Part shown: in pieces, positions 1-64,000 of the stretch | Layout: the number at the start of each line of letters is the position of its first letter | How positions within the stretch are numbered: the first letter of the stretch is position 1 | Origin: an uncultured Erysipelotrichaceae bacterium | Lineage (GTDB): Bacteria > Bacillota_I > Bacilli_A > RF39 > UBA660 | Assembly (NCBI GenBank): GCA_902779035.1 | Contig: CACZAH010000002.1 | Coordinates: 16,688 to 80,687 of the forward strand | Length of the DNA stretch: 64,000 nucleotides | Direction: 5' to 3' | Made by a program: the position numbers and the translations under genes | Notes under the pieces: generated by a model | Database searches by the model: none | The model's input: only the letters and a program-made list of their open reading frames with translations | What the model was told of the DNA's origin: nothing

Positions 1-66
1 GCAAGTATATTTTCTAACTTTTTTTGTATTTCATTAAAATATATTTTTATACATATTTAATTACAA

Positions 67-2007
67 TTATTCTTTTCTTCTTTTTAATTCATAGAATATT
101 GTAAAAATAACAAGACCAATTATTGCAAATCCAGATATAACAATAAGAATACTTCTTATACTAAATGTATTAGGAACATCAACAATTGTTGAATCGCGCA
201 TTACTACGATGTTATCATCATCACCTTTAACCACTCCATTTTCTATAGTAAAATTAACTTTTTCAGCAATAGTATATCCTTGTGGAGCAGTAAATTCAGT
301 TAATGTATAATCTCCATCGTGTAATCCAATAATTTCTTGAGGCTCTTCAGTTGATGTCCAAGACTTTATTTCGTTACCTTGTGAATCAGTTATAACTAAT
401 TTTGCACCTGGTAATTCTTGTGTTGATGTAATGCTTTGTTTACTCACTTTAATTAAGGAATGAATATTTGTAAGTGTTACAACATTTTTGCTATCATCAG
501 CATCTATAGTAATATCAACAGACCATATTCCATCTGCAAAGCCATCTGGCCTTTTTGTTTCTGAAACTTTATATTTATTTCCAACGGCTAATCCCTCAAT
601 TATTTTTGGTTGACCATCAGTGACAAATTTTTCTATAACACATTCTGACGAATCAGCATTTTCATCATCTAAAGAAAGTATACAATTTAAGTCACTAACT
701 TCGATTTCAGCTCCAATAACAGGGTCATTATTCTCATCTACTTTATTAATAGTTAAAGGCCTCTCATCCTTTTTATTAGTTATAATTATTGTGTTATCAT
801 TTGGATTTTCTCTACTAATTGTTACACATTTCTTTTCTGAATTCAATTTGTATCCAATAGGAGATTTAACCTCTTCTGCACAATATATTCCAGGTTCAGC
901 AACAGATGATTCAAATTTCCCATCAACAAGTTCTATATATCCATCGTTTTCGCTAATTAAATTTACAGGTTGCTCTTGCTCGTTTGCTTGATAAGTTATA
1001 CGAATAGATGCGCCATTTATAAATACGTTTTCATCATCAGCGTCTTTTTTAAACACTTTCAATATTAGATTTCCTACTACTGGAGATTTTGCTTTAACCT
1101 CTTTACATTCATCTTTTAATAAATTTGGTGTTAATGATTGATAAAAGCCACATTCATACTCCTGAGCAATTTTCCAACATCTTTTATTAGTTGCTTCAAA
1201 TTGAATGCTTATCTGTCCATTATTACTATTCTCAATCTTACTAGTAGTTAGTATAACGGTTTTATCATTTTGTTCAGTAGCCTCTACAGTAATTTCAGGT
1301 TGTGTGTTTCCATCAATTTTTACAACAACATTTTTACTAGTTAAATCGCATTCTGTCTTGCTTCCAGCTTTATCTGTACAAGTAACCTTTGCAGTTGCAA
1401 CACCAGTTGCCTCATCGTAATTAGCATTAGTTATATCTATTTTATTTACTCCATAGTTTTCAAACGCATAATTTGCAGCATTTACATATTTTTTAAAATC
1501 AACATTTCCACTAATACTTGATGGGACATCTATTGTATTATATGTAGTTCCATATCCCTTACCAATACCTCCAGATAAAAATCTATTTATAGCCATCTCA
1601 GCATAATAATAATTCTTCCAGTCCATTGAGCCAATTTTTTTATCAACTCTTGCCTCATAAATTATTTGTCCTACTGCAGCAGCTACATTTTTTTCATTAG
1701 CTGCATTTGTACTCCAATTTATAGCTGTACACGTCATACCTGGATAAGGCGCATCTTTATGAAAAGACGTACAAAATGCTTTTCCTGAATTATCACTATC
1801 TATACCTGCATATGCTTTTTTATATATATTCCAACCATAACCTTCATTTCTCCCAAACAAGTTAGAATTATCGCTCGGGTCCAATGTAGGCTTAATTTTA
1901 GTTGGAAAAACATCCACTGCTTTTACAAAATTAACTAAACAAAAAAATGTTCCTGTTATAACTGTTATAATCATAAGCAAAAATTTCTTCATAATATTAC
2001 CTCTCAA
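67..2007 (-). CDS. Secreted/cell-surface adhesin-like protein. Signal peptide; N-terminal Cys-containing domain shared with the 8917-10359 protein; C-terminal SpaA/Cna-B-type (prealbumin-fold) domain; C-terminal sorting-signal-like tail VPNTFS + hydrophobic segment + KRRKE
   Basis: The N-terminus MKKFLLMIITVITGTFFCLV is signal-peptide-like. The motif LPGAKLVITDSQGNEIKSW...YTLTEFTAPQGYTIAEK is typical of SpaA isopeptide/CnaB domains. The C-terminus DVPNTFSIRSILIVISGFAIIGLVIFTIFYELKRRKE has the tripartite cell-wall-sorting architecture but no LPXTG. Confidence 0.6.
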   Translation of the reverse strand: MRGNIMKKFLLMIITVITGTFFCLVNFVKAVDVFPTKIKPTLDPSDNSNLFGRNEGYGWNIYKKAYAGIDSDNSGKAFCTSFHKDAPYPGMTCTAINWSTNAANEKNVAAAVGQIIYEARVDKKIGSMDWKNYYYAEMAINRFLSGGIGKGYGTTYNTIDVPSSISGNVDFKKYVNAANYAFENYGVNKIDITNANYDEATGVATAKVTCTDKAGSKTECDLTSKNVVVKIDGNTQPEITVEATEQNDKTVILTTSKIENSNNGQISIQFEATNKRCWKIAQEYECGFYQSLTPNLLKDECKEVKAKSPVVGNLILKVFKKDADDENVFINGASIRITYQANEQEQPVNLISENDGYIELVDGKFESSVAEPGIYCAEEVKSPIGYKLNSEKKCVTISRENPNDNTIIITNKKDERPLTINKVDENNDPVIGAEIEVSDLNCILSLDDENADSSECVIEKFVTDGQPKIIEGLAVGNKYKVSETKRPDGFADGIWSVDITIDADDSKNVVTLTNIHSLIKVSKQSITSTQELPGAKLVITDSQGNEIKSWTSTEEPQEIIGLHDGDYTLTEFTAPQGYTIAEKVNFTIENGVVKGDDDNIVVMRDSTIVDVPNTFSIRSILIVISGFAIIGLVIFTIFYELKRRKE

Positions 2008-2035
2008 TCTTTATCTAGATTATAACATACTTAAA

Positions 2036-2065
2036 AAAAGTTAGCAAGTGTATTTTCTAACTTTT
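2036..2065 (-). terminator. Rho-independent terminator hairpin (AAAAGTTAG-loop-CTAACTTTT followed by a T-run on the minus strand) overlapping the stop of the 2057-3298 gene. A near-identical half copy lies at 1-23
   Basis: A perfect 9-bp inverted repeat with a 12-nt loop is visible in the sequence. The minus strand continues TTTTTTTAAG. Confidence 0.5.
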
Positions 2066-3298
2066 TAAAATATTATTTATTGCTTTAATAAGTGCAATCT
2101 TTCCATATTGATATGTGAGACCTCCTTGTTGATAAGCAATATAAGGTTCTTTAACCGGTCCATCACAAGATATTTCTATTGAACTTCCTTGAATAAACGA
2201 GCCTGATGCCATAATAATTGCATCGCTGTACCCGGGCATTTCATATGGAACTGGCGCAACATGCGAATCAATTGCTGACGCACTTTGAATACCTTGACAG
2301 TATTTAATCAATTTTTCTTTATTATTAAATATTATACTTTCTACAATATCGACTCTAGTATCATTATATTTAGGTGATACTTCAAACCCAAGTTCTTCCA
2401 TCACTTTACTAGTTAAAATAGCTGTTTTTACTGCAGATGAAACTACACTTGGTGCCATATATAAACCTTGTAAAAATAGTTTATTCATATTTAATGAAGG
2501 ACCTACTAGCTTTGCTTCTCCCGCTACATTTAATCTTTCACTACAAAGATGAATTAGTTTTTTCTTACCACAGATATATCCACCATTAGGCGCGATACCT
2601 CCACCTAAGTTTTTAATGAGTGAACCTATTATTATATCTGCACCTACTTCAAGTGGTGTAATCTTCTCTACAAATTCACAGTAACAATTATCAACCATTA
2701 TAATTATATCTTTATTAATACTTTTTACTAACTTAACTATCTTTTCTATTTTTTTAATATCAACACTTTTTCTTAAACTATATCCACGCGATCTTTGAAT
2801 ATATACTACTTTTACTTTATTCTTATTTAAAAACTTTTCAATCTTATCGTAAGCAAAATCACTATCTACTAAATCTATTTGTTTATAATTTATACCAAAT
2901 GATTTTAAGGAACTAGAATTATCTTTAATACCTATTACTTCTTCTAAAGTATCATAAGGTTTACCACTTATAGATAAAATAGTATCGTCTGGCCTTAGTA
3001 TTCCAAATAAAGCAGTAGATATTGCATGAGTTCCTGATATAATTTGCGACCTAACTAGACTATCTTCTCCACCTAATACGTAACTAAAAATACTTTCTAT
3101 TTTATCTCTACCAGCATCATCATAACCATATCCAGTAGTACCATTTAAATCAGATTCTGAAACCTTATATTTATTAAAAGCATTAAGTACCTTTAAGCTA
3201 TTATATTCACATAGTCTATCTACTTTATCAAATTCACCTTTTAATTCTAACTCATACTTTGTTACTAAATCAAATGCTTCCATTAGTGCCTCCATCAA
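2057..3298 (-). CDS. PLP-dependent Cys/Met-metabolism enzyme of the methionine gamma-lyase-like (YnbB / 'aluminium resistance') family
   Basis: 413 aa. Global resemblance to the YnbB-type gamma-lyase family (N-terminal EALxxAxxxV..., a GGxxPNGGY region); no exact motif was checked. Confidence 0.5.
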   Translation of the reverse strand: MMEALMEAFDLVTKYELELKGEFDKVDRLCEYNSLKVLNAFNKYKVSESDLNGTTGYGYDDAGRDKIESIFSYVLGGEDSLVRSQIISGTHAISTALFGILRPDDTILSISGKPYDTLEEVIGIKDNSSSLKSFGINYKQIDLVDSDFAYDKIEKFLNKNKVKVVYIQRSRGYSLRKSVDIKKIEKIVKLVKSINKDIIIMVDNCYCEFVEKITPLEVGADIIIGSLIKNLGGGIAPNGGYICGKKKLIHLCSERLNVAGEAKLVGPSLNMNKLFLQGLYMAPSVVSSAVKTAILTSKVMEELGFEVSPKYNDTRVDIVESIIFNNKEKLIKYCQGIQSASAIDSHVAPVPYEMPGYSDAIIMASGSFIQGSSIEISCDGPVKEPYIAYQQGGLTYQYGKIALIKAINNILKS

Positions 3299-4016
3299 CT
3301 CGAATAATACTATTATTTATATAACTTGCATCATCACTAGATAAAAAATATATTACATTTGCAACCTCGCGTACACTTGCAAATCTACCTAACATAATAT
3401 TTTTACACTCTTCTTTTATGTAATCATCATCTAACTCTTTATTCATATCTGTATTAACCCAACCAGGACATACTGCATTAACACGAATATTAGGGCTTAG
3501 GGTAGTTGCAAGATTATGCGTTAAAGATATAACACCTGCTTTAGATGCATCATAATCTAGACTGTATGGATAATAGCAATTTAAGGCAGTATTAGATGCA
3601 ACATTAATAATACTACCTTTTTTCATATATTTAGCAACATACTTTGTTACTAAATAAGTACCTATTAAATTAACATCTAATACTCTCTTAAAATCATCAA
3701 TATTTTTCTCAAAAGGAAGAGTATCAATAGCAATTCCAGCATTATTAACAAGTACATCAATACTACCAAATTTATTAATAATATCACTAACCATATTCTT
3801 TACTTCTTCTTCTTTTGATACATCACATTTCTCAAGTAAGCATCTTTGTCCTAAATCTTCTACTTTCTTCTTAACATTATCCGCACTATCGTCATCACTA
3901 TAATAATTAATAACTACATCATATTTATTTTCTGCATATTTTATTGCAGTTTCCGCACCTATTCCTTTAGATGCACCCGTAATTAATACAACCATAATAT
4001 CACCAACCACATCCAT
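3270..4016 (-). CDS. Short-chain dehydrogenase/reductase (SDR) family oxidoreductase
   Basis: TGASKGIGAETA Rossmann motif, NNAG, and an S...YDASKAG (YxxxK) catalytic motif. The start is uncertain (ATG at 4016 or 3995); the ORF overlaps the upstream gene by ~29 nt. Confidence 0.8.
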   Translation of the reverse strand: MDVVGDIMVVLITGASKGIGAETAIKYAENKYDVVINYYSDDDSADNVKKKVEDLGQRCLLEKCDVSKEEEVKNMVSDIINKFGSIDVLVNNAGIAIDTLPFEKNIDDFKRVLDVNLIGTYLVTKYVAKYMKKGSIINVASNTALNCYYPYSLDYDASKAGVISLTHNLATTLSPNIRVNAVCPGWVNTDMNKELDDDYIKEECKNIMLGRFASVREVANVIYFLSSDDASYINNSIIRVDGGTNGSI

Positions 4017-4064
4017 TTTATACCAAATACTATTTTTTATCAACAACCATCCTTTTTACTTTTT

Positions 4065-4091
4065 TTAGCACTCTCTCTTGACAAGTGCTAA
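4065..4091 (+). promoter_or_regulatory. CIRCE-like inverted repeat (HrcA operator): TTAGCACTC-N9-AAGTGCTAA, overlapping the clpB promoter
   Basis: The sequence matches the CIRCE consensus TTAGCACTC-N9-GAGTGCTAA with one mismatch. It lies 37 nt upstream of the clpB start. Confidence 0.75.
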
Positions 4092-4105
4092 AAAAAGAGT
4101 ATAAT
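4078..4105 (+). promoter_or_regulatory. Sigma-A-type promoter for clpB: TTGACA-N16-TATAAT
   Basis: TTGACA at 4078-4083 and TATAAT at 4100-4105 are separated by 16 nt. An AAGGAGGGG RBS follows at 4113-4121. Confidence 0.65.
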
Positions 4106-4127
4106 GTTATATAAGGAGGGGATAATT

Positions 4128-6242
4128 ATGAATATGAATAATCCTTATCAAGAAAATCTTGAAAATGCTTTAGAGAAATATGGTAGAGATATAGTTAAGG
4201 CAGTTAAGGATAATAAGACTGATCCTGTAATAGGCAGGGACGAAGAAATACGTAATGTTACTCGAATACTATCGCGTAAGACTAAGAATAATCCTGTATT
4301 AATTGGTGAACCCGGTGTAGGTAAGACTGCAATTATAGAAGGACTTGCGCAAAGAATAGTTAAGGGAGATGTACCAAATAGTTTAAAGAATAAAACAGTT
4401 TGGGAATTAGATTTAGGTGCATTAATTGCTGGGGCGAAGTTTCGTGGTGAATTTGAGGAAAGACTAAAAGCCGTTTTAAAAGAAATCAAAGAATCTAATG
4501 GCGATATCATTCTTTTTATCGATGAGATACATATGATAGTTGGAGCAGGAGCAGAAGGTGCAATGGATGCAGGTAATCTTTTAAAACCAATGCTTGCTCG
4601 AGGCGAGATATTATGTATTGGTGCGACTACTTTAAATGAATACCGTAAGTATATTGAAAAAGATGGAGCACTAGAGAGAAGATTTCAAAAAGTAATGGTT
4701 AAAGAACCAACAGTAATGGATACTATTACAATACTTAGAGGTTTAAAATCAAGATTTGAAGTATATCATAAAGTAACTATTAAGGATAAAGCATTAGTTG
4801 CTGCTGCTACACTATCTAATAGATATATAACAGATAGATTCTTACCTGATAAGGCTATAGACTTAGTAGATGAGGCATGTGCAACTATTAAAGTACAAAT
4901 GGAGTCAGTTCCTACTGAGATTGATACTTTAACAAGACAAATTATGCAACTTGAAATTGAAAAGGAAGCCTTAAAGAAAGAAAAAGATGATATATCTAAA
5001 TCAAGAATTACTGATATAAATACTAAGCTGGAGGAACTTAAAGAAAAAGAGACTAAGTTAAAAAATGACTGGCAAGAAGAAAAGAATATTAATACATTAA
5101 TTAATAAAAAGAAAGAAGAAATAGAAAAAGCTACTTTAGATTTAGAGCGTGCAGAAGATGAGTACGAGCTTGAAAAAGCTGCAATACTTCGTCACGGTAC
5201 TTTACCTAAGTTAAATAAAGAATTAGAAGAATTGAGAGAAAAGAGCAAAAATACAATTCTTAGTGATGTTGTTGATGATGAAGATATTGCTAAAATAATA
5301 TCTAAATGGACTTCTATTCCTATTAGTAAACTTGTTGGTGGCGAAAGAGAAAAACTAATTAATCTAGAAAAGAATTTAGAGAGAAGAGTTAAAGGACAAA
5401 GTGATGCATTACATACTGTAAGTGAAGCTATAATTAGATCACGAGCAGGCATTAAAGATCCAAATAGACCAATTGGTTCATTTATCTTCTTAGGTCCTAC
5501 TGGTGTAGGTAAAACTGAAGTTGCTAAAAGTTTAGCAGAAGAGTTATTTGATGATGAAAGACACATGGTTAGAATTGATATGAGTGAGTATATGGAATCT
5601 CATTCGGTTGCTAGATTAATTGGTGCCCCTCCAGGATATGTTGGATATGATGAAGGTGGACAATTAACTGAAGCAGTTAGAAGAAATCCTTATAGTATTA
5701 TTCTATTTGATGAAATAGAAAAAGCACATAAAGACATATTTAATGTTTTACTTCAAATACTTGATGATGGTCGTATCACTGATTCACAGGGTAGAACAGT
5801 TGATTTTAAAAACACAATAATAATTATGACATCTAATATTGGTAGTGAGTATATTCTTGATAACAACGAAAATTCTAAAAAGCTTATTGAGACTGAATTA
5901 CACAGTACATTTAAACCAGAATTCTTAAATAGAATAGATGAGATTATTACATTTAATCCTCTTAATAAAGATATTCTATATGAGATTCTTGATAATCAAA
6001 TATTAGATATTAATAAAAGACTTATTAATAAACATATCATTATTGAACTTACTGATAATTGCAAAAATGCAATTATAGATAATGCCTATAATCCTATATA
6101 TGGAGCACGACCTTTAAAAAGATATTTAAGCAAAAACATTGAATCATTAATTGCAAACTCTATTATTAAAGATGAAATAAAACCAAATTCTAAAGTATTA
6201 ATAGATTATATAGATAATAACTATATTATTGCAAACAAATAA
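4128..6242 (+). CDS. clpB: ClpB-type AAA+ disaggregase lacking the N-terminal domain (two NBDs plus a coiled-coil middle domain)
   Basis: [10 protein letters not shown] (NBD1 Walker A), a coiled-coil M-domain, GPTGVGKTE (NBD2 Walker A), and a conserved ClpB C-terminus. The start at 4128 has a strong RBS; the 4104 ATG has none. Confidence 0.9.
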
Positions 6243-6270
6243 GAAGGCTATATTAGTCTTCTTTTATTAT
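6242..6270 (+). terminator. clpB intrinsic terminator (AGAAG-N11-CTTCT + TTTTATTATT)
   Basis: A hairpin followed by a T-rich run sits immediately after the TAA stop. Confidence 0.5.
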
Positions 6271-6321
6271 TAATCAATAAAAATCTTGGCTAGTCCGGAG
6301 TCAATTCCATTTTAGCCATAA

Positions 6322-7647
6322 TCATCTAACTACTATTGCCATCGAACCAACTGATGAATACAAATTACTAACCTTACTTTTAGATAGAGTAAATTCATAT
6401 TGTCCCGAAGTTCTCGTCCATGGATCATATATAATAAAATCTCCTGTAATCTTATTATAACCTACAATTAATTGAACGTGTAAATTTCTTGGAACACCAT
6501 TAGACCAATTAACTGGACTGTTATAGGCATATGTTAAATATATAATTACTGGATTACCATTAACAATCTCACTTGCAATATCATCTATACTTGCACCACT
6601 TATATTAGAAATATTTCCATTACCAGATGATGATATTCCATATTCAACTAGTGGATTAGGAGCAATCCAATGAGCAACATCTCTTGGCTCCTTACCAAAT
6701 ATATCTAAGTAAAAACATGTATTAGGATTATCACTTTTTGGCATATTAGAAGCATACGTATATAAATCCATACCACTTAAATATCCCTTGTATTGTAACG
6801 CCATAAGCATTGATGTAGCTTCACATCCATTTAATACACCGTTTCTATTTTGACTTATGTAGGGAACATTCAATTTAACCCAAGCCTCGTTTATCTGTCT
6901 CTGTCTTTCTGCTTCTTCTTGAGCCCTTCTTTCTCTTTCAAGCCTTAACTGTTCTAGTCTTATTCTTTCCTTTTCTCTTGCAATTGCTTCTTTTTCTTCA
7001 ACTATAGTTAAAACAATACTAAGCTTTTCATTTAATTTGCTCTTAATATCTTCTTGTTTTAATGAATCAACTAGTGCTTTTACTTCATTATAAATATTCC
7101 TATTCACACTATCAATCACTACGTTATTATCATAATCACTAAATAAGTTATGAACACTATTATGTGCATTATTAATGTTATCATACTCACTTTTTAATTC
7201 ATTAATTCTATTTTGAATTATTTCTTTATACTTCTTATCTAATTTATTACTTTCTTCATTAAGTTTATTAATATCATCTTCTTTAATTGATGATATAACT
7301 ATATTATCTTTATAATAAATATTAATTTTATTATTTAAATTGATATATTCTTTTGCCCTATATAAATTATTTTTTATATCTAGTACACTATCCTTATTAT
7401 ATACTAATTTTATTTTATCTAAACAAGCATCTAACTCTTTTATAGTTACATTATCTTTTATTAAATCATCATTATACAAAGAGTTACAATAACTAACTGC
7501 ATTTTCATATATTTCTTTTCTTTTTTCAGCTAATTTAATTTTATCAGACTTTATTTTGTTATATAAAAGTATAACTAACAATATAGTAATCAATACAAAC
7601 AATAGTATAGAAATTATAATAATTAATTTTTTGTTACTTCTTATCAT
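6322..7647 (-). CDS. Membrane-anchored protein with a coiled-coil region and a C-terminal C39-like (papain-fold, Peptidase_C39_2/YvpB-like) cysteine-peptidase domain
   Basis: An N-terminal TM segment (LIIIISILLFVLITILLVILLY) and a long K/E-rich coiled coil. The C-terminal domain carries candidate Cys (NGCEATSMLMA) and His (HVQLIVGYN) residues. Confidence 0.45.
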   Translation of the reverse strand: MIRSNKKLIIIISILLFVLITILLVILLYNKIKSDKIKLAEKRKEIYENAVSYCNSLYNDDLIKDNVTIKELDACLDKIKLVYNKDSVLDIKNNLYRAKEYINLNNKINIYYKDNIVISSIKEDDINKLNEESNKLDKKYKEIIQNRINELKSEYDNINNAHNSVHNLFSDYDNNVVIDSVNRNIYNEVKALVDSLKQEDIKSKLNEKLSIVLTIVEEKEAIAREKERIRLEQLRLERERRAQEEAERQRQINEAWVKLNVPYISQNRNGVLNGCEATSMLMALQYKGYLSGMDLYTYASNMPKSDNPNTCFYLDIFGKEPRDVAHWIAPNPLVEYGISSSGNGNISNISGASIDDIASEIVNGNPVIIYLTYAYNSPVNWSNGVPRNLHVQLIVGYNKITGDFIIYDPWTRTSGQYEFTLSKSKVSNLYSSVGSMAIVVR

Positions 7648-7695
7648 ACACTTCTCCTACTTTTTAAGTATACTATAAACATAGAAAAAAAGGAA

Positions 7696-8844
7696 CTATC
7701 TATTTTGTTCCTTTATTAATTTTGCTTGAATAACTATTCTATTACCATTAAAATCTAGACAAGTAGAAAGTGTAAGTAATCTATCTTTTGTAGCAACATT
7801 TATTCCAAAGTCATATATACTACGTGATAGCATGGTATCAATAAATTTCTGATAAGATTCATCATTTTCAAAAGTATGAGTAAGATAATATGACTCTGAT
7901 GGAATTGTATAAATAGATACTATTTGCCACAATGTATTTTTCTCCGGTGTTGATAACTTAATAATCTGATTTTCTTTATTTGTATACCAAGATTCATCTA
8001 ATACCCTCTCTAAGCTACCAAACATAACTTGATCAACACGTCCATGCCCATATATAACAGTATTTTTTAAGAAATTATCAAAATTAGATTTATAGTCAGC
8101 AAATAACCAGCCGGCTACATTATATGATTTATCATAAGAGTGATTTAAATAAAACTCATTATCCCCACCTTGTACAAATGGATAATTAACATTAGTATTA
8201 TTTACATAAATCCATCCCTTAGTATCAGGATTAATATTTTTTAATTCATCAAAATTAACACTAATCATAGTTGTTTTCATATAATTCCAATAATCTTCAC
8301 CATATTTATGATTTTCTGCAGCTTCACCTGTTACTTCTGGAATTTCAGTAGCGCTAAAAGCAATATTTTCTTCTATTTTTGTATTCTTAAGTACATTATT
8401 CATTAGATGATGAACATCTTCACCTTCACTATACCAATTAAACAATGTAACTCCTCCAAAAATAAGAGCAGATAACGATATAAATAACAATATAAAGTAT
8501 TTATTAAAAATCTTAATCTTTTTCTTAGTCTTTTTCTTGCTATAAATAAAACTATCAACAAGATTCTTTATTTCTTTATCATTTTTTAAATTTTTTTCAT
8601 TTAAAGAATCAATGAAACTATCTATTTTAGATTTTCCTTCATCATTAAATTCAAATACCTTAAGCCATCTATCATATGGAGTATAAATATCTTTATCATT
8701 AACTATATCATGTTTAAAGTAAAAATATTTATTATTCTCTTTACAGATAATGAAATCAATATCATTATATTTAAAACTATATATTTTATTATATACTTTA
8801 CCATTATATAAACATAAAGAATTCATACTCATCCCCCTCTTCAA
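7696..8844 (-). CDS. Sortase (class B-like transpeptidase) with an unusually long N-terminal cytoplasmic domain and a TM anchor
   Basis: The C-terminal domain has the sortase catalytic signature: His (VIYGHGRV), TLSTC, and a downstream Arg (NGNRIVIQA). A TM helix (FILLFISLSALIFGGVTLF) follows ~110 aa of N-terminal sequence with no recognisable motif. Confidence 0.75.
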   Translation of the reverse strand: MKRGMSMNSLCLYNGKVYNKIYSFKYNDIDFIICKENNKYFYFKHDIVNDKDIYTPYDRWLKVFEFNDEGKSKIDSFIDSLNEKNLKNDKEIKNLVDSFIYSKKKTKKKIKIFNKYFILLFISLSALIFGGVTLFNWYSEGEDVHHLMNNVLKNTKIEENIAFSATEIPEVTGEAAENHKYGEDYWNYMKTTMISVNFDELKNINPDTKGWIYVNNTNVNYPFVQGGDNEFYLNHSYDKSYNVAGWLFADYKSNFDNFLKNTVIYGHGRVDQVMFGSLERVLDESWYTNKENQIIKLSTPEKNTLWQIVSIYTIPSESYYLTHTFENDESYQKFIDTMLSRSIYDFGINVATKDRLLTLSTCLDFNGNRIVIQAKLIKEQNR

Positions 8845-8916
8845 TTGGTGTTTATACTACCACAAATATAGAAAAAAAGCAAATTAATAAAAAGCAGATC
8901 ACAAGGATCTACTTAA

Positions 8917-10359
8917 TTATTTTTGATGTTTTAATTTATAAATTGATAATCCTGCACCAACAGCACCAATAAGAGTAATTACAACAAACATTGTAATATT
9001 TTTACCAGCTGTATCTGGAGTTTTTGAGTTATACATTACAACACTAGTTTCAACTTCACCAGAGTCTCCTACGTTAAACTTAATTACTTCATAACTTAAA
9101 TCATATCCTGAAGGTGCTTGAATCTCAATTAAAGTATATTCACCTTTATCAAGTTCAAGATAATGAGGTTCAGTACCTGATACCCATCTATCAATCTCTT
9201 CACCCTTAGAATTTTTAAGTACTAAAGTCGCTCCTGGTAGTTCTTTCTTAGTTGTAATGTCCTGCTTACTAATCTTTACTTTATACTTGTCTTTTAATGT
9301 GTTGTACATAGTAATCTCAGCAACTTTTCCATCGGCCTTTAACTCAAACTCAATAACTTCTTCAGTTAATTTATAACCGTCTGGAGCAATAATCTCAGTT
9401 AAAGAATATTTTCCTGGCTCTAAACCTTCAATATAATGAGCTTCATCACCAGATACCCACTTATCAACTTCATCACCATTTGAATTTTTAAGTACTAAAG
9501 TCGCTCCTGGAAGCTCTTTTTTATTTGTTAAATCTTGTTTACTAATTTTTAACTTAGTTATTTTCTTAGTAATATTTCCACTAATACTTTTATCACTAGT
9601 CTTATCTGACTTTTCAACTTCATTTATTGTACTAGCCTGATTACCGCTACCACAATCATATTTTTTGGCAATACTCATACTTTTATTTGCACTTACCTTA
9701 ACATTAACAGTAGTAGTTTCATCAACCTTAACAGATGTATTTGGCACTTTAACATAGAACTCATTTCCATTTTGTTCATATGTAGCACCTTCCGCACCAC
9801 TAACACTTATACTGTATTCATCACTACCAGATACAGTTACTTTATTAGAAATATAATTATCTCCATTTAAAGTAAAAGTTAACTCGTCTGTACTTAAACT
9901 AACACTATAATCCTTCTTAGCCGCATTATAAGCGTTAACAGCTGCATCATAATAAGATTGAATTGAATCAACAACTCTTATATTATTAACTTCATCGTGA
10001 GTTTCATAATCATATAAGAATTTATTAATAGCAAGTTCTGCATAATAATAATTTTGTGTACTAGGTGATGCATTATACTTATCAATTATTGCAGCAACTC
10101 CAGCAGCACCTGCATAACTCCATTGTTCACTACTTAATTTACAGCTTGTTCCAACACCATCAATGTTAAAAGTTGTACAGAAAACTACTCCGTTTCCATA
10201 CACTTTATGATAAAGTTCAATTCCTCCATCATAACTAATTACACTTTCCTTAGTAATACCATCAATACTATTTGGAAGTGCATTTACTCCACTTGTACCA
10301 ATTATTGATACAATTCCTATTACAAACACTAGTAATAGATACTTTATTTTGTTAAACAT
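8917..10359 (-). CDS. Secreted surface protein with two tandem SpaA/CnaB-type domains, an N-terminal domain shared with the 67-2007 protein, and the C-terminal tail TPDTAG + TM + KLKHQK
   Basis: Signal peptide; two repeats of KKELPGATLVLKNS.GxExDxWVSG.EPHY.E...YTL.EI.AP.GY; and a C-terminal sorting-signal-like architecture without LPXTG. Confidence 0.6.
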   Translation of the reverse strand: MFNKIKYLLLVFVIGIVSIIGTSGVNALPNSIDGITKESVISYDGGIELYHKVYGNGVVFCTTFNIDGVGTSCKLSSEQWSYAGAAGVAAIIDKYNASPSTQNYYYAELAINKFLYDYETHDEVNNIRVVDSIQSYYDAAVNAYNAAKKDYSVSLSTDELTFTLNGDNYISNKVTVSGSDEYSISVSGAEGATYEQNGNEFYVKVPNTSVKVDETTTVNVKVSANKSMSIAKKYDCGSGNQASTINEVEKSDKTSDKSISGNITKKITKLKISKQDLTNKKELPGATLVLKNSNGDEVDKWVSGDEAHYIEGLEPGKYSLTEIIAPDGYKLTEEVIEFELKADGKVAEITMYNTLKDKYKVKISKQDITTKKELPGATLVLKNSKGEEIDRWVSGTEPHYLELDKGEYTLIEIQAPSGYDLSYEVIKFNVGDSGEVETSVVMYNSKTPDTAGKNITMFVVITLIGAVGAGLSIYKLKHQK

Positions 10360-10400
10360 ATATTATATTCCCCCTTCGCCTTTTTCGGCTGACGGTTCAT

Positions 10401-10430
10401 ATAATATCACAATTATTTTATAATGTCAAT
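10401..10430 (-). promoter_or_regulatory. Candidate promoter for the 8917-10359 adhesin gene (TTGACA-N18-TATTAT on the minus strand)
   Basis: The hexamers were read on the reverse complement. Position relative to the start codon is appropriate. Confidence 0.35.
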
Positions 10431-10439
10431 TTGAAAAAA

Positions 10440-11321
10440 CTACTTTTTTAACACTTTTTTTAATTCCTTAACGTTTTTATCTTCCATCTTAGTTAAAGGG
10501 AGTCTAACTGAATCACTTTTAATAAGTCCAAGTTCATATAAAGCGCGTTTTACTGGTATTGGATTAACCTCACTAAATAATACTTTACTATATAAAATTG
10601 CCTTTTCATTTAATAAACTACTCTTCTTATAATCACCACTTAAATATGAATAAACTAAATTGTGCATATCTTTAGGAATTACATTTGCATCTACAGATAT
10701 TACACCAACTCCACCTAATGATAATACAGGTAATACTTGATCATCATTACCCGAGTATATATCCATATCTATATTATTCTTTCCTTTTAGATAAGCAAGT
10801 CGCGCTACCTGTGATATATTACCACTAGCTTCCTTAATACCTATAACATTCTTATTATTCTTTACAATATCTATTGCAGTATCAGGTTCTATATTTACAC
10901 CAGTTCTACTTGGTACATTATACATAAGAATTGGTATAGATACATTATCACTAATCATTTTATAATGCTCCTTCAAACCATTTTGTGTACATTTATTATA
11001 GTAAGGAGTAACAACTAGTAATCCATCTACCCCAATACTTTCTGCAGTTTGTGACAGTTTAACCGCACTCTTAGTACAATTAGAACCAGTTCCAGCAATA
11101 ACACATACCCTACCATCAACATACTCAACACACTTCTTAATACACTCAATCTGTTCATCATAAGATAAAGTTGATGCTTCCCCAGTAGTTCCACATACAA
11201 CAATAGCATCAGTACCATTACTAATCTCATAATCAATTAATTTATACATTGATTCATAATCAATCATATCATTATAAAAAGGCGTAACAAGTGCAACACC
11301 AGAACCCTTAAACAACGACAT
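10440..11321 (-). CDS. dapA: Dihydrodipicolinate synthase / N-acetylneuraminate lyase family (DapA-like) aldolase
   Basis: N-terminal GVALVTPF, a GTTGE motif, and overall DHDPS-family length and pattern. RBS GAGGTGGTG. Confidence 0.7.
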   Translation of the reverse strand: MSLFKGSGVALVTPFYNDMIDYESMYKLIDYEISNGTDAIVVCGTTGEASTLSYDEQIECIKKCVEYVDGRVCVIAGTGSNCTKSAVKLSQTAESIGVDGLLVVTPYYNKCTQNGLKEHYKMISDNVSIPILMYNVPSRTGVNIEPDTAIDIVKNNKNVIGIKEASGNISQVARLAYLKGKNNIDMDIYSGNDDQVLPVLSLGGVGVISVDANVIPKDMHNLVYSYLSGDYKKSSLLNEKAILYSKVLFSEVNPIPVKRALYELGLIKSDSVRLPLTKMEDKNVKELKKVLKK

Positions 11322-11367
11322 AACACCACCTCAATATATTTTATGAACAAAACTTTTTTATGCATCA

Positions 11368-11398
11368 AAAAACTTGTGTATTAATCTGTTACACAAGC
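11368..11398 (-). repeat. 31-bp perfect direct repeat copy A (AAAAACTTGTGTATTAATCTGTTACACAAGC). It contains the terminator hairpin CTTGTGTA-N9-TACACAAG downstream of yafQ
   Basis: Identical to 12111-12141. On the minus strand the hairpin is followed by TTTTGATGC. Confidence 0.8.
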
Positions 11399-11418
11399 TT
11401 TAATAACACATAATAATT

Positions 11419-11703
11419 CTAAAATACATCACTATGACTACCAGTATTAACTAATAATAAAATTAGTTCATTATCCAAATATTTATATATTAATAGCCAA
11501 TCAGGTTCAATATGACAATCACGACATCCTTTATATTTTTTGTCATCATATAATGTATGATCTCTATTCTTTATTTCTAATTGCTCTTTTATTGCCAATT
11601 TTTCTATAACTAAATCAAGCTTACTTAAATCTTTTCCATGCTTTAGCATCTTCTTTAAACTTTTCTTAAATTGATTAGAATAAATAACTTCATATTTAAT
11701 CAT
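11419..11703 (-). CDS. yafQ: Type II toxin YafQ (RelE/ParE superfamily mRNA interferase)
   Basis: KYKGCRDCHIEPDWLLIYKY...LLLVNTGSHSDVF aligns with E. coli YafQ (WKGYRDAHVEPDWILIYK...RTGTHAALF). Confidence 0.85.
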   Translation of the reverse strand: MIKYEVIYSNQFKKSLKKMLKHGKDLSKLDLVIEKLAIKEQLEIKNRDHTLYDDKKYKGCRDCHIEPDWLLIYKYLDNELILLLVNTGSHSDVF

Positions 11704-11704
11704 A

Positions 11705-11983
11705 TTACATAAGTTCCTTTTTAAGTTCTTCCCAATTGTTATTCTTTTTATATTCTTCTAGATGTGTCTCAATATAATCAAGTTCTTCTAATGCTGCTTT
11801 CATATCATTACTCATTTGTGGTTCTCTAACTTCAAAAGGAATACCACCTCTCATAATTACTTGTTTTATGGTCATATTAATTAAACCACTCATGGTAACT
11901 CCTAATCTTTGTAGTATTTCTGTTGCTTTTTCTTTATCTTTAGCATCTACTTGTACATTTATAGGAGCAGTTAAACTTGCCAT
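11705..11983 (-). CDS. dinJ: DinJ/RelB-family antitoxin (RHH)
   Basis: PINVQVDAKDKEKATEILQRLGVTMSGLINMTIKQV..GGIPFEVREP aligns with E. coli DinJ. The stop is 1 nt before the yafQ start. The start was chosen at the internal ATG (MASLTAP...). Confidence 0.8.
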   Translation of the reverse strand: MASLTAPINVQVDAKDKEKATEILQRLGVTMSGLINMTIKQVIMRGGIPFEVREPQMSNDMKAALEELDYIETHLEEYKKNNNWEELKKELM

Positions 11984-12110
11984 AATGCCATCTCCTTTCA
12001 ATCTAATAATAACATATTTTATATAATTTTTCAAGTATTTTTGTATAAAATCACTACATCTATAATAATATTATATGTATATTTTCAACTAATTATTCAA
12101 TAATTATAAT

Positions 12111-12141
12111 AAAAACTTGTGTATTAATCTGTTACACAAGC
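12111..12141 (-). repeat. 31-bp perfect direct repeat copy B (same hairpin), overlapping the 3' end of the LCP gene
   Basis: Identical to 11368-11398. On the minus strand the hairpin is followed by TTTTTATTAT. Confidence 0.8.
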
Positions 12142-13998
12142 CTTTATAGATGCATCATAGCTATAATTATCAGGACAACATACCATGCCTAATTTTTCAT
12201 AATGATAATTAGTTTCACACACAGGTTTCTTCTCATAATTTGCTTTAGTACATTTGCCATTATTCATTTTATAATCTTTAGGACATGTTAAGTCTACACT
12301 ACAAGTCTCTATTCCATCTTCATCTGTTTCAAGTTCACCTGTACAAATAGCCTCTTCAATATCAACATCATCTGTTTCTATTAAACACATGCCATCTTCC
12401 TGATTCTTACAAGCTGGATACATATAATCTTTAATATCTTTCTTTTGTTTTATTTCTTCTTTAGTAGTATTGGTCTCTTCTTTCTTTTCTTCTTTTGTTT
12501 CAGTCTCTTCTTTAGAACTATAATTATTAGTTGCAGTAGTAGCCGGTCCATCATATGTATATGTTGGCTCTAACTTCTTGCCATTAATAACATCATTAAT
12601 TAGATTATGTGCTTGTTCAATAGAACCTAATTTGGGTTCAAATACGAATAGTTTCATATTTCCACCACTATAAGTATAGTTATTACTATTAACTCCATCT
12701 AAGTTATATGTAGATATATTCCAAGTAGACATATCATTTAATTGCATCTTTAATAATGATGTAATCTTATTAGAACTCATATTAGTTTGGAATTTTCCTT
12801 TTAAAGAATTTAATAATGAATCATATTTAGTAATAATACTCTTACTACAAACTTTCTTGATTAATGCAGCTATTACTGCTTGTTGATCTTTACCACGTTG
12901 TATATCTCCTGCTTGAAAAGCCTTACGTTCTCTTGCAAAAGCTAAAGCCTGCTCTCCATTCATATTATTATTTCCCTCAGTAAAATGTACGCCATCTATT
13001 GATGTAAATGTATAATCAGAATATACTGTAATTCCACCTAACGCATTAACTATATCAATTAATGATGTAAAGTTAACTTTTACATAATAGTTAATCTCTA
13101 TATCAAGCAAATCTTCAATAGTTGCGATAGACATATCAACTCCATATATTCCAGCATGAGTTAATTTATCTTTAATACCTGTTGTACCGTGTAACTGGAC
13201 ATAATAATCTCTTGGAATACTTGTAAGTAATACTTGTTTAGTTTTAGGGTTAACTGTCGCAACTATATTTACATCACTTCTTGATACTGACGAAATCTCA
13301 CCATAAGTATCTATTCCAGTTATATAGATATTAAATGGTTTTCTTGTTACATTAACATCTTTTGCCTTAGTATTAGATTTAATCTTAATAACAAATTTAT
13401 AAATTACTTTTGTCTTATTATTAAATTCAGGGTCATCTTCATTAACCATTGATAATACTGAATCTTCTAACATAATAACTTTTTCTTCATTATTTAATAA
13501 TTTACTTGCCATCTCATTTGCATCATCATAATCTTTAAAATTAACATCAACGTTTTTAAGAACTTTCCTATTTGCATCTTTAGCTCCTTTAGAATTAGAG
13601 TAATATGCAACATTTAAATCCTTAATATCTTTTATTTTATTATATTCACTATCCTTTACAACTATTACTGAATACGTTTCTGTCTTATAGTCAGTTGGTC
13701 CTATTTTTGCAAGGAATCCTAGTGTATTTAAAATATAATGAGCAAAAAATGCCATAACTCCTAATACTACTATTGTTAAAAAAGCAAAGAATCCACGTAC
13801 TCCTTTTCTAGCTTTCTTACGCATTAGAAATATATCAAAGAATATATTGATGAATGCAATTCCACCTAGCACTAAATATAAATACTTATCAGGAAGCAAA
13901 TTAACTTTATATATAATATATGACATGAATAAACTTGCTAGAAATAGTATTAAAGCAAGTATTTTAAATATACTCAATCTTCGTTTTCTTCTTCTCAT
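12124..13998 (-). CDS. LytR-CpsA-Psr (LCP) family glycopolymer transferase with an N-terminal TM anchor and an unusual Cys-rich acidic C-terminal extension
   Basis: The LCP core LLTSIPRDYYVQL...GIYGVDMSIATIEDLLDIEINYYVKVNF..LIDIVNALGGITV is present. The C-terminal ~110 aa carries 14 Cys. Confidence 0.8.
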   Translation of the reverse strand: MRRRKRRLSIFKILALILFLASLFMSYIIYKVNLLPDKYLYLVLGGIAFINIFFDIFLMRKKARKGVRGFFAFLTIVVLGVMAFFAHYILNTLGFLAKIGPTDYKTETYSVIVVKDSEYNKIKDIKDLNVAYYSNSKGAKDANRKVLKNVDVNFKDYDDANEMASKLLNNEEKVIMLEDSVLSMVNEDDPEFNNKTKVIYKFVIKIKSNTKAKDVNVTRKPFNIYITGIDTYGEISSVSRSDVNIVATVNPKTKQVLLTSIPRDYYVQLHGTTGIKDKLTHAGIYGVDMSIATIEDLLDIEINYYVKVNFTSLIDIVNALGGITVYSDYTFTSIDGVHFTEGNNNMNGEQALAFARERKAFQAGDIQRGKDQQAVIAALIKKVCSKSIITKYDSLLNSLKGKFQTNMSSNKITSLLKMQLNDMSTWNISTYNLDGVNSNNYTYSGGNMKLFVFEPKLGSIEQAHNLINDVINGKKLEPTYTYDGPATTATNNYSSKEETETKEEKKEETNTTKEEIKQKKDIKDYMYPACKNQEDGMCLIETDDVDIEEAICTGELETDEDGIETCSVDLTCPKDYKMNNGKCTKANYEKKPVCETNYHYEKLGMVCCPDNYSYDASIKACVTD

Positions 13999-14061
13999 AA
14001 TATCACGCTACCTATTTTTTCAATTATAACAAAATATATTGTTTGTGTAAATTAGATTCAC

Positions 14062-15192
14062 TTAAATTTCATTTATAATTCTTTTATACTCTAAATTGAA
14101 ATAATCATCAGTCATACCAGCAATAAAATCTATCACAATTCTTTTAGATGTATTTTCTTTATATATTTCATCTTTATAATTAAGATATACTTTAAATATT
14201 GGAGAATCTAAATTACTATTCTCTATATCATTTACATACGTATTAAATAATAATCTAAACATATCTTCATATATATCTAAATCTTCTTTAGTATTAGCTT
14301 TAAGATATATATATTTATAATTAAAATCTTTAAGTTCTTTAATCGCATTATAAACATTATCAGATATCTTTATATAGTTTTTATTATAACTATTTTTAAT
14401 AATATCCATAACAATAGTATTTACAATCTCACGGTTATTATTACCAAGTACATTTGTAATAGTATCTGGCACATCTTTTTTATCAATGATACCAACTCTA
14501 ATTGCATCTTCAATATCTCTACCCAAATATCCAATTAAGTCACTAACTCTAACTACACACCCTTCAAGAGTCATAGGTCGCATTTTTTTAATGATATTCT
14601 TATCTTTATAACTATTAATGTATTCCTCTAAAAACTCATCTACAGTTTTTTCTCTAGGTTCATAAATTCCAAGTGCAACCTCACCATTATGACACATTAT
14701 TGCATCTAGCACTTGAACAGTTATATTTCTACCAAGTCCCTTATTTTCAATACTCATAAGCGTTCTTACACTCTGAATATTATGATTAAAATAACCTTCA
14801 TTATTTTCTAGACTTATCTTATTTAGTATTGCTTCTCCTACATGACCTATTGGTGTATGACCTAAATCATGCCCTAATGCGGCAGCTTCTATCAAATCTT
14901 CATTTAAGTTTAAAGCTCTACCTATAGTTCTAGCAATCTTACTTACTAATTGAACATGAATTATTCTTTTACTAATATTAGTATTATCATTATTAGAAAA
15001 CACTTGTGTCTTATCTAAATATCTTGTATATGATAGAGAATAGATTATTCTATCAGTATCTCTAAAGAAAGGAGTTCTGAAATCAGCATCTTCATTATGT
15101 AATCTAATTGCTTTACTATCAGGGCATGCATAAATAGAAAGTTTATCTTGAAACTTAATCATATTATCTTTATAATTCACAAAACCACCCAC
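14062..15192 (-). CDS. HD-domain dGTP triphosphohydrolase-like protein
   Basis: The HD motif GHDLGHTPIGH is present, and the overall pattern matches Dgt-like short dGTPases. Confidence 0.65.
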   Translation of the reverse strand: MGGFVNYKDNMIKFQDKLSIYACPDSKAIRLHNEDADFRTPFFRDTDRIIYSLSYTRYLDKTQVFSNNDNTNISKRIIHVQLVSKIARTIGRALNLNEDLIEAAALGHDLGHTPIGHVGEAILNKISLENNEGYFNHNIQSVRTLMSIENKGLGRNITVQVLDAIMCHNGEVALGIYEPREKTVDEFLEEYINSYKDKNIIKKMRPMTLEGCVVRVSDLIGYLGRDIEDAIRVGIIDKKDVPDTITNVLGNNNREIVNTIVMDIIKNSYNKNYIKISDNVYNAIKELKDFNYKYIYLKANTKEDLDIYEDMFRLLFNTYVNDIENSNLDSPIFKVYLNYKDEIYKENTSKRIVIDFIAGMTDDYFNLEYKRIINEI

Positions 15193-15202
15193 CTAATAAT
15201 TA

Positions 15203-16165
15203 TTATCTTGTTATTTTAGTTCCGTATTCAACTTTATTTTCTAATTCACAAGTATCTAATCCTACAGTATATTTATCTCCATCTATCATAAATATTGCCT
15301 TATTACTAGGGCAAAATCTAAGTACGTGCTCTAAATATTTACCATCACCATAAGCAGATTCAGCCCAACCAGGTAAATACATATCAGGATTATTATGTAT
15401 GTTTTCTATCTCAGTAATCCATGATGTATCACTATAATCTTGCATAACTGCTTTTGCATTATCACCATACAATTTAGCCATCATCATATCTATCATACCT
15501 TGACCATAGTTATGTGACTGAATAGCAAGAAATACATTGCCATAATTTTCTTTTAATTTGTTTTGAAACATCATACAACCTATTTTTATGTTTGTCTCTA
15601 AATCACATGCAGCATCCATTGTAACATATTCAGTATCCCATTCATTAGTATCATAGTTATATGCAGTAACTGCCTCTCCACTAGGACTTTCTAGTTGCAT
15701 TAAACCAACTCCATAACCTGAATACCATTCACCACCAGGTATACAAGCATTATGATTAAGACTTGTTTCCTGCATTGCGATAGCAGCCATAATATTAGGA
15801 TCAACACCATATTGTTTAGCATACTTATAAATGAGTTGTCCTTCTGGTGAAAAAAGATAATCAACAACAACCTTTTTATCGGGACTACTTCCCACATTAA
15901 AAGGGTCTAAAGCTTTATTCTCATTATCTATACTTACATCATTATTCTGTGTTGTATAATTTGCATCATCATTACTTACTGTTGAAACTTGAACATCATT
16001 ATTAGTTGGTTCATTTTCTGCTTTTGCAACACTAAGTGAAATTAAATAACCCTCTGCAATAAATAGTATTCCTAAAGCTAAAGCCAATCTACGTTTTTTA
16101 CATTTCTTAGTTTCTCTTATTTTTTTATTATTATATTTATTATCTCTATAAACTTTTCCGTTCAC
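15203..16165 (-). CDS. Lytic transglycosylase (SLT domain), membrane anchored
   Basis: N-terminal TM. SLT signatures AIAMQETSLNHNA (catalytic Glu), GVGLMQL and HNYGQG. Confidence 0.7.
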   Translation of the reverse strand: MNGKVYRDNKYNNKKIRETKKCKKRRLALALGILFIAEGYLISLSVAKAENEPTNNDVQVSTVSNDDANYTTQNNDVSIDNENKALDPFNVGSSPDKKVVVDYLFSPEGQLIYKYAKQYGVDPNIMAAIAMQETSLNHNACIPGGEWYSGYGVGLMQLESPSGEAVTAYNYDTNEWDTEYVTMDAACDLETNIKIGCMMFQNKLKENYGNVFLAIQSHNYGQGMIDMMMAKLYGDNAKAVMQDYSDTSWITEIENIHNNPDMYLPGWAESAYGDGKYLEHVLRFCPSNKAIFMIDGDKYTVGLDTCELENKVEYGTKITR

Positions 16166-16166
16166 A

Positions 16167-17198
16167 CTAACACTCCTTCTTTAACGCATGTAAATATTCA
16201 ATAGTAGTTTTCTTTTCTACTTCTTTATTCTTACTTGCTTTATATCTTTTATGATTACACTCATATCTTTTATAAATACCATATTTTTTCATTATATCTT
16301 CTATCTCTTTAAAACTCATAATACCTTCATCATTGTAACTTAAGAATATATATTTAAACTTTGCATTCTTAATTAAATCTTCAAACTCACGAGCTACCTC
16401 ATTCTTTTTATTATATTTAGATTTAAATTGTTCAATTCTAGTTCCGGCTTTACCACTAATCTCGGGATAATCAGAGTAAGCAATAGTTTCTAATATATGA
16501 TAATTAGTTGCATACTTTCTTGAATTATAAGGTGGATCTAAGTATAGTATATCACCTTTAATCTCTTTAATAAGTTCATTTGAGTCTTCAATATATACCT
16601 TACATTTACTATCTTTATTAATAACTATATCTATAGGTTTTAATTCCATAGTTTTCTCAGCAGACTTCTTCATACTCTTTAGGAATGCTTCATATACTGA
16701 TGCAGTATTGGCTACTTTATCAGCTGCCTCTAGTAAACAAGTAAGTAAATAATAATACTCATTCTTAGTAATAACTTCTTTCTTATACCACTTCTCTATA
16801 CAATCTCTAATAGAATCTATTTTAATTGCATTCTCGCTACTATAGTAGCACCTTTCATACTTACTACCAAGAGTACCTTCTAATGTATAATTATTGTATA
16901 TAAATCCATGATAATTATTAAGTTTATTTAAATAGATAAACGGATCACTTATACCAATTAATTTTAATCCAGAAAAACTAGGTATGCTATTATTCTCTAA
17001 GTAATGCTTATTCATTACATAACTATAAAACTGTGTATCATTTGCAAGAATATCAAAACCTAATGATTTAAACCTCTTACCAACTACACCAGTACCCGCA
17101 AATATATCACAAAATACTTTATTATCCTTACCAGCAAAATCAATAATAGATTCCTCTATAAAATCAATTATCGAATGTTTAGAACCTATATAATTCAT
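16167..17198 (-). CDS. Dam-family (MethyltransfD12) N6-adenine DNA methyltransferase; no cognate endonuclease nearby
   Basis: YIGSKHS (cf. Dam WAGGK), DIFAGTGVVG (the FxGxG AdoMet motif) and LYLDPPYN (DPPY catalytic motif), in Dam order. Confidence 0.8.
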   Translation of the reverse strand: MNYIGSKHSIIDFIEESIIDFAGKDNKVFCDIFAGTGVVGKRFKSLGFDILANDTQFYSYVMNKHYLENNSIPSFSGLKLIGISDPFIYLNKLNNYHGFIYNNYTLEGTLGSKYERCYYSSENAIKIDSIRDCIEKWYKKEVITKNEYYYLLTCLLEAADKVANTASVYEAFLKSMKKSAEKTMELKPIDIVINKDSKCKVYIEDSNELIKEIKGDILYLDPPYNSRKYATNYHILETIAYSDYPEISGKAGTRIEQFKSKYNKKNEVAREFEDLIKNAKFKYIFLSYNDEGIMSFKEIEDIMKKYGIYKRYECNHKRYKASKNKEVEKKTTIEYLHALKKEC

Positions 17199-17294
17199 AC
17201 AACCTCTCCCCTACCTGTCTGTATAAATTATACACTAAATTTATAATAATTTAAAGTATATATCAAAAAAACTGATTTCTCAGTTTTATAAAGG

Positions 17295-18557
17295 TTACTC
17301 GAGTGCAGATTTTTTTAAGTTAATAACAGGTCTTATTCCTATACCATAATTAATTATACCATCACTTTTACTTATTCTTCCATCAGGATTCATTCTATAT
17401 ACATCATTTATATTATATTGGCTCATCGTCCAATAAGTAGTTCCCACATCATAAACCCACGCTGGAACATCAGAGTTTTTATTATCCGATTCTCCATATC
17501 CTAAATTATTTCTAAGCTCATCTACCGTTATCAATCGTATTTTATAATTCAAATTATCTTCAGCTAAATCCAAAGAATTGATTTTTTCACTTGCCCAAGA
17601 ATCTATAATATATTTAACATCACTTTGATTATAATCTGTAATGCAATTTGTTAATACATATGAATTGTTTACATAACCACATCTATCAGATGAATAATAT
17701 GCTGTCCCACCATATATTCCTTTGGCAAACACTTCTCCAGCTGATCTAAATGTATATTTATTAATATGGCCTACACCATATGTATTTACTTCCTCTATTT
17801 TAAACGGTTCTGCCTTTAATAAAGTTATATAGTCTTGATGTTTATCACTATCAGCTATTACATAATAATTTACATCATTATAAGTAACATAATCACCTAC
17901 TTTATACGGCCTATATACAATTTCTCCATATTTATAATTATTTTCACTATTATCCAATACCATTTCGTTATCGACTGAACACCTAGTTAAATATACTGTG
18001 CCATCATAGTTGATAGATACATCACAACTTACTTCTTTATCTAATGGTGGTAGTTCTAGAGTTGTATAATCACTAGGGTATTCATTATGTTCATCATGAT
18101 ATTTTTTTAAAGCATCTTCTAAATTCTTACCATATGTATCCACATATTCTTGATTTGTCATTTTAAGTATTCCATAATGGTAATAGCCATCTATTTCTTT
18201 ATCATCTTTTACTAATTTACCATTTACCTTACATTCTGACAAGTATATTGAATAATCAGGATTAATTCTACTTGTTTTACATTCTACTTTATTACCTTTA
18301 TATTCTATTTCTAGTTTATCAAAATTATCAGGGTAGGCTAGATGTACTAACTGATAATCAGCCATTGCATATTCTACCGCTCTACCATATCCATCTACAC
18401 TTCTTTTATTTGCAACATCTTTTACTCTTCTAATTGTATTTAAAAGTAATGGTGCGACTATTAATGATATTACTGCAAGAATTACTAGGACTGCCATTAA
18501 TTCAATGAGTGTAAAAGCATTAATTTTCTTTTTTCTTACCTTTTTTATTCTACTCAT
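17295..18557 (-). CDS. Large (420-aa) protein with a type IV prepilin-like N-terminus (class III signal peptide; prepilin peptidase / N-methylation site)
   Basis: MSRIKKVRKKKINA|FTLIELMAVLVILAVISLIVAPLL is a basic leader followed by FTLIELM and a hydrophobic helix. The C-terminal 370 aa has no recognisable motif. The start was chosen at the second ATG, which has an RBS. Confidence 0.6.
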   Translation of the reverse strand: MSRIKKVRKKKINAFTLIELMAVLVILAVISLIVAPLLLNTIRRVKDVANKRSVDGYGRAVEYAMADYQLVHLAYPDNFDKLEIEYKGNKVECKTSRINPDYSIYLSECKVNGKLVKDDKEIDGYYHYGILKMTNQEYVDTYGKNLEDALKKYHDEHNEYPSDYTTLELPPLDKEVSCDVSINYDGTVYLTRCSVDNEMVLDNSENNYKYGEIVYRPYKVGDYVTYNDVNYYVIADSDKHQDYITLLKAEPFKIEEVNTYGVGHINKYTFRSAGEVFAKGIYGGTAYYSSDRCGYVNNSYVLTNCITDYNQSDVKYIIDSWASEKINSLDLAEDNLNYKIRLITVDELRNNLGYGESDNKNSDVPAWVYDVGTTYWTMSQYNINDVYRMNPDGRISKSDGIINYGIGIRPVINLKKSALE

Positions 18558-18641
18558 AATGCATCTACCTTTCATTGATATTATATCATAAAAAATCGTA
18601 TTTAGATATTTTTTTCTTATATTTTTTATTATGATGAGAAA

Positions 18642-19097
18642 ATGATGTTAGGCGATATGATGATTGCTGAACGTTTAAAAGATATTAGAATAGAAAATGA
18701 TTTAACACAAACTCAAATAGCTAAAATACTTAATACTACTCAAAATAGTTATAACAGATGGGAGAATAATGTTGAATTAATTAGTTTAAAGAAATTAACT
18801 AGGGTGTGCAACTACTTTAATACAAGTATGGATTACTTAGTTGGTATAACCCGAAATAATATAGGTAATGGCAAACACGATTTTAATTATAGTATTGTTG
18901 GAAATAATATTAAAATTTTTAGAAAAGATAATAAATTAAGCCAGAAAGATCTAGCAACTCTTCTTAATACATCACAATCTACAATAAGTGCTTATGAAGC
19001 AGGTAAAACTATAATTCTCACTGCATTTGCATTAGAAATAGTTAAGAAATATAACATCTCTTTAGATTGGTTATTTGGAAGAAAAGAAAAAAGTTAA
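18642..19097 (+). CDS. XRE-family transcriptional regulator with two tandem HTH_XRE domains
   Basis: Two copies of the pattern L..R..LTQ..IA..L....S.Y..WE.G... (residues 8-65 and 85-145). Confidence 0.7.
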   Translation: MMLGDMMIAERLKDIRIENDLTQTQIAKILNTTQNSYNRWENNVELISLKKLTRVCNYFNTSMDYLVGITRNNIGNGKHDFNYSIVGNNIKIFRKDNKLSQKDLATLLNTSQSTISAYEAGKTIILTAFALEIVKKYNISLDWLFGRKEKS

Positions 19098-19117
19098 GAA
19101 AAACTTAACTCTAACAA

Positions 19118-20144
19118 CTACATATGTTCTTTTTTACTAAACTCAATTAATTCATCAAAATCAGATAAATAGTTTTGATCTTGTCTTATTCGATATTTTT
19201 CATATTCAGATAACGCAAGTGTATCGGCTATTTCTCTTTTTATCTTTTCATTATCTTTTAAAATATTGTACTCATTCAGTTTTAAAAACAATTCTAATTT
19301 TTCTTTCCATTCCTTCATCGAAATAATATGACCTAATTTAACTTGTCTTTCAGCATAATCCAAATACATTGATACTAAATTATTCAATTCAGTTATTTCT
19401 TCTTTATATAAGTAGTTTTTAGCAACAACTACATCACTTTCTAATATTTTACCTTTAGGTGCATTCTTCCAAGTTTGCAAACCCATATTATCTTTTTTTT
19501 TGAATCTACTCTATTATAAATATTTCAGGAGCATTCATTCCAGTTATAGCAAAATAAAGCTTATTCTGTACATTTTTATAAAACTCTATAGTCGTTTCAC
19601 TATTTTTATCATAGTCATAGCTACATTCTTTATATATGTCGGTAATTTTTTGATAGAATCTTCTTTCACTTGCTCTTATTTCTTTTATTTTTAATAGCAA
19701 TTCATCAAAATAGTCTTTACCAAATTTTGGACCATTTTTTAACAGTTCAGAATTTACTACAAAACCTTTTTTTATATACTCCTTTAATGTATTAGTTGTC
19801 CAAATTCTAAACTGTGTAGCTTCAAAACTATTAACTCTATAGCCAACTGCGATTATCGCATCTAAACTATAAAAACTAGTATTATACTTTTTTCCATCAT
19901 TAGCAGTTATTCGAATTTTTCGAATAACTGAATCTTCCTCTAATTCTCCACTATTAAATATCTCTTTTAAATGATAGTTTATAGTATTAACCTTAACTGA
20001 AAATAATTCAGCCATAGTTTTTTGAGTTAGCCAAAAATCTTCACTATCATATAGAACTTCTATGATTTTACTTCCTGTTTCATTTTGATATAAAACTATA
20101 CTATTTAAATTAGAAACTTTATTCATATCATACACCTCAAACAT
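19118..20144 (-). pseudogene. RhuM-family (Virulence_RhuM) gene split into two ORFs (19506-20144 and 19118-19486) by a frameshift in an A9/T9 homopolymer tract at 19493-19501
   Basis: The N-terminal ORF carries YSLDAIIAVGYRVNSFEATQFRIWTTNTLKEYI, the hallmark RhuM motif. The adjacent out-of-frame ORF reads like the RhuM C-terminal region. The junction coincides with a 9-nt homopolymer. Confidence 0.6.
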
Positions 20145-20208
20145 TTAATTCAATTTACTTTAAATAGAAACATTTTATATTTATTACATTTTTAACGTAA
20201 AAAGAACA

Positions 20209-20241
20209 AAAGGAACTCCTCGATTATCTTGGAGTTCCTTT
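20209..20241 (-). terminator. Intrinsic terminator of the tRNA cluster (AAAGGAACTCC-N11-GGAGTTCCTTT + T-run on the minus strand)
   Basis: An 11-bp perfect inverted repeat. On the minus strand it is followed by TTTTGTTCTTTTT. Confidence 0.7.
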
Positions 20242-20253
20242 AATTTTCAAAAT

Positions 20254-20328
20254 GGTGTCTCGCAGGCGATTCGAACGCCTGACCCTTTGATTAAAAGTCA
20301 AATGCTCTACCTACTGAGCTAGCGAGAC
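20254..20328 (-). tRNA. tRNA-Lys (anticodon UUU), CCA encoded
   Basis: The cloverleaf was folded manually. The anticodon loop is CTTTTAA and the acceptor stem GCGAGAC/GTCTCGC. Confidence 0.8.
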
Positions 20329-20345
20329 ATATAATTAAAACAAGA

Positions 20346-20420
20346 TGGCTGCCTCGGCTAGATTCGAACTAGCGCATGCCACAGTCAAAGTGTGGTGCCT
20401 TACCGCTTGGCTACGAGGCA
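20346..20420 (-). tRNA. tRNA-Gln (anticodon UUG), CCA encoded
   Basis: The anticodon loop CTTTGAC is flanked by the stem CCACA/TGTGG. The 3' end is GCCACCA. Confidence 0.75.
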
Positions 20421-20433
20421 ATAACCTTATAAG

Positions 20434-20518
20434 TGGTGGAGGGAGATGGATTTGAACCATCGAACCCGAAGGAACAGATTTACAGTCTGCCGCGTTTGGC
20501 CACTTCGCTATCCTTCCA
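20434..20518 (-). tRNA. tRNA-Tyr (anticodon GUA), long variable arm, CCA encoded
   Basis: 85 nt long. Anticodon loop CTGTAAA; a GGTTCAAATCC T-arm. Confidence 0.75.
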
Positions 20519-20523
20519 TAAAA

Positions 20524-20600
<77 letters not shown>

Positions 20601-20620
20601 ATAATAATAAAAAAATAAAA

Positions 20621-20697
20621 TGGTGGGCGATATAGGACTCGAACCTATGACCCCTTGCTTGTAAGGCAAGTGCTCTAACCAACTGAGCTAATCGCCC
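20621..20697 (-). tRNA. tRNA-Val (anticodon UAC), CCA encoded
   Basis: Anticodon loop CTTACAA with the stem CTTGC/GCAAG. GGTTCGAGTCC T-arm. Confidence 0.75.
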
Positions 20698-20757
20698 GAA
20701 AACATTTGGACGTATTTAACTATACCATGTAAAAGGTGGTTTGTCAATAAGTAATAT

Positions 20758-21114
20758 TCATTTTTTCATATTTTTTAGACTATTTTCTATCCAAATTGGC
20801 AAATGATACGCAAGTGTTTTAAATCCTAGTGGTGTTTCCTGTATTTTCTTTCTTCTAATCTTTTTTATATTTTTATAATCTATATCTTTAATACTTAATC
20901 TTAAATGACCTAATTCATTATCTACATCAAGTATTTTAACACATATTACATCGCCAATTTTAACAAAGTCATTAATATCTTTAACATAATCATTAGATAT
21001 TTCTGATATATGTATTAATCCTGTAAAGTATTCATCAAGCGTTACAAAAACACCATAATTTTCAATGCCTGTAACTGTTGCTTTTACTATATTATTTCTT
21101 CTATATTTGGACAT
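20758..21114 (-). CDS. S1 RNA-binding domain protein (general stress protein 13 / YugI-like)
   Basis: The single S1 domain pattern G.IV.G.V..I..YGVFV.L....GLIHISEIS..YV.D....V..GD.I.VK is present. Confidence 0.7.
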   Translation of the reverse strand: MSKYRRNNIVKATVTGIENYGVFVTLDEYFTGLIHISEISNDYVKDINDFVKIGDVICVKILDVDNELGHLRLSIKDIDYKNIKKIRRKKIQETPLGFKTLAYHLPIWIENSLKNMKK

Positions 21115-21163
21115 TTACACCACCAAAAACGATTATAACACATATTTTTCAATAAAAAAAGAC

Positions 21164-21192
21164 TTTACAAAATATATCAACTGAATTATAAT
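21164..21192 (+). promoter_or_regulatory. Promoter for the nifU-like gene (TTTACA-N17-TATAAT)
   Basis: The hexamers and spacing were read directly. The 17-nt gap to the start carries GGTGAT as RBS. Confidence 0.5.
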
Positions 21193-21208
21193 AACTCTTG
21201 GTGATTCG

Positions 21209-21439
21209 ATGAAAAAAGAAACAGAAAAAATTATAGAAATTATTAATAAATTAAAGCCATTTTTAATTAATGATGGAGGAAATATTGAGTTTGTTAAATA
21301 TGAAGATGGAATAGTCTATATTAAAATGCTTGGAGCATGCGCTAATTGTCAAATGTTAGATCTAACTTTAAAAGAAGGAATTGAAGCCGCAATAATGAGC
21401 GAGGTTGAAGGAGTTAGGGGAGTTATCAACATTGCTTAA
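21209..21439 (+). CDS. NifU-like (Nfu-type) Fe-S cluster assembly domain protein
   Basis: The canonical Nfu C-terminal-domain pattern I.....P.L..DGG.IE.V......V.I...GAC..C.....TLK.GIE is present. Confidence 0.8.
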   Translation: MKKETEKIIEIINKLKPFLINDGGNIEFVKYEDGIVYIKMLGACANCQMLDLTLKEGIEAAIMSEVEGVRGVINIA

Positions 21440-21469
21440 ATTACTTATCAACACTATGTGTTGATATTT

Positions 21470-22345
21470 TTATGCTTTTATTAACCATTCTATCTCTGGT
21501 ATTTTATATTTTAATTTTATATAATCATATACTTCACTTAAAAATTCTTCATAATCATTTACCTTGTTTGTAATGATACTTATCTTATTATCGCTTATTT
21601 TATCTTGAACTATCTCATCATATATATCAAAATAGTATGAAGGATATAAAAGTCTAGAGATAAAAAGTATTGCTTCATCATTAGTTAATTTCATATAATC
21701 TATATAGTTTTTAACATTAATAATAGGATTTTCTACATAGAAGAATTGTTCTTTAAAGTATTCAGCTATATCTCTTACTTTTACATCAATAATCATATTT
21801 ATTGGATTATAAAAATACGTGGTAGTAATATTCTTATTCATTCTATTATGTTCTATATAACTATCAAACATTTTATTACTTACTGTATCAACTAACATAA
21901 TTGCACTCTCAGTCATACCACTATAATAATGAAATGATTTATATAGATTTGGATACTTCTTTCTATATTGATTCATTTGATACTCATAATAATCTATTTT
22001 ACTCATCCACAGTTCTTTCCAATGACACTTGCCTTTATCTAATAATATATTATAGCTTATAATATCTGTATAATTAATTTTACTTACTACAGAGTATACT
22101 TTAATTAATATGTAATTAGTATTATCAATATTTGTAATGTAACTATTGTCTTTATTTATTATTATTTCATGACAATATATATTATGTTTAATAAGATAAT
22201 CATAGATATTACTGAGCATATTTATATTACCACTATACTTAACTAGATAATATAAATTATTATCAACAAGTATTTTATAATTATCAATACTCTTTATAAT
22301 ATCATCTGAATATATATTATAGTAATATCTAATTGCATTACGCAT
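21470..22345 (-). CDS. Hypothetical protein (Asn/Tyr/Ile-rich). Weak CotS/phosphotransferase-fold flavour but no catalytic motifs
   Basis: An intact 291-aa ORF with a plausible start. No recognisable motif. Confidence 0.3.
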   Translation of the reverse strand: MRNAIRYYYNIYSDDIIKSIDNYKILVDNNLYYLVKYSGNINMLSNIYDYLIKHNIYCHEIIINKDNSYITNIDNTNYILIKVYSVVSKINYTDIISYNILLDKGKCHWKELWMSKIDYYEYQMNQYRKKYPNLYKSFHYYSGMTESAIMLVDTVSNKMFDSYIEHNRMNKNITTTYFYNPINMIIDVKVRDIAEYFKEQFFYVENPIINVKNYIDYMKLTNDEAILFISRLLYPSYYFDIYDEIVQDKISDNKISIITNKVNDYEEFLSEVYDYIKLKYKIPEIEWLIKA

Positions 22346-22393
22346 AATTCACCTTCTAACTAAAAAACTAATAGTGTTTTACAGCTATTAGTT

Positions 22394-22930
22394 TTAATTT
22401 ACTATATCTTTAATTAGTTCTATTTTCTTATTTAGTTCTTCTATCTTTTGTTTTAATAACTCATTTTCTTTAATTAAATCATCATAGTTATTTGTTGTTA
22501 CATTAGTATTATTCACTTCGTTATTACTATTATTAAATATCTTATTTGATATATCTACTCCTAATTTAAATGTTCTATTATCTTTTATTTTTAAATTATT
22601 AAGCATAGATAAATCTAAGTATCTAACCGCACCATTAGTATTAGACTCAATATCATTTACAATATTAGTAATGTCAATCTTAACTAAGTTATATTCATTT
22701 TCATCATTTATTCTAAGCCCAATTAAATATCCTGTTGGAGCAGGGCCAGATATACCATTAGTAACTTCTTGTAATATTTTTACTACATAGAAAATCACAT
22801 GGTTATTATTATCTTGCTCTCCTTTAGAATATATAAAGTAGTAGTTATTATTACTAATATAGTATATGCCATATACATTAATTTTATTTCCATTAATATC
22901 TACAATATCTATCTTATTCACACTATTCAC
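22394..22930 (-). CDS. Hypothetical protein with a C-terminal coiled coil
   Basis: A 178-aa ORF. The C-terminus DDLIKENELLKQKIEELNKKIELIKDIVN is coiled-coil-like. Confidence 0.3.
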   Translation of the reverse strand: MNSVNKIDIVDINGNKINVYGIYYISNNNYYFIYSKGEQDNNNHVIFYVVKILQEVTNGISGPAPTGYLIGLRINDENEYNLVKIDITNIVNDIESNTNGAVRYLDLSMLNNLKIKDNRTFKLGVDISNKIFNNSNNEVNNTNVTTNNYDDLIKENELLKQKIEELNKKIELIKDIVN

Positions 22931-23005
22931 CCCAATTAATTATTTATTATTATCTAATTTAACTATTTCCATTATAAGATTTTTTATACATTTTTACAAG
23001 TATTT

Positions 23006-23746
23006 TTAATAATAAACATCATTTAGGTAAAGTCCACATGCAGGCGCACATACTCCTGATGCAGTTCTATCTTCTTTTTTAATTATATCTATTACATCAG
23101 AACTTTTTACTTTACCTTCACCAACTTCAATAAGTAATCCTACTATATTTCTTACCATATATCTTAAGAAACCATTACCTAGTAATGATATAACTATTCT
23201 ATTAACATTCTTAGGATCACGCTCTAAAGTTGCTTGAATAATAGTTCTTACATAGTCATCTTTCTCGTCATTTGGTTTAGTAAATGATTTAAAGTTATGA
23301 GTTCCTTCTAGATATTTTAGTGCTCGCTCCATCTCTGGTATATCTAATCTTTTATTAAGTTGATATACATAGTTTCTCTCTATAGGATTATATCCATCTA
23401 AATTAATTTTATATATATATTCTTTTGCTTTCACATTAAATCTAGCATGGAAATCATCTGCAACAGTAGTAATACCACGAATATAAATATCATCAGGAAG
23501 CAAACTATTTAGACTGTATTTTAACTTAGATAAGTCCATTTCTTTATCTAGATCAAAATGTGCTTTTTGATTATAAGCATGAACTCCAGCATCAGTTCTA
23601 CCCGATGCGTGTATAGATACACTTATATCCCCATTAATTTTAGTTAAGGCTTTTTCTATTTCTCCTTGAATAGTTCTTTCTTTAATCTGTTTTTGATAAC
23701 CAGAAAATGCAGAACCATCATAAGAAAATGTCATAAAATATCTCAC
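23006..23746 (-). CDS. truA: tRNA pseudouridine(38-40) synthase
   Basis: MRYFMTFSYDGSAFSGYQKQ..., the catalytic-Asp motif HASGRTDAGVHA, and a length of ~245 aa. Confidence 0.9.
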   Translation of the reverse strand: MRYFMTFSYDGSAFSGYQKQIKERTIQGEIEKALTKINGDISVSIHASGRTDAGVHAYNQKAHFDLDKEMDLSKLKYSLNSLLPDDIYIRGITTVADDFHARFNVKAKEYIYKINLDGYNPIERNYVYQLNKRLDIPEMERALKYLEGTHNFKSFTKPNDEKDDYVRTIIQATLERDPKNVNRIVISLLGNGFLRYMVRNIVGLLIEVGEGKVKSSDVIDIIKKEDRTASGVCAPACGLYLNDVYY

Positions 23747-24576
23747 TTTTTACCACCAGACTTCTTCTCTACATAATAGTAGATATCTTTTATTAAATCA
23801 TTAACATTATCCCTATATTCTAATTTAATCTTTGTCTTATGTTCAAACAACTTTTGAAACTTAATTATATCAGGAATACTAATATTAGTATTTTTAAGTT
23901 TACTACTAGTAAGCACATCATACTTATTACCATGTATTAGTATCTTATCATTGTTTATTACATATATATAATCAGCTACTCTAAGTATAAACTCTGTATC
24001 ATTACTAAGTATTACAATTGTTTTATTATACTTAAGCTTCATCATTTTAATTAGTTTATATAGGTTATCTTTCTTACTTTCATCTAGAAAACAAGTAGGA
24101 TCATCTAATACTAATACTTTAGGATTAATAGATAGAGTAGTTGCAAGAGCGACCTTAAACCTTTCTGAATCACTCAGTGTTTTAATCTTTCTATTTATAA
24201 AACTACTATCTAAACCTACCATTTTAAGAGAATCAATAATTCTTTTTTTAGATTTTTTATAGTTATATACGCTAAGCTGATAAGCCATATGTTCTTCTAC
24301 AGTACGTTCAAAAAAAGTAATATCTGTATTTTGAATAACATAACCAATATCAAATCTAAGACGATTATAATCTACATCTTGTCTTTTTAAATCAAGTACA
24401 TTCTTATCTATTATGAACTTACCACTATCAGGCTTTCTTAAAGTAGATAATACCTCACCAATTATACTTTTACCACTAGCATTATCTCCAATAATAGCAG
24501 TTACTTTAGCATCAAAGATACACATATTAAGCTTCTTAAAATTACCTACACTAATATCACTTAATACTATTTCCAT
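23743..24576 (-). CDS. EcfA-like ABC-transporter ATP-binding protein, degenerate (signature LSDSE, Walker B VLVLDD without Glu)
   Basis: Walker A GDNASGKS. ~277 aa. Sits in the ecfA-ecfA'-(ecfT)-truA position, with a 4-nt overlap with truA. Confidence 0.6.
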   Translation of the reverse strand: MEIVLSDISVGNFKKLNMCIFDAKVTAIIGDNASGKSIIGEVLSTLRKPDSGKFIIDKNVLDLKRQDVDYNRLRFDIGYVIQNTDITFFERTVEEHMAYQLSVYNYKKSKKRIIDSLKMVGLDSSFINRKIKTLSDSERFKVALATTLSINPKVLVLDDPTCFLDESKKDNLYKLIKMMKLKYNKTIVILSNDTEFILRVADYIYVINNDKILIHGNKYDVLTSSKLKNTNISIPDIIKFQKLFEHKTKIKLEYRDNVNDLIKDIYYYVEKKSGGKK

Positions 24577-25319
24577 ATCTCATCCACCAACGATTCTATA
24601 TCTTTAATATTTTTATCTATAAGTCCGTAATATTTTAGTTTATTAGTTATATCTAATAAGAAAGGTAATTTTAAGTGATTTTCTTCAAATATTTTATTAT
24701 CACTAATTACTTCTTTTGTCTTCTTATTAAACACTAACTTTTTATCTACTAGTATTGTATAGTCAGAACCTATTATCTCACTTACATCTGATGCAAAATT
24801 AATAATAGTTACTTTCTTCTTTTTTAATTTATTAAAATAACTTAATACTTTCTCTTTTAGATTTCTATTCATTCTACATAATGCATTATCAAGAAGTAAG
24901 ATATCTAAATCAAGAACCATTATCGAACATAATACTACTAACTGCTTTTCCCCTAAACTAAGTTTATAAGGATCTTTATCAAGAATACTATCTAGATTAA
25001 AATAGGATACAATCGCTTTAATACGACTACTAATTACTCTTTTACTATAATTATTCATCTCCATAAAGAACTTAAGTTGTTTATCTACAGTACGTCCTAC
25101 AATCTGTTTATCAGGATTAGTAACTACATAGTTTATATTACCATTTACTTTAATACTTTTATTTCCTTTTATAATAGTATTGAATAAGGTAGTCTTACCA
25201 CTAGAAGATGGCCCTATTATAGTAGTATACACACCACTATTAATTACTAGGTTTAATTTATCATATATAACTGTGTTTTCTCTTTTCAATATCAAATTCT
25301 TAATTTCAACCTTATTCAT
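24567..25319 (-). CDS. EcfA-like ABC-transporter ATP-binding protein, degenerate (signature LSLGE, Walker B LLLDN without Glu)
   Basis: Walker A GPSSSGKTT. The start was chosen at MNKVEIKNL, which has an AGGTGG RBS. It overlaps the downstream ATPase gene by 10 nt. Confidence 0.6.
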   Translation of the reverse strand: MNKVEIKNLILKRENTVIYDKLNLVINSGVYTTIIGPSSSGKTTLFNTIIKGNKSIKVNGNINYVVTNPDKQIVGRTVDKQLKFFMEMNNYSKRVISSRIKAIVSYFNLDSILDKDPYKLSLGEKQLVVLCSIMVLDLDILLLDNALCRMNRNLKEKVLSYFNKLKKKKVTIINFASDVSEIIGSDYTILVDKKLVFNKKTKEVISDNKIFEENHLKLPFLLDITNKLKYYGLIDKNIKDIESLVDEIWK

Positions 25320-25611
25320 AGTTACCACCTTTCTCATTATTATAATATATAAATAAGTGATTGTAAACAAATTTTGACATAATTTAATAAGGTAATCATT
25401 GGTAAACACTACAAAAAATTAAAAATAAAAAGATATAAATTATCCTTATATCTTCTCAATTTCTTGCATAGTTAATCCTGTAATTTGTGCAATATCTTCT
25501 AATTTATAATTTTCTTTTTTCATATGACGCTTTTTCATCGTTTTCAAGAATACGACCATTATACCAATCAACAATTAAAACCATTTTTCTACTCATTATA
25601 TCTTCTTAGTT

Positions 25612-25824
25612 TTATTTATTATCAATCATATTATTATCTTCACTATACCGATAATTCAATGAATTATTGCTACTAACAACACTTTTACCTAATTCGCGTT
25701 CTAAGTCATCTTTTGTATTCTTAGCAATTCCACCACCACGTTTTGCAATGATTTTATATAAAAAGAAAGACTTTTTATATCTTTCTATCCTTCTTTTTAG
25801 ATAACACTTTAGCCCTTTCTTCAA
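25612..25824 (-). CDS. Small basic hypothetical protein (70 aa); may be spurious
   Basis: An ORF only. It overlaps the 5' end of 25775-26515 out of frame by 50 nt. No motif. Confidence 0.2.
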   Translation of the reverse strand: MKKGLKCYLKRRIERYKKSFFLYKIIAKRGGGIAKNTKDDLERELGKSVVSSNNSLNYRYSEDNNMIDNK

Positions 25825-26515
25825 AATATTCCTTTACTAGACTTATATCTTTTTCATCGTATCTTTTAGATAATTTATTCTCTAATATTCCCTTATTGTA
25901 ATATCTCATATATCTATTTTCATTAGAGCCAAGCATATTAAATAAAGATTTATAATGTTCTAACCAATCTAAGGCTATATCTGGTCTTAACAGTTCCCTT
26001 TTTATATCATTTAAATTAGAAGAATTGTTCTTACTAACATTCTTTGTATTGTTTAAATCCTGCAATTTTTCTTTTGCTCCTTTAAGAATGTCTTCCATTG
26101 CATAAAGTTCTGCCTGTTTTCCTTTATATTCTTTTATATTAACACTATTTCCTAAATTAGAAACTAAAGTATATAATGATGATACCATAACCATTCCAGC
26201 TGTACCGTAAATAATAAAAAATGATTTTAAATTATTATCATCGCCAACAACCAAAGGTGATACTAAATAACACACTCCACCTGCTGCAACCGGCATATAT
26301 ACCGGCATTAAATTAATCCATAAATTATTCTTATTATCTGGCTGATGATTATTTAACCATTTTTGTAACTTTATAATTTCCCCTTCAACTAGTTCAATTA
26401 CATTTTCAATAGATAATATTTCATAAATATTATCAGTATAATCTACAGTTCTTTCGTGTCCTAACTCATCAACTACTTTTACTATCTCATAATTGTGATA
26501 AAACTCGTAATTCAT
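25775..26515 (-). CDS. Hypothetical membrane protein (two central TM helices flanked by coiled coils), divergent from the ger operon
   Basis: Start at MNYEFYHNY, which has a GGAGGAG RBS. The TM region is LMPVYMPVAAGGVCYLVSPLVVG...FFIIYGTAGMVMVSSLYTLV. Confidence 0.4.
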   Translation of the reverse strand: MNYEFYHNYEIVKVVDELGHERTVDYTDNIYEILSIENVIELVEGEIIKLQKWLNNHQPDNKNNLWINLMPVYMPVAAGGVCYLVSPLVVGDDNNLKSFFIIYGTAGMVMVSSLYTLVSNLGNSVNIKEYKGKQAELYAMEDILKGAKEKLQDLNNTKNVSKNNSSNLNDIKRELLRPDIALDWLEHYKSLFNMLGSNENRYMRYYNKGILENKLSKRYDEKDISLVKEYFEERAKVLSKKKDRKI

Positions 26516-26608
26516 AATACTCCTCCAATTGCTTATATTATAAAATAAATTCAAGCAATAATCAATTATAAAATTACTAAAATTGGCAATGATAATATAG
26601 GTGATACT

Positions 26609-28069
26609 ATGCGTATTTATAAAACTGTGGATAAGAATATAGATTATATTAAAAATATTAATCATAATAGTAGTGATATTGTATCTAGAATAATAACTAA
26701 TAATAATATAAAAATAGGATATGTATATTTAGAAAGCGTAACTAGTGATGATAAAGTAAGTGAGTTTTTAAATAAAAGCATTATAGGTAAGAATACCCAA
26801 GATATATTTAGTAATATTGAAGATAGTATTTATAATAGTCATATTACCACTTTAAAAGAATTAGATAATATATTTTACTATTTATCATCTGGTTTTACAG
26901 TAATATTTATAGATAATTATGATATGTGTATTACAGTTGAAACTAGGATGAGTTTGGATAGGGGAGTTAGTGAGGCAACAAGTGAGCCTATAGTTAGAGG
27001 TCCTAAAGATAGTTTTACTGAGAATAATGCTATTAACTTAGGTTTAATTAGAAAAAGAATTAAAGATGAAAACTTAATCTTTGATGAAGTAAAAGTTGGT
27101 AAACGTACTAAAACTAAGGTAAGTGTTGCTTATATAAAGGATATAACTAATAGTAAAAATGTAATTAAAGTAATTGATAAACTTAAAAGTATAGATATAG
27201 ATGGAATATTAGATAGTGGTTATGTAAGAGAGTTTTTACGTGATCAATCAAGTACAGTATTTCCTGGAATGATTAGTACAGAACGACCTGACCTAGCTTG
27301 TACGTCATTACTAGATGGTAAGATAGTTGTACTTGTTGAAAATACTCCTTATGTATTAATAATGCCTGGTTTATTTATTGATTACTTTCATTCTCCTGAA
27401 GATAATTACGAGAAGCCTATTAATGCATCTTTCTTAAGATTACTTAGAATACTATGTTTTATAATTACAATATCTGTTCCTGCTTTATACGTTGCCTTAA
27501 TGACTTTTAATCCAGAAATAATACCTGATGAACTACTCATATCTCTCGCACTACAAAGAGATGGAGTTCCTTTTCCAACTGCTCTTGAAATACTTATATT
27601 TGTAATTGTATTTGAAATACTTAGACAAGCTGATGTTCACTCGCCAACAGTTAGTGGATCGGCTATGAATATAGTTGGAGCCTTAATACTTGGAGATGCG
27701 GCAGTAAATGCAGGAATAGTATCTCCTATCGCAATTATAATAGTTGCAGTTACATCTATTTGTGAACTAGTATTTTATGATGTAGATATGATTAATGCAG
27801 TAAGATTCTGGAGAATAATATTTATAATTGCATCTTTATTCTTAGGTATTATTGGTTTTGTATCATGTATGTTTATATTTGTAACTAAACTCTCTAGCAT
27901 TGTATCTTTAGATATACCTTACTTAACCCCTATAAGTCCTCTATCTACAACAGGTATAAAGAACTATTTATTTAGAATAAAGAGAACTAAGTTAAATAAT
28001 CGAGCTAAGTATTTAACTCGTAATATTAAAAGGATGGTGAGTCATGAAAAGACTAATACTAGTAATTAG
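26609..28069 (+). CDS. Spore germination receptor subunit A (GerA/GerKA family)
   Basis: The soluble N-terminal domain plus a C-terminal membrane domain with PFPTALEILIFVIVFEILRQADVHSPTVSGSAMNIVGALILGDAAV is typical of the GerAA family. The operon order A-C-B matches gerK. Confidence 0.85.
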   Translation: MRIYKTVDKNIDYIKNINHNSSDIVSRIITNNNIKIGYVYLESVTSDDKVSEFLNKSIIGKNTQDIFSNIEDSIYNSHITTLKELDNIFYYLSSGFTVIFIDNYDMCITVETRMSLDRGVSEATSEPIVRGPKDSFTENNAINLGLIRKRIKDENLIFDEVKVGKRTKTKVSVAYIKDITNSKNVIKVIDKLKSIDIDGILDSGYVREFLRDQSSTVFPGMISTERPDLACTSLLDGKIVVLVENTPYVLIMPGLFIDYFHSPEDNYEKPINASFLRLLRILCFIITISVPALYVALMTFNPEIIPDELLISLALQRDGVPFPTALEILIFVIVFEILRQADVHSPTVSGSAMNIVGALILGDAAVNAGIVSPIAIIIVAVTSICELVFYDVDMINAVRFWRIIFIIASLFLGIIGFVSCMFIFVTKLSSIVSLDIPYLTPISPLSTTGIKNYLFRIKRTKLNNRAKYLTRNIKRMVSHEKTNTSN

Positions 28070-29216
28070 TTTAATCATTATATGTACAGGGTGTTTTAAT
28101 TACAGTGAACTAAATGATTATGCTATCGCAACAGGTATGGCTATTGATAAGTCTGATGATGGATATGAGGTTAGTATGCTTATTTCTAATTCACCTAAAT
28201 CTAGTGAAAAGAATTATACAACAGTAGTATATAGCGGTAAAGGTAAAACTATATATGAAGCAATTAAAGAGATAGGTCTAATTTCTCCTAAAGAGTTATA
28301 CATAGGTCATCTATCAATACTTATAATATCAGATAGTGTTGCTAAAGATGGAATTAATTCCGTACTAGAGTTCTTACTACAAGAGCCTCGTTCTAAGAAA
28401 AACTTTTATGTCGCACTTTCTAAAGATAATAAAGCAAAAGATGTATTATCAATAACTTCTCCATTAACAGACTTTCCATCACAGAATCTAGCTACCAATC
28501 TTAAGGATACAACTAATTTACAAGGAAGTATAAGTGCGATAGATTTTAATACTCTTTTATATAAACTTGTAAATAAAGGAGTAGATCTTACTTTAAATGG
28601 ATTTGTTATTGTAGGAGATATTAAAGATGGAGTTAAAGAGTCAAATATGGAAACTAATAAGCCTGCATCTTATATAAAGTTAACTAATCAAGCCATATTT
28701 AAAAATGATAAATTAATTGCTTGGGCTAATAAAAACGAGAGTAGGGGAATTAATATTATTAATGATAAGATTCATGAGATGTATATTAAAGTTAAATGTG
28801 ATAATGGATTTATTGTAGTTGATACTAATACTTTAGAAACTAAAAAAAGTGTTGATAAAAAAGGTGATGTAACACTAAATACTACAGGTAAAGCATCTAT
28901 TAGCGAGATTACATGTGATATAGATCTTACTAAGCCTAGTAATATTAAAAGAATAGAAAATAAAGTTAATAATAAAATACAAGATTTAGAATTAAAAGCA
29001 ATTAATCTAAGCAAGAAATATTCTACTGATATATTTGGTATAGGTCTTATGTATTATCAAGATTATCCACATATTTATAATAAGATTAAAGATTATGATA
29101 AGTTTTATAAAAATATTAAGTTTAAAAGCAATGTAGATATAAAGATTAATACATCTGGTTCTATTAAACAAACTCTAAAGAATATAGAAGGGAGTAGATA
29201 TGAAGAAGATAACTAA
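28044..29216 (+). CDS. Spore germination receptor subunit C lipoprotein (GerAC/GerKC family)
   Basis: The lipobox LIIICTGC and the family-typical size. The start overlaps gerA-like by 26 nt. Confidence 0.75.
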   Translation: MKRLILVISLIIICTGCFNYSELNDYAIATGMAIDKSDDGYEVSMLISNSPKSSEKNYTTVVYSGKGKTIYEAIKEIGLISPKELYIGHLSILIISDSVAKDGINSVLEFLLQEPRSKKNFYVALSKDNKAKDVLSITSPLTDFPSQNLATNLKDTTNLQGSISAIDFNTLLYKLVNKGVDLTLNGFVIVGDIKDGVKESNMETNKPASYIKLTNQAIFKNDKLIAWANKNESRGINIINDKIHEMYIKVKCDNGFIVVDTNTLETKKSVDKKGDVTLNTTGKASISEITCDIDLTKPSNIKRIENKVNNKIQDLELKAINLSKKYSTDIFGIGLMYYQDYPHIYNKIKDYDKFYKNIKFKSNVDIKINTSGSIKQTLKNIEGSRYEEDN

Positions 29217-30300
29217 CTTACAATTAGGCTCACTAGTATTCTTTTTAATGCATGCATATTTTATTGGTATTACTTTTAGTTCTATTATTGTATCTTTAAA
29301 GCAAGACTCTTACCTTGGTATTATAGTAGGTTCTATTATAGGTTTTATACCACTATTAATTTACTTATATATATTTAATTATGAACCTAATCTAAATCTA
29401 AATGAGAAGAATATAAAGTTATTTGGTAAGTATATCGGTAATATATTAAATATAATTATTACTATATTTACATTTTTAATTATTACAATTGTATTCAGTA
29501 ATCTAGTTACTATAATACATACTGATTACTTAAGTAAAACCCCTATAATACTTCTTATTATTACTTTCTTAATACCTATATATTATTCTGTTTATACAGG
29601 AATAAAATCTATCTGTAGAGCATCTTTAATATTCTTCTATATGACAATAATTCTAATAATAATATCTAATTTAGGATTACTTATCCAAGTAGATATAAAT
29701 AACTTTAAACCATTCTTTTACAATAACTCTAATCTACTTAATGGAAGTATATATTTTGCTATATATAATGTTACTCCTCTTTATTTAATTAATATAATAC
29801 CTAAGAATGATATTATGAATAACAATAAGACTACTAAGTATATAATTATATTCTATTTATTATCAGTTATATCATTACTTGCAGTATCATTAAATATTAT
29901 TGGAATATTTGGTATAAGACTTACTAGTATGTATCAGTATCCTGAGTTTCAAATACTAAAACATGTATCTATTATAGGTATATCATCTAGAATAGATAGT
30001 ATATTATTTATAACATGGATATTTTCAATACTTATATTTGTAATAGTAGGACTATATTATGTAGTTAGTACATCACACTCTCTAATAAAAGAAAAAAACA
30101 ATATATTTTTAACAATATATTGTATATTAATATTATCACTTACACTCTTAGTACCTAATGATTTATTTATTAACTTTCTATCTATTAAGATACTACCACC
30201 AATAATAATTATATTTACCCTTACAGTATTTATATTAATGTATCTTAAAATTAATTATACCAGTAAAGTAAAGCGCACAAAGAGTACCTGCAACAAGTAG
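29200..30300 (+). CDS. Spore germination receptor subunit B (GerAB/GerKB, APC-superfamily permease-like)
   Basis: A polytopic membrane protein with ~10 TM helices. It sits in the operon and overlaps the C-subunit gene. Confidence 0.7.
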   Translation: MKKITNLQLGSLVFFLMHAYFIGITFSSIIVSLKQDSYLGIIVGSIIGFIPLLIYLYIFNYEPNLNLNEKNIKLFGKYIGNILNIIITIFTFLIITIVFSNLVTIIHTDYLSKTPIILLIITFLIPIYYSVYTGIKSICRASLIFFYMTIILIIISNLGLLIQVDINNFKPFFYNNSNLLNGSIYFAIYNVTPLYLINIIPKNDIMNNNKTTKYIIIFYLLSVISLLAVSLNIIGIFGIRLTSMYQYPEFQILKHVSIIGISSRIDSILFITWIFSILIFVIVGLYYVVSTSHSLIKEKNNIFLTIYCILILSLTLLVPNDLFINFLSIKILPPIIIIFTLTVFILMYLKINYTSKVKRTKSTCNK

Positions 30301-31068
30301 ACAAATAATTATTGCGATAATTATTTTTTTCTTTTTACTATGTTTACGAGCAAGTAATTCATCAAAATCTTCATCATCAAAATCAAAAGTATTAGTAAAG
30401 AATGATTTATCTAATTCTTTAGTATCATCTTTTTTTATTTCTTCCTTATCTTGTTCAATTACTTTTTTAATAGATGAATCTCCTACCATAGTATCAGCTT
30501 TAAGTGAATCTAGTAATAATGCATCATCACCTAACTTATTAAGATTACTTGTATTATGAATAGATTTAATCATATCTTTTAATTCTAATTCACTATTCTT
30601 ATACTCTTTCTTATGCAGATTTAAATTATTTAAATCAGTATATTCTAAATTCTTAAGATTCCTATTTTTACTATCTGACTCATTATAATCATCAAGAGCT
30701 TTATTAAGTACATCAGATAAATCATAGTTCTTAGGCTCTTCTATTTCTTTTTCAACTTCTAACTTACTAGGCTCAACATCCATAATATCATAAGATTCTA
30801 TATTATCTTTTTTAGATGGAATATCAATATTAAGACTACTCTTATCAATAGTTTGACGAAGTTTACGTTCTTTTTTATAAGCCTCTCTATCACTTACAAT
30901 ACTCTTTAACTTAGATAAATCAATCTCATTAGCCCTACTTACAGATTTCAAAGAATCAATCTCACTACGAGATTCATTATGTACTCTTTTATATAAATCC
31001 TTATTCTTTCTACTACGTTCCATAGAAGAATTGCTAGAATTATAATACCTATCCATTCTACTTGCCAT
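30235..31068 (-). CDS. Highly charged Ser/Lys/Asp/Glu-rich protein with a single C-terminal TM anchor (tail-anchored), hypothetical
   Basis: The C-terminus KKKKIIIAIIICLLVAGTLCALYFTGIINFKIH is a TM segment. The rest is low-complexity and charged. Confidence 0.4.
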   Translation of the reverse strand: MASRMDRYYNSSNSSMERSRKNKDLYKRVHNESRSEIDSLKSVSRANEIDLSKLKSIVSDREAYKKERKLRQTIDKSSLNIDIPSKKDNIESYDIMDVEPSKLEVEKEIEEPKNYDLSDVLNKALDDYNESDSKNRNLKNLEYTDLNNLNLHKKEYKNSELELKDMIKSIHNTSNLNKLGDDALLLDSLKADTMVGDSSIKKVIEQDKEEIKKDDTKELDKSFFTNTFDFDDEDFDELLARKHSKKKKIIIAIIICLLVAGTLCALYFTGIINFKIH

Positions 31069-31204
31069 ACCATCACCTTAATTCTTACATATAATATATC
31101 ATAAAATGTAATATTTTGAAAGTAGTTAGTTAAATATTTAAAATTTTTAAAGATACATTGATTTTTTCCAGCATGTCATTTATAATTGACTTAAGGAGGA
31201 TAGT

Positions 31205-31399
31205 ATGAAAGTTAAAGTTGATAAAGATACTTGCATAGGATGTGGAGCATGCCAAGCAATATGCAGTGATGTATTTGAATATGGTGATGATGGAATTATG
31301 GATGTTAAAGTTGATGTAGTTCCGGATGAATTTACTGATGATGTAATGGACGCTAAAGATGGATGTCCTGTAGATGCTATTAAAGTAGAAGAAAACTAA
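31205..31399 (+). CDS. Small single-cluster ferredoxin
   Basis: CIGCGACQAIC plus a distal CPVDAI; 64 aa; AGGAGGA RBS. Confidence 0.85.
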   Translation: MKVKVDKDTCIGCGACQAICSDVFEYGDDGIMDVKVDVVPDEFTDDVMDAKDGCPVDAIKVEEN

Positions 31400-31422
31400 T
31401 TCGTGCTTGAATTAGTTTTTGT

Positions 31423-32745
31423 TTATTCCTTTATCATAAATACTGCATAAAGAGGTATAGATTTAATATTATTTTTTTCGCTATAACCAAAATCTTTTGT
31501 ACTTATTCTGATTGAATACTTTGGTTTATAGTTATTATTATAAACACTTAAACTTTTAGATTGTGTATTATCACCGGATTTAACTTCTACTGGAATAATT
31601 CCATCTTTCGTATAAAGTAAGAAATCAACCTCAGCAGTAGCATCACTTTTCCAATAGTATAAATCAAATCCATTACATACCAATTGGTTTGCAACATAAT
31701 TTTCAGCAATTATTCCTTTATATAGCGAAATATTATCAGTTAATATATCCTCAACTCTAATTTTTAAAATATTGTTTAAAATCCCTATATCACTTAAATA
31801 TAATTTAAAAGTATCATCATCAACAAATCCTTCTAATGGAATATCTGGATTTTTTACACACTTACATTTTATAACCATGTTACTTGCTTCTAACCAATTA
31901 AGTGATGTTGCATAATCTCTAGTACGTGCATCCTTAGATATATTTGAATATTGAAACTTTTTAGATACATTAGATAACTGCGATGGTAGAGAATTATATA
32001 ATCTTTTAATTCTTAATGCTTCTACATCATTTGTCACATATTTATTCATATCATTAAAATATGATTCTAATATATCATTTACAATTGTTGTATCATAGTT
32101 GATATAATCACCTTTTATATCTACCATATTTTGAATACTCTCTGGCATTCCACCAGTAATTAGATAGGTTCTATATAAACTTAATGCTTTATTATGAATT
32201 GGCTCTGTCATAGACTTATTATTGTTATAGCAATCTTTAATGCATTCAATCAAATAATCTTCTCCCATAGACATTAAAAACTCTTCAAAATCCATTGGAT
32301 ACAATTTAAGCAGTTTTACCTTACCAACTGGAAATGATGATTTTAAACGTTTTAGTTTTACACCTAACAAAGAACCGGCACAAACAATTCTAACATTATT
32401 ATGTTTTTCACAAAAATATTTTAATTCTGATATAAGTTTTTCTGATTCTTGTATTTCATCAATAAACAAAATTGAATCTTCTTTATCTAAATCAAATTTA
32501 AGAATTGCCTTTAATCTTAAATATTTTTCATTTGAATCTAAATCTGACTCATATAAGTTTTTTATTATATCATTCTCTAATAAATTAACATACTTATAAT
32601 TTTGATACTCATTTTTACAAAATTTTTCAATTATATATGTTTTACCAGCCTGTCTAACCCCCAATACCATTAAAGGTTTTATGTTTCTAGTATTATTTTT
32701 CCAATCTAGTAATTTAGCATATATTTTTCTTTTCACTCGCATCAC
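31423..32745 (-). CDS. AAA+ ATPase of the AAA_14/DUF4143 family
   Basis: Walker A LGVRQAGKTY; Walker B SILFIDEIQ; C-terminal DUF4143-like region. Confidence 0.7.
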   Translation of the reverse strand: MMRVKRKIYAKLLDWKNNTRNIKPLMVLGVRQAGKTYIIEKFCKNEYQNYKYVNLLENDIIKNLYESDLDSNEKYLRLKAILKFDLDKEDSILFIDEIQESEKLISELKYFCEKHNNVRIVCAGSLLGVKLKRLKSSFPVGKVKLLKLYPMDFEEFLMSMGEDYLIECIKDCYNNNKSMTEPIHNKALSLYRTYLITGGMPESIQNMVDIKGDYINYDTTIVNDILESYFNDMNKYVTNDVEALRIKRLYNSLPSQLSNVSKKFQYSNISKDARTRDYATSLNWLEASNMVIKCKCVKNPDIPLEGFVDDDTFKLYLSDIGILNNILKIRVEDILTDNISLYKGIIAENYVANQLVCNGFDLYYWKSDATAEVDFLLYTKDGIIPVEVKSGDNTQSKSLSVYNNNYKPKYSIRISTKDFGYSEKNNIKSIPLYAVFMIKE

Positions 32746-32889
32746 CTATATATATCTTAGCACATTATTCTATTAATTTCAATATAATTTCACGATATTC
32801 GAATAACATTTTTTGTTGTTTCACACGTTTTCCAAAGCACTTTTTAATTACTTTTTCACGGTTTACTAAGAATATTAAAAGCAAAGAGA

Positions 32890-33612
32890 TTAATTCTTTG
32901 CTTCGTTATATAGTTTCTTCACTTCATGGATAGATAACTGTCTATAATCCCCAGATGATAATCCATCTACTGTTAAAAAGGAAATACGTTCTCTTTTTAA
33001 TTTAATAACATTATATCCTAGTGCTTTAAACATATTCTTAACCTGGTGATTACGTCCTTCATGAATTGTTAATTCAACAACTGTAGTATTAGTTTTTTTA
33101 TCTGCTCTTAATATTTTAGCTTTGCTTTTAGCAGTTTTTTCCCCATCTATTACTACACCATTTTCTAAAGTTCTAAGATTACCTTTAGTAATTAATCCTT
33201 CTATTTTGGTAATATATACTTTATCTATATTATTCTTAGGATGTGTAAGTAAATTAGCTAACTCTCCATCATTAGTTAGTATTAATAAACCTGTAGTATC
33301 ATAATCAAGTCTACCTACTGGATATATTCGAGTGTTTGTATCTATTATATCAACAACAGTCTTTCTACCTTTATCATCAGTAGTACTTGTAATAACACCA
33401 CGAGGTTTATTAAGTAGATAATATACTTTATCCTGCTTTTCATTTATTGCATTCCCTTCAACCTCAATATAATCATTACCACTTACCTTATCACCAAGGC
33501 TTGCAATATTTCCATTTATATATACTAACCCTTTTTTTATTAATTCTTCTGCTTTTCTTCTCGAACAATATCCTGAGGCTGCGATTACTTTTTGTACTCT
33601 TTCCACCGACAT
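32890..33612 (-). CDS. Pseudouridine synthase, RsuA/RluB family (S4 domain + catalytic domain)
   Basis: The S4 domain SGYCSRRKAEELIKKGLVYING and the catalytic-Asp motif PVGRLDYDTTGLLILTNDG. Confidence 0.85.
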   Translation of the reverse strand: MSVERVQKVIAASGYCSRRKAEELIKKGLVYINGNIASLGDKVSGNDYIEVEGNAINEKQDKVYYLLNKPRGVITSTTDDKGRKTVVDIIDTNTRIYPVGRLDYDTTGLLILTNDGELANLLTHPKNNIDKVYITKIEGLITKGNLRTLENGVVIDGEKTAKSKAKILRADKKTNTTVVELTIHEGRNHQVKNMFKALGYNVIKLKRERISFLTVDGLSSGDYRQLSIHEVKKLYNEAKN

Positions 33613-33647
33613 CACCACATTGATTATACATTAAATAGTCTAATGTG

Positions 33648-34211
33648 TCAAAACAAAATATTTGTGATTATTATACTTGCAATTATCCCTATTAAATCTG
33701 CACATAATCCTGCCCAAAGTGCATATCTTATTTTTTTAATTCCTACACTACCAAAGTACAAAGTTATTACATATAAGGTAGTATCAGTTGAGCCTTGCAT
33801 AACTGAAGCAAGTAATCCTACAAATGAATCAGGTCCATGATTATCATAAATGCTATTTAAAAGAGCAAGTGATGCACTTCCAGATATTGGACGTATTGCA
33901 GCTAAAGGAAGTATTTCTAATGGTACATTTAGTTTATAAAAAAGCGGTTTAAATAAGCCTAATACAAATGATAAGAATCCACTATCAATTAATATATTAA
34001 CTCCAAGTATCATAGCTAGAAAGGTTGGAAAAAGACTCATTATCATTCCTACTGAATCCTTAGAACCATCTAAGAAAGTATCATATACTGGTACTTTTTT
34101 TCTTACTCCATATATTATTATTAATAAAACTATTAAAGGTATTATTAAATTAGAAATATATTTAATGATGATACCACTTTGTAAATATTTTATCCACAAA
34201 TATTCCTCCAA
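33648..34211 (-). CDS. spmB: Spore maturation protein B (nucleoside-transporter-like membrane protein)
   Basis: A polytopic membrane protein located immediately after spmA and dacB, matching the conserved dacB-spmA-spmB operon. Confidence 0.7.
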   Translation of the reverse strand: MEEYLWIKYLQSGIIIKYISNLIIPLIVLLIIIYGVRKKVPVYDTFLDGSKDSVGMIMSLFPTFLAMILGVNILIDSGFLSFVLGLFKPLFYKLNVPLEILPLAAIRPISGSASLALLNSIYDNHGPDSFVGLLASVMQGSTDTTLYVITLYFGSVGIKKIRYALWAGLCADLIGIIASIIITNILF

Positions 34212-34752
34212 TCGTTGAACATGTAGTACCTATGATGCAGGCAAGAAGTATAGATGTAGGATTTACACTCTTATACATCATACGCATAGATATAATAGTT
34301 GTTGGAACGAGTGTTACTCCACTAGTATTAATTATTAAGAATGTAATCATAGACCTGCTTGCAGTATCTTTCTTTTTGTTTAGATTTTGTAACGATTCCA
34401 TAGCCTTTAACCCAAAAGGAGTAGCCGCACTACCTAGTCCAAATACGTTAGCTATTATATTACTTGCTATATAACTTAATGACTCATGTCCAGCAGGTAT
34501 TTCAGGAAATAATTTAGTAAGAACTGGTGAAATTAAATTTGAAAATTTATCTAATAGTTTAGATTTTTCTGCAATGTTCATAAGTCCCATCCAAAGAGCA
34601 AGCACCGGAAATATTTGAATAATCATATCAAGACTAGTTTTTGAACTTTCCATTATTGTATTATTAACAACATCTACATTATTAGTTACAATTGCATATA
34701 TAATTCCACAAAATATAAATATAGTCCAAATTATATTTACCACAAACGCCAC
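34162..34752 (-). CDS. spmA: Spore maturation protein A
   Basis: A Gate-domain-like membrane protein. It overlaps the dacB stop and sits in the operon context. Confidence 0.7.
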   Translation of the reverse strand: MAFVVNIIWTIFIFCGIIYAIVTNNVDVVNNTIMESSKTSLDMIIQIFPVLALWMGLMNIAEKSKLLDKFSNLISPVLTKLFPEIPAGHESLSYIASNIIANVFGLGSAATPFGLKAMESLQNLNKKKDTASRSMITFLIINTSGVTLVPTTIISMRMMYKSVNPTSILLACIIGTTCSTIGGIFVDKIFTKWYHH

Positions 34753-35789
34753 TTCTTCTTATTCTTTGTTTTTAACTTTGCATATATAGGAGCACTGTAT
34801 ATTTGTTTATCTCCTAAGTTTACTATAACACTTCCAACATTCTCTCTATTCTTTATTTTCTTAATCTTTTTTATTTTATATTTAATATTAATAGATTCTT
34901 TCTCACTATCATCTAGTATATATTTAAAGTCTTCTTTTATATATAAGTTATAGTCTTTATAATAATTCTCATTATAGATATTGATATATCCTTTTTTTAA
35001 AATAGAATAGCTTTTATAATTCTCAAATCCATAATCAAATAAATCCATATGATCTTTAAAATCATTACCATCATTAAGAGTTACGGCAACTAAATTTGTA
35101 TTATCTTTAGAAGCTGTTGTTACAAGTGTCCTTTTAGCAATCTTAGTATATCCTGTTTTACCACCTGTTGTATATTTATAAAGTCTAAGTAATTTATGTT
35201 TGTTATGCCAAATATAAGTATTTTTATTTGTTTCTAACTTATACTCTTTTGTCTTAACTATCTTTCTATAATCACTAATTTTCATTGCATAACTAGTAAG
35301 TATTGCCATATCATATGCAGTTGAATAATTGGCTTTATCTTCATCAAGTCCACTAGGATTATTAAATTTACTATTTTTCATACCTATTTCTTTCGCTTTA
35401 TGATTCATCATTATAATAAAGTTATCAACACTACCACCTACATAATCAGCAATAGCTAGAGCTGCATCATTACCACTTCTAAGCATTAATCCATATATTA
35501 AATCTCTTAACTTCATCTTTTCTCCAATTTTAATGTATATAGCAGATCCATATGCTTTATTTATTGAACTATTTATTTTTACCTCTTCATCTAATTTACC
35601 TGATTCTATAGCTAGAACAGCTGTCATTATTTTAGATATACTTGCAACAGAACTTACTTCATGAATATTTTTAGAATATATTATTCTATTATTATCTGTA
35701 TCCATTAGTATAGCAGATTGAGCAGTGGTACTTATACCTTTTACTATGAAAGGAAGCAGTAGTGTAATTATCAGTATTATTTTTTTCAT
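34737..35789 (-). CDS. dacB: D-alanyl-D-alanine carboxypeptidase (sporulation-type PBP5*)
   Basis: Signal peptide; the SxxK motif (ASISKIMT); the SxN motif (LRSGND); ~350 aa. Followed by spmAB. Confidence 0.8.
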   Translation of the reverse strand: MKKIILIITLLLPFIVKGISTTAQSAILMDTDNNRIIYSKNIHEVSSVASISKIMTAVLAIESGKLDEEVKINSSINKAYGSAIYIKIGEKMKLRDLIYGLMLRSGNDAALAIADYVGGSVDNFIIMMNHKAKEIGMKNSKFNNPSGLDEDKANYSTAYDMAILTSYAMKISDYRKIVKTKEYKLETNKNTYIWHNKHKLLRLYKYTTGGKTGYTKIAKRTLVTTASKDNTNLVAVTLNDGNDFKDHMDLFDYGFENYKSYSILKKGYINIYNENYYKDYNLYIKEDFKYILDDSEKESINIKYKIKKIKKIKNRENVGSVIVNLGDKQIYSAPIYAKLKTKNKKKWRLW

Positions 35790-35825
35790 ATGTCACCTAC
35801 ATAAGTATATGAAAAAAAATACTAG

Positions 35826-36503
35826 TTATGCCTTGTAATAATTAATTAATACATCACTAATATTTTTAGCAATCCTTTTGTGATACCATTTCTGTCTTAA
35901 TAAGTATCTATCATTAGCATTAGATAAAAAACCTATTTCAATAAGTACTCCTGGTATAGTAATTTTCCTATTAAGTAACATTGTTTTAATTTCTTTAACC
36001 TCTCTTTTAGTATTTAAATTTTTCTTAAAATGTGCCTGAAATAATTTAGCAATCTCTAGATTTTTACTATTTACGTCATCATAAAATACTTGTGCCCCAT
36101 GCCAGGTAGTTGACGATACTGAATTTAGATGAATTGATATATACATATCCGCACCTGAACCATTTATGATTTTAGCTCTGTTATTTAAATCACTTCTTTT
36201 TCTCGCGCCGGTTCTCATATAGCTTAAATCGTAATCCCCATATCTAGTCATATATACTGTAGCTCCTAAACTCTCTAATTGTTCTTTTATGGCAAAGCAT
36301 ATATCTAAATTAATATCTTTTTCATAGATATCTTTATAAATAGAACCTGGATCTAAACCACCATGTCCTGCATCTATATAAAATGTGCGACCAAATAATG
36401 GAAGAGATGTAGCTTTAATTTTATATAGTCCACCAATAAGTAATAAAAATATAAATACTAAAAAAACATATAGTTTGTTTGATTTGTGTTTATATATAAA
36501 CAT
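35826..36503 (-). CDS. cwlD: N-acetylmuramoyl-L-alanine amidase (Amidase_3), CwlD-like
   Basis: An N-terminal TM; FYIDAGHGGLDPGS (zinc ligands); a C-terminal E...H pattern. ~225 aa, matching CwlD. Confidence 0.7.
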   Translation of the reverse strand: MFIYKHKSNKLYVFLVFIFLLLIGGLYKIKATSLPLFGRTFYIDAGHGGLDPGSIYKDIYEKDINLDICFAIKEQLESLGATVYMTRYGDYDLSYMRTGARKRSDLNNRAKIINGSGADMYISIHLNSVSSTTWHGAQVFYDDVNSKNLEIAKLFQAHFKKNLNTKREVKEIKTMLLNRKITIPGVLIEIGFLSNANDRYLLRQKWYHKRIAKNISDVLINYYKA

Positions 36504-36530
36504 AAAATCACCTATTTAACTATATGTCTT

Positions 36531-37316
36531 TTATCTAACATTTTGAGTATTTTGTTCCCCTTGATAATATATTTGATTATATTCGATTTTATTTCTTTCT
36601 GCTTGGCCATTAGGATTTGCTTCAAAAGCATCGTATTGACCATTCTGTATTGCTTGATGTAATTGTCTATCATTATTTGTATAATTATATAAATTAGCAT
36701 TTTTAGATGAATATTGTTGACTGTTGTTCAGTGTCTCTTGTGCATCAGCCATAACTGCAACTGAATGTACAACAACAGAACCTAAAACTATTGTAACAGC
36801 CGCCCCCAAAGTACACAATGCAATTTTAACTTTTTTATTATTAAAGACCTTTCTAATTGTAGGCATATAATTCTTACCTCTATACCTTGAATTATTTTTA
36901 GATTGATAATTATCATTTGGCTGAGAATATTTGTCATTTATGACCATTGCATTTTTTGATAATTCAATCAATTCTTTTAAAGCCATATTATAATTATTTT
37001 TAAATTCCTCTCTTACACATTCATTTGGAAATAATAAATGAAGTTTTATTTGTCTATCACTTGAATTAAATATATAATCTATATATTTATCTGGATTAAT
37101 ATCTTCATAACCAGTTGGATATTCATTTTTACTAGATATATACCAATTATTATTTTTTAGTAACTCAACTAACTTATCAATAGTAACTAAATCATCTTTA
37201 AGCTCTAATCCCGCAAACATTTTTCTAAACGTTAAATCAATATCATTATTATCTTTTATATCTCTAATATTAATTCCAGCAACATCATTTCCAAATTTAA
37301 GTGTCATTAAACTCAT
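36531..37316 (-). CDS. Hypothetical bitopic membrane protein with a Gln/Asn-rich C-terminal region
   Basis: An N-terminal domain, the TM segment KVKIALCTLGAAVTIVLGSVVVHSVAV, and a Q/N/Y-rich tail. Confidence 0.35.
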   Translation of the reverse strand: MSLMTLKFGNDVAGINIRDIKDNNDIDLTFRKMFAGLELKDDLVTIDKLVELLKNNNWYISSKNEYPTGYEDINPDKYIDYIFNSSDRQIKLHLLFPNECVREEFKNNYNMALKELIELSKNAMVINDKYSQPNDNYQSKNNSRYRGKNYMPTIRKVFNNKKVKIALCTLGAAVTIVLGSVVVHSVAVMADAQETLNNSQQYSSKNANLYNYTNNDRQLHQAIQNGQYDAFEANPNGQAERNKIEYNQIYYQGEQNTQNVR

Positions 37317-37404
37317 ATTATCACTACCTCTTCTATTATTAATTTACTATTATTATTTATAAAAGTCAATATAAAAATGTCAAACTAATTACAATTTGGC
37401 ACTT

Positions 37405-38055
37405 TTATTTAAATATATTAAATGGATATCTATCAGGCAAGTCTAATATAAATACTTGTTTTTCCTTAGTTATAGGATGATAAAAAGATAATTCTTTAGC
37501 GAACAATGCAATCTGTGATTTATCATTACAATTCTTATTATATTTATGATCACCATATAATGGGTATCCACGAGATGAAAACTGTACTCTAATTTGATGA
37601 GAACGTCCTGTATAAAGATTGATTTTTATCAATGATAAATTGTCAGCGCATTCAATTCTTTCAAAGTATAATTTTGCATCTTTACCATTTTCATCAACAT
37701 TTACAGTATTTGTTTTACTATTCTTTAACAGTTTATCTTTTAACAGTCCTTTTTCAAAAATATTACCTTCTACTACTGCATAATATATCTTTTTAAAATC
37801 ACCATCTTTTATTTGTTTACTTAATCTTGATGCGCATTTACTAGTTTTTGCAAATACCATCACCCCACCTACTGGTCTATCTAATCTATGAACAAGTCCT
37901 AGATACACATTACCCATCTTTTTATACTTATTTTTTACATATTGCTTTAACATAGTAAGTAAATCCACATCTTTACTTGAGTCTGCTTGAACAGGTATAT
38001 TAATAGGCTTATCTACAACTAATAGATGATTATCTTCATATATTACATTAATCAT
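37405..38055 (-). CDS. RluA-family pseudouridine synthase
   Basis: The catalytic motif HRLDRPVGGVMVFAKT. ~215 aa. Confidence 0.85.
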   Translation of the reverse strand: MINVIYEDNHLLVVDKPINIPVQADSSKDVDLLTMLKQYVKNKYKKMGNVYLGLVHRLDRPVGGVMVFAKTSKCASRLSKQIKDGDFKKIYYAVVEGNIFEKGLLKDKLLKNSKTNTVNVDENGKDAKLYFERIECADNLSLIKINLYTGRSHQIRVQFSSRGYPLYGDHKYNKNCNDKSQIALFAKELSFYHPITKEKQVFILDLPDRYPFNIFK

Positions 38056-38920
38056 TAGACTGATACCTACCATATATACCACATGGTAATACTAAATTAT
38101 TGTTAGTTATAGGAAGCCCAATATCTCCTGAATCAACAGCACCATCTGGATACTTCTTTAATATTGTAGTTTTAAGAATGTTTTCAAGCACTATAGCAGA
38201 TACTCCAGTAGTGTATGAATTAATCAAGAAAAATAATGGCTTATCAGATAATATTTCCATACATGATTCAATTAATTTATATATATTATCTTCAAACTTC
38301 CAAACCTCTTTGTTAGGACCTCTACCATAACTAGGAGGATCCATCACAATTGCATCATATTTATTCCCACGGCGTGCTTCTCTTTTTACAAACTTTAGAC
38401 AATCATCTACTATAAATCTTATTGAATTATTCTCTAGATGAGATAATATCATATTTTCCTTAGCCCATTCAGTCATACCTCTAGAAGCATCTACTTGTAC
38501 AACATCTGCGCCTGCTTTAGAACAAGCCATTGTAGCTCCACCAGTATAAGAAAATAAATTCAAAACTTTTATTTTACGATTACTATTCTTAATTTTATCC
38601 ATCATAAAATCCCAATTAACCGCTTGCTCAGGAAACAATCCAGTATGTTTAAATCCTGTCGGACTTACTTTAAATGTTAATCCTTTATAGTCAATAGTCC
38701 AAAACTCATCTAACTTAGAGAAAAACTCCCAATTTCCACCACCAGACTTACTACGGTGATAAAAGCCATCAACATTCTTCCATTTAGAATAATCCTCTGT
38801 ATACCACATAGCTTGTGGATCAGGACGTCTTAATATTACATTTCCCCAACGTTCTAACTTTTCACCATTTCCGGCATCTATACATTCGTAGTCTTTCCAA
38901 TCATTACTAATTCTCATCAA
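38048..38920 (-). CDS. Class I SAM-dependent rRNA (m5C) methyltransferase, RlmI/YwbD-like
   Basis: VLNLFSYTGGATMA (motif I) and AIVMDPPSYGRG (motif IV) are present. Confidence 0.7.
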   Translation of the reverse strand: MMRISNDWKDYECIDAGNGEKLERWGNVILRRPDPQAMWYTEDYSKWKNVDGFYHRSKSGGGNWEFFSKLDEFWTIDYKGLTFKVSPTGFKHTGLFPEQAVNWDFMMDKIKNSNRKIKVLNLFSYTGGATMACSKAGADVVQVDASRGMTEWAKENMILSHLENNSIRFIVDDCLKFVKREARRGNKYDAIVMDPPSYGRGPNKEVWKFEDNIYKLIESCMEILSDKPLFFLINSYTTGVSAIVLENILKTTILKKYPDGAVDSGDIGLPITNNNLVLPCGIYGRYQSND

Positions 38921-38921
38921 A

Positions 38922-39626
38922 TCACTTCCTAATTTCTAATATATTGTCACATATAAAATTATCACAATATTTATTGTACTTTTCTATTTGTTCTTGATTC
39001 TTTACTGTCCATCCAATAATAGGTTTAAATTTTCTAATTTTTTCAATTTGTTTGTTTGGTAATCCCTTGATATTATAACATATAAAGTCTGGATTAGTAA
39101 ATTTATTAAATAACATATATTTATATATACCATTAACTATAAAATTATAATTGTATGAATTAGTTAATAGCTGGCCTCTAATATATAATTCTCTGTGCTT
39201 TTTAAACCAATATACTATAAAAGGGCTAAAACTCTGTATAGCAAAAAAGCCTTTATATTTATCTAATAATTTAACGCATTCTTTTTCTAATTTATTACCT
39301 TTATTATAAGGTTTCAGCTCGATTAGTAATGGAATCTTTCCTGATACTATATTTAAAACACTATCTAGAGTGACAAGTTCGTGACAAATATTCTTTAAAT
39401 ATTTATAATCATGCTTACTTATTATATAAGTTTTATCACCTGATTTTATAAAACTATCATGACAAAGTATAATAACATTATCTTTTGTTAAAGTAACATC
39501 AAATTCAACAGGTAATTTTTTCATAATAGCTAGTTCTATTGAAACTAAACTATTCCCTTTAATATATTTATTATGGATACCTCTATGAGCAATCAGCTTA
39601 TTTAATAATGGTTCTAAATTTTTCAT
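38922..39626 (-). CDS. Glycerophosphodiester phosphodiesterase (GDPD) family protein
   Basis: IAHRGIHN...GNSLVSIELA...VEFDVTLTKDNVIILCHD, the GDPD catalytic His/Glu/Asp pattern. Confidence 0.7.
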   Translation of the reverse strand: MKNLEPLLNKLIAHRGIHNKYIKGNSLVSIELAIMKKLPVEFDVTLTKDNVIILCHDSFIKSGDKTYIISKHDYKYLKNICHELVTLDSVLNIVSGKIPLLIELKPYNKGNKLEKECVKLLDKYKGFFAIQSFSPFIVYWFKKHRELYIRGQLLTNSYNYNFIVNGIYKYMLFNKFTNPDFICYNIKGLPNKQIEKIRKFKPIIGWTVKNQEQIEKYNKYCDNFICDNILEIRK

Positions 39627-39694
39627 ACATCACCATTATATTGTATTATAAAATAAAAACAGTTAGACTAATTACTAACTATTCTTAATATAAA

Positions 39695-40015
39695 CTATTT
39701 TCTTGTATATATAGTATCTGAACCAAATGAATCTTTTACATTTAATTTATTACCATCTATACTATAAGTTGTATCAAATGAAGCAGTATTACCATCATAT
39801 AGAATTGATAACTTATCGCCATCTGTTTCATATGTACATTTCATAAGAGTTCCAGCAGCATCATAACTACAAGTTTTATCAGCATTAAATGTATAAACAT
39901 ATGAACCATGTGCCCATTTTCCTACTATTGTATTTTTCTTTTCTTTTCCACATCCTGTAAGTGCAACTACACAAATGAATAATAGTACAGAAAACATAAC
40001 CATTTTCTTTTTCAT
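39695..40015 (-). CDS. Small lipoprotein, hypothetical
   Basis: Signal peptide with the lipobox VALTGC. 106 aa. Confidence 0.5.
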   Translation of the reverse strand: MKKKMVMFSVLLFICVVALTGCGKEKKNTIVGKWAHGSYVYTFNADKTCSYDAAGTLMKCTYETDGDKLSILYDGNTASFDTTYSIDGNKLNVKDSFGSDTIYTRK

Positions 40016-40058
40016 ACTACCTTTCTCCTTTCTATGATTAATTGTATCATAAAATACA

Positions 40059-40817
40059 TTATTTTAACAATTTTTTTAGAGCATTAGCATTTAATACTGT
40101 ATTAGAAATAAACTTTCCGTTGTAAAAGTTTGCCCAGTTATTAAATACACATGGAGCTTTTTTTGCTTTCTCTAATGTATCAATTTTAACAAAATTTAGC
40201 TTAATATTATTCTCTTTTGCATAATTAGATAATTCCTTAACTTCATATTCGACATAAGGACATTCATTAGAATAATAGATTGTAAAATCATCACTATCAA
40301 TTTCCATTTTTCTAGCACTATCACTAAATTTAGGTGTTTCTAGTGAATCAAATTGAAGTGCAAGCAATTCATAATCATTAATAGTATCTACTACTTTAAA
40401 ATCATAATGTTCAAAAAACTTTTTATCGCCAATAAAAGGTTTCTTTTTTTGAGATACAAGAGTACATATACCACTCATTTTTTTCTTCTTTGCATCAGAA
40501 ATAGCATATTCTAACAACTCTTTACCGATACCCTTTCCTTTAAAACTGCCAGAAACCCACAAGCAATAAATATACATATAGTTCTTACCATCAATTGGTA
40601 CCCAAGAAGTTTCAAGTGGCTCATATTCGATAAAAGTCTTCCCTCTAGCATTTAATTTTCTAAATACATGGCCATCTTTTAATTTACTTTTAATCCATTC
40701 TTTCTTTTTATCAACACCATTCTGATGTTTAGGATCTCCTATTGCACAACAAATATGTTCATTATCAATATTTTCTATACTTAAATTAATATACTCATTC
40801 ATACCATCAAACTCCAA
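40059..40817 (-). CDS. GNAT-family N-acetyltransferase (YoaP-like)
   Basis: The acetyl-CoA-binding pattern VSGSFKGKGIGKELL and the overall YoaP-like layout. Confidence 0.55.
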   Translation of the reverse strand: MEFDGMNEYINLSIENIDNEHICCAIGDPKHQNGVDKKKEWIKSKLKDGHVFRKLNARGKTFIEYEPLETSWVPIDGKNYMYIYCLWVSGSFKGKGIGKELLEYAISDAKKKKMSGICTLVSQKKKPFIGDKKFFEHYDFKVVDTINDYELLALQFDSLETPKFSDSARKMEIDSDDFTIYYSNECPYVEYEVKELSNYAKENNIKLNFVKIDTLEKAKKAPCVFNNWANFYNGKFISNTVLNANALKKLLK

Positions 40818-40905
40818 TCTTTCTACAAATATTATATCATAGGAAATAAGTTAGTACATATTTTAGTATCAAAAAAGCCTGTAAATACAGACTTTCATAT
40901 ACATA

Positions 40906-41316
40906 CTAACGTTTACTAAATTGTGGAGCACGTCTTGCACCTTTTAAACCAGGTTTCTTACGTTCTTTACTTCTTGGATCTCTTGTTACAAAACCAGCTC
41001 TCTTTAATGTTTTTCTGTAGCTATCTTCATTTGCTTCATTAGCTTTATCATATTCAATTAAGCAACGTGTAATTCCTAATCTAATTGCACCAGTTTGACC
41101 ACTAGCACCACCACCAGTTACTTTAATTTCAATATCAAATGTCTTTTCATTATTTGTTGCAACTAAAGGTTGCATTAAATCCATTACATTAGTTTCATGT
41201 GGCATGAATTCTTTTACATCTCTACCATTAACTGTAATCTTTCCACTACCTGCAGTCATTTTAACTTGAGCAACTGCAGATTTTCTTCTACCTGTAGCAG
41301 TAAATACTTTTGCCAT
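40906..41316 (-). CDS. rpsI: 30S ribosomal protein S9
   Basis: ...[19 protein letters not shown]...PQFSKR, the canonical S9 C-terminus. Confidence 0.95.
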
Positions 41317-41325
41317 ATTTCCTCC

Positions 41326-41760
41326 TTATTTAACTTCCATTTTAGCAGGTTTTTGAGCCATATGTGGATGGCTCTCCTCTGCATATACAAATAATTTCTT
41401 TGACATTTGACGACCAAGTCTATTATGAGGAAGCATTCCTTTAATAGCTCTTTCTACCATTTCTACTGGATATTTTTCTTTCATTTCACGAGCAGTTCTT
41501 TCACGAAGGCCACCAGTATATCCACTATGATTATAATAAATCTTTCCATCTAACTTATTTCCAGTCAAATTAACCTTTGAAGCATTAACTACGATAACAA
41601 AATCTCCACAATCGATATGCGGTGTGTAAGTTGGTTTATGTTTTCCACGAAGAACAGTTGCAACTTTAGCAGCTAAACGTCCTAAAGATACACCATCTGC
41701 ATCAATTACATACCAATTACGCACTACATCTTCTTTTCTTTGCATAAATGTATTTTTCAT
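41326..41760 (-). CDS. rplM: 50S ribosomal protein L13
   Basis: [33 protein letters not shown] is the L13 signature. Confidence 0.95.
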
Positions 41761-41919
41761 AATATTTTCCTTTCTCCATTACTTTAATAAGTCTTCCCAC
41801 AACTCATTAAACTGGGAATTAAATGTACCAATTAAGATAATACTAAAAATATCCCCAAATGTCAATGATTTTTATACTCTTTTTTACCAATTTGGTAAGT
41901 TTTAATTAAAAAAGAACAA

Positions 41920-42375
41920 CTATTCATTATTATAGTTATCCTTTTCTACTTTTACTACTTTTCTTTTTTCTTCTAACATATATTCGCTAACTCTATTTTG
42001 TATTTCCGCAAGCGCACGCTTATCAATATTATTAATAATTACTTGCTCTTTAATTGTATCTATAAATACCTTTCCCCAAATAATTCCTGATTGTACCGAT
42101 AAATCATTAAACATCTCTGGAGTAACTGAAATAAAGTAATATCCAAACAGTAACCTTTTTTCTGCAACTAATATTCTCTTATTAGTTAAGGCAACTAAGT
42201 ATGTTGAGAACATATCCCATATAAAAGGACTTTTTTGACCAGCAAACACATATAATATTGCTTCATCAGAAGATAAATGCTTTTTAATAACCTTACTATG
42301 ACTATTAAGTCTCCAAGCAACAGTCATAGGATATCTTTTTTTAAATTCTTTAGCCTGCTCACATATATAATTCAT
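41920..42375 (-). CDS. Hypothetical protein (possible bacterial PH-like domain)
   Basis: An ORF with a plausible start. Only a weak pattern. Confidence 0.3.
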   Translation of the reverse strand: MNYICEQAKEFKKRYPMTVAWRLNSHSKVIKKHLSSDEAILYVFAGQKSPFIWDMFSTYLVALTNKRILVAEKRLLFGYYFISVTPEMFNDLSVQSGIIWGKVFIDTIKEQVIINNIDKRALAEIQNRVSEYMLEEKRKVVKVEKDNYNNE

Positions 42376-42383
42376 ATTATCTC

Positions 42384-43223
42384 CTATTCAGTAATTACAC
42401 CATACTTCTTAAATTCACGTGTAAAGTAACTTGGTGGATTTTCACCTTCAACCGCACCTTCTAAATGATTATTTTTTGTAATAAGTGTAAGTGGAGTACC
42501 TAGATTATCAGCATCACTATAACCAATTGATTTTAAATTTTCAATTAATTCAGATTGTTCATCTTGACTCATTTCAGTTAAATTTAAATAATTTATAGTA
42601 ATATTGTTATTACCTGCAACTCTATTTAATACAGGTTTAACTGCTATACAGTGACTACATGTAGTTTGACCTATAACAATAACATTTAATGCATCTTCAT
42701 TAACTAATTCTTTATATCTATTAAAATCAATAAATGTTAAATTTTCTTCTGGTTTATATGTTGCAGCTTCATCTAATATTTTATTTTTCTTTAAGAATTC
42801 TACTGTATCTTTACCATCCATATATCCTACATTAACATCAACTACATCATCATCTTTAACTACTGCAATTGTTGGAGTAGAACCTTCAATATCTAGCACT
42901 TTAAGAATTTCTTTTTGATCATCTTTAGATAATTTAGAAGCATCTACATATAAATAATCAATCTTATAATCTTCTTTAATTTGTTTCATAATTGGTGTTT
43001 GAAGTGAACAATAACTACAAGTAGAACTTCCATAATAAATTACTGTCTCATCATCACTACCCATATATTTATAAAAACTATCAAGTATCTCACCTGAATC
43101 TTTTCCCTTTGTAGTAACCTTTTTATCTTTTGTAACAACCATACCTACTATAAGCGCAATCACTGCAATAACCGATACTGCAAGCATTGCAATTGTCTGT
43201 GTATTAAACATCTTCTTTTCCAT
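42384..43223 (-). CDS. Membrane-anchored protein with two tandem thioredoxin-fold domains (CSYC and CSHC active sites); thiol-disulfide oxidoreductase
   Basis: An N-terminal TM. Two CxxC motifs (SSTCSYCSL, QTTCSHCIA), each within a thioredoxin-like ~110-aa unit. Confidence 0.65.
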   Translation of the reverse strand: MEKKMFNTQTIAMLAVSVIAVIALIVGMVVTKDKKVTTKGKDSGEILDSFYKYMGSDDETVIYYGSSTCSYCSLQTPIMKQIKEDYKIDYLYVDASKLSKDDQKEILKVLDIEGSTPTIAVVKDDDVVDVNVGYMDGKDTVEFLKKNKILDEAATYKPEENLTFIDFNRYKELVNEDALNVIVIGQTTCSHCIAVKPVLNRVAGNNNITINYLNLTEMSQDEQSELIENLKSIGYSDADNLGTPLTLITKNNHLEGAVEGENPPSYFTREFKKYGVITE

Positions 43224-43342
43224 AATAATCCTTCTTTCTAAACAATTTAATTATAAACTATTTGAGTATTTTTTGCAAACATTTACTATGCTTTTTCAAT
43301 AATTATTCACATAAAATAAAACCGAATACATAAATATCCGAT

Positions 43343-43495
43343 TTATTTTTCTTTCTTTTCTTCTATTTTTGTAACTTTAGTTTTTTCTTCTTTAGTATTT
43401 TTCTTTTTATTTTTAGCATATAAAATACCGGCAGCAGTTGCACCCGCAGCTAAAGCACTTCCAACACCAATTGCAATTTTTGTACCTTTCTTCAT
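43343..43495 (-). CDS. Small (50-aa) glycine-zipper membrane protein with a Lys/Glu-rich tail. It falls below the ORF-track threshold
   Basis: The start ATG at 43495 has a GGAGGAT RBS. The translation is MKKGTKIAIGVGSALAAGATAAGILYAKNKKKNTKEEKTKVTKIEEKKEK. Confidence 0.4.
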   Translation of the reverse strand: MKKGTKIAIGVGSALAAGATAAGILYAKNKKKNTKEEKTKVTKIEEKKEK

Positions 43496-43571
43496 ACATC
43501 CTCCTATCTTAAGATACCTTTTGTATCTATCACAATTATAGCATCAGTTATATGTCTTATCAATATATATT

Positions 43572-44846
43572 TTAAATTTCACCTTTATATTTATATAATT
43601 TTTTTACAATTTGACAATACTTTACATCTGATAAATCCACATTCTTCTTTTCTGCAATATATTTTGTTAAATACATACTTTGTATAAGCATTTGATGATC
43701 ATCTAATATTTGATCTTCATATTTTGAATCTATAGTAATAATTCTACTATAATATTTTTTTAATTCTTCTAACATCATTCTATCAAATTCAGTATTTCTA
43801 TTATAATAAATCGCTATAGCATTATAATTAATACCAAGTGTGCTTCTACCATGACAATAAGAATATTTATCATGAACTATAGGTATTCCTATTCCTGATT
43901 CAACCATAGTTGATTCTAAATATTTTGATGCTGTACTTGTATCATAACCACTAAATATTTCATAGACATCACTTCCTAAATCAAAATCAAATGGTACTTC
44001 TTCTATACAATCTAACATTAGACTATTTTGTCTATTTAAATAATAACTCATTAATATACTCACAGGAATTAATGTTGCACCAAGTGATATAAAACTTTTT
44101 TCTTTATCAATAGTAGTGTTATATTTTAAGTAAGTTACATCATTATCATCAAATGAATTGTTAGAAAGTAAGTATTTTCTCAAACCTTTTAAAAATGATA
44201 ATTCTACTCCATAATTGTTTCCACTATAACTACATGCTACTACATTTTTAAATGCACCATTGTTTCGGTATAAAAAATCTCTTGGCTCACTATTTACTGA
44301 AACTATACCATTTTTAGTATTAATGACTTTGGCACCAAATTCACTAACTACACTTGATCCCCCAACACCACTAAATAATGTTGGTTCATTTAGTTTAGAC
44401 AATTCATTCCTAATAAAATCTAAATCAGTATTATTTAGTGAATCAACCACCCTTTCTTTTAGAAGTTCAAAATTAACTTGCATATTTTTTTGATACATTT
44501 TTTTAAACTGATTATAATCTATTACTGGTGTTTCAGTATTTTCGCTGCCAATTTTACAACAGTAACAGTCGCCATTATCAAAAATCTCATATAATTTTTC
44601 ATTATATTTTAACACATAACAAAATGTATTTTTAAATGTTATCCCATTTTTAAATCCATATTTATTAATTTCATCAAACAATGTTGATAAACAGTCAATG
44701 AAGACAATATCTTTTTCTTTCAAAACCCCTCTACTATTATGAGCAAAGTAGCAATCATCGAATTCACCATATTGATTCACAAAACTATCCAACCAATCTA
44801 TATACTCATCATTTAAAATTAATTTTACAAATTCTTTCTTTTCCAT
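43572..44846 (-). CDS. Hypothetical cytoplasmic Cys-rich 424-aa protein of unknown function, downstream of the WYL regulator
   Basis: An intact ORF with no confident family. Motifs FDDCYFAH, DCLSTLF, CYCCKIG, FSGVGGSSVVSEFGAKVI and HDKYSYCHGRSTLG. Confidence 0.4.
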   Translation of the reverse strand: MEKKEFVKLILNDEYIDWLDSFVNQYGEFDDCYFAHNSRGVLKEKDIVFIDCLSTLFDEINKYGFKNGITFKNTFCYVLKYNEKLYEIFDNGDCYCCKIGSENTETPVIDYNQFKKMYQKNMQVNFELLKERVVDSLNNTDLDFIRNELSKLNEPTLFSGVGGSSVVSEFGAKVINTKNGIVSVNSEPRDFLYRNNGAFKNVVACSYSGNNYGVELSFLKGLRKYLLSNNSFDDNDVTYLKYNTTIDKEKSFISLGATLIPVSILMSYYLNRQNSLMLDCIEEVPFDFDLGSDVYEIFSGYDTSTASKYLESTMVESGIGIPIVHDKYSYCHGRSTLGINYNAIAIYYNRNTEFDRMMLEELKKYYSRIITIDSKYEDQILDDHQMLIQSMYLTKYIAEKKNVDLSDVKYCQIVKKLYKYKGEI

Positions 44847-44897
44847 AAAAAATCTCCTTTCAAGTTAACTATAACTCAAAAGGAGGTAATATTTCGT

Positions 44898-45500
44898 CTA
44901 CTCATATTTTTCATTTAATAATTCGTATTTTATTATTCTTTTTAACTCAAAATGCCTAATATCTTGTTTCTTTTCACAAAAGGCTGCACAGTACCAACCA
45001 TCTTGAAATAAAAACATTTCTGCTGGATCTATTACTCTTTCGTTTTCACCTTTACCATAAGAGTAATATAATATTTTAACTTTCCTCTTTTCTTTTATTG
45101 CTCTTGTTAATAAATTATACTTCTTTCCATTTTCATCTTTTAAATTTAATTCTTTTTCTTCTTGCTTACTTCCTATGTATACGCCTTTAATTTTATCTTG
45201 AAGTAATATAAGTTCATCTTTTATGTCCTTATCTTTTTCACTTGCTATGTACTTATCTAATAATTTAGCATCTTTCATTTTAAATTTTCTAACAGGCATG
45301 CGAACTGATTGATTTAATACATATCCTCCATATGGTCCCATTATTGTATCAATATATATTCCTGCTTTTTCCAAATCTTCTTTATATACTCTAATCATTC
45401 TATAAGTTACTTCAAGTTTGTTTGATAATTCACTTATGCTATATTTTCTTCCAGACTGTAATAGTTGCAACATTGTTAATACATTGGATATTTTAGACAT
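44898..45500 (-). CDS. HTH + WYL-domain transcriptional regulator (YafY/CapW-like, short form)
   Basis: The N-terminal HTH_11-like segment MLQLLQSGRKYSISELSNKLEVTYRMIRVYKEDLEKAG. The C-terminal WYL-like region KVKILYYSYGKGENERVIDPAEMFLFQDGWYCAAFC...IRHFELKRI. Start at an ATG with an AGGTGG RBS. Confidence 0.55.
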   Translation of the reverse strand: MSKISNVLTMLQLLQSGRKYSISELSNKLEVTYRMIRVYKEDLEKAGIYIDTIMGPYGGYVLNQSVRMPVRKFKMKDAKLLDKYIASEKDKDIKDELILLQDKIKGVYIGSKQEEKELNLKDENGKKYNLLTRAIKEKRKVKILYYSYGKGENERVIDPAEMFLFQDGWYCAAFCEKKQDIRHFELKRIIKYELLNEKYE

Positions 45501-45582
45501 AAAACCACCTATATAAATTATATCATATCTTTTATCTTTCAAAAATATCCATGAAAAGGTATCTAAAGTGCGTTATAACATA

Positions 45583-45650
45583 TAAACTCGCAATTTTTTA
45601 GCAAAGAAAAAACTCACGTTTTCCCTTATTTTTTCGGGGTTTGCGAGTTT
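45583..45650 (-). terminator. secA intrinsic terminator: AAACUCGC...GUGAGUUU stem (one G.U) enclosing an inner CCC/GGG hairpin, followed by UUUUUUCUUU
   Basis: Folded by eye on the minus-strand transcript immediately after the secA stop. Confidence 0.45.
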
Positions 45651-48105
45651 ATTTACCACAACACTGCTTATATTTCTTTCCCGATCCACATGGACAAGGC
45701 TCATTTCTACCTACTTTTTTAACTCTTTTAGGTGCTTTTTTCTTAGTTTCTTTACCATCATTAGCAACACCTTTCTCTACTTCTTTTCTCTCTGTATTCT
45801 GTCTTATTTCAGCCTTTAGAAGATATGTAGTAGTCTGGGCATCAATCTTCATAAGTAGTTTTTCAAATAGTTCATATCCTTCATTTTTATATTCACGAAG
45901 TGGATCATTTTGTGCATAACCCCTTAAATGAATTCCTTCTCTTAAATGTGACATTGTATTAATATGTTCCATCCAGTGTGTATCTATTACTCTTAAAGTA
46001 ATTGCTTTTTCAAATTCATCTTTTATCTCATCAGGTACTTTAGCTATCTTTTCTTCATATTCTAATTTCATTTTATTAAATATGTAATCAGCCATAGTAT
46101 CTTCATCCATATTAGATATCTCATCAATAGTAATAGAATCCTTTAATAAGTCATTAATTCCTTCTAGCATCTCTGATAAATCATTTCTATTAGGACTATC
46201 TGATGATAAATGAGATTCTATTGAATCATATACAAAATTCTTCATGGATTCTAATACATCTTCATGGATAGATTCTTTTTCTAGAATATCATTTCTCTTT
46301 TTATAAATAATAGTTCTTTGTTCATTTAATACATTATCATATTCAAGTAATGTTTTTCTTATGTCAAAGTTATTACCCTCAACTCTTTTTTGGGCAGATT
46401 CAAGAGAACCTGATAACATCTTATTTCTAATAGACATATCATCATTAAAACCAACTCTTTGAAGTAGTAATTTGGCTCTATCAGTACCAAATCTAACCAT
46501 TAAATCATCTTCAAATGATACACAGAATTGACTAAAACCTGGATCTCCTTGACGACCTGAACGTCCACGTAACTGATTATCAATACGACGTGATTCATGA
46601 CGTTCTGTACCAATTACACATAATCCGCCTAACTCTTTTACTTCATCAGTAAGTTTAATATCTGTTCCACGTCCAGCCATATTTGTTGCGATAGTTACCG
46701 CACCTTTTTCACCCGCTTTAGCAATTATTTCAGCTTCACGAGCATTATTTTTGGCATTTAATACCTCATGAGGTATATGTTCTTTTTTTAATCTCTCACT
46801 TAATAATTCACTAGTTTCAACCGCAACAGTACCAACTAAAACTGGTTGCCCTATAGCATATCTTTCTTTTATTTCATTAATTATTGCTTTATATTTACCT
46901 TCTTTAGTAGCAAATAATAAATCACCATAATCTTTTCTAGCTATAGGTTTATTTGTAGGAATAGTAATAACATACATATTATATATTTCTCTAAATTCCT
47001 CTTCTTCTGTTTTAGCAGTACCAGTCATACCTGATAACTTTTTATACATTCTAAATAAATTCTGGAATGTTATGGTTGCAAGGGTTTTAGTTTCTTCATT
47101 AATTGTAACTCCTTCTTTAGCCTCTATTGCTTGATGAAGGCCATCAGAATAATTACGCCCCTTCATAAGACGTCCTGTAAATGGATCTACTATAACTATT
47201 GAATCTTCACTAACAACATAATCTACATCTCTTTTCATACCATAGTTAGCCTTTAAAGCCTGATTAATAAAGTGAACTAAAGTTGTATGATTAATGTCAT
47301 ATAAGTTATCTAATTTAAAAGATTTTTCTGCTTTTTCAATACCTTCCTTATCCAATGCAACTGATTTAGTTTTCTCATCATAGATAAATCCAGCATTTTC
47401 TTTTAATTTTTTTACAAATCTATCTGTTTCTATATATAGATTAGCAGATTTCATTGTTCCACCAGAAATAATAAGTGGAGTTCTAGCCTCATCTATCAAT
47501 ACTGAGTCCACTTCATCTATAATTGCAAAGTTAAGTGGTCTTTGAACTCTATCTTGTGCTTTAATAACCATATTATCTCTTAAGTAGTCAAATCCAATTT
47601 CATTATTTGTTGAGTATAGAATGTCACAATTATATGCTTCCTTCTTTTCAGCAGGTGACATATCACGATAATTAATACCTACAGTAAGTCCTAAATATCT
47701 ATATATTTCTCCCATCCATTCAGCATCACGTCCAGCTAAGTATTCATTTACTGTAATAATATGTACTCCATCACCTGATAATGCATTTAAATAAGCAGGT
47801 AGGGTAGATGTTAATGTTTTACCTTCTCCTGTTTTCATCTCAGCAATATTTCCATAATGAATTGCAAGTCCACCTACTAACTGTACAAAGAATGGTTTTT
47901 CACCCAATACTCTGTATGCAGCCTCTCTAACAGTTGCAAATGCTTCTACTTTAATGTCTTCTAATGTTTCTCCATTTGCTAGTCTTTCTCTAAATTCAAC
48001 TGTTTTATGCTTTAAATCATCTTCTGATAAAGCAGAATATTCTTCATCTAATGCATCTATTTCTTTAGCAATTTTCTTAAATTTCAAATATTTTCCAAAA
48101 ATCAT
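45649..48105 (-). CDS. secA: Preprotein translocase ATPase SecA
   Basis: 818 aa. The DEAD-like motor, the helical scaffold and the C-terminal zinc-binding [15 protein letters not shown]. Confidence 0.95.
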
Positions 48106-48136
48106 AGTTTAACCGTAAAAAAAGACTCAAAAGAGT

Positions 48137-48664
48137 CTATTTTGTTACGATTAAACCGTAATTACCATCTTTTCTTTTATATACAACATTTGTTTCGCTA
48201 GTACTAGCATCCTTATATACAAAGAAATCATGATCTATTAATTCCATTTGAAGTATTGCTTCTTCTTCACTCATTGGTTTCATTTCTATTTCTTTTCTCT
48301 TTACAACCTCAATTGATGATTCTTTTTCTTCTGTCTCAAATTCTTTAAAATCTCTAATTGTTTCTTTAGATGATTTTTTATGTATTTTAGTCTTATTCTT
48401 TCTAATTTGTCTTTCAATTTTATCAGTAACAAAATCAATAGATGCGTATAAATCTTTATTAGATTCTTCTCCCCTTAATATAAGGCCATGCGTATTAATT
48501 GTAACCTCTACAACTTGGTCTTTACCACTTAATCTCATTAAAACATTTGCAGAAATATTATTAGGATTTTCAAAGTATTTATCTAATCTCCCTATTTTCT
48601 CTTCTACATATGCTTTAATCGCATCTGTAACTTCTAACTTTTTCCCACGAATCGTAAATTTCAT
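48137..48664 (-). CDS. hpf: Ribosome hibernation promoting factor (long HPF)
   Basis: MKFTIRGKKLEVTDAIKAYVEEKIGRLDKYF plus the C-terminal dimerisation domain. The start has a GAGAGGA RBS. Confidence 0.85.
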   Translation of the reverse strand: MKFTIRGKKLEVTDAIKAYVEEKIGRLDKYFENPNNISANVLMRLSGKDQVVEVTINTHGLILRGEESNKDLYASIDFVTDKIERQIRKNKTKIHKKSSKETIRDFKEFETEEKESSIEVVKRKEIEMKPMSEEEAILQMELIDHDFFVYKDASTSETNVVYKRKDGNYGLIVTK

Positions 48665-48759
48665 AATATCATCCTCTCTAAGGTAATTATAGCATTTACA
48701 ATTACTAATTTCAATATAGTTATAACAAAAAAATGACAATCGTCATTTTTAACATCTAA

Positions 48760-48978
48760 CTACACAAGTGCATCTTTTAATTCAATAACGTTCTTAGCTT
48801 GTAACCCTTTGTCAGTTCTTACTAAGTCAAACTTAACATATTGGCCTTCAACAAGTGTTTTGTAGCCTTCAGATAAAATTGCGGAATAATGAACAAATAT
48901 ATCTTCTTGATCATTATATTCAATAAATCCAAAGCCTTTTTCGTTATTGAACCATTTAACTTTTCCAGTAATCATCAT
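48760..48978 (-). CDS. Cold-shock protein (CspA family)
   Basis: The RNP1/RNP2 motifs [14 protein letters not shown] and VHYSAI. ~70 aa. Confidence 0.9.
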
Positions 48979-49052
48979 TCATACATCTCCCTTCTAGTAA
49001 TCTCTTACAATATCAGTATACCATAAATTGAAGCTTCGATATTGTATAATCG

Positions 49053-49080
49053 TTCGACAAATTTCGACAAAAGTGTCGAA
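49053..49080 (-). promoter_or_regulatory. Triple 7-mer repeat TTCGACA / TTCGACA / TGTCGAA (two direct, one inverted) in the csp leader/promoter region; candidate operator or RNA element
   Basis: Three copies, seen directly, at a ~10-11 bp spacing. Confidence 0.35.
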
Positions 49081-49225
49081 CACTTTCATTATATTATAAT
49101 TAGTAATCCGATTCATTATTTTTGTCGTAGAATAGCGCTTTTTGTGCGCAAAAATTAATATGATTCAAGTTTTTCATTAAAAATTATCTTTTATACAACT
49201 ATAATTGCTATTAAAACCAAACGTA

Positions 49226-49254
49226 TTGTCGATAAATAATATTAATTCTATAAT
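49226..49254 (+). promoter_or_regulatory. Candidate agrBD promoter (TTGTCG-N17-TATAAT) 20 nt upstream of the agrB start
   Basis: The hexamers were read directly. An AGGAGA RBS precedes the ATG at 49275. Confidence 0.45.
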
Positions 49255-49274
49255 GCAATTGTCAGGAGATAAAT

Positions 49275-49904
49275 ATGAAAAAAATCGTATTAAATCATTG
49301 GATGAATATCATCAAAAACAATAAAAGATATGATAATGTAAAACTTGCGGAAATTGAATATGGATTAACTGCTATATATTTAACTTTTTCTAAATTAATA
49401 GTAATTGCTCTATTATCTATATTGTTAGGTATATTTAAAGAAATGATAATCTTTTTATTAATTTATAACGTCTTAAGAATGCCATCATTTGGAATACACG
49501 CAACAAAAAGTTGGATATGTCTTCTAACGTCATCAATTCTGTTTATTGGATTACCAATTGTTTGTTTAAATATTCATTTAAGTATAGCAATAAAGATAAT
49601 TATTGGTGTAATTGAATGTTTCCTAATGTTTAAGAACAGCCCAGCAGACACAAAAAAAAGACCTATAGTTAATCCTAAACGAAGATTAACATATAAGTTT
49701 ATTTCTACAATACTAGCAATTACTTTTGTAGTACTAAGTATCACAATAAATAATATTTTTATATCAAATTGTTTAGTATTCGGATTAATTCTTCAAAACG
49801 TTTTAATATCTCCATTAACATATAAGATATTTAAACAACCTTATAATAATTATAAAGAATTTCTAAGATTAAATCCAGATTTTCTAAATAAGAAAGCGTG
49901 TTAA
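49275..49904 (+). CDS. agrB: AgrB-family membrane peptidase that processes the autoinducing peptide
   Basis: ~200 aa with 6 TM helices. The AgrB-conserved region LRMPSFGIHATK (cf. R..sGG.HA.) and PADTKKRPI. Followed by an AgrD-like ORF. Confidence 0.8.
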   Translation: MKKIVLNHWMNIIKNNKRYDNVKLAEIEYGLTAIYLTFSKLIVIALLSILLGIFKEMIIFLLIYNVLRMPSFGIHATKSWICLLTSSILFIGLPIVCLNIHLSIAIKIIIGVIECFLMFKNSPADTKKRPIVNPKRRLTYKFISTILAITFVVLSITINNIFISNCLVFGLILQNVLISPLTYKIFKQPYNNYKEFLRLNPDFLNKKAC

Positions 49905-49948
49905 TGTTATAAAGCATTTAACATAGAAATTCAGAAAGGAGGGTAGTT

Positions 49949-50068
49949 ATGGGATTTTTAGCAAACATTTTAGCTGCACTTGGTATTGGAAGTGCTGCGA
50001 CTGGATCACAAGCATGTCATTTATGGATACTTGACGAGCCAGAATGCCCAGAAAATTTAATCAAATAA
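49949..50068 (+). CDS. agrD: AgrD-like autoinducing peptide precursor (39 aa)
   Basis: An AAAGGAGGG RBS. The amphipathic leader MGFLANILAALGIGSAATGS; the Cys-containing core SQACHLWIL; and the AgrD-typical acidic tail DEPECPENLIK (cf. DEVEVPKEL in S. aureus and HQPEEP in C. perfringens). Confidence 0.75.
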   Translation: MGFLANILAALGIGSAATGSQACHLWILDEPECPENLIK

Positions 50069-50082
50069 TAATTTATTTATGG

Positions 50083-50126
50083 AAAAAGCTGTTAAACCTC
50101 TAAATCATAATTTACAGCTTTTTTTT
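50083..50126. terminator. Bidirectional intrinsic terminator between the convergent agrD and agrC-like genes (AAAAGCTGT-N21-ACAGCTTTT flanked by A/T runs)
   Basis: A perfect 9-bp inverted repeat with an A5 run before it and a T6+ run after it. Confidence 0.6.
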
Positions 50127-50140
50127 ACAGTTCTTTATAA

Positions 50141-51442
50141 TTACTTTGTATCCATTTTATAGAACAATTTTTGAGTAAATAAATCTTTTGTAATCATTCT
50201 TTCGTTATATAATTTTTGATTTTTTTCTAATGTTTTTTTTACTAATTGCAGACCATAACCTCTACCATCACCCTTAGAAGTCTTTAATTCCATATTATTA
50301 TTTTTAATCTCGCCTTGATAATTGTTTGAAATATCAATAACAAATTGATTGTTTTTTAAATAGAAATCTAAGTTAATAATCTTATTGTTAAGATTTTCAC
50401 AAGCATCTATTGCATTATCAATAAATACTCCTATTATTGTACATATATCTACTGCATCATCATCATTTACGTAAAAATTATGATTTGCAGATATTTTTTT
50501 ATCAACGTGAACATAATACTTTATTTGTTTTTCTTCAATGTTATTTAATTTACTATAAACTAATCCTCTAATACCTCCTTGAGGTATTCTTAAAGATGTA
50601 ATAATTGTTGAATTAATCATCGAATCTCTATTGTTTATTAATGAATTAATATAATTTAAAATCTTTTTATTTTTAGTCATTGATTTAATTGTTAATAATT
50701 GATTTTTGTTTTCATGATTTATTATTCTATATTCATCTATCAATTTCTCGCGTGTTTTTAAATCTTTTATACTAGTTTGATATTTAAAATTGGTTTTATA
50801 ATATTTATTTTGATAATTAAATGAATATATGACTATAATAGTATAAATAATTGCAATTATCGAATTTAATATCAGTGATAGTAAAACATTATTCTTAAAA
50901 TATATTGTAGTTGTAAAAATATTAGTACCTATCGCAACAAACAAAACTAATAGTGTAACTTGTTTTACATTAATACGCAATGTAATTCTTAAAAAGAAAT
51001 TATATAATTTTTTGATAAAACTAATTTTTGAAATTAACAGAGAAAATAAAGAAATAATAATATCTATAGAAATTGTTAAAAATGTAGAATTTGAGATTAT
51101 ATTAGCATCTACTTTTAAAACTAACATCATAAAAATATAAATTATAGATTCTGATATAATAATTATTAATTCAGTAAGAAATGTCAATAAAATTGATTTC
51201 CTTAGAGTTATCCTAAAAATATTTTTACAGAATACAATTAATAAAACAACTACTAAGAATCCTTTTATAAAATTATTACCATATTCATGAATTAATACAA
51301 TACAAATTGATAACAAAATCATTTCAATAATAAAATAAATATTTCTTTTCTCTATATTAATACTTGCAATTTTTTCCCAAATTGATACTTGCACAAATAA
51401 TGACACAAAAGTACTAATCACATCTAATATAAAATAACTCAC
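50141..51442 (-). CDS. AgrC-like sensor histidine kinase (HPK10 family: polytopic sensor plus a GHKL ATPase)
   Basis: A ~200-aa N-terminal domain with 6-7 TM helices. The H-box region RIINHENKNQLLTI, the N-box FIDNAIDACEN and the G-box SKGDGRGYGLQLV. Confidence 0.75.
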   Translation of the reverse strand: MSYFILDVISTFVSLFVQVSIWEKIASINIEKRNIYFIIEMILLSICIVLIHEYGNNFIKGFLVVVLLIVFCKNIFRITLRKSILLTFLTELIIIISESIIYIFMMLVLKVDANIISNSTFLTISIDIIISLFSLLISKISFIKKLYNFFLRITLRINVKQVTLLVLFVAIGTNIFTTTIYFKNNVLLSLILNSIIAIIYTIIVIYSFNYQNKYYKTNFKYQTSIKDLKTREKLIDEYRIINHENKNQLLTIKSMTKNKKILNYINSLINNRDSMINSTIITSLRIPQGGIRGLVYSKLNNIEEKQIKYYVHVDKKISANHNFYVNDDDAVDICTIIGVFIDNAIDACENLNNKIINLDFYLKNNQFVIDISNNYQGEIKNNNMELKTSKGDGRGYGLQLVKKTLEKNQKLYNERMITKDLFTQKLFYKMDTK

Positions 51443-52143
51443 ACAACCATCTCCTTTTTATATTTATCTGATAACAAATCAGTATATTCACCATTATCAA
51501 AATAAATTATTCTTTTACTTCTATCGATTCTTGATATTCTAGTTTTGTTAACAATACATGCTCTATGAGAGTAAATAAATCTATCATCTAACATATCATA
51601 TATTTGAGATAATGACTTTCTAACTTTATATTCTGCATAATCTGTTTTTATAGTTGTTTTTCTATCAAAAGTTTCTTTAATAAAACATAAAATATCGTTC
51701 AAATCAATAATATAAGTATTGGTTCCATCTTCAATTCTAATCGTTCTCTTTAATTTCACTAAATCAATTGCTTTGTGTAAAACTTCATTTAGTCTTTTAT
51801 CCATATTATCAAATTTATTAACAAATGCTAAGAACATTAGGTCATTTTGTAAAATTAATCTTCCTAACTCATCATGACCAGTAAGAAATATGATGACACT
51901 ATCTAAATCCTTATTCCTAATCTCCCTTGCAACATCAATGCCAGATCTCGATGGAGTTTCAATATCAAGTATATAGATTCTAAATGGCATCTTGCTCTTT
52001 ACTAATTTCATAAAATCATCATTAAAATCTCTATAAACATGCGTTTGATAATTACATTTATTATTTACCATAAATTTTTCAACTAGATTTACAACTTTAT
52101 CTAAGTCTCTTTTGTTATCATCACAAATAACAACATTCAACAT
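51439..52143 (-). CDS. LytTR-family response regulator (AgrA-like)
   Basis: The receiver domain (LNVVICDDN..., phospho-acceptor in YILDIETP) and the C-terminal LytTR DNA-binding domain (YSHRACIVNKTRISRIDRSKRIIYFDNGEY). A 4-nt overlap with the kinase gene. Confidence 0.8.
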   Translation of the reverse strand: MLNVVICDDNKRDLDKVVNLVEKFMVNNKCNYQTHVYRDFNDDFMKLVKSKMPFRIYILDIETPSRSGIDVAREIRNKDLDSVIIFLTGHDELGRLILQNDLMFLAFVNKFDNMDKRLNEVLHKAIDLVKLKRTIRIEDGTNTYIIDLNDILCFIKETFDRKTTIKTDYAEYKVRKSLSQIYDMLDDRFIYSHRACIVNKTRISRIDRSKRIIYFDNGEYTDLLSDKYKKEMVV

Positions 52144-52232
52144 AAATCAAGCTCCTTTCTAATTAACTTCTCGTTAATTGCACATATATTACCACAAAAT
52201 TGTATAAAATGCAAATAAATGCTGGCAATAGA

Positions 52233-52259
52233 CTATTTGTATACAAAAAAAGATGCTTA
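52233..52259 (-). terminator. rplQ (alpha operon) intrinsic terminator (AGATGC-N7-GCATCT + T7)
   Basis: On the minus strand the hairpin follows the rplQ stop directly and is followed by TTTTTTTGTAT. Confidence 0.65.
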
Positions 52260-52613
52260 TTTTGCATCTTCCTCTACTAATTCTAAAATAACCATTAATG
52301 CGTCATCACCGCGACGTTCTTCCAATTTAAGTATTCTAGTATATCCACCATTACGATTTTCATAAGCTGGTGCCAATTCATCAAATACTTTCTTAATAAC
52401 TACATTATCGTTATGCATAAAAGCTAATGCTTTTCTTCTTGCAACTAAAGAACCATCTTTACCATAAGAAATCATTTTGTCAACAAACTTACGAACTTCC
52501 TTTGCTCTAGTTTCAGTTGTTTCAATCTTACCATTCATAAGAACATCTCTAGTTAAATTTGCTAGCATACTTCTTCTATGCTTATTAGTACGTCCTAATT
52601 TTCTATAAGCCAT
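52257..52613 (-). CDS. rplQ: 50S ribosomal protein L17
   Basis: [20 protein letters not shown] is the L17 N-terminus. Confidence 0.95.
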
Positions 52614-52644
52614 ACAAATCCTCCTAACTATTAATATTTAATTA

Positions 52645-53595
52645 TTAATCATCTTCTCGAAATTTAAGTCCCATTTCTTTAACTTTTTCCATTACTTCTC
52701 GTAAAGACTTCTTACCTAAATTTCTAACCTTCATCATTTCTAATTCAGACTTTGAAGTTAAATCACCAAGTGTATTAACACCAGCTCTTTTTAAGCAATT
52801 ATATGCACGAACTGAGAAATCCAAATCATCAATAGATGTCTCAAGCTTTTTTAGCTTTGTATCTTCTTTCTGAGCATTCATTAACCCTGATACATCAGCA
52901 ATTTCATTCAACTCAGCAATTATATTTAAATGTTCAATCATAATTCTTGCAGATAACGCCATTGCCTCTTCAGGTTTAATTGAACCTTTTGTACTAACTT
53001 CCATAACTAATTTATCATAGTTAGCATCTTGGCCAATACGAGCATTTTCTACTTCATAACTAACACGTTCAACTGGTGAATATATCGCATCTATTGCAAT
53101 ATATCCAACTTCTTCATCTTGAATAAATTTTTTGTTATCATTTGCAGGTACATAACCTCTACCATTAGCAACTATAATCTCCATATTAAGTTTTCCACCT
53201 TTTGCAAGAGTTGCAATTTCTTGGTCCGGATTAATTATTTCAATATCTGAATCTTTTTCAATATCTCCGGCTGTTACAACTCCTTCTTTATCAGCATGAA
53301 GATTTAATTTCTTAGTGTCTTCCGAATTGTTCTTTACAACAATATTTTTTAAATTAAGGACTATTGTTGTAACATCTTCAACTATTCCATCAATAGTTTG
53401 AAATTCATGCATTACACCATCTATTTTAACAGCAACAATTGCACTTCCTGGCATACTTGATAACATAATCCTTCTTAATGCATTACCAATGGTAGTACCG
53501 AATCCTCTTTCTAAAGGCTCTAATTCAAATTTACCAAAATTTTTACTATCAATATAATCAACAACTTTATATGCTGGTTTTTCAAATTTTATCAT
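52645..53595 (-). CDS. rpoA: DNA-directed RNA polymerase alpha subunit
   Basis: 316 aa, with the N-terminal dimerisation domain and the C-terminal domain. Position between rpsK and rplQ. Confidence 0.95.
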   Translation of the reverse strand: MIKFEKPAYKVVDYIDSKNFGKFELEPLERGFGTTIGNALRRIMLSSMPGSAIVAVKIDGVMHEFQTIDGIVEDVTTIVLNLKNIVVKNNSEDTKKLNLHADKEGVVTAGDIEKDSDIEIINPDQEIATLAKGGKLNMEIIVANGRGYVPANDNKKFIQDEEVGYIAIDAIYSPVERVSYEVENARIGQDANYDKLVMEVSTKGSIKPEEAMALSARIMIEHLNIIAELNEIADVSGLMNAQKEDTKLKKLETSIDDLDFSVRAYNCLKRAGVNTLGDLTSKSELEMMKVRNLGKKSLREVMEKVKEMGLKFREDD

Positions 53596-53611
53596 TTAAT
53601 CACTCCTTTTA

Positions 53612-53995
53612 TTAACCACGTGGACGCTTTGGTGGACGACATCCATTATGTGGAACCGGTGTAACATCAGTTATAGATGTAATTTCTAAACCTGCTGTTT
53701 GAAGTGAACGAATAGCTGTTTCTCTACCTGATCCTAAACCTTTTACATAAACTTCAACTTTCTTCATCCCCATATCAACAGCTGCTTTACCTGCTGCTTC
53801 AGCACTCATACCGGCTGCAAATGGAGTAGATTTTTTACTTCCTTTGAAACCTAATGTTCCAGCAGAAGCCCAACTTACTGCGTTACCTTCTTTATCACTA
53901 ATAGTAACTATTGTATTATTAAATGTTGAATGTATAAAAGCTTTCCCTTCTGGTACAGTCTTTTTTACTTTTCTTTTTCTTGCTTTGTAAGCCAT
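53612..53995 (-). CDS. rpsK: 30S ribosomal protein S11
   Basis: Conserved S11 sequence and order. Confidence 0.95.
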
Positions 53996-54016
53996 TGTTT
54001 AACCTCCTTTTAACAA

Positions 54017-54382
54017 CTATTTCTTCTTATTAGCAACTACTTTTCCTTTACCTTTACGAGTTCTAGCATTTCTATTTGTTCTTTGTCCTCTTACTGGTAA
54101 TCCTTTTTTATGACGAGTTCCTTGATAAGAATTAATCTCCATTTTAGTTTTAATATTCATGTTAACTTCACGACGTAAATCACCTTCAGTAAGATATTTA
54201 TTTACCTCATCACGAATTGCTACTAATTCATCATTAGATAACTCTCCAGCTTTTTTGTTAACATCAACTTTAGCATCTTTTAAAATTGTTTTTGCTAAAC
54301 TTCTTCCTATACCATAAATATATGTCAAAGAAATTTCAATTCTTTTATTATTTGGTATATCTACACCTTTAATACGTGCCAT
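54017..54382 (-). CDS. rpsM: 30S ribosomal protein S13
   Basis: [14 protein letters not shown]..; start at an ATG with an AGGAGGTG RBS. Confidence 0.95.
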
Positions 54383-54395
54383 AAAACACCTCCTA

Positions 54396-54509
54396 TTAAC
54401 CTTGTCTTTGCTTATGTTTAGGGTTTTCACAGATAACCATTACTTTACCCTTACGTTTAATAACTTTGCATTTTTCACACATTTTTTTTACTGATGGTTT
54501 AACTTTCAT
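54396..54509 (-). CDS. rpmJ: 50S ribosomal protein L36 (37 aa). Absent from the ORF track
   Basis: Minus-strand translation [37 protein letters not shown], with a GGAGGT RBS. It lies between infA and rpsM as expected. Confidence 0.9.
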
Positions 54510-54519
54510 ATTATACCTC

Positions 54520-54735
54520 CTACTTTCTATAGGTTATACGCCCACGTGTTAAATCATATGTTGACATCTCAACTACAACTTTATCACCAGCTAAGATACG
54601 AATCATATTCATTCGCATTTTACCTGAAACGTTGGCTTCAATAACATGTTTATTGGCCAGTTCTACTTTGAACTTATAGCCAGGTAACACTTCTAATACT
54701 TTTCCTTCCATTTCAATTACATCATCTTTTGCCAT
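54520..54735 (-). CDS. infA: Translation initiation factor IF-1
   Basis: [19 protein letters not shown]...; 71 aa. Confidence 0.95.
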
Positions 54736-54848
54736 ATATCCTCCTTTTATGTTTATCCATCATACAAGTGAGTCATGACTTGTCATTATAGGATAAGTAT
54801 CATACCGTAGTTCTTTATATGCAATACATATAAATTAGAGTTGCTCCT

Positions 54849-55496
54849 CTAATCTATTATTTCTTTAATTTGTTTATGAGTATTATCTTTATTTATATTA
54901 CCATCTATATGATATAATATTTTTTTCTTATCATAATAATCAATTAAAGGAGCAGTTTCCTCTAAATACGCATTGTATCTTTTTTCATAAGTTTCAGCAT
55001 TATCATCTTTTCTATGTTTTAACTCAATCTTACAGTCATCACATAAATTTTTATTTTTAGGTTTAAGATTATCCGAATTCACATTATAAATACGGTTACA
55101 ATTTGGACAAGTTCTTCTACCTGTAATTCTAGATGAAGCAATGCTTTTATCAATATCAATTGCAAAAACATAATCTATTTTATTATCAATTTCTGCAAGC
55201 ATTTCATCATATTTTTCAGCTTGCTTAATTGTTCTTGGAAATCCATCTAAAATATATCCATTCTTACAATCATCTTCATTAATTCTATTTTTTATTAATT
55301 CAATAATGATTTCATCACTAACAAGTTTTCCTTGTTCCATTATTGATTTTATTTCCTTAGATAACGCATCTTCTTTTTTAGTTGCACTTCTAAGTAAATC
55401 CCCTGTAGAAATTTGTGGAATTGAATACTCGTGAGTTAATATCTGAGCTTCAGTTCCTTTTCCCGCAGCTGGCGGAGCAAGTAATATTATATTCAT
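54849..55496 (-). CDS. adk: Adenylate kinase (zinc-lid type)
   Basis: The P-loop GPPAAGKGT and the Cys4 lid CPNC...CDDC. Confidence 0.95.
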   Translation of the reverse strand: MNIILLAPPAAGKGTEAQILTHEYSIPQISTGDLLRSATKKEDALSKEIKSIMEQGKLVSDEIIIELIKNRINEDDCKNGYILDGFPRTIKQAEKYDEMLAEIDNKIDYVFAIDIDKSIASSRITGRRTCPNCNRIYNVNSDNLKPKNKNLCDDCKIELKHRKDDNAETYEKRYNAYLEETAPLIDYYDKKKILYHIDGNINKDNTHKQIKEIID

Positions 55497-56752
55497 TAAA
55501 ATCTACGTCTCCTATTTTTTCTTCCATTTTCGTAAGTTCTACTCTTTAATTGACTTTCAAGTTGTTTATATGTTTCAAGCGCAACACCTACAACAATTAA
55601 AAGTCCAGTTCCACTTATTGAAATAACACTTGATAAACTAGATACTTTACCTAATATAATTGGTAAAGAAGCTAGTATCGCTAGGAAAAATCCTCCTACA
55701 ATTGTAATTCTTTTTAATACTTTACTTACATAGTTAGTAGTTTCTTCACCAGGTCTAACCCCTGGAATATAACCACCGTTTTTATTTAAATTCTCAGCCA
55801 TTTCCTTTGGTTTTAATTGCATAAATGTATAGAAATAAGTAAATAATACTATTAAGATAATATAAAGGATTAATCCAGTATTAGTTGTATAATTAATATA
55901 CTTAGATACAACTAATGTAAATGTTTCATTTTTTACAAAACTAGCAATTATTTGTGGAATAGCCATAATAGCTGATGCAAATATTACTGGAATTACTCCT
56001 GCACTATTTAATTTAAATGGTATATAGCTTTGATTAGTCATTGCAGATGTTGATTTATTTGCATACTGAATAGGTAATCTACGTTCAGCAGACTCAACAT
56101 AAATAACACCAACAATTACAACTAAGAATACCAATATAAATAATACAAACAATAATATTCCAATAAAGCCATTAGGTATAAGAGACGTCCATAAATTAAC
56201 AAACATTGAAGGTAATACATTAATAATACCTGCCATGATTATTAAAGACATACCATTGCCTAATCCCTTAATAGTTATTTGATCACCAATCCACATAAGC
56301 AGGGCAGTACCTGCTGTTAGGATTAAAGCATAAAGCATATAATCCATTGCTGTTCCATTAGATATATATGCAAATGAATACATATATCCTTGAACAAAGG
56401 CAAGTATAATACCTAAAACTCTTGTAATTTGATTAAGTTTGCGACGACCAACACCACCTTGTTTACTCAAATCAGATAAATATGGAACAATATCCATAGA
56501 TAAAAGTTGAATAATAATTTGTGCAGTAATATAAGGGGTAACACTTAAAGCAAATATAGATGCTTTTTCAAATGCTCCACCACTCATCGCATTAAGTATT
56601 TCAAAGAAACTTAAGTTTTTAGTAGATATAGTTGCACCCGGAACAGTAATACTAGTTCCAAGTTTAAAAATAAATAATGCTACTAATGTAAATAATATTT
56701 TTTTTAGTAAATCTCTATTTTTAGGACTGAACAACTGACTTATGATTTTCAA
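55496..56752 (-). CDS. secY: Preprotein translocase subunit SecY
   Basis: A 10-TM profile, 418 aa, between rplO and adk. Confidence 0.95.
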   Translation of the reverse strand: MKIISQLFSPKNRDLLKKILFTLVALFIFKLGTSITVPGATISTKNLSFFEILNAMSGGAFEKASIFALSVTPYITAQIIIQLLSMDIVPYLSDLSKQGGVGRRKLNQITRVLGIILAFVQGYMYSFAYISNGTAMDYMLYALILTAGTALLMWIGDQITIKGLGNGMSLIIMAGIINVLPSMFVNLWTSLIPNGFIGILLFVLFILVFLVVIVGVIYVESAERRLPIQYANKSTSAMTNQSYIPFKLNSAGVIPVIFASAIMAIPQIIASFVKNETFTLVVSKYINYTTNTGLILYIILIVLFTYFYTFMQLKPKEMAENLNKNGGYIPGVRPGEETTNYVSKVLKRITIVGGFFLAILASLPIILGKVSSLSSVISISGTGLLIVVGVALETYKQLESQLKSRTYENGRKNRRRRF

Positions 56753-56753
56753 T

Positions 56754-57197
56754 CTAAATCACCTCAGCTTTTCCACCCATTTTTTCTATTGATTCTTTTG
56801 CAGATTCAGAGAATTTATGAGCCTTAACAGTTAATTTTTTTTCTAATTTTCCATTTCCAAGGATTTTAACACCATTAAGTTGATTCTTTAAAATTCCCAT
56901 TTCTTTTAATATTTCTGGAGTAACAATTGCTCCATCTTCAAATTTATTTAAATCACTTAAATTTATTACAGCATAAACTGTTTTGAATTTTGCATTTGAG
57001 AAACCTCTTTTTGGTAATCTACGGAATAAAGGTAATTGTCCACCTTCAAATCCAGGTCTAACTCCACCGCCACTACGAGCATTTTGTCCTTTTTGACCTC
57101 TACCACTAGTTTTTCCTAAACCAGAACCTGGCCCACGTCCAACTCTTTTTCTTGTTTTAAAAGCCTTCTCATTAGGTCTTAATTCATGTAACTTCAT
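56754..57197 (-). CDS. rplO: 50S ribosomal protein L15
   Basis: [34 protein letters not shown]... Confidence 0.95.
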
Positions 57198-57802
57198 TAT
57201 CTAATCTCCTCCACTTTTTTACCACGTAGACGAGCAACTTCTTCTACTGTTTTTTGTGCTTTTAAAGCATTAAGTGTAGCATATGCCATATTAATTTTTG
57301 TATTAGAACCAAGTGATTTAGATAAAATATCTTTTATACCAGCCATTTCAAGTACTGAACGAACAGGACCACCTGCTTTAACTCCTGTACCTTTAGCGGC
57401 TGGCTTTAACATAACTCTACTAGCGCCTTCACGACCGATTGCCTCGTGTGGAATAGTACGTTCATCAACTATAGAAACATTAACAATGTTCTTGGTTGCA
57501 TTTTGAACTGCTTTCTTAATTGCATCAGGTACTTCATTAGCTTTACCAGTACCTAATCCAACTTTACCTTTCTTATCTCCAACTACTACAACGGCTGAAA
57601 AACGGAAATGACGTCCACCTTTTGTTACTTTTGTAACACGACCAATAGATATTACATCTTCTTCATAAAGTTTTGGCTGTCTTTGACGATTTCTAGGACG
57701 TCTATCTCTTTTTGTTTGAGGTTGTTTATCAAATTTCTTAGCTTGTTTTTTTTCAGTAGATTTAGTTTCTACTTCTTCAACCTTCTTTGTAATTTCTTCC
57801 AT
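57197..57802 (-). CDS. rpsE: 30S ribosomal protein S5 with a ~35-aa basic N-terminal extension. rplO follows directly, with no rpmD/L30 gene in between
   Basis: The S5 core [18 protein letters not shown]...; the extension [44 protein letters not shown] is confirmed by an AGGAGGAA RBS at the first ATG. Confidence 0.95.
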
Positions 57803-57815
57803 TATATTCCTCCTA

Positions 57816-58178
57816 TTAGAATTCTAAACCATTCTCACGTGCAGCTTCAGCCAAAGCCTTAACACGACCATGATAAAGGTATCCACCTCTATCAAATACA
57901 ACTTTTGATATTTTTGCTTTTTTAGCTTTTTTAGCAAGCAACTCTCCTACTTTAGTAGCAGCTTCAACATTTCCACCATTAGTAAGCTTTAATTCTTTAT
58001 CTAATGATGATGTACTAACTAAAGTAACCCCAGCTTCATCATCGATGATTTGAGCAAAAATATTACTATTTGATCTAAAAACATTTAATCTAGGCACATC
58101 TTTTGTACCTGATACTTTATTTCTGATACGAGTATGTCTTGCAACTCTTGCATCATTACGAACAACTTTTTTGATCAT
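57816..58178 (-). CDS. rplR: 50S ribosomal protein L18
   Basis: Conserved L18 sequence and order. Confidence 0.95.
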
Positions 58179-58196
58179 ACTTACTCTCCTCTCTTA

Positions 58197-58730
58197 TTAT
58201 TTAGAAGCTTTCTTTCCTTCTTTACGACGTATATGCTCATCAGCATATCTAATACCTTTTTCTTTATAAGGCTCAGGTTTTCTTATACTTCTTACTTCAG
58301 CTGCAAATTGTCCTACTAATTGTTTATCAATTCCTTTTACAAATAATTCCGTATTACTTGGAGAATCCAAAGTTATACCTTCTGGAACTTTAACCTTAAC
58401 AGGATTTGAATAACCAGCTGAAACAACTAATTCTTTTCCTTTTACTTGAAAACGATATCCAACACCAACTGCTTCAAGTTTTTTAGAATAACCTTCAGTT
58501 ACACCAATAATCAAATTTTGAATATTAGCATTTGCAGTACCATGAAAATTTTTAAAATTATCATTTTTTCTTGTTACTTTAACTGAGGCTTCAGAAACTT
58601 CAACACTAATGTTCTTATTAATTACAGTAGAAAGTTCGCCTTTAGGTCCTTTTACTGTAACAATATTTCCATCAACATTTACAGTTACACCTGTTGGTAT
58701 ATTAATTATTCTATTTCCAACACGACTCAT
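58197..58730 (-). CDS. rplF: 50S ribosomal protein L6
   Basis: MSRVGNRIINIPTGVTVNV... Confidence 0.95.
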   Translation of the reverse strand: MSRVGNRIINIPTGVTVNVDGNIVTVKGPKGELSTVINKNISVEVSEASVKVTRKNDNFKNFHGTANANIQNLIIGVTEGYSKKLEAVGVGYRFQVKGKELVVSAGYSNPVKVKVPEGITLDSPSNTELFVKGIDKQLVGQFAAEVRSIRKPEPYKEKGIRYADEHIRRKEGKKASK

Positions 58731-58743
58731 ATTATTTTCCTTT

Positions 58744-59136
58744 CTACCAAATGTAAGCTAATACTTCTCCACCAAGTGAAGCTTTTCTTGCATCTTTATC
58801 TGTCATTAATCCTTTAGATGTTGAGATAATTGCAATACCAAGTCCACTTAAAACAGTAGGAATTTCTTCAGCTTTTGCATAAACACGTAATCCTGGTTTA
58901 GAAATTCTTTTAAGTCCAGTAATTACACGTTCCTTGTCTACATATTTTAATGATAAAACAAGGATATTTTGAATATTATTTTTCTTAATCTTATAATCTG
59001 ATATAAATCCTTCTTCTTTTAAAATTCTAGCGATTTCATTTTTTATTTTTGAAGCAGGTACTTCAACTTCTTTATATCGCATAACATTTGCATTACGAAT
59101 ACGCGTAAGCATATCTGCGATTGGATCTGTTACCAT
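58744..59136 (-). CDS. rpsH: 30S ribosomal protein S8
   Basis: [16 protein letters not shown]..; start at an ATG with a GGAGGAA RBS. Confidence 0.95.
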
Positions 59137-59150
59137 AACTTTCCTCCTTC

Positions 59151-59336
59151 TTACCAACTAGATTTTTTCATTCCTGGTATTTGTCCTTTATAAGCTAATT
59201 CTCTAAAACAAATTCTACAAATGCCATATTTTTTAAGTACAGCATGAGGACGACCACATCTATTACAACGTGTATACTTACGTACCTCGAATTTAGGTTC
59301 ACGACTAGCTTTTACCTTCATACTTTTCTTAGCCAT
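59151..59336 (-). CDS. rpsZ: 30S ribosomal protein S14 type Z (zinc-binding, 61 aa)
   Basis: [25 protein letters not shown]. Confidence 0.95.
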
Positions 59337-59351
59337 ATTTTCCTCCTAAGT

Positions 59352-59891
59352 TTATTTTTTAAATGGCATACCGAATCCCTTTAAAAGATCGTAAGCTTCT
59401 TCATTAGTCTTTGCAGTTGTTACAAAAACTATATCCATACCACGTACTTTAACAACAGAATCATATTCTATTTCCGGGAATATTAATTGTTCTGTTAATC
59501 CTAAAGTATAATTTCCTCTTCCATCGAATGCCTTATTTGAGATACCTCTAAAATCTCTTACACGTGGCAATGTAATACTGATTAATTTATCTAAGAAGTT
59601 ATACATTTTCTCACCACGTAAAGTTACCTTACATCCAATAGCTTGACCTTGTCTTAACTTAAATCCAGCTATTGATTTTTTAGCCTTAGTAGCAACTGGA
59701 GATTGACCAGTAATTATTTTTAAATCAGCCATAGCAGCCTCTAACATTTTAGAGTTAGATGATGCATCCCCACAACCAATATTTACTACTATCTTATCTA
59801 ATTTAGGTACTTCATTAACATTTGAATACTTATACTTTTCTTTTAATTCAGGAACGATACTGTTTTTATATTTTTCTTTTAGGCGGTTCAT
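59352..59891 (-). CDS. rplE: 50S ribosomal protein L5
   Basis: Conserved L5 sequence and order. Confidence 0.95.
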
Positions 59892-59908
59892 ATATACCCT
59901 CCTTCCAA

Positions 59909-60223
59909 TTAATCAAGATTTGAATTAGATTTTTTACTAACTCTAATCTTCTTACCATTTTTGTCTGTAGAATGTCCTATTCTGGTAGGCTTTTTAGTTT
60001 TTGGATCAATAATCATAACATTTGAAGCATGAATTGGAGCTTCAATATCATTAATAGAACCAGCTTGTTGACCATTTCCTTTAACATGCTTTTTAACAAT
60101 GTTAACACCTTCAACAACAACTCTGTTTTCTTTTCTTAATACATTGATTATTTTTCCTTCCTTTCCTTTATCCTTTCCAGCGATGACAACTACTTTATCA
60201 CCAGTTTTAAAGTTCATTTTCAT
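59909..60223 (-). CDS. rplX: 50S ribosomal protein L24
   Basis: [25 protein letters not shown] (KOW motif). Confidence 0.95.
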
Positions 60224-60235
60224 TCCTCCAAACCA

Positions 60236-60604
60236 CTATAACACTTCTTTAGCAAGTGATATAATTTTCATAAAATTCTTATCACGTAATTCACGTGCTA
60301 CAGGCCCAAAAACACGAGTTCCAACTGGACTCTTATCATCCTTAATAATAACGGCAGCGTTATCATCAAATTTGATATATGATCCATCAGCTCTTCTTAG
60401 ACCAAACTTTGTTCTAACAACAACTGCTTTTACAACTTTTCCTTTTTGTACAGTTCCGTTAGGAGTTGCTTTTTTTACTGTTGCAACCACTATATCTCCA
60501 ATATTACCAGTCTTTACTTTACTGCCCCCAAGAACACGAATTACAGATAATTCTTTAGCTCCTGAATTGTCAGCAACTTTTAAACGACTTTCTTGTTGAA
60601 TCAT
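60236..60604 (-). CDS. rplN: 50S ribosomal protein L14
   Basis: [18 protein letters not shown]..; start with an AGGAGG RBS. Confidence 0.95.
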
Positions 60605-60628
60605 AATTATCCTCCTATTCTTCGGCAA

Positions 60629-60889
60629 TTATAGTATAACTGCTTTTTCTACTACTTCTACTAAACGAAAATGTTTAGTCTTAGATAAAGGTCTTGTTTC
60701 AGCGATTCTTACCTTATCGCCAATTCTTGCTTCATTATTTTTATCATGTGCAGCATATTTTTTAGAATATTTAACTCTTTTACCATATAATTTATCTTTT
60801 TTATATGTTTCTACTAAAACAGTAATTGTCTTATCTGTTTTATCACTAACAACTTTTCCAACTAATTCACGAGTTCTTTTTTCTTGCAT
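60629..60889 (-). CDS. rpsQ: 30S ribosomal protein S17
   Basis: Conserved S17 sequence and order. Confidence 0.95.
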
Positions 60890-60897
60890 AATTCCTC

Positions 60898-61095
60898 CTA
60901 TTTACTTTCTAGTTCACGTTCACGTAAAATTGTTTTCATACGTGCAACTAACTTTCTTAATTCATTAATTCTATGAGGTTTCTCTAAAGATCCAGTTGCT
61001 TGCTGGAAACGTAAGTTAAATAATTCTGCTTTAGTCTCTTCTATCTTGGAAACTATTTCTTCAGTAGATAATTCTCTTATTTCTTTATTAGTCAT
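60898..61095 (-). CDS. rpmC: 50S ribosomal protein L29
   Basis: Conserved L29 sequence and order. Confidence 0.95.
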
Positions 61096-61514
61096 TATCT
61101 AGCACCTTCCTTTTTAACAAATTTACATTTGATTGGGAGTTTGTGCATAGCAAGTCTTAAAGCTTCACGAGCTATTTCTTCAGATACTTCTCCTACTTCA
61201 AACATAACTTTTCCTTCTTTAACTACTGCAACCCATGAATCATGAGCACCTTTACCTTTACCTTGACGAGTTTCAAGTGGCTTCTTTGTTAATGAAAGGT
61301 GTGGGAATATATTAATCCATACTTTTCCTCCACGTTTCATATAACGAGTCATTGCAACTCTGGCAGCTTCTATTTGACGATCTGTAATCCAAGCACCCTC
61401 ACATGCCATAAGACCATAATCACCAAAGCTTACCTTAGTATTACCTTTTGCTTTTCCTTCATAAGAAAGGCGATGTGGATTACGATATTTAGTTCTTTTT
61501 GGAATTACTGCCAT
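61095..61514 (-). CDS. rplP: 50S ribosomal protein L16
   Basis: ..[20 protein letters not shown]... Confidence 0.95.
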
Positions 61515-62166
61515 CTACAATCCCTCCCTTATTTTTAGCAGGTAAGATTTCTCCTTTACAAATCCATACTTTAACACCAATTTTACCATAAGTAGTATCA
61601 GCTTCTTTGTGAGCGTAATCAATATCTGCTCTTAAAGTATGTAGTGGAATAACTCCTTCTGTATATCCTTCAGTACGAGCCATATCTGCTCCTCCTAAAC
61701 GACCTGATACAGCAGTCTTAATTCCTTTTGCTCCTGCTTTCATAGTGTTTCTGATTGCTCTTTTTTGAGCAATTCTAAATGATACACGCCCTTCAATTTG
61801 ACGAGCAATATTTTCAGCAACTAATGCAGCATCTAAATCTGGATTCTTAACTTCTTTAATAGAAATTTGAATATTTTCATCAGCTACTTTAGTTACTTCC
61901 TTCTTTAATTTCTCAATTTCTTCTCCCTTATGACCAATTACAACACCTGGCTTAGCAGTATTAATTATAATACTTGTCACTTTTGGATTTCTTTCAATAA
62001 GAATACTTGAAACTGATGCGTCTTTTAGTCTCTTACTCAAAAACTTACGAATCTTAACATCTTTATCTAAGAATTTTGCAAAATCTTTATTATCTGCATA
62101 CCATTTAGATTCCCAAGTCTTATTAATTCCCATTCTAAGTCCTATAGGACTAACTTTTTGACCCAC
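61489..62166 (-). CDS. rpsC: 30S ribosomal protein S3
   Basis: [24 protein letters not shown]..; overlaps rplP as usual. Confidence 0.95.
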
Positions 62167-62186
62167 AAGTTTTCCTCCTTTACAAA

Positions 62187-62522
62187 TTATTTCTCGTCAC
62201 TTACAACGATTGTAATGTGACTTGTTCTTTTCTTAATTGGATCTACGTGACCACGAGAACCAAATTTCATTCTTTTCATTGTTTGACCTTCATTAACATA
62301 TGCTTCTTTAACATATAATTTAGTTTTATCTAAACCTAAGTTGTTTAAAGCATTAGCTACTGCTGATGTTAAAACTTTCTTAGTTAATCTTGCAGCTTCA
62401 CTATTATAATTACTAACGATTTCATCAGCTTTTTGAACGTCTTTACCACGTATTAAATCAACTATTAAACGTGCTTTACGTGGAGGGATTCTAAGTCCCT
62501 TTGCAATTGCTCTTGCTTCCAT
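62187..62522 (-). CDS. rplV: 50S ribosomal protein L22
   Basis: Conserved L22 sequence and order. Confidence 0.95.
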
Positions 62523-62542
62523 TTTATCTTCCTTCCTAGGTT

Positions 62543-62809
62543 TTATTTCTTATCGTCGCCGTGACCACCAAATTTACGAGTTGCCACGAATTCTCCTAAT
62601 TTATGTCCTACCATATCTTCAGTAACATATACTGGAACAAATTCTTTTCCATTATGAACAGCAAAGGTATTTCCTACAAATTCAGGGAAAATTGTTGAAC
62701 GACGAGACCAAGTTTTAATAACTTCTTTCTTTTCAGAACTGTTAACTTTTTCAACCTTTTTCATTAAATGTTCATCAACAAAAGGTCCTTTTTTTACACT
62801 TCTTGCCAT
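62543..62809 (-). CDS. rpsS: 30S ribosomal protein S19
   Basis: [19 protein letters not shown]... Confidence 0.95.
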
Positions 62810-62823
62810 ATTTAATTTCCTCC

Positions 62824-63654
62824 CTATTTCTTACGACGACGTACAATAAGTGCGTCAGATTGTTTCTTACCTTTACGAGTCTTATATCCAAGTGCAGGTT
62901 TACCCCAAGGAGTAACTGGTCCTTTACGTCCGATAGGAGCACGACCTTCACCACCACCATGAGGGTGATCATTAGGGTTCATAACAGAACCACGAACAGT
63001 TGGTCTAATTCCCATATGTCTTTTACGTCCAGCTTTTCCTAAACTTACTAATTCATGATCTTCATTTCCAACTTCACCAATAACAGCACGACAAGTACTT
63101 AATACTTTACGCACCTCTCCACTTGTTAAACGAAGTAAAGTGTATTTTCCTTCAGTACCTAAAATTTGTACACTAGAGCCAGCAGAACGTGCCATTTGAG
63201 CACCTTTACCTGCTTTTAGTTCTACACAACAAACTACAGTACCATCTGGAATATTTTTAAGTGGTAAACAGTTTCCAACTTTAATATCTGCATTATCTCC
63301 ACTTTCAATTTTATCTCCTACTTTAAGCCCTTTAGGAGCTATTATATATCTTTTCTCACCATCAGCATAATTAATTAATGCAATGTGAGCAGATCTATTT
63401 GGATCGTATTCAATCGAAGTAACAGTTCCCTTGATACCATCTTTAAGTCTCTTAAAATCAATAATACGGTATTTTCTTTTTTCACCGCCACCTTGATTTC
63501 TAACTGTAATTCTACCTTGATTATTACGTCCCGCTTTTTTATGTAATGGACGAAGTAATGATTTTTCTGGAGCCACTTTAGTTAACTCACTATAATCTAA
63601 AGTGCTCATATTTCTTCTACCATTAGTTGTTGGTTTATAAACTTTTATTGCCAT
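62824..63654 (-). CDS. rplB: 50S ribosomal protein L2
   Basis: 276 aa; ...[27 protein letters not shown]... Confidence 0.95.
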
Positions 63655-63672
63655 ATGATTTCCTCCTTTAGA

Positions 63673-63951
63673 TTAGTCAAGTTCAATAGAACTTCCTTCT
63701 TTTAATTTAACAATAGCCTTCTTAACTTTGTTAGTATATCCAGAATAACGTCCAACTCTTTTCTTTCTTGGATGAACATTAATTGTATTTACACTTTCTA
63801 CTTTAACATTGAAGATAGCTTCAATTGCTTGTTTAATTTGAGTTTTATTTGCTTTTACATCAACACTAAATGTATAAACATTATTCTCTTTTAAAGTTGA
63901 AGCTTTTTCAGTTATAATTGGAGCTTTTATAATATCTCTATAATTATTCAT
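63673..63951 (-). CDS. rplW: 50S ribosomal protein L23
   Basis: Conserved L23 sequence and order. Confidence 0.95.
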
Positions 63952-63954
63952 ACT

Positions 63955-64000
63955 ATGCTAAAGCCTCCTCTATAGTTTTAACAGCAGCCTCAGTTGCAAT
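63955..64000 (-). CDS. rplD: 50S ribosomal protein L4, 3' end only (truncated by the window edge)
   Basis: The minus-strand translation ...[15 protein letters not shown] ends with TAG at 63955. Expected upstream of rplW. Confidence 0.7.

Follow-up and report, generated by a model that had tools for sequence, protein, structure and literature searches.

Within the window (the whole 64,000-nt stretch of DNA that was analysed), an HTH-WYL gene, a 51-nt spacer and the gene of a 424-aa protein, here called X, form a two-gene unit (Table 1). The block has secA upstream and rplM-rpsI downstream, and all its open reading frames are on the minus strand, as stated in a sequence-only reading of the same DNA. 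The reading frames and protein motifs which that reading quoted were all found in the sequence. It had also proposed a larger regulated module that took in a 50-aa peptide and a membrane protein with two thioredoxin-fold regions. Our results indicated that the WYL regulator and X are indeed a real, regulated and undescribed module, but that the thioredoxin protein and the peptide lie outside it; the module is smaller than had been proposed and consists of the WYL gene, the spacer and X. The base composition at the locus showed no anomaly.

Table 1. Features of the WYL-X locus and its downstream genes, with positions in the window.
Feature	Position	Strand	Details
WYL ORF, longest form	44898-45542	minus	TTG start at 45542, 214 aa
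HTH_11-WYL transcription factor	44898-45500	minus	200 aa from ATG 45500 (likely start); without C-terminal WCX domain
Promoter-like region of the WYL gene	45505-45527	minus	extended -10 TATGATATAAT 45517-45527; ribosome-binding site AGGTGG 45505-45510
Conserved box GTAGACGAAATA	44890-44901	minus	overlaps WYL stop TAG (44898-44900); as double-stranded DNA: GTAGACGAAATATTACCTC
14-bp RNA hairpin	44854-44885	minus	5' arm 44872-44885; loop 44868-44871; 3' arm 44854-44867
-10-like hexamer TATAGT	44868-44873	minus	hairpin apex, 16 nt downstream of box
X ribosome-binding site AAAGGAG	44854-44860	minus	inside hairpin 3' arm
T-run	44847-44852	minus	after hairpin, abutting X ATG; kept across lineages
X (424-aa ORF)	43572-44846	minus	51 nt downstream of WYL stop; ATG 44844-44846
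X N-terminal accessory domain (aa 1-118), alpha/beta	44493-44846	minus	in some lineages only
X core (aa 119-424 + stop), predicted tandem double-SIS domain	43572-44492	minus	AF2, Foldseek
Invariant residues of X	44355-44363; 43899-43901; 43848-43853	minus	G162-G163-S164; E316; H332-G333
Motifs in X	residues 29-36; 51-57; 94-100; 158-175; 325-338		FDDCYFAH; DCLSTLF; CYCCKIG; FSGVGGSSVVSEFGAKVI; HDKYSYCHGRSTLG
50-aa peptide ORF	43343-43495	minus	
279-aa membrane protein	42384-43223	minus	N-terminal hydrophobic segment; CSYC and CSHC in two thioredoxin-fold regions

The WYL gene likely starts at ATG 45500, giving a protein of 200 aa; an extended -10 and a ribosome-binding site, AGGTGG, precede this codon. 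Its leader is very short. The order TGnTATAAT, ~7 nt, GGTGG, ATG is repeated upstream of the WYL gene in many lineages, and this match to consensus suggests that the region acts as a promoter. No universal operator was found upstream of the WYL gene, only a lineage-specific motif (TTAGATACC). The protein matched Pfam WYL (65.8 bits; cutoff 21.8), Pfam HTH_11 over residues 22-74 (29.1 bits; cutoff 25) and the generic WYL model of PADLOC (100 bits). Its matches to PDB sequences were PafBC, PafC and BrxR-type proteins and covered the WYL domain only (E = 1.7e-8 for the PafBC WYL domain). The C-terminus lies 8 residues past the WYL match, and the WCX extension found in whole proteins of ~290-330 aa is missing; WYL homologues of the regulator are 194-206 aa long. 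To our knowledge, all characterised WYL activators and repressors carry a WCX domain, and without it the oligomeric state and mode of action of this regulator may differ from theirs. For the WYL factors that have been characterised, ssDNA is the signal in defence and damage pathways, and WYL domains have been described as binding ssDNA or ssRNA-like ligands.

Whether a WYL regulator is always adjacent to X had been put forward as a gene-neighbourhood check, and an HTH-WYL gene almost always lies 51-55 nt upstream of the homologues. Specifically, it was directly upstream of X at this distance in ~73 of 80 species genomes, and the pairing was also seen in ~60 of 80 metagenome loci, which were retrieved with the spacer-element pattern. 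The WYL gene was kept even where the core of X is fused to PfkB (28% identity) or to Ham1. WYL-X is a conserved, undescribed two-gene unit of uncultured gut bacteria. Only in the closest relatives is X followed by the thioredoxin protein and the peptide of 50 aa, the peptide being present in 3 of 123 unique regions downstream of X. A conserved third gene beside WYL-X was rejected by comparison of neighbour families: the 236 genes that flank the unit in 55 locus clusters were grouped into 183 families, of which 150 had a single member, and the commonest (prfB, an FtsE-like ABC ATPase, RbgA, secA and a CDF transporter) were mostly housekeeping. Neighbours of a house-cleaning type (NUDIX, ADP-ribosylglycohydrolase, RhuM) occur occasionally, RhuM at three loci only, and some WYL and X alleles look shuffled.

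X had been described as having no assignable family. Structure prediction instead found a double-SIS fold of the phosphosugar isomerase/deaminase/deglycase type: the AF2 model (pLDDT 89, pTM 0.87) was matched by Foldseek to NagB-II, the GlmS/GFAT isomerase domain, FrlB (3eua) and Lmo0035 in the PDB (probability 1.00, E = 2.8e-11 to 1e-9, target-normalised TM 0.6-0.7). Among 57 diverse family members, 11 reached Pfam SIS (PF01380). One PfkB fusion (P0340) matched the glmS model (E = 2.5e-8), and another (P0345) gave a weak bridge to 2aml and nothing else when compared with the PDB by phmmer. X of the window had no match in Pfam, PHROG, PADLOC or PDB sequences, and its best NCBIfam match, an archaeal PGI/PMI model, scored 17.7 bits, below the cutoff of 213.9. 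Because its relatives reach SIS and glmS while X itself falls into none of the Pfam or NCBIfam families, X belongs, on its predicted structure, to the double-SIS superfamily but to no curated family. The family (284 clusters at 50% identity) is without a Pfam family or name. X does have an assignment at the level of the fold, and the genes of the homologues adjoin a WYL regulator almost always. No literature connecting WYL with SIS was found.

The sole residues invariant among the 57 diverse members are the GGS triplet, E316 and H332-G333, and in the model the Gly-rich motif of X is the SIS phosphate loop. E316 and H332 are 16 residues apart, as are E214 and H230 of FraB, a correspondence that comes from a manual gapless motif alignment. 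The mapping was made by hand because the family profile did not recover SIS proteins among PDB sequences and an hhalign comparison with the isomerase domain of E. coli GlmS gave no usable alignment (probability 0.6%, wrong SIS repeat aligned). FraB uses E214 and H230, the latter in an HGP loop, and has a C-tail (PMC12359202). In X, E316 would be the base and H332 the acid, and the substrate would most likely be a phosphorylated amino- or keto-sugar, as for GlmS, NagB-II and FrlB/FraB. In most lineages the enzyme stands alone, with neither a transporter nor a kinase, which would be unusual if its role were catabolic.

Most X homologues start at about residue 119, downstream of the N-terminal domain. 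This domain was modelled with a pLDDT of 89; it had no significant match among PDB folds (best E = 0.11), was not found in any other protein context, and no conserved Cys/His metal site was found in it. X does contain 10 cysteines in 424 residues, but the earlier label of a Cys-rich protein is weak. Nor do the Cys motifs that had been highlighted characterise the family: they lie in the N-terminal domain, which is optional and missing from most members, and where more distant homologues do have this domain, its six cysteines are unconserved. Relatives at 28-40% identity have the core joined to a kinase (PfkB) or to an ITPase (Ham1). The Ham1 fusion is a poor fit to a simple sugar pathway.

Within the spacer, the box is near-invariant among loci found through protein similarity and occurs once in the 64-kb window, and its position is independent of both the location of the WYL stop and the coding frame. 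Its 3' part opens a near-palindrome, with halves GACGAAAT and ATTTCCTC in the family consensus and GACGAAAT and ATTACCTC in the window copy; a further constraint on the right half comes from its pairing with the ribosome-binding site. The hairpin that follows (-17.6 kcal/mol, z = -6.5 vs shuffles) is more stable on the sense than on the antisense strand in 43/43 variants, and G-U pairs make up 13% of its pairs. Across the alignment, 95.7% of cells are paired and compensatory changes occur in 11 of the 14 pairs, values that 0 of 500 shuffles matched. The ribosome-binding site of X is sequestered in 39 of the 43 variants, and together with the T-run the hairpin was scored as terminator-like by a site scan. 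An Rfam search of 43200-45800 (E <= 10) returned no relevant match.

The hexamer at the hairpin apex has its T29 and A30 at least 90% conserved. Of 91 unique elements, 99% have TAnnn[T/A] 16 nt past the box and 75% have TAnnnT there; the set was chosen, for the hexamer and palindrome statistics alike, by regular expression, which makes some "invariant" columns circular. No other offset from the box was nearly as frequent, and the offset is independent of the stem register. The loop hexamer ends in A, not the canonical T, in 25% of cases, and an upstream TG is missing in most. A promoter scan that requires a -35 found no promoter at the hairpin. A standard sigma-70 promoter with TAGACG as its -35 was rejected, since its spacer would be 21 nt.

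Each locus has a single copy of the spacer element, and this copy always ends at the ATG of X. Where WYL and X are separated by three inserted genes, the element remains with X and the WYL gene has a different terminator; at loci L057 and L075 the element stands behind an unrelated membrane-protein gene, with the WYL gene 4.7 kb off in L057. Four loci without an adjacent WYL gene lack the element too. Because there is one copy per locus, ending at the X start codon and staying with X when the WYL gene is separated from it, the element belongs to X.

We propose, at roughly even odds, that the HTH-WYL factor controls the adjacent divergent double-SIS gene through an activator-dependent promoter embedded in the spacer. 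The hairpin and T-run would end transcription arriving from the WYL gene, and in read-through RNA the hairpin would pair with the ribosome-binding site of X, so that X would be silent by default. A promoter within the hairpin DNA would have the -10-like hexamer at its apex, no -35 element, and the box at the place of the -35. Transcription starting in the 3' arm would give a short mRNA in which the ribosome-binding site is free. The WYL protein may sit on the box as a dimer, and its ligand-bound WYL domain would activate the promoter rather than repress it, as in DriD and PafBC. This would be consistent with the geometry of the locus: the putative X promoter and the WYL gene promoter share a layout of -10, ~7 nt, ribosome-binding site and ATG. 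Alternatively, conservation of the loop may serve recognition of protein or RNA.

It is also conceivable, if unlikely, that control operates on RNA, with the WYL domain binding the box as single-stranded RNA in a WYL-X co-transcript and the hairpin being prevented or stabilised, which would switch both termination and ribosome access and make the spacer a protein-dependent riboregulator. G-U pairs and covariation do mark the hairpin as a structure of the mRNA strand, the box lies directly 5' of the stem and is conserved whatever the coding frame, WYL domains bind ssDNA and ssRNA-like ligands according to the literature, and regulator and element co-occur or vanish together. However, the near-palindromic box fits a dimer on double-stranded DNA, the regulator has a canonical DNA-binding wHTH, and the loop hexamer at its fixed distance would have no role; we know of no WYL transcription factor that works on RNA.

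We similarly consider it improbable that WYL-X is a defence or damage module, in which the WYL protein would sense ssDNA from phage or DNA damage and switch on an effector enzyme for the depletion or repair of an essential metabolite, either a sugar phosphate or a compound derived from nucleotides. The ssDNA response of the characterised WYL factors (CapW, BrxR, DriD and PafBC) would point this way, as would an X tightly off by default, the variable N-terminal fusions (PfkB, Ham1 or the unknown domain) read as alternative effector or clean-up activities, the occasional NUDIX, ADP-ribosylglycohydrolase and RhuM neighbours, and the apparent shuffling of some alleles. Nonetheless, the defence-island framing of the sequence-only reading did not hold up, and we found no sign of an anti-phage role. 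PADLOC matched neither X nor the 50-aa peptide, the thioredoxin protein or the bPH protein, and the regulator alone was matched, by generic WYL models; the spacer element had 0 matches in viral contigs. No recurrent defence gene was seen among the neighbour families, which are mainly singletons (150/183) or, where recurrent, housekeeping, and base composition is ordinary. We know of no SIS enzymes that serve as defence effectors.

A more elaborate reading, which we hold to be quite unlikely, would make the WYL protein a dual nucleic-acid sensor that opens the hairpin of its own transcript when its WYL domain binds the box as single-stranded RNA (the first WYL-dependent riboregulator). X would then represent a new class of SIS enzymes with exchangeable heads (kinase or ITPase), which under nucleic-acid stress would remove or deplete a sugar phosphate or nucleotide-derived metabolite that is damaged or acts as a signal. 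RpiR/MurR regulators join an HTH to an SIS domain. Least probable of all is translational coupling, in which ribosomes ending the WYL frame would melt the hairpin and fix the stoichiometry of a WYL-X protein complex, with the SIS protein as the sensor subunit of a split RpiR-type regulator: the RpiR/MurR precedent, the stop codon 12-14 nt ahead of the stem in most loci and the sequestered ribosome-binding site (39/43 variants) would suit it, but as the main mechanism it is weakened by a stop codon 26 nt further upstream in L041 and L046 and by the element standing behind an unrelated gene in L057 and L075, a ribosome at the stop codon would touch just the base of the 14-bp stem, and the invariant Glu and His suggest catalysis over ligand sensing alone.

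On the embedded-promoter reading, X would be completely insulated from its upstream neighbour, and the spacer would be a compact composite element new to Rfam, with an apparent promoter lying within a terminator that masks a ribosome-binding site. Almost all that is known of WYL regulators comes from DNA-damage and anti-phage settings, and a minimal, WCX-less WYL factor tied to a sugar-phosphate-type enzyme in about a hundred uncultured gut species would broaden the range of what these proteins sense and control. Among the GlmS/FraB-type SIS enzymes of gut bacteria, the X family is a deep branch that lacks annotation, and amino-sugar and Amadori-compound metabolism is important in the gut.

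When compared with known systems, the spacer resembles intrinsic terminators and ribosome-binding-site-sequestering hairpins in its stable stem-loop, T-run and a site in the 3' arm, but differs from ordinary terminators in having an invariant flanking box and a conserved -10-like loop, in occurring with one gene family exclusively and in having no Rfam model. CapW and BrxR, which are anti-phage WYL repressors, likewise are encoded by an HTH-WYL gene immediately upstream of the genes that they control; both contain a WCX domain, the sites they bind are palindromes in their own promoters, and they stand alongside CBASS, BREX or similar systems, whereas here there are no defence genes and the conserved site lies between regulator and target. 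DriD (Caulobacter) and PafBC (mycobacteria) share with our regulator an N-terminal wHTH followed by a WYL domain and a position beside the target gene. Promoters that depend on DriD have no -35, and their activator site and -10 are separated by a constant distance (PMC13004042). The putative X promoter shows, in its sequence geometry, the arrangement of the DriD and PafBC systems, with fixed spacing between a conserved site and the -10 and no recognisable -35. In contrast to both, our regulator is a 200-aa protein that lacks a WCX domain, its presumed target is an enzyme of the sugar-phosphate type and not a DNA-damage gene, and the putative promoter sits in a hairpin that is terminator-like and masks the ribosome-binding site.

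With regard to the enzyme, X shares with the GlmS isomerase domain, NagB-II, AgaS and FrlB/FraB the predicted fold of two tandem SIS domains (Foldseek E ~1e-11), a phosphate loop of Gly and Ser, an SxSG motif and a conserved C-terminal tail; on the manual motif alignment, a putatively equivalent Glu and His lie 16 residues apart, with the His in an HG(P/R) loop. Its identity to these enzymes is just 11-17%, and T352 in the phosphate motif of GlmS is replaced by Asn. Unlike them, X is usually encoded by a lone gene, without transporter, kinase or deacetylase, and is in some cases fused to Ham1 or to the 118-aa domain. The PfkB kinases in the fused relatives are not classified by NCBIfam, and these fusions recall the kinase-deglycase pairs FrlD/FrlB and FraD/FraB.

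The ORFs and peptide motifs quoted in an earlier sequence-only reading were all found in the window, and its proposal that the WYL regulator and X (the 424-aa protein encoded just downstream of it) make up the window's regulated, uncharacterised module was borne out. Homologues of X (n = 1,727 in a 90%-clustered collection) were all unnamed and had no Pfam domain, and when 1.84 billion representatives were searched exhaustively, 284 clusters at 50% identity emerged. With one genome per species, 96 stretches encoded an X relative, of which 80 were kept as loci; these came from metagenome-assembled uncultured gut 'Bacilli', 'Tenericutes' or 'Erysipelotrichaceae' (CAG:594, CAG:877, CAG:460 etc.). 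Our tblastn comparison with the window genes indicated that the WYL gene lay directly upstream of X in about 73 of the 80 loci. SecA, the thioredoxin protein, the 50-aa peptide, the bacterial PH-domain protein (bPH) and rplM/rpsI were beside X in its nearest relatives only, and the wider module first proposed, with the thioredoxin protein and peptide included, was therefore drawn too large.

The WYL stop-to-X gap was constant (51–55 nt) across homologues. The typical homologue had 303–307 aa and started at about residue 119 of the window X; because most homologues start there, residues 119–424 were taken as the conserved core, and the N-terminal 118 aa (with FDDCYFAH, DCLSTLF, and CYCCKIG) are an add-on of some lineages. 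Longer relatives had either a PfkB kinase head (about 640–660 aa in total; the core there scores as Pfam SIS) or a Ham1/RdgB ITPase head (493–543 aa), and even upstream of these fusions, which are only 28–40% identical, an HTH_11-WYL gene was found at about 55–60 nt. Identities of WYL and X were correlated overall (r = 0.83). We note that in eight loci (L074, L174, L081, L096, L098, L058, L176, and L039) WYL was 82–92% identical to that of the window but the X core only 52–65%, which suggests that X or WYL alleles are occasionally swapped, possibly via recombination in the conserved spacer. In another locus (L021), a WYL remnant of about 55 codons directly follows secA, with the box, hairpin and X intact; the regulator there may have undergone recent pseudogenisation.

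Coordinates of the WYL-X region, its neighbours, and the compared loci
Feature	Sequence	Positions	Strand	Remarks
csp-hpf-secA cluster	window	45649-48978
secA	window	45649-48105	minus
TTTAGATACC motif	window	45558-45567	minus
HTH-WYL gene	window	44898-45542 (from TTG)	minus	Pfam HTH_11 + WYL; start likely ATG 45500
Box GTAGACGAAATA	window	44890-44901	minus	near-invariant
Hairpin, 12-16 bp	window	44854-44885	minus	3' arm holds X ribosome-binding site
-10-like hexamer	window	44868-44873		hairpin apex
T-run, then ATG of X	window		minus	after hairpin
X, 424 aa	window	43572-44846	minus	Pfam: nothing
Peptide promoter-like site	window	43535-43563		TTGATA, 17 nt, TATAAT, upstream TG; 11/12 matches; strong
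Peptide, 50 aa	window	43343-43495	minus	Pfam: nothing
Membrane-anchored protein, 279 aa	window	42384-43223	minus	two Pfam thioredoxin folds (CSYC, CSHC)
bPH protein, then rplM-rpsI	window	within 42.3-48.1 kb	minus
GNAT acetyltransferase fused to YoaP-like C-terminal domain	window	40059-40817	minus	downstream of rpsI
DUF5640 lipocalin-like lipoprotein	window	39695-40015	minus	downstream of rpsI
WYL remnant	L021	7779-7943
Three-gene insertion	L057; L075	3405-7936; 1-2311		immediately upstream of box
NUDIX/ADP-ribosylglycohydrolase/RhuM neighbours (examples)	L030; L041; L071; L067	8936-9550; 9760-10164; 5362-6009; 9029-10024

The 51-nt spacer was better conserved than either protein. Its box occurs once in the window, and it overlaps the WYL stop in some lineages and comes directly after it in others, with 26 nt separating the two in L041 and L046; since this position varies, the box is not a coding constraint. 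The hairpin is a genuine RNA structure. It folds in every lineage (−13 to −22 kcal/mol), with the mRNA-sense strand more stable than the antisense in 43/43 variants (−17.2 vs. −11.8 kcal/mol), a G-U share of 13% of pairs and z = −6.5 for the window copy. In the covariance-model alignment 95.7% of cells were paired and 11/14 pairs showed compensatory double changes; the observed pairing was reached by 0/500 shuffles, and register sliding destroyed it. The spacer element had no match in Rfam, and the covariance model identified exactly one copy per locus, ending at the X ATG every time. A 19-nt box/anti-Shine-Dalgarno pattern matched 102 metagenome contig stretches, and in the 80 loci evaluated among them WYL was upstream in about 66 and X downstream in 61, the remainder being mostly truncated contigs or having no start codon or no ORF behind the pattern.

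Two loci (L057 and L075) carried the same insertion, a 1068-aa ABC transporter (fused ATPase and permease) with two membrane-protein genes, and the box and hairpin remained intact directly upstream of X in both. The WYL side is visible in L057 alone (the L075 contig ends inside the insertion), and there the WYL gene is 4.7 kb upstream of X and ends in an unrelated terminator without a box. Four loci with no adjacent WYL (L005, L040, L050, and L051) also had no box or hairpin. On the evidence of these loci, the element is the control region of X, and it co-occurs with the regulator. As a separate observation, TTTAGATACC was present upstream of WYL only in the window's lineage (the window, L018, L117, L169, L026, and L099), where it precedes the WYL -10 by about 30–50 nt, singly or as two direct copies and in some cases accompanied by an inverted GGTAT. 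In L005, which has lost WYL as well as the box and hairpin, it is directly upstream of X, and it looks as if a deletion had put X under the former WYL promoter.

Upstream of the WYL gene, an extended -10 (TATGATATAAT) is followed by about 7 nt, a ribosome-binding site and ATG. Within the hairpin, T29-A30 at the apex were at least 90% conserved, and across 91 unique elements TAnnn[T/A] occupied positions 29–34 in 99% (TAnnnT in 75%), with no other offset near this frequency. The hexamer lies exactly 16 nt past the box despite 2-nt shifts of stem register between lineages; no -35 was found in the spacer, where the box sits at that position. The 3' part of the box is palindromic, with GAAATATTTC perfect in 34/91 elements and the 16-mer formed by GACGAAAT and ATTTCCTC agreeing at 7/8 pairs, both in a set selected by regular expression. 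DriD-dependent promoters likewise have a clear activator site and a -10 with no recognisable -35, and the same site-to--10 distance in all targets (PMC13004042), a geometry that the spacer shares as judged from its sequence. The most likely mechanism, to which we give about an even chance, would be an activator-dependent promoter embedded in the hairpin. Transcription would start about 7 nt past the hexamer, inside the 3' arm, so that the short mRNA would leave the ribosome-binding site free, and read-through RNA from WYL would be terminated or translationally masked. Considering the hairpin's RNA structure, the WYL protein could instead act at the RNA level on the box; with the palindrome and the fixed box-to-hexamer distance on the other side, we regard this as unlikely.

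AlphaFold2 was run on a 51-sequence alignment of X (pLDDT 89, pTM 0.87). Foldseek against PDB matched the core to tandem double-SIS enzymes (E 3e-11 to 1e-9; identity 11–17%, TM 0.6–0.7 per target), including Lmo0035 (2aml), Shewanella NagB-II (8fdb, 8eym), GFAT/GlmS isomerase domains, GlcN6P deaminases (7kqa, 2cb0), and B. subtilis FrlB (3eua). The N-terminal domain had a confident predicted fold and no significant structural neighbour. The cysteines emphasised by the sequence-only reading belong to this add-on, and because they are not conserved among homologues having the domain, the 'Cys-rich' label is without functional support. In a diverse set of 57 members, the most distant at 24% identity, only G162-G163-S164, E316, and H332-G333 were invariant, and K327, S312, E249, and S251 nearly so; the two SIS phosphate-binding motifs are represented by GVGGS and SYSGNN. 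H332 follows E316 at a distance of 16 residues and sits in an 'HGR' loop, and conservation extends to the C-terminal tail. A manual gapless alignment placed the same pattern in the E488/H504 segment of GlmS; hhalign of the X family against GlmS gave no supporting alignment, and the family profile found no SIS protein among PDB sequences. A sequence bridge was provided by 11/57 members that reach Pfam SIS and by one PfkB fusion matching the glmS model (2.5e-8). The Glu/His arrangement and tail resemble FraB, with E214 as general base, H230 in an HGP loop as general acid and a C-tail (PMC12359202), and E316/H332 may map onto the FraB/GlmS catalytic residues.

X most likely catalyses an isomerase, deaminase or deglycase reaction, with a phosphorylated amino- or keto-sugar as substrate. 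Its PfkB fusions recall the FrlD/FrlB and FraD/FraB kinase-deglycase pairs; their kinase halves retain the TGAGDAF catalytic motif, and NCBIfam gives these no substrate class. The substrate of X is a tentative assignment in view of the Ham1-fused relatives, which sit poorly with a simple sugar pathway, and of the missing transporter genes.

No third gene was conserved: the 55 dereplicated loci yielded 236 flanking ORFs in 183 families, 150 of them singletons; the commonest were prfB, an FtsE-like ATPase, RbgA, secA, and a CDF transporter. The sequence-only reading had linked the module to defence, probably wrongly: neighbour families are mostly singletons, and the box/anti-Shine-Dalgarno pattern had no matches in viral contigs. 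A defence or damage-response role is accordingly improbable. Coupling of X to WYL at the level of translation, or a sensor complex of the two proteins, is slightly less probable still beside the intact element separated from WYL in L057. Occasional neighbours included two families of NUDIX hydrolases, an ADP-ribosylglycohydrolase and RhuM (PADLOC candidate PDC-S05), each in 3 loci. With the Ham1/PfkB fusions, these hint at a 'house-cleaning' theme centred on nucleotides or ribose phosphates, in small counts from related lineages.

SecA and prfB are usually neighbours in Firmicutes. The csp-hpf-secA cluster was upstream of the WYL-X pair in several lineages; the order is secA ... WYL-X-prfB in L001 and L002, with the pair between secA and prfB in L001, and in the window the peptide, thioredoxin protein, bPH and rplM take the place of prfB. 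The unusual secA/rplM adjacency pointed out in the sequence-only reading reflects rearrangement around the WYL-X spot; base composition was uniform throughout the window. The peptide was kept in the closest lineage only (L014, 90%; L013 and L165, about 54%), with a conserved Gly/Ala-rich N-terminal membrane segment and a divergent Lys-rich tail. The ORF probably encodes a genuine small membrane protein, one unrelated to the WYL-X unit. The thioredoxin protein, beside X in L013 and L014 only, had the PedC/BrcD bacteriocin-maturation disulfide isomerase as best NCBIfam match (58 bits vs. a cutoff of 120). In these two loci the GNAT-YoaP gene was upstream of WYL; L027 has it downstream of X.

The regulator matches PafBC, PafC, and BrxR-type WYL domains but differs from these in the absence of a WCX domain; WYL-domain ligands reported so far include ssDNA and c-di-GMP. 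Within the library searched, we found no paper joining WYL regulators to SIS proteins. The kinds of component (WYL transcription factor, SIS enzyme, and terminator hairpin) are already known, and it is the obligate WYL-X pairing, the minimal regulator architecture and the composite cis-element that appear to be undescribed.

Follow-up and report, generated by a model that had tools for sequence, protein, structure and literature searches.

A predicted agr-type quorum-sensing locus with converging operons, conserved beside rplQ in a lineage of uncultured gut bacteria

Introduction

In Staphylococcus aureus the four genes of the agr system, agrBDCA, are co-directional and carried on one transcript with the divergent RNAIII beside them; the ring of the signal peptide has five residues, and a hypervariable agrD and agrC sensor region define the pherotypes. 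Gene orientation varies widely over the 11 annotated reference agr loci that we inspected. Systems of the Clostridium acetobutylicum type have separate agrBD and agrCA units, no RNAIII, and a six-residue macrocycle that is documented or predicted (PMC12312760; PMC10301443). The agr2 locus of Clostridioides difficile (agrACDB) is a complete four-gene locus that reverses the S. aureus order, is probably expressed as a single transcript and has no identified RNAIII (PMC3754575). Clostridia also often carry agrBD as an orphan pair (PMC12312760).

Here we report on an agr-type locus in a 64,000-nucleotide stretch of DNA from an uncultured bacterium, referred to as the window. The locus encodes the same four protein families as S. 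aureus agrBDCA, but in place of the co-directional staphylococcal genes it has two converging operons. An Rfam scan of positions 48000-52800 returned no family at threshold, and hence no RNAIII-like effector or other structured RNA; the only sub-threshold match, to cspA, lies inside the csp gene. The locus shares with the C. acetobutylicum type the separate agrBD and agrCA units, the lack of RNAIII and a six-residue ring, which in our case is predicted; it differs in that the C. acetobutylicum operons are co-directional, and in that no homologue of the lanM-like CA_C0082 was found downstream. From the sequence we judge it highly likely that the locus, from uncultured Bacilli, is a complete agr system of the clostridial kind for quorum sensing by an autoinducing peptide, and a probably functional one.

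Results

Locus content and layout

The agrB gene, the 39-residue agrD and the overlapping kinase and regulator genes were confirmed by open reading frame analysis at the positions, and in the convergent layout, that had originally been predicted for them (Table 1). The kinase and regulator frames overlap by 4 nt (GTGA), and the same locus is found, identical, on three independent metagenome contigs. It had been placed directly after the rplQ terminator; this applies to agrA-agrC, which adjoins rplQ, is co-directional with it and starts 113 nt past its stop codon, but not to agrBD, which is the unit far from rplQ. The agr genes are followed in the window by csp, hpf and secA. The rplM and rpsI genes are located at 40906-41760 and ecfA, ecfA' and truA at 23006-25409, in agreement with the distances of 27 kb and 10 kb from rplQ claimed for truA and rplM.

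Table 1. Features of the agr locus and its border with rplQ, in window coordinates.
Feature	Position	Strand	Evidence
rplQ (ribosomal protein L17), last gene of the alpha operon, upstream neighbour of agr	52257..52613	-	PF01196, E=1.4e-34
rplQ terminator-like hairpin with U-run	52245..52275	-	folding
Candidate sigma-70 promoter of agrA-agrC	52199..52228	-	consensus scan
agrA-like response regulator (REC + LytTR)	51439..52143	-	PF04397, 3e-15; PF00072
agrC-like histidine kinase	50141..51442	-	PF14501 (HATPase_c_5), E=1e-16
Hairpin between converging agrD and agrC	50081..50125		folding; A-run and T-run on its flanks
agrD precursor, 39 aa	49949..50068	+	TIGR04223, 24.3 bits (cutoff 19)
agrB membrane peptidase/cyclase	49275..49904	+	PF04647, E=3e-32
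Candidate agrBD promoter	49226..49254	+	consensus scan
Weak candidate AgrA-box region	49121..49158	+	read from sequence; tentative

Signal production

The AgrB, LytTR and HATPase_c_5 profiles named in the original prediction all match, and family assignments together with key residues place the four products as AgrB, AgrD, AgrC and AgrA. AgrB displays four hydropathy peaks, and a sequence search for a solved structure of it found none. Its His75 and Cys82, catalytic-type residues, show no variation in the alignment with genuine AgrB from Listeria and S. aureus; they fall on the S. aureus motif GAHAPSSFWC, whose catalytic pair is His77 and Cys84.

The agrD gene is directly preceded by a ribosome-binding site, AAAGGAGGG. 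Its product scores 17.7 against the Pfam AgrD family, under the gathering score of 22.7, and consists of a leader (residues 1-17), a conserved TGSQA, Cys23, a variable HLWIL and the tail DEPECPENLIK. An alignment of 23 distinct AgrD sequences from the clade described below shows the same construction: leader and TGSQAC are conserved, five or six hypervariable hydrophobic residues follow, and the sequence ends in an invariant tail, DEPECP(E/K)SLIK. With Cys23 and a DEPECPxxL tail kept throughout, these proteins resemble reference AgrDs. The cysteine-to-proline spacing of the window AgrD is +8/+11; the ring-size rule was calibrated on the AgrDs of Listeria (+7/+10) and S. aureus (+10), both with known five-residue rings. 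On the basis of this spacing we predict a thiolactone ring of six residues, C-H-L-W-I-L, one more than in S. aureus.

Signal reception

The AgrC-like kinase has approximately six to seven hydropathy peaks, or transmembrane segments, within residues 1-205. His243 is its H-box residue, and its ATP-binding boxes are DNAIDA at 342 (N-box) and GDGRGYGL at 391 (G-box). The region of His243 aligns with the phospho-histidine motif of S. aureus AgrC (the histidine of FRHDY with INHEN), and the only PDB matches of the kinase are to S. aureus AgrC (4bxi, 6e52). The NCBIfam model of S. aureus AgrC aligns over the full length of the kinase at 43 bits against an equivalog cutoff of 500 bits; the protein is therefore a member of the family and not a staphylococcal orthologue. 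Of the NCBIfam models, one of DcuS/MalK type, which matches the catalytic half, scores highest against the kinase.

The best NCBIfam match of the regulator is AgrA (68.6 bits, under the equivalog cutoff), and its best PDB matches are the LytTR domains of S. aureus AgrA, for example 3bs1. Kinase and regulator alike thus score far too low to pass as AgrC and AgrA equivalogs in NCBIfam. Residues D9, D60, T88 and K110 are invariant in an alignment with AgrA from S. aureus, Listeria and clostridia, and D60 is the predicted phospho-acceptor. Overall identity to S. aureus is only about 26% for AgrB and AgrA each, and an Asp occupies the DNA-contact position that aligns with His169 of S. aureus AgrA. 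The profile searches and PDB matches agree with the earlier proposal of a complete agr-type cassette whose kinase and regulator belong to AgrC- and AgrA-type families.

Conservation beside the alpha operon

Conservation was assessed in 80 species-level representatives among gut metagenome-assembled genomes, those with RplQ closest to that of the window (80-92% identical). In 24 of the 80, agrA-agrC directly follows rplQ; 22 of these also carry agrD, agrB and csp, and the contigs of the remaining two end inside agrC. The gene order in the 22 species is rpoA-rplQ-agrA-agrC >< agrD-agrB-csp, continuing with hpf and secA where the contig reaches. A tree of RpoA and RplQ unites the window and the 24 relatives in a single clade of 25 that contains no agr-less member and was sampled from rumen, human, rabbit, goat, deer and mouse. 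The host is most likely one of the AT-rich gut or rumen Bacilli in or near the GTDB order RF39, an assignment based on one named relative from the agr-less sister groups.

Those sister lineages keep the order rplQ ... ecfA-ecfA'-truA-rplM-rpsI, which implies that an old acquisition or rearrangement took place in the agr-bearing lineage. The original prediction held that agr occupies the usual place of this block. The locus does stand where the sister lineages have the block, but strict adjacency of rplQ and ecfA is not seen in agr-less relatives, the two genes being separated there by 0.9-7 kb of variable genes. Since csp-hpf-secA follow agr, and rplM-rpsI precede ecfA-ecfA'-truA, the neighbourhood has been rearranged and was not simply interrupted.

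The locus had been read as an accessory insertion into a conserved ribosomal neighbourhood, and a recent, horizontally acquired agr island in a canonical rplQ-ecfA-truA-rplM setting would fit the gene order of the sister lineages, the fall in G+C to 17-26% across agr and the finding that the nearest annotated relatives of AgrB are clostridial and plasmid-borne. We consider this very improbable: the module occupies one site in every member of the 25-species clade, all 24 relatives of the window included, with no agr-less genome among them, an outcome that the original prediction had itself named as refuting it; agrA and agrB have diverged (45-68%) to an extent in keeping with a long stay; and the region 3' of rplQ is variable in agr-less relatives too, on top of the rearrangement described above. 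No flanking repeats and no mobility genes (integrase, transposase) were found at the locus. A scan of viral contigs found no relatives of it, and a phage or mobile origin was rejected on that ground. Low G+C was likewise rejected as a sign of foreign origin. It is markedly lower only in the membrane-sensor part of agrC (17-20%, against 24-35% nearby), where it may reflect the composition of a membrane protein rather than origin, and agrB, agrD and agrA are like the other non-ribosomal genes of the vicinity. These comparisons show that fixation of the convergent module at this site, with rearrangement of the neighbourhood, dates to the ancestor shared by the clade's 25 or more species, and that the module has been inherited vertically since.

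Pherotype variation

Within the clade the AgrC sensor has a median identity of 25-26%, compared with 41-44% in the kinase module and 87% in RpoA. In one pair of loci, L074 and L075, flanking DNA is 98-100% identical while the agrC sensor region is only 53-70% and agrD-agrB 79-88% identical; their predicted rings read C-V-I-A-I-I and C-M-F-I-I-I, respectively. The AgrC sensor varies with the AgrD ring (partial Spearman 0.46 with RpoA identity removed), a value that is descriptive and not a probability because the species compared are related. A hypervariable AgrD ring and AgrC sensor thus stand between conserved flanks, and as read from these alignments this is the classic agr pherotype pattern, in which ring and sensor have apparently diversified into distinct specificities.

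This covariation bears on whether the two units belong together. Kinase and regulator could instead be a generic HPK10/LytTR pair of the bacteriocin or competence type, not cognate to an orphan agrBD, as in C. perfringens and C. botulinum; the sub-cutoff scores against AgrC and AgrA, the DcuS/MalK-type best model of the kinase and the frequency of orphan agrBD in clostridia would all be compatible with such a pair. That the four genes stay together in 22 species, that the sensor half of the kinase co-varies with the AgrD ring, and that L074 and L075 differ only in the sensor and agrD-agrB make it very improbable, as do the best PDB matches to AgrC and AgrA and the finding of no bacteriocin or competence genes nearby. 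A cognate AgrC-AgrA pair is the reading that we carry forward.

Terminators, promoters and candidate AgrA boxes

The element between agrD and agrC had been described as a perfect bidirectional terminator. A hairpin is present, with 10 perfect Watson-Crick pairs (50083-50092/50114-50123) extended by two G-U pairs to 50081-50125, and a folding energy of -11.7 kcal/mol on the plus strand (z -2.7 against shuffles) and -10.9 on the minus strand. The loop, however, is long at 21 nt, and a consensus terminator scan called neither this hairpin nor that of rplQ, both of which were folded instead. We regard it as a plausible and likely bidirectional terminator that is not of textbook form. In most relatives the gap of 12-72 nt between agrD and agrC also holds hairpins, which are unrelated in sequence. 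The rplQ hairpin spans the rplQ stop codon (-13 kcal/mol, z -2.6); of the 25 clade loci, 19 have an equivalent hairpin with a T-run at this codon, and the remaining hits lie elsewhere in the spacer, with one locus having none.

Both candidate promoters match the consensus at 10 of 12 positions. That of agrA-agrC (TTGCCA, 18 nt spacer, TACAAT) is putative, promoter-like sites beside these genes being no commoner than in shuffled sequence. That of agrBD (TTGTCG, 17 nt spacer, TATAAT) is followed by a ribosome-binding site, AGGAG, at ~49264, and TATAATGCAA is conserved here in the three nearest alignable relatives; when the window is aligned with these three, the -10 box and a TTGCA-type block are all that they share upstream of agrB.

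Between 130 and 160 nt upstream of agrB, relatives carry pairs of TTTGAAAT-like half-sites spaced by 21 bp. The commonest best direct-repeat spacing upstream of agrB is 21 bp, at a weighted ~8 of 22 species against an expected 0.96, with 200 shuffles reaching 4.2 at most, figures that are descriptive owing to the relatedness of the species. In agr circuits AgrA exerts positive autoregulation by way of paired direct repeats with about this spacing ahead of the agr promoter, and the enrichment would fit such a circuit in the clade. A weight matrix for the AgrA half-site, built from the relatives and seeded by eye, finds clean 21-bp pairs in most species and no convincing pair in the window upstream of agrB or agrA. 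At the position of the relatives' direct repeats, the window has, within the intergenic region 48979-49274, TTTTTGT.. repeated every ~20-21 bp (49121-49158), a weak and tentative candidate for an AgrA-box region whose repeat is too AT-rich to reach significance.

The failure to recognise AgrA boxes in the window, and the apparently small genomes of the group (one relative is a circular contig of 1.2 Mb), might suggest that the locus is a decaying remnant without signalling. We find this scarcely credible: the window and 22 relatives retain four intact frames, catalytic and phospho-acceptor residues are invariant, and an AgrD tail that stays invariant while the ring varies indicates selection, not decay.

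Discussion

Our analysis suggests a model for the activity of this locus. The agrB and agrD genes would be transcribed from their own promoter at ~49226-49254. AgrB, through His75 and Cys82, would cut the invariant tail DEPECPENLIK off AgrD and then join the new C-terminus to Cys23 as a thiolactone, and another peptidase would trim the conserved GSQA-side leader. We propose that AgrC binds the secreted peptide through its polytopic sensor; it would then autophosphorylate on His243 and pass the phosphate to Asp60 of AgrA. AgrA in turn may activate agrBD and further targets via its LytTR domain. The agrA-agrC genes would form a separate operon with its own promoter just past the rplQ terminator, with translational coupling through the GTGA overlap, and the hairpin would separate the two converging operons.

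These findings extend agr-type peptide signalling to a widespread group of uncultured gut bacteria; our literature search found no paper linking RF39 with agr. More than 20 AgrD variants, each with its matched AgrC sensor and with a ring predicted at six or seven residues, form a natural series in this clade. A bolder proposal, which we think unlikely though worth stating, is that the RF39-like lineage uses agr as a core, inherited means of self-recognition through large-ring thiolactones, and that the receptor operon receives read-through from rplQ. If true, an entire lineage of small-genome uncultured gut Bacilli would recognize its own species or strain by unusual peptides whose rings are mostly of six residues, with one subclade at seven. 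These peptides would share a constant GSQA exocyclic stub and be cut from precursors with an invariant extra cysteine in the tail; terminator read-through from the alpha operon could then tie receptor level to growth rate.

The similarity to S. aureus extends from the AgrB His/Cys motif through the H-box and ATP-binding boxes of AgrC to the Asp and LytTR domain of AgrA, and includes the variability of agrD and the agrC sensor region. The convergent layout, which had been thought unusual, is so only when set against the staphylococcal paradigm. Two of the 11 reference loci, a sample biased towards plasmids, are convergent: those of Clostridium tagluense pCM022-183 and Alkaliphilus sp. B6464 pB6464, which have the identical arrangement of agrB-agrD converging on a GHKL kinase and LytTR regulator; a literature search on convergent agr layouts found nothing specific. 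In both, the kinase and regulator genes overlap as they do here and AgrD has the same Cys/Ser-to-Pro spacing of +8/+11; C. tagluense AgrD also has a similar T(S/G)xQAC motif. These two loci are the best reference matches of the window AgrA and AgrC, slightly above co-directional ones. They lie on plasmids of spore-forming Clostridia and reach only 26-36% identity, whereas the window locus belongs to the chromosome of Bacilli with small genomes, where it is fixed next to the ribosomal alpha operon. Neither its layout nor its mechanism is new: the locus described here is a further member of a known system, and an old, fixed feature of its lineage.

A complete agr system beside rplQ

The window carries a real and complete agr system, which is probably functional. 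The four agr ORFs and the distant rplM/rpsI and ecfA/ecfA'/truA genes lie where the original prediction had placed them, the former being borne out by the ORF list, the sequence and the profile matches.

Features of the agr locus and related genes in the window
Feature	Position	Strand	Profile match or description
agrB	49275-49904	+	PF04647, E=3e-32
agrD, 39 codons	49949-50068	+	TIGR04223, 24.3 bits (cutoff 19)
Intergenic hairpin	50081-50125		between the converging units
Kinase (AgrC-like), 433 aa	50141-51442	-	HATPase_c_5, E=1e-16
Regulator (AgrA-like), 234 aa	51439-52143	-	Response_reg + LytTR
Candidate agrA-agrC promoter	52199-52228
rplQ	52257-52613	-
csp leader/promoter region	48979-49110
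rplM/rpsI	40906-41760
ecfA/ecfA'/truA	23006-25409
WYL/HTH regulator	44898-45542
424-aa protein	43572-44846		no Pfam match

The Pfam AgrD score of the agrD ORF is sub-threshold (17.7), and the top NCBIfam model for the regulator, whose ORF shares a GTGA overlap with that of the kinase, is AgrA, with a score under the equivalog cutoff. The assignment of the kinase and regulator to the AgrC and AgrA types stands on profile and PDB matches and on invariant residues. In PDB sequence searches S. aureus AgrC provides the sole matches for the kinase, with the phospho-acceptor His aligning with H243, and the best matches for the regulator are the LytTR domains of S. aureus AgrA. Alignment with the genuine agr proteins of S. 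aureus and Listeria, taken from annotated records, shows that H75 and C82 of AgrB and D9, D60, T88 and K110 of AgrA are invariant; residues 1-205 of the kinase contain approximately six to seven hydrophobic segments. All of the features of agr membership that are testable here are present, except that AgrA boxes could not be recognised within the window itself. The cassette does adjoin rplQ, as predicted, but the adjoining unit is agrA-agrC, co-directional with rplQ and beginning 113 nt past the rplQ stop codon.

Elsewhere in the window, a WYL/HTH regulator and a 424-aa protein are encoded between the genes for SecA and a thioredoxin-like protein; regulators of the WYL type frequently act on defence or DNA-damage genes.

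Synteny and origin of the module

Three metagenome contigs, one of them from the STEW19 assemblies (which we take to be rumen samples), carry exactly this kinase sequence in an identical neighbourhood. A scan with RplQ, taking one genome per species, gave 80 loci, all from uncultured gut 'Bacilli/Tenericutes/Mycoplasmatota' MAGs (human, rabbit, goat, deer, mouse, chicken and cattle); a named relative among these, Candidatus Faecisoma, belongs to GTDB order RF39, family CAG-822 (PMC8035907), and by this indirect route the window is assigned as RF39-like. Searching these loci with the window's proteins by tblastn placed agrA-agrC immediately downstream of rplQ in 24 species representatives. agrD, agrB and csp are readable in 22 of the 24, followed by hpf and secA where the contig is long enough, and the other two contigs stop within agrC. 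A further 22 representatives have rplQ, 0.9-7 kb of variable genes and ecfA-ecfA'-truA, then rplM-rpsI where the contig reaches; the remaining loci carry different genes or do not extend far enough.

In a neighbour-joining tree of RpoA and RplQ the agr-bearing genomes and the window's organism form a single clade that contains no agr-less member, and the agr module is therefore fixed and vertically inherited in this lineage. The same genes at the same site throughout the clade run against the accessory insertion originally proposed, on the terms in which that proposal was made. Given the canonical order in the sister groups, an ancestral acquisition or rearrangement took place. This event went beyond plain insertion: agr is followed by csp-hpf-secA, and rplM-rpsI now stand ahead of ecfA-ecfA'-truA. 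The agr module showed neither mobility genes nor flanking repeats, no relatives of it turned up in viral contigs, and the dip in G+C is mostly confined to the region coding for the membrane sensor.

Some clade members carry an extra 197-aa ORF between rplQ and agrA (e.g. L030, 10427-11020), which by its sequence looks like a hexapeptide-repeat acetyltransferase, and several have an additional gene of ~412 aa between csp and hpf (e.g. L030, 14356-15594). The junctions around the module, where extra genes occur in L030, L012, L027, L031, L033, L044 and L076, are therefore not rigid. Among relatives without agr (e.g. L011, L020 and L049) the 0-7 kb following rplQ varies throughout the group, with differing genes (380-670 aa) preceding a recurrent ~250-aa ORF right before ecfA; in these genomes the alpha-operon end seems to be a place where genes can be gained and lost. 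The outgroup locus L067, with canonical rplQ-ecf-truA-rplM-rpsI, carries csp and a LytTR-type regulator (29% identity to the window AgrA) immediately beyond rpsI, on the other strand (18632-19662). ecfA-ecfA' directly abut truA in the window, with ecfT absent between them; many relatives have a gap of ~750 nt between ecfA' and truA, big enough for ecfT.

Terminators and regulation

A hairpin separates the converging units, as predicted. Its stem has ten perfect pairs and two additional G-U pairs, its loop is 21 nt long (dG -11.7 kcal/mol, z -2.7), and an A-run and a T-run lie on its flanks; it is a plausible terminator rather than a textbook one. Most relatives have a hairpin unrelated in sequence in the short gap between agrC and agrD. 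In the window the hairpin of the rplQ terminator extends across the rplQ stop codon, and 19 of 25 loci in the clade have a terminator hairpin at this stop codon; agrA-agrC thus requires its own promoter, for which there is a candidate.

In most relatives, TTTGAAAT-like direct repeats with a spacing of exactly 21 bp lie 130-160 nt ahead of the agrB start codon. A test of repeat spacing free of any motif model favoured 21 bp in 8 of 22 species (weighted count), against a mean of 0.96 and a maximum of 4.2 for shuffled sequences. This geometry is expected for LytTR/AgrA sites, as at S. aureus P2/P3. No AgrA-type repeat motif is callable upstream of agrB in the window or its nearest relatives, where it has drifted; for the window we infer agr autoregulation. 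In one subclade (L012, L027, L030, L031 and L033) four 21-bp repeats lie in phase ahead of agrB.

Clade members show very strong conservation of the 5' leader/promoter region of csp, in which a TTCGACA element is repeated and in part folds into a hairpin (dG -13 kcal/mol). This region may be a cold-shock-type leader or an operator; Rfam cspA gives a weak match placed inside the csp coding region only.

Pherotype diversification and the predicted signal

The 23 distinct AgrDs of the clade align over a common leader and TGSQA-C motif; after the ring Cys, a hypervariable hydrophobic stretch of five residues (six in one subclade) leads into an invariant DEPECP(E/K)SLIK tail. Pairwise identities within the clade have medians of 25% (AgrC sensor), 44% (kinase module) and 87% (RpoA); against the window, sensor and kinase are 26% and 41% identical. 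In L074 and L075, two loci from rabbit-gut genomes, the flanking DNA is 98-100% identical, whereas identity falls to 53-70% in the agrC sensor and 79-88% in agrD-agrB (11250-13350), and the rings are CVIAII and CMFIII respectively. This abrupt switch of pherotype suggests recombination or strong diversifying selection. Ring similarity correlates with sensor similarity once RpoA similarity is removed (rho 0.46), a value that is descriptive only because genome pairs are not independent. The hypervariable-region signature of the staphylococcal agr groups matches this pattern in AgrD and sensor. The tail also holds a second Cys (DEPE-C-P), invariant in 23/23 distinct AgrDs (the window and L004-L076), at a position that holds V, M, I, S or F in the reference AgrDs.

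The AIPs of S. aureus and Listeria have five-residue rings (PMC12312760), and six-residue rings are documented in C. acetobutylicum and predicted in its relatives (PMC12312760; PMC10301443). Counting from the ring Cys, S. aureus and Listeria AgrD have a conserved tail Pro at +10, with another at +7 in Listeria; the prolines of the window AgrD lie at +8 and +11, a spacing shared by the AgrDs of the convergent C. tagluense and Alkaliphilus loci. Proline spacing and the known six-residue rings together lead us to predict a six-residue thiolactone, C-H-L-W-I-L, for the window, and seven-residue rings are predicted for the subclade L012, L027, L030, L031 and L033, with its one extra variable residue (e.g. 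L030, 13061-13186).

Comparison with known agr loci

A literature search found no published mention of agr in the window's lineage. With the claims of accessory insertion and unusual layout largely unsupported by synteny and reference loci, the interest of the system lies in its clade-wide retention in small genomes, its clear pherotype diversification and its predicted six- and seven-residue rings.

The convergent layout is unusual against the staphylococcal order. Inspection of eleven annotated reference loci showed co-directional B-D-C-A in five (S. aureus, Listeria, C. taeniosporum, L. curvatus and E. gilvus) and D-B-C with a divergent regulator in four (C. estertheticum twice, C. tagluense and Clostridium sp. 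CM028); the exact layout of the window is nevertheless seen in the remaining two, C. tagluense pCM022-183 and Alkaliphilus pB6464. C. difficile agr2 is described as having the reverse order relative to S. aureus (PMC3754575), and separate agrBD and agrCA operons in clostridia have already been reviewed (PMC12312760). The proteins closest to the window AgrB, AgrA and AgrC are clostridial, and the layout, while different from the staphylococcal textbook arrangement, is within known clostridial variation.

Follow-up and report, generated by a model that had tools for sequence, protein, structure and literature searches.

Does a frame of only 39 codons, lying between an agrB-like gene and a convergent sensor kinase gene in a 64-kb stretch of DNA (hereafter the window) from an uncultured bacterium, encode the precursor of an autoinducing peptide (AIP), and, if so, what ring would be cut from a precursor whose cysteine stands one residue further from the recognition tail than in S. 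aureus, and which carries a second cysteine within that tail?

The agrD gene and its locus

The small ORF and its translation, as given by the first-pass annotation, proved exact: the frame starts with ATG and specifies MGFLANILAALGIGSAATGSQA-CHLWIL-DEPECPENLIK (Table 1), and the ORF list of the window contains no rival frame on the opposite strand. The three-part AgrD layout ascribed to it, of leader, Cys-containing core and acidic tail, is real and agrees with the mean Kyte–Doolittle hydropathy of these segments (+1.14 for the leader, +1.75 for the core C23–L28 and −1.25 for the follower D29–K39). The product scores 24.3 bits (E = 2.6e-05) against the NCBIfam AgrD model TIGR04223, whose curated cutoff is 19, with residues 4–39 aligned to model positions 3–38 and no net indel; against the staphylococcus-centred Pfam AgrD model PF05931 it reaches 17.7 bits, below the gathering score of 22.7. 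The gene begins 44 nt after the end of agrB on the same strand, an adjacency found in all related loci as well. The assignment as AgrD is thus upheld by the TIGR04223 score above cutoff, by the adjoining Pfam AgrB gene and by retention of the gene in related loci. An identical peptide is encoded on 13 contigs from independent metagenomes, and close relatives already bear the NCBI label "cyclic lactone autoinducer peptide".

Table 1. Coordinates of the agr-type locus in the window.
Feature	Positions	Strand	Basis or remark
Weak candidate LytTR boxes TTTTGTCGTAGAA / TTTTGTGCGCAAA, 20-nt period	49120..49153	+	positional counterpart of the repeat pair in relatives
Candidate agrBD promoter, TTGTCG, 17 nt, TATAAT	49226..49254	+	10/12 consensus matches; consensus match only
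agrB, membrane cysteine peptidase/cyclase, 209 aa	49275..49904	+	Pfam AgrB 3.2e-32; hydrophobic segments fit a membrane protein
Shine–Dalgarno AGGAGG	49937..49942	+	6 nt before agrD ATG, seen in sequence
agrD, 39-aa AIP precursor MGFLANILAALGIGSAATGSQACHLWILDEPECPENLIK	49949..50068 (stop codon included)	+	ORF call, NCBIfam match, conservation
Leader, residues 1–22, last four G-S-Q-A directly before ring Cys	49949..50014	+	column entropies, hydropathy
Core, Cys23 + HLWIL, predicted six-residue macrocycle [CHLWIL]	50015..50032	+	hypervariable columns
Follower DEPECPENLIK, AgrB recognition, invariant D-E + P-x-x-P	50033..50065	+	column conservation
Second Cys, C33	50045–50047	+	within follower, inside P31-E-C-P34
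Hairpin, 12 bp + U-run, between convergent agrD and kinase genes	50081..50129		−11.9 kcal/mol, z = −2.45 (+ strand)
AgrC-like sensor histidine kinase, 433 aa	50141..51442	−	HATPase_c_5 1e-16; GHKL kinase domain
AgrA-like response regulator, receiver + LytTR	51439..52143	−	LytTR 3e-15, Response_reg 3e-07
Candidate promoter of kinase–regulator operon, TTGCCA, 18 nt, TACAAT	52199..52228	−	10/12 consensus matches only

The neighboring genes supply the remaining parts of such a system. In AgrB, at least 97% of 81 sequences keep residues R68, G73, H75 and C82, whose spacing is exactly that of the catalytic R70/G75/H77/C84 of S. aureus AgrB (S. aureus residues from PMC10196373); a structure search found no solved AgrB structure, and the catalytic residues were matched via the literature. 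Residues 1–205 of the kinase contain about seven hydrophobic segments, after which the GHKL domain follows; its match to the staphylococcal AgrC model of NCBIfam is weak, and its best matches among solved structures are S. aureus AgrC (4bxi and 6e52). The regulator gene overlaps the kinase gene by 4 nt, and its best NCBIfam match is quorum_RR_AgrA (5.7e-19), far below the equivalog cutoff. Kinase and regulator, both far under the NCBIfam staphylococcal equivalog cutoffs, are best described as agr-like and, by this measure, not as orthologs. Judged from the gene content, the locus appears to be a complete agr-type locus arranged in two convergent units, agrB–agrD on the plus strand and kinase–regulator on the minus strand.

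The hairpin between these units, to which an upstream A-run gives a U-run on the minus strand as well, is likely a two-way terminator; a simple terminator scan did not report it. The −10 hexamer of the candidate agrBD promoter falls on a TAT.AT block conserved in the intergenic alignment of related loci. Further upstream, 52 of 79 related loci, against 7% of control chunks, carry a TGTYTRAAA pair with a 21-nt period, the consensus for which comes from these loci themselves; in most of the carriers it occupies −148 to −164 relative to the agrB ATG. The corresponding pair in the window is degenerate, with a spacing of 20 nt against 21 nt in relatives, and may be regarded as LytTR boxes only conjecturally; a regulon search over the whole 64-kb window showed no enrichment of LytTR-like repeat pairs (16 matches against 10.75 expected, equaled in 9 of 100 shuffles). 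The TCGACA hexamers, also considered as LytTR boxes, were discarded because they adjoin csp and stand at no constant distance from the agrB promoter. In the search around the locus for an RNAIII-like or other structured RNA, Rfam gave only a sub-threshold cspA match.

Conservation of the precursor and divergence of its core

The window was compared with 80 related agrB loci from metagenome-assembled genomes of uncultured gut and rumen Bacilli, among which the gene order csp, agrB–agrD, convergent kinase–regulator, rplQ is constant. Full AgrD peptides (n = 76) were found in 75 of 81 loci. Five of the six others are ended by contig ends, with the start of AgrD still visible in four; in the sixth, L014, the core is interrupted by an in-frame stop (CFT*WW). 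Recoding of TGA as Trp was considered for this stop and rejected, the long ORFs of L014 being equally long under codes 11 and 4. In L018 and L030, agrB ends at its normal stop and agrD is a separate gene. Conservation in relatives with the same agrB, which the first-pass annotation had made the touchstone of its proposal, was found in all 80 related loci, counting agrD or, where a contig breaks off, the start of it that is left. For one member of the clade, the closed genome measures only 1.26 Mb. Literature searches did not find the string DEPECP and returned nothing relevant for RFN20 together with quorum.

The pattern GSQA-C-x5-DEPxCP is present in 74 of the 76 complete peptides; the other two (L065 and L078) have six residues after the Cys, with DE-P-x-x-P unchanged. 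In a profile search that yielded 1709 sequence clusters, C-x5-DE spacing was kept in all of the best 121 matches, which comprise 109 distinct cores. The core, called unusual by the first-pass annotation, hence follows what is the rule of the lineage, and six-residue rings have already been documented elsewhere.

Column entropies and residue counts for the 73 distinct AgrD peptides delimit a hypervariable block of five residues. Positions +1 to +5 after the Cys range from 2.4 to 3.2 bits, giving 68 distinct cores, and the flanks do not exceed 1.2 bits: G, S, Q and A at −4 to −1 have 0.21, 0.10, 1.21 and 0.56 bits, respectively, and D+6/E+7 have 0–0.1 bits. At 2.46 bits, position +5 varies as much as +1 to +4 and is always hydrophobic (I/L/V/F/W). 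The roles earlier given to the Cys in ring closure and to the acidic tail in recognition are sustained by these counts, the ring position being Cys in 72 of 73 peptides (Ser in one) and the tail having D in 72/73, E in 73/73 and the final P in 73/73. The invariant amino-acid columns use 2–4 different synonymous codons, so that selection acts on the protein and not on the DNA. All this is far beyond chance, and the 39-codon ORF is confirmed as a genuine precursor gene, whose product would be processed into a cyclic quorum-sensing peptide.

The core does not vary alone. Across the related loci, the sensor half of the kinase is more variable than its kinase half, and a partial Mantel test of core against sensor distance, given kinase distance, yields r = 0.159, a value reached in 0 of 2000 permutations. 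Among pairs with a kinase distance of at most 0.30, sensor distance is 0.09 when the cores are identical and 0.52–0.63 when they differ at all. In the nearest relatives, the leader is almost unchanged while the cores read GWWIL and HSFFW and sensor-half identity is down to 39% and 30%; in one of these relatives (L088), rplQ is 100% identical. The sensor half thus diverges together with the core, like in the classical agr specificity groups.

Ring size, tail and the second cysteine

The distance of C+5 instead of C+4 from the Cys to the tail, pointed out earlier, is borne out, five residues (HLWIL) separating Cys23 from D29–E30, a distance longer by one residue than that of S. aureus AgrD. In the latter, with the ring Cys at C28, AgrB cuts at M32|D33, and D33 and E34 are essential for this cleavage (PMC10196373); P-x-x-P and D/E-E motifs in AgrD followers have been described (PMC10196373, PMC8748961). 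Since an invariant D-E directly follows the variable block here and matches S. aureus D33/E34, AgrB is predicted to cut at L28|D29 and to produce a six-residue macrocycle [CHLWIL] with [M+H]+ 766.407, the same for the thiolactone and the lactam form. Calculated values for the alternative products are 653.3228 for [CHLWI], 837.4440 and 965.5026 for the A- and QA-tailed forms, and 784.417 for the linear hexapeptide. The hypervariability of +5 next to an invariant D+6/E+7 indicates that this residue would act as signal and not as recognition tail, and is compatible with its position within the ring. For two species, C. acetobutylicum and R. cellulolyticum, mass spectrometry has already revealed six-residue AIP macrocycles (PMC8251862, PMC10301443, PMC12312760): the native AIP of the former is six-membered and bears no N-terminal extension (PMC8251862), and its [CVLVTL] is included in a 2025 primer (PMC12312760), whereas Rc-AIP1 of the latter is a lactam, cyclo(CWFWSY) (PMC8251862). 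Of the two rings earlier proposed, CHLWIL is therefore clearly favored and CHLWI disfavored, and the suggestion that the additional residue enlarges the ring to six members is upheld by the C-x5-DE spacing and the Clostridium precedent. Taken with the conservation of GSQA before the Cys, this spacing points to a six-residue, tail-less product, and the mature signal is probably devoid of an N-terminal tail. The structure of the product is argued entirely by analogy.

Several other readings of the locus have to be weighed. That the frame is a chance or decayed one producing no peptide might be argued from its mere 39 codons in a genome of 28% G+C and from the core stop in L014, but this is scarcely credible in view of the HMM score over the curated cutoff, the strong ribosome-binding site and the joint divergence of core and kinase sensor half, and is effectively refuted by the universal conservation with synonymous variation. 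A genuine precursor could also be cut one residue earlier, at I27|L28, to give a five-residue ring [CHLWI], L28 being lost with the follower. Among AIPs, rings of five residues are much the most frequent (PMC10301443, PMC12312760), and +5, always hydrophobic, might be a P1′ residue under loose constraint; however, +5 varies as much as +1 to +4 and has an invariant D in the next column, the essential D-E of S. aureus lies directly after the scissile bond, and C. acetobutylicum, with identical C-x5-[Y/D]-E-P-x-x-P spacing, makes a six-residue ring according to HRMS. Moreover, L065 and L078 indicate that the Cys-to-DE distance is flexible and DE-P-x-x-P fixed. We thus consider the earlier cut unlikely. 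Somewhat more room is left for a signal that retains a short conserved tail, for example A-[CHLWIL] or QA-[CHLWIL]; a tail of this kind would block lactam rearrangement, and the signal would persist as a stable thiolactone, like the AIPs of staphylococci and Listeria. Staphylococcal AIPs have tails of 2–4 residues, and one Listeria form is A[CFMFV] (PMC12312760). This possibility is nevertheless a clearly secondary one: positions −4 to −1 are nearly invariant over about 70 cores, whereas staphylococcal tails differ from one agr group to another in both length and sequence (PMC12312760); the clostridial AIPs detected so far, both six-residue ones included, are all tail-less (PMC8251862); and S-Q-A before the Cys would, by our reading, fit a small-x-small peptidase site.

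The second Cys, C33, had been called atypical; it is instead the lineage-typical residue within P-x-x-P, with Cys in about 85% of relatives (at position +10, C in 63, T in 7 and M in 3 of the 73 distinct peptides). In the preferred six-residue product, it would leave with the follower peptide and is not expected in the signal. Participation of C33 in the chemistry, either within the product, through a larger ring or a disulfide, or in a thiol-dependent step with AgrB Cys166, might be read from its retention in about 85% of relatives with the use of both Cys codons, and from the finding that its presence tracks Cys at AgrB position 166 (54/64 vs 2/11, Fisher 3e-05), with losses in about six separate lineages. 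However, T or M replaces C33 in 11 of 75 loci (~15% of relatives) with otherwise intact systems, the residue lies C-terminal to the predicted scissile bond, and the equivalent position in the C. acetobutylicum group is M/I/F/V, so that a hydrophobic contact explains enough. The covariation with Cys166, real in raw counts, was set aside as too confounded by phylogeny: in the divergent part of the tree, it falls to about 12/21 vs 2/10 (hand count). A chemical role of C33 accordingly seems most improbable. Very unlikely is the compound proposal that the whole clade of uncultured host-associated Bacilli signals with homodetic cyclohexapeptides from a compact fixed-site agr module and, in addition, employs C33 and AgrB Cys166 in thiol-dependent processing new to agr, such as a transient disulfide or a thioester relay for holding or releasing the follower.

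Proposed mechanism and relation to known agr systems

We consider it quite probable that agrD encodes the AIP precursor of a complete agr-type quorum-sensing system operating as follows. The hydrophobic leader would carry the 39-aa precursor to the membrane, where AgrB, with H75 and C82 as the catalytic residues, would recognize D-E-P-E-C-P and cut L28–D29 to form an acyl-enzyme thioester. The thiol of C23 would then resolve this thioester into the six-residue thiolactone [CHLWIL], the follower with C33 being discarded. Leader removal, most likely right after G-S-Q-A, would leave no exocyclic tail, and an S-to-N acyl shift, as in such clostridial peptides, may convert the product to homodetic cyclo(CHLWIL) with a free thiol. 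The extracellular peptide would bind the AgrC-like kinase at its polytopic sensor domain, and the kinase would phosphorylate the LytTR regulator, probably with feedback on the agrBD promoter and hence an autoinduction loop.

The closest counterpart is AgrD of C. acetobutylicum (CA_C0079), in which C-VLVTL-YEPKMP has spacing identical to that of C-HLWIL-DEPECP in the window; its predicted six-residue, tail-less AIP [CVLVTL] (synthetic R6T0) is active in synthetic form and has been detected natively, and agrBD and agrCA are separate transcription units (PMC10301443), as here. The precursors differ in length (39 aa here, 54 aa there), in the leader (22 hydrophobic residues with a GSQA end here, long and charged there) and in the follower (D-E and Cys here, Y-E and M/I/F/V in Clostridium), and the present one comes from an uncultured lineage of Bacilli instead of Clostridium. 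The LanM-like gene CA_C0082, associated with the clostridial group, is absent beside the locus, the neighbors being csp and rplQ in the window and in all related loci; the CA_C0082 neighborhood is an association and does not define the ring type. R. cellulolyticum Rc-AIP1, which controls sporulation in a cultured clostridium, is likewise six-residue, Cys-first, aromatic/hydrophobic and tail-less, and peptides of this type rearrange to homodetic lactams that still signal at 200 nM (PMC8251862).

With S. aureus AgrD and AIP-I (YST[CDFIM]), the locus shares the three-part precursor, D-E directly after the scissile bond (a predicted one here) and a hypervariable core diverging with the AgrC sensor domain (S. 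aureus: PMC12312760), whereas S. aureus differs by a ring of five residues, a variable tail of 2–4 residues and a single agrBDCA operon with the RNAIII effector, of which Rfam detected no counterpart here. The AIPs of the non-staphylococcal Firmicutes C. perfringens [CLWFT], L. monocytogenes [CFMFV] and Lactobacillus plantarum [CVGIW] are hydrophobic and tail-less or nearly so, like the predicted signal, but have five-residue rings. That agr-type ring sizes other than five are tolerated is also evident from E. faecalis FsrD/GBAP, QN[SPNIFGQWM] (PMC12312760), which, unlike the peptide predicted here, is a nine-residue, tailed lactone closed on Ser.

As for the regulon, the window also holds spore-germination and spore-cortex genes; together with the regulation of sporulation by six-residue AIPs in C. 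acetobutylicum and R. cellulolyticum, this suggests a link of the agr system to sporulation control. The predicted one-residue-larger ring is normal for the lineage and already known from Clostridium, making it a solid but ordinary find, which would take the documented range of rings of this size beyond Clostridium. Its value is that of a resource: the template GSQA | C-x5 | DEPxCP renders the signals predictable and synthesizable for more than 100 cores from never-cultured bacteria of gut and rumen. Finally, with sensor halves only 30–39% identical in the nearest relatives found, one of which has an identical ribosomal protein L17, these loci offer a natural system for the origin of agr specificity groups.

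The agrD gene and its locus

Re-reading of the ORF designated agrD, the precursor gene of a cyclic autoinducing peptide (AIP), reproduced exactly the translation in the first-pass annotation, and an AGGAGG sequence, read from the sequence, lies 6 nt 5' of its ATG in a window of 28% G+C. The nearest solved structures for the kinase encoded at the same locus are those of S. aureus AgrC (4bxi, 6e52), and about seven hydrophobic segments are found within its residues 1-205.

Features of the agr locus and its surroundings (window positions)
Feature	Position	Strand	Remarks
Five clustered tRNA genes	20256-20697	-
Germinant-receptor operon (GerA / GerAC / spore permease) with nearby spore-type genes, region	26609-30300; 33648-36503	+; -
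WYL-domain + HTH regulator gene	44898-45542	-	adjoins secA
TCGACA/TGTCGA hexamers	49054, 49064, 49074, 49227		4/5 of those in the whole window; within the 296-nt csp-agrB spacer
Counterpart of repeat pair	49120-49153
Candidate agrB promoter	49226-49254		TTGTCG, 17 nt, TATAAT; graded plausible
agrB	49275..49904	+	209 aa; Pfam AgrB 3.2e-32; ends 44 nt before agrD
AgrB residue 166	about 49770-49772		codon
agrD	49949..50068	+	39-codon ORF, ATG start; product MGFLANILAALGIGSAATGSQACHLWILDEPECPENLIK
AgrD residue 33 (C33)	50045-50047		codon
Hairpin	50081-50129		12 bp + U-run; between the two convergent units
Histidine kinase (membrane)	50141..51442	opposite to agrD	433 aa; HATPase_c_5; 3' of agrD
Response regulator with LytTR domain	51439..52143		beyond kinase gene, 4-nt overlap with it

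The peptide passes the NCBIfam model TIGR04223 ('AgrD family cyclic lactone autoinducer peptide') with 24.3 bits (cutoff 19) and scores 17.7 bits, below the gathering score of 22.7, with the Pfam staphylococcal AgrD model. The identical peptide was found on 13 contigs from independent metagenomes, rumen data sets among them, always in the order secA-hpf-csp, agrB-agrD, the convergent kinase-regulator pair, and rplQ-rpoA. An AgrB scan with one genome per species yielded 80 loci (AgrB identity 47-75%), all in MAGs of uncultured Bacilli or 'Tenericutes' of the gut or rumen, including Candidatus Faecisoma, Ca. Coprosoma, Acholeplasma sp. CAG:878 and one closed 1.26-Mb chromosome. A small ORF homologous to agrD follows agrB in 80/80 of them, the conservation among relatives that the first-pass annotation had proposed to examine, and the gene order is kept wherever the flank is long enough to show it. 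The interpretation as AgrD is thus borne out by the TIGR04223 score, the adjacency of agrB and this conservation. Furthermore, amino-acid-invariant columns use 2-4 synonymous codons (AGT, AGC, TCA and TCT for Ser at position -3), indicating that selection acts on the protein. A profile search with the family returned 1709 sequence clusters in a large protein collection, members of which already bear the NCBI name 'cyclic lactone autoinducer peptide'.

Full peptides number 76, in 75 of 81 loci (window counted). Five of the remaining six loci end at a contig edge, with the AgrD start visible in four, and the sixth, L014, carries an in-frame TGA within the agrD core (~4622-4703; GSQACFT-stop-WWDEEETPKSLIK); since the rest of this locus reads as code 11, the TGA is a nonsense mutation, pseudogene or assembly error. 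Eleven records titled Muribaculaceae, Bacteroidaceae or Actinomycetes contain the same Bacilli-type csp-agr locus (L014, L016, L017, L049, L051, L057, L061, L063, L069, L075 and L079), L014 and L016 matching other loci as far as rplQ; their bin taxonomy is probably mislabelled.

Anatomy of the peptide family

Column entropies of the 73 distinct peptides, aligned on the ring Cys (position 0), delimit three blocks: G-S-Q-A-C at -4 to 0 (0.21, 0.10, 1.21, 0.56 and 0.10 bits), a variable core at +1 to +5 (3.20, 2.68, 2.43, 2.71 and 2.46 bits), and D-E-P-E-C-P at +6 to +11 (0.10, 0, 1.14, 0.83, 0.70 and 0 bits). The 68 distinct cores are all hydrophobic or aromatic. Exactly five variable residues are present in 74/76 locus peptides and in 121/121 peptides parsed from the best database matches, so that the Cys-to-tail spacing flagged earlier is the norm of the lineage, not an oddity of the window agrD, and the description of its core as unusual was overstated.

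The two exceptions, with six residues between Cys and D-E, are L065 (4665-4793; CIIWFLF-DEPEMP) and L078 (4618-4743; CMLLFVV-DEPECP), which under the ruler model would give seven-residue rings. In L051 (4602-4724) the ring Cys is replaced by Ser (GSEAS-LVVIF-DEEETP), making its peptide a candidate lactone, and an extra Cys occurs within the cores of L003 (3087-3206; CHCWFI) and L080 (4632-4751; CSCWVL). L055 has a tandem agrD pair (4627-4749 and 5093-5215) with almost identical leaders and the cores IVLWI and MLLWL; two signals may come from this one strain.

Predicted ring and final form of the signal

In S. aureus, C84 of AgrB cleaves AgrD at the M32/D33 bond, for which AgrD D33 and E34 and AgrB R70, G75 and H77 are essential (PMC10196373). 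Across the 81 AgrB sequences compared here, R68, G73, H75 and C82 are conserved at 97% or more and are spaced exactly as in S. aureus, and the invariant D-E of the AgrD family directly follows the variable block. On these grounds the simplest reading is that AgrB would cut between L28 and D29, and closure on the ring Cys, C23, would give a six-residue macrocycle (cyclo-CHLWIL, predicted [M+H]+ 766.4069). The alternative, a five-residue ring (cyclo-CHLWI, predicted [M+H]+ 653.3228), would need a cut moved off D-E and would put one hypervariable residue into the recognition tail. The six-membered ring, already raised as a possibility in the first-pass annotation, is favoured not only by the D-E position and the AgrB residues but also by clostridial precedent. 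C. acetobutylicum AgrD (...GKCVLVTL-YEPKMP...; PMC10301443 supplement) shares with the window agrD the spacing C-x5-[Y/D]EPxxP; R6T0, a synthetic six-ring, tail-less peptide of that species, is active (PMC10301443), and the native AIP by HRMS is six-membered without a tail, as Rc-AIP1 of R. cellulolyticum, cyclo(CWFWSY), is of six residues (PMC8251862). A 2025 primer describes rings of six, not five, residues in some AIPs, and separate agrBD and agrCA operons in some clostridia (PMC12312760).

G-S-Q-A, directly before the Cys, hardly varies beside ~70 different cores, which argues for a role in leader removal and not in signalling. For this reason, and because an N-terminal extension is absent from all clostridial AIPs detected so far (PMC8251862), a tail-less product is favoured, a conserved tail of one or two residues being possible (A-[CHLWIL], predicted [M+H]+ 837.4440). 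By the chemistry known for Rc-AIP1, whose thiolactone rearranges to a homodetic lactam with the thiol left free (PMC8251862), the tail-less thiolactone may be converted likewise.

In the P-x-x-P motif, regarded as the site that AgrB recognises (PMC8748961), C33 occupies the second x position. As a residue C-terminal to the predicted cut, this second Cys would leave with the follower and should be absent from the mature signal. Although considered not typical in the first-pass annotation, a Cys fills this position in 63 of the 73 distinct peptides (both codons used), seven others having Thr and three Met, and members of the C. acetobutylicum group have M, I, F or V there (PMC10301443 supplement). 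The presence of C33 is associated with Cys at AgrB position 166 (54/64 versus 2/11 loci; Fisher, 3e-05), with losses spread over ~6 lineages, and in the divergent part of the tree the figures are only ~12/21 versus 2/10 (hand count); the association is confounded by phylogeny, and we take it as unexplained, not as a sign of function.

Sensor divergence, regulation and possible output

Among the proteins of the locus the kinase is the most divergent, with a mean identity to the window protein of 37%, compared with 50% for the regulator, 57% for AgrB and 89% for L17, and its sensor half (2.3-2.9 bits) exceeds the kinase half (1.3-2.1 bits) in entropy. Core and sensor distances are correlated when kinase-domain distance is controlled (partial Mantel r = 0.159, reached by 0/2000 permutations). 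When only pairs no further apart than 0.30 in the kinase domain are compared, those with identical cores show equal sensor and kinase distances of 0.09, and those with at least one core difference show 0.52-0.63 for the sensor and 0.20-0.27 for the kinase. Two closer relatives from metagenomes are L088 (regulator 84% and L17 100% identical to those of the window) and L087 (regulator 87% identical). The leader is nearly the same in both, whereas the cores read GWWIL and HSFFW, not HLWIL, and the sensor halves are only 39% and 30% identical. Hypervariable signal with matching receptor divergence is the classical pattern of agr specificity groups (PMC12312760), and its recurrence here is good indirect evidence for the variable block as the ligand. 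In L088, ~2.1 kb of frameshifted ORFs (7065-8616), read as an unconfirmed transposase remnant, separate the kinase gene from agrD, where the window has only a 72-nt spacer with the likely terminator.

The -10 hexamer of the candidate agrB promoter is kept in relatives. Of 79 related loci, 52 have a TGTYTRAAA direct-repeat pair with a 21-nt period 5' of the agrB start, mostly 148-164 nt before it, compared with only 7% of control chunks; the loci that supplied the consensus are also those that were counted. Direct repeats of this period are the geometry expected of LytTR regulators, as in AgrA and ComE sites. Since the window's own pair is degenerate and 20-nt spaced, we can only infer autoinduction there; the pair shows no enrichment elsewhere in the 64-kb window, and hence no regulon is proposed. 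TCGACA/TGTCGA hexamers occur at 3.0 per kb in related csp-agrB spacers versus 0.28 per kb overall, and a conserved AAA.TTCGACA block adjoins csp; the motif may act as an operator or belong to the csp promoter. This spacer is ~560 nt in L018-L022, L032-L035, L039, L046, L048, L052 and L077 versus ~300-345 nt elsewhere, and 2249 nt in L019.

Near the germinant-receptor operon lie a DacB-like carboxypeptidase gene, then two Gate-domain (SpmA/SpmB-like) genes, and a CwlD-like amidase gene; from this gene content the small-genome Bacilli lineage of the window looks like an endospore former. In C. acetobutylicum and R. cellulolyticum, sporulation is under the control of six-residue AIPs, which makes it a candidate output of the window system too.

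Altogether, the window agrD joins an already known kind of system: its locus has the testable features of agr quorum sensing, and its AgrD is predicted to be of the six-residue, tail-less type. Four features set it apart from the clostridial six-ring group: the far shorter precursor (39 versus 54 aa) with its different leader, the follower D-E-P-E-C-P, the absence of an adjoining LanM-like gene, and the host lineage. Its main value is as part of a clearly delimited and highly diverse family, from which signals of uncultured gut and rumen bacteria can be predicted.
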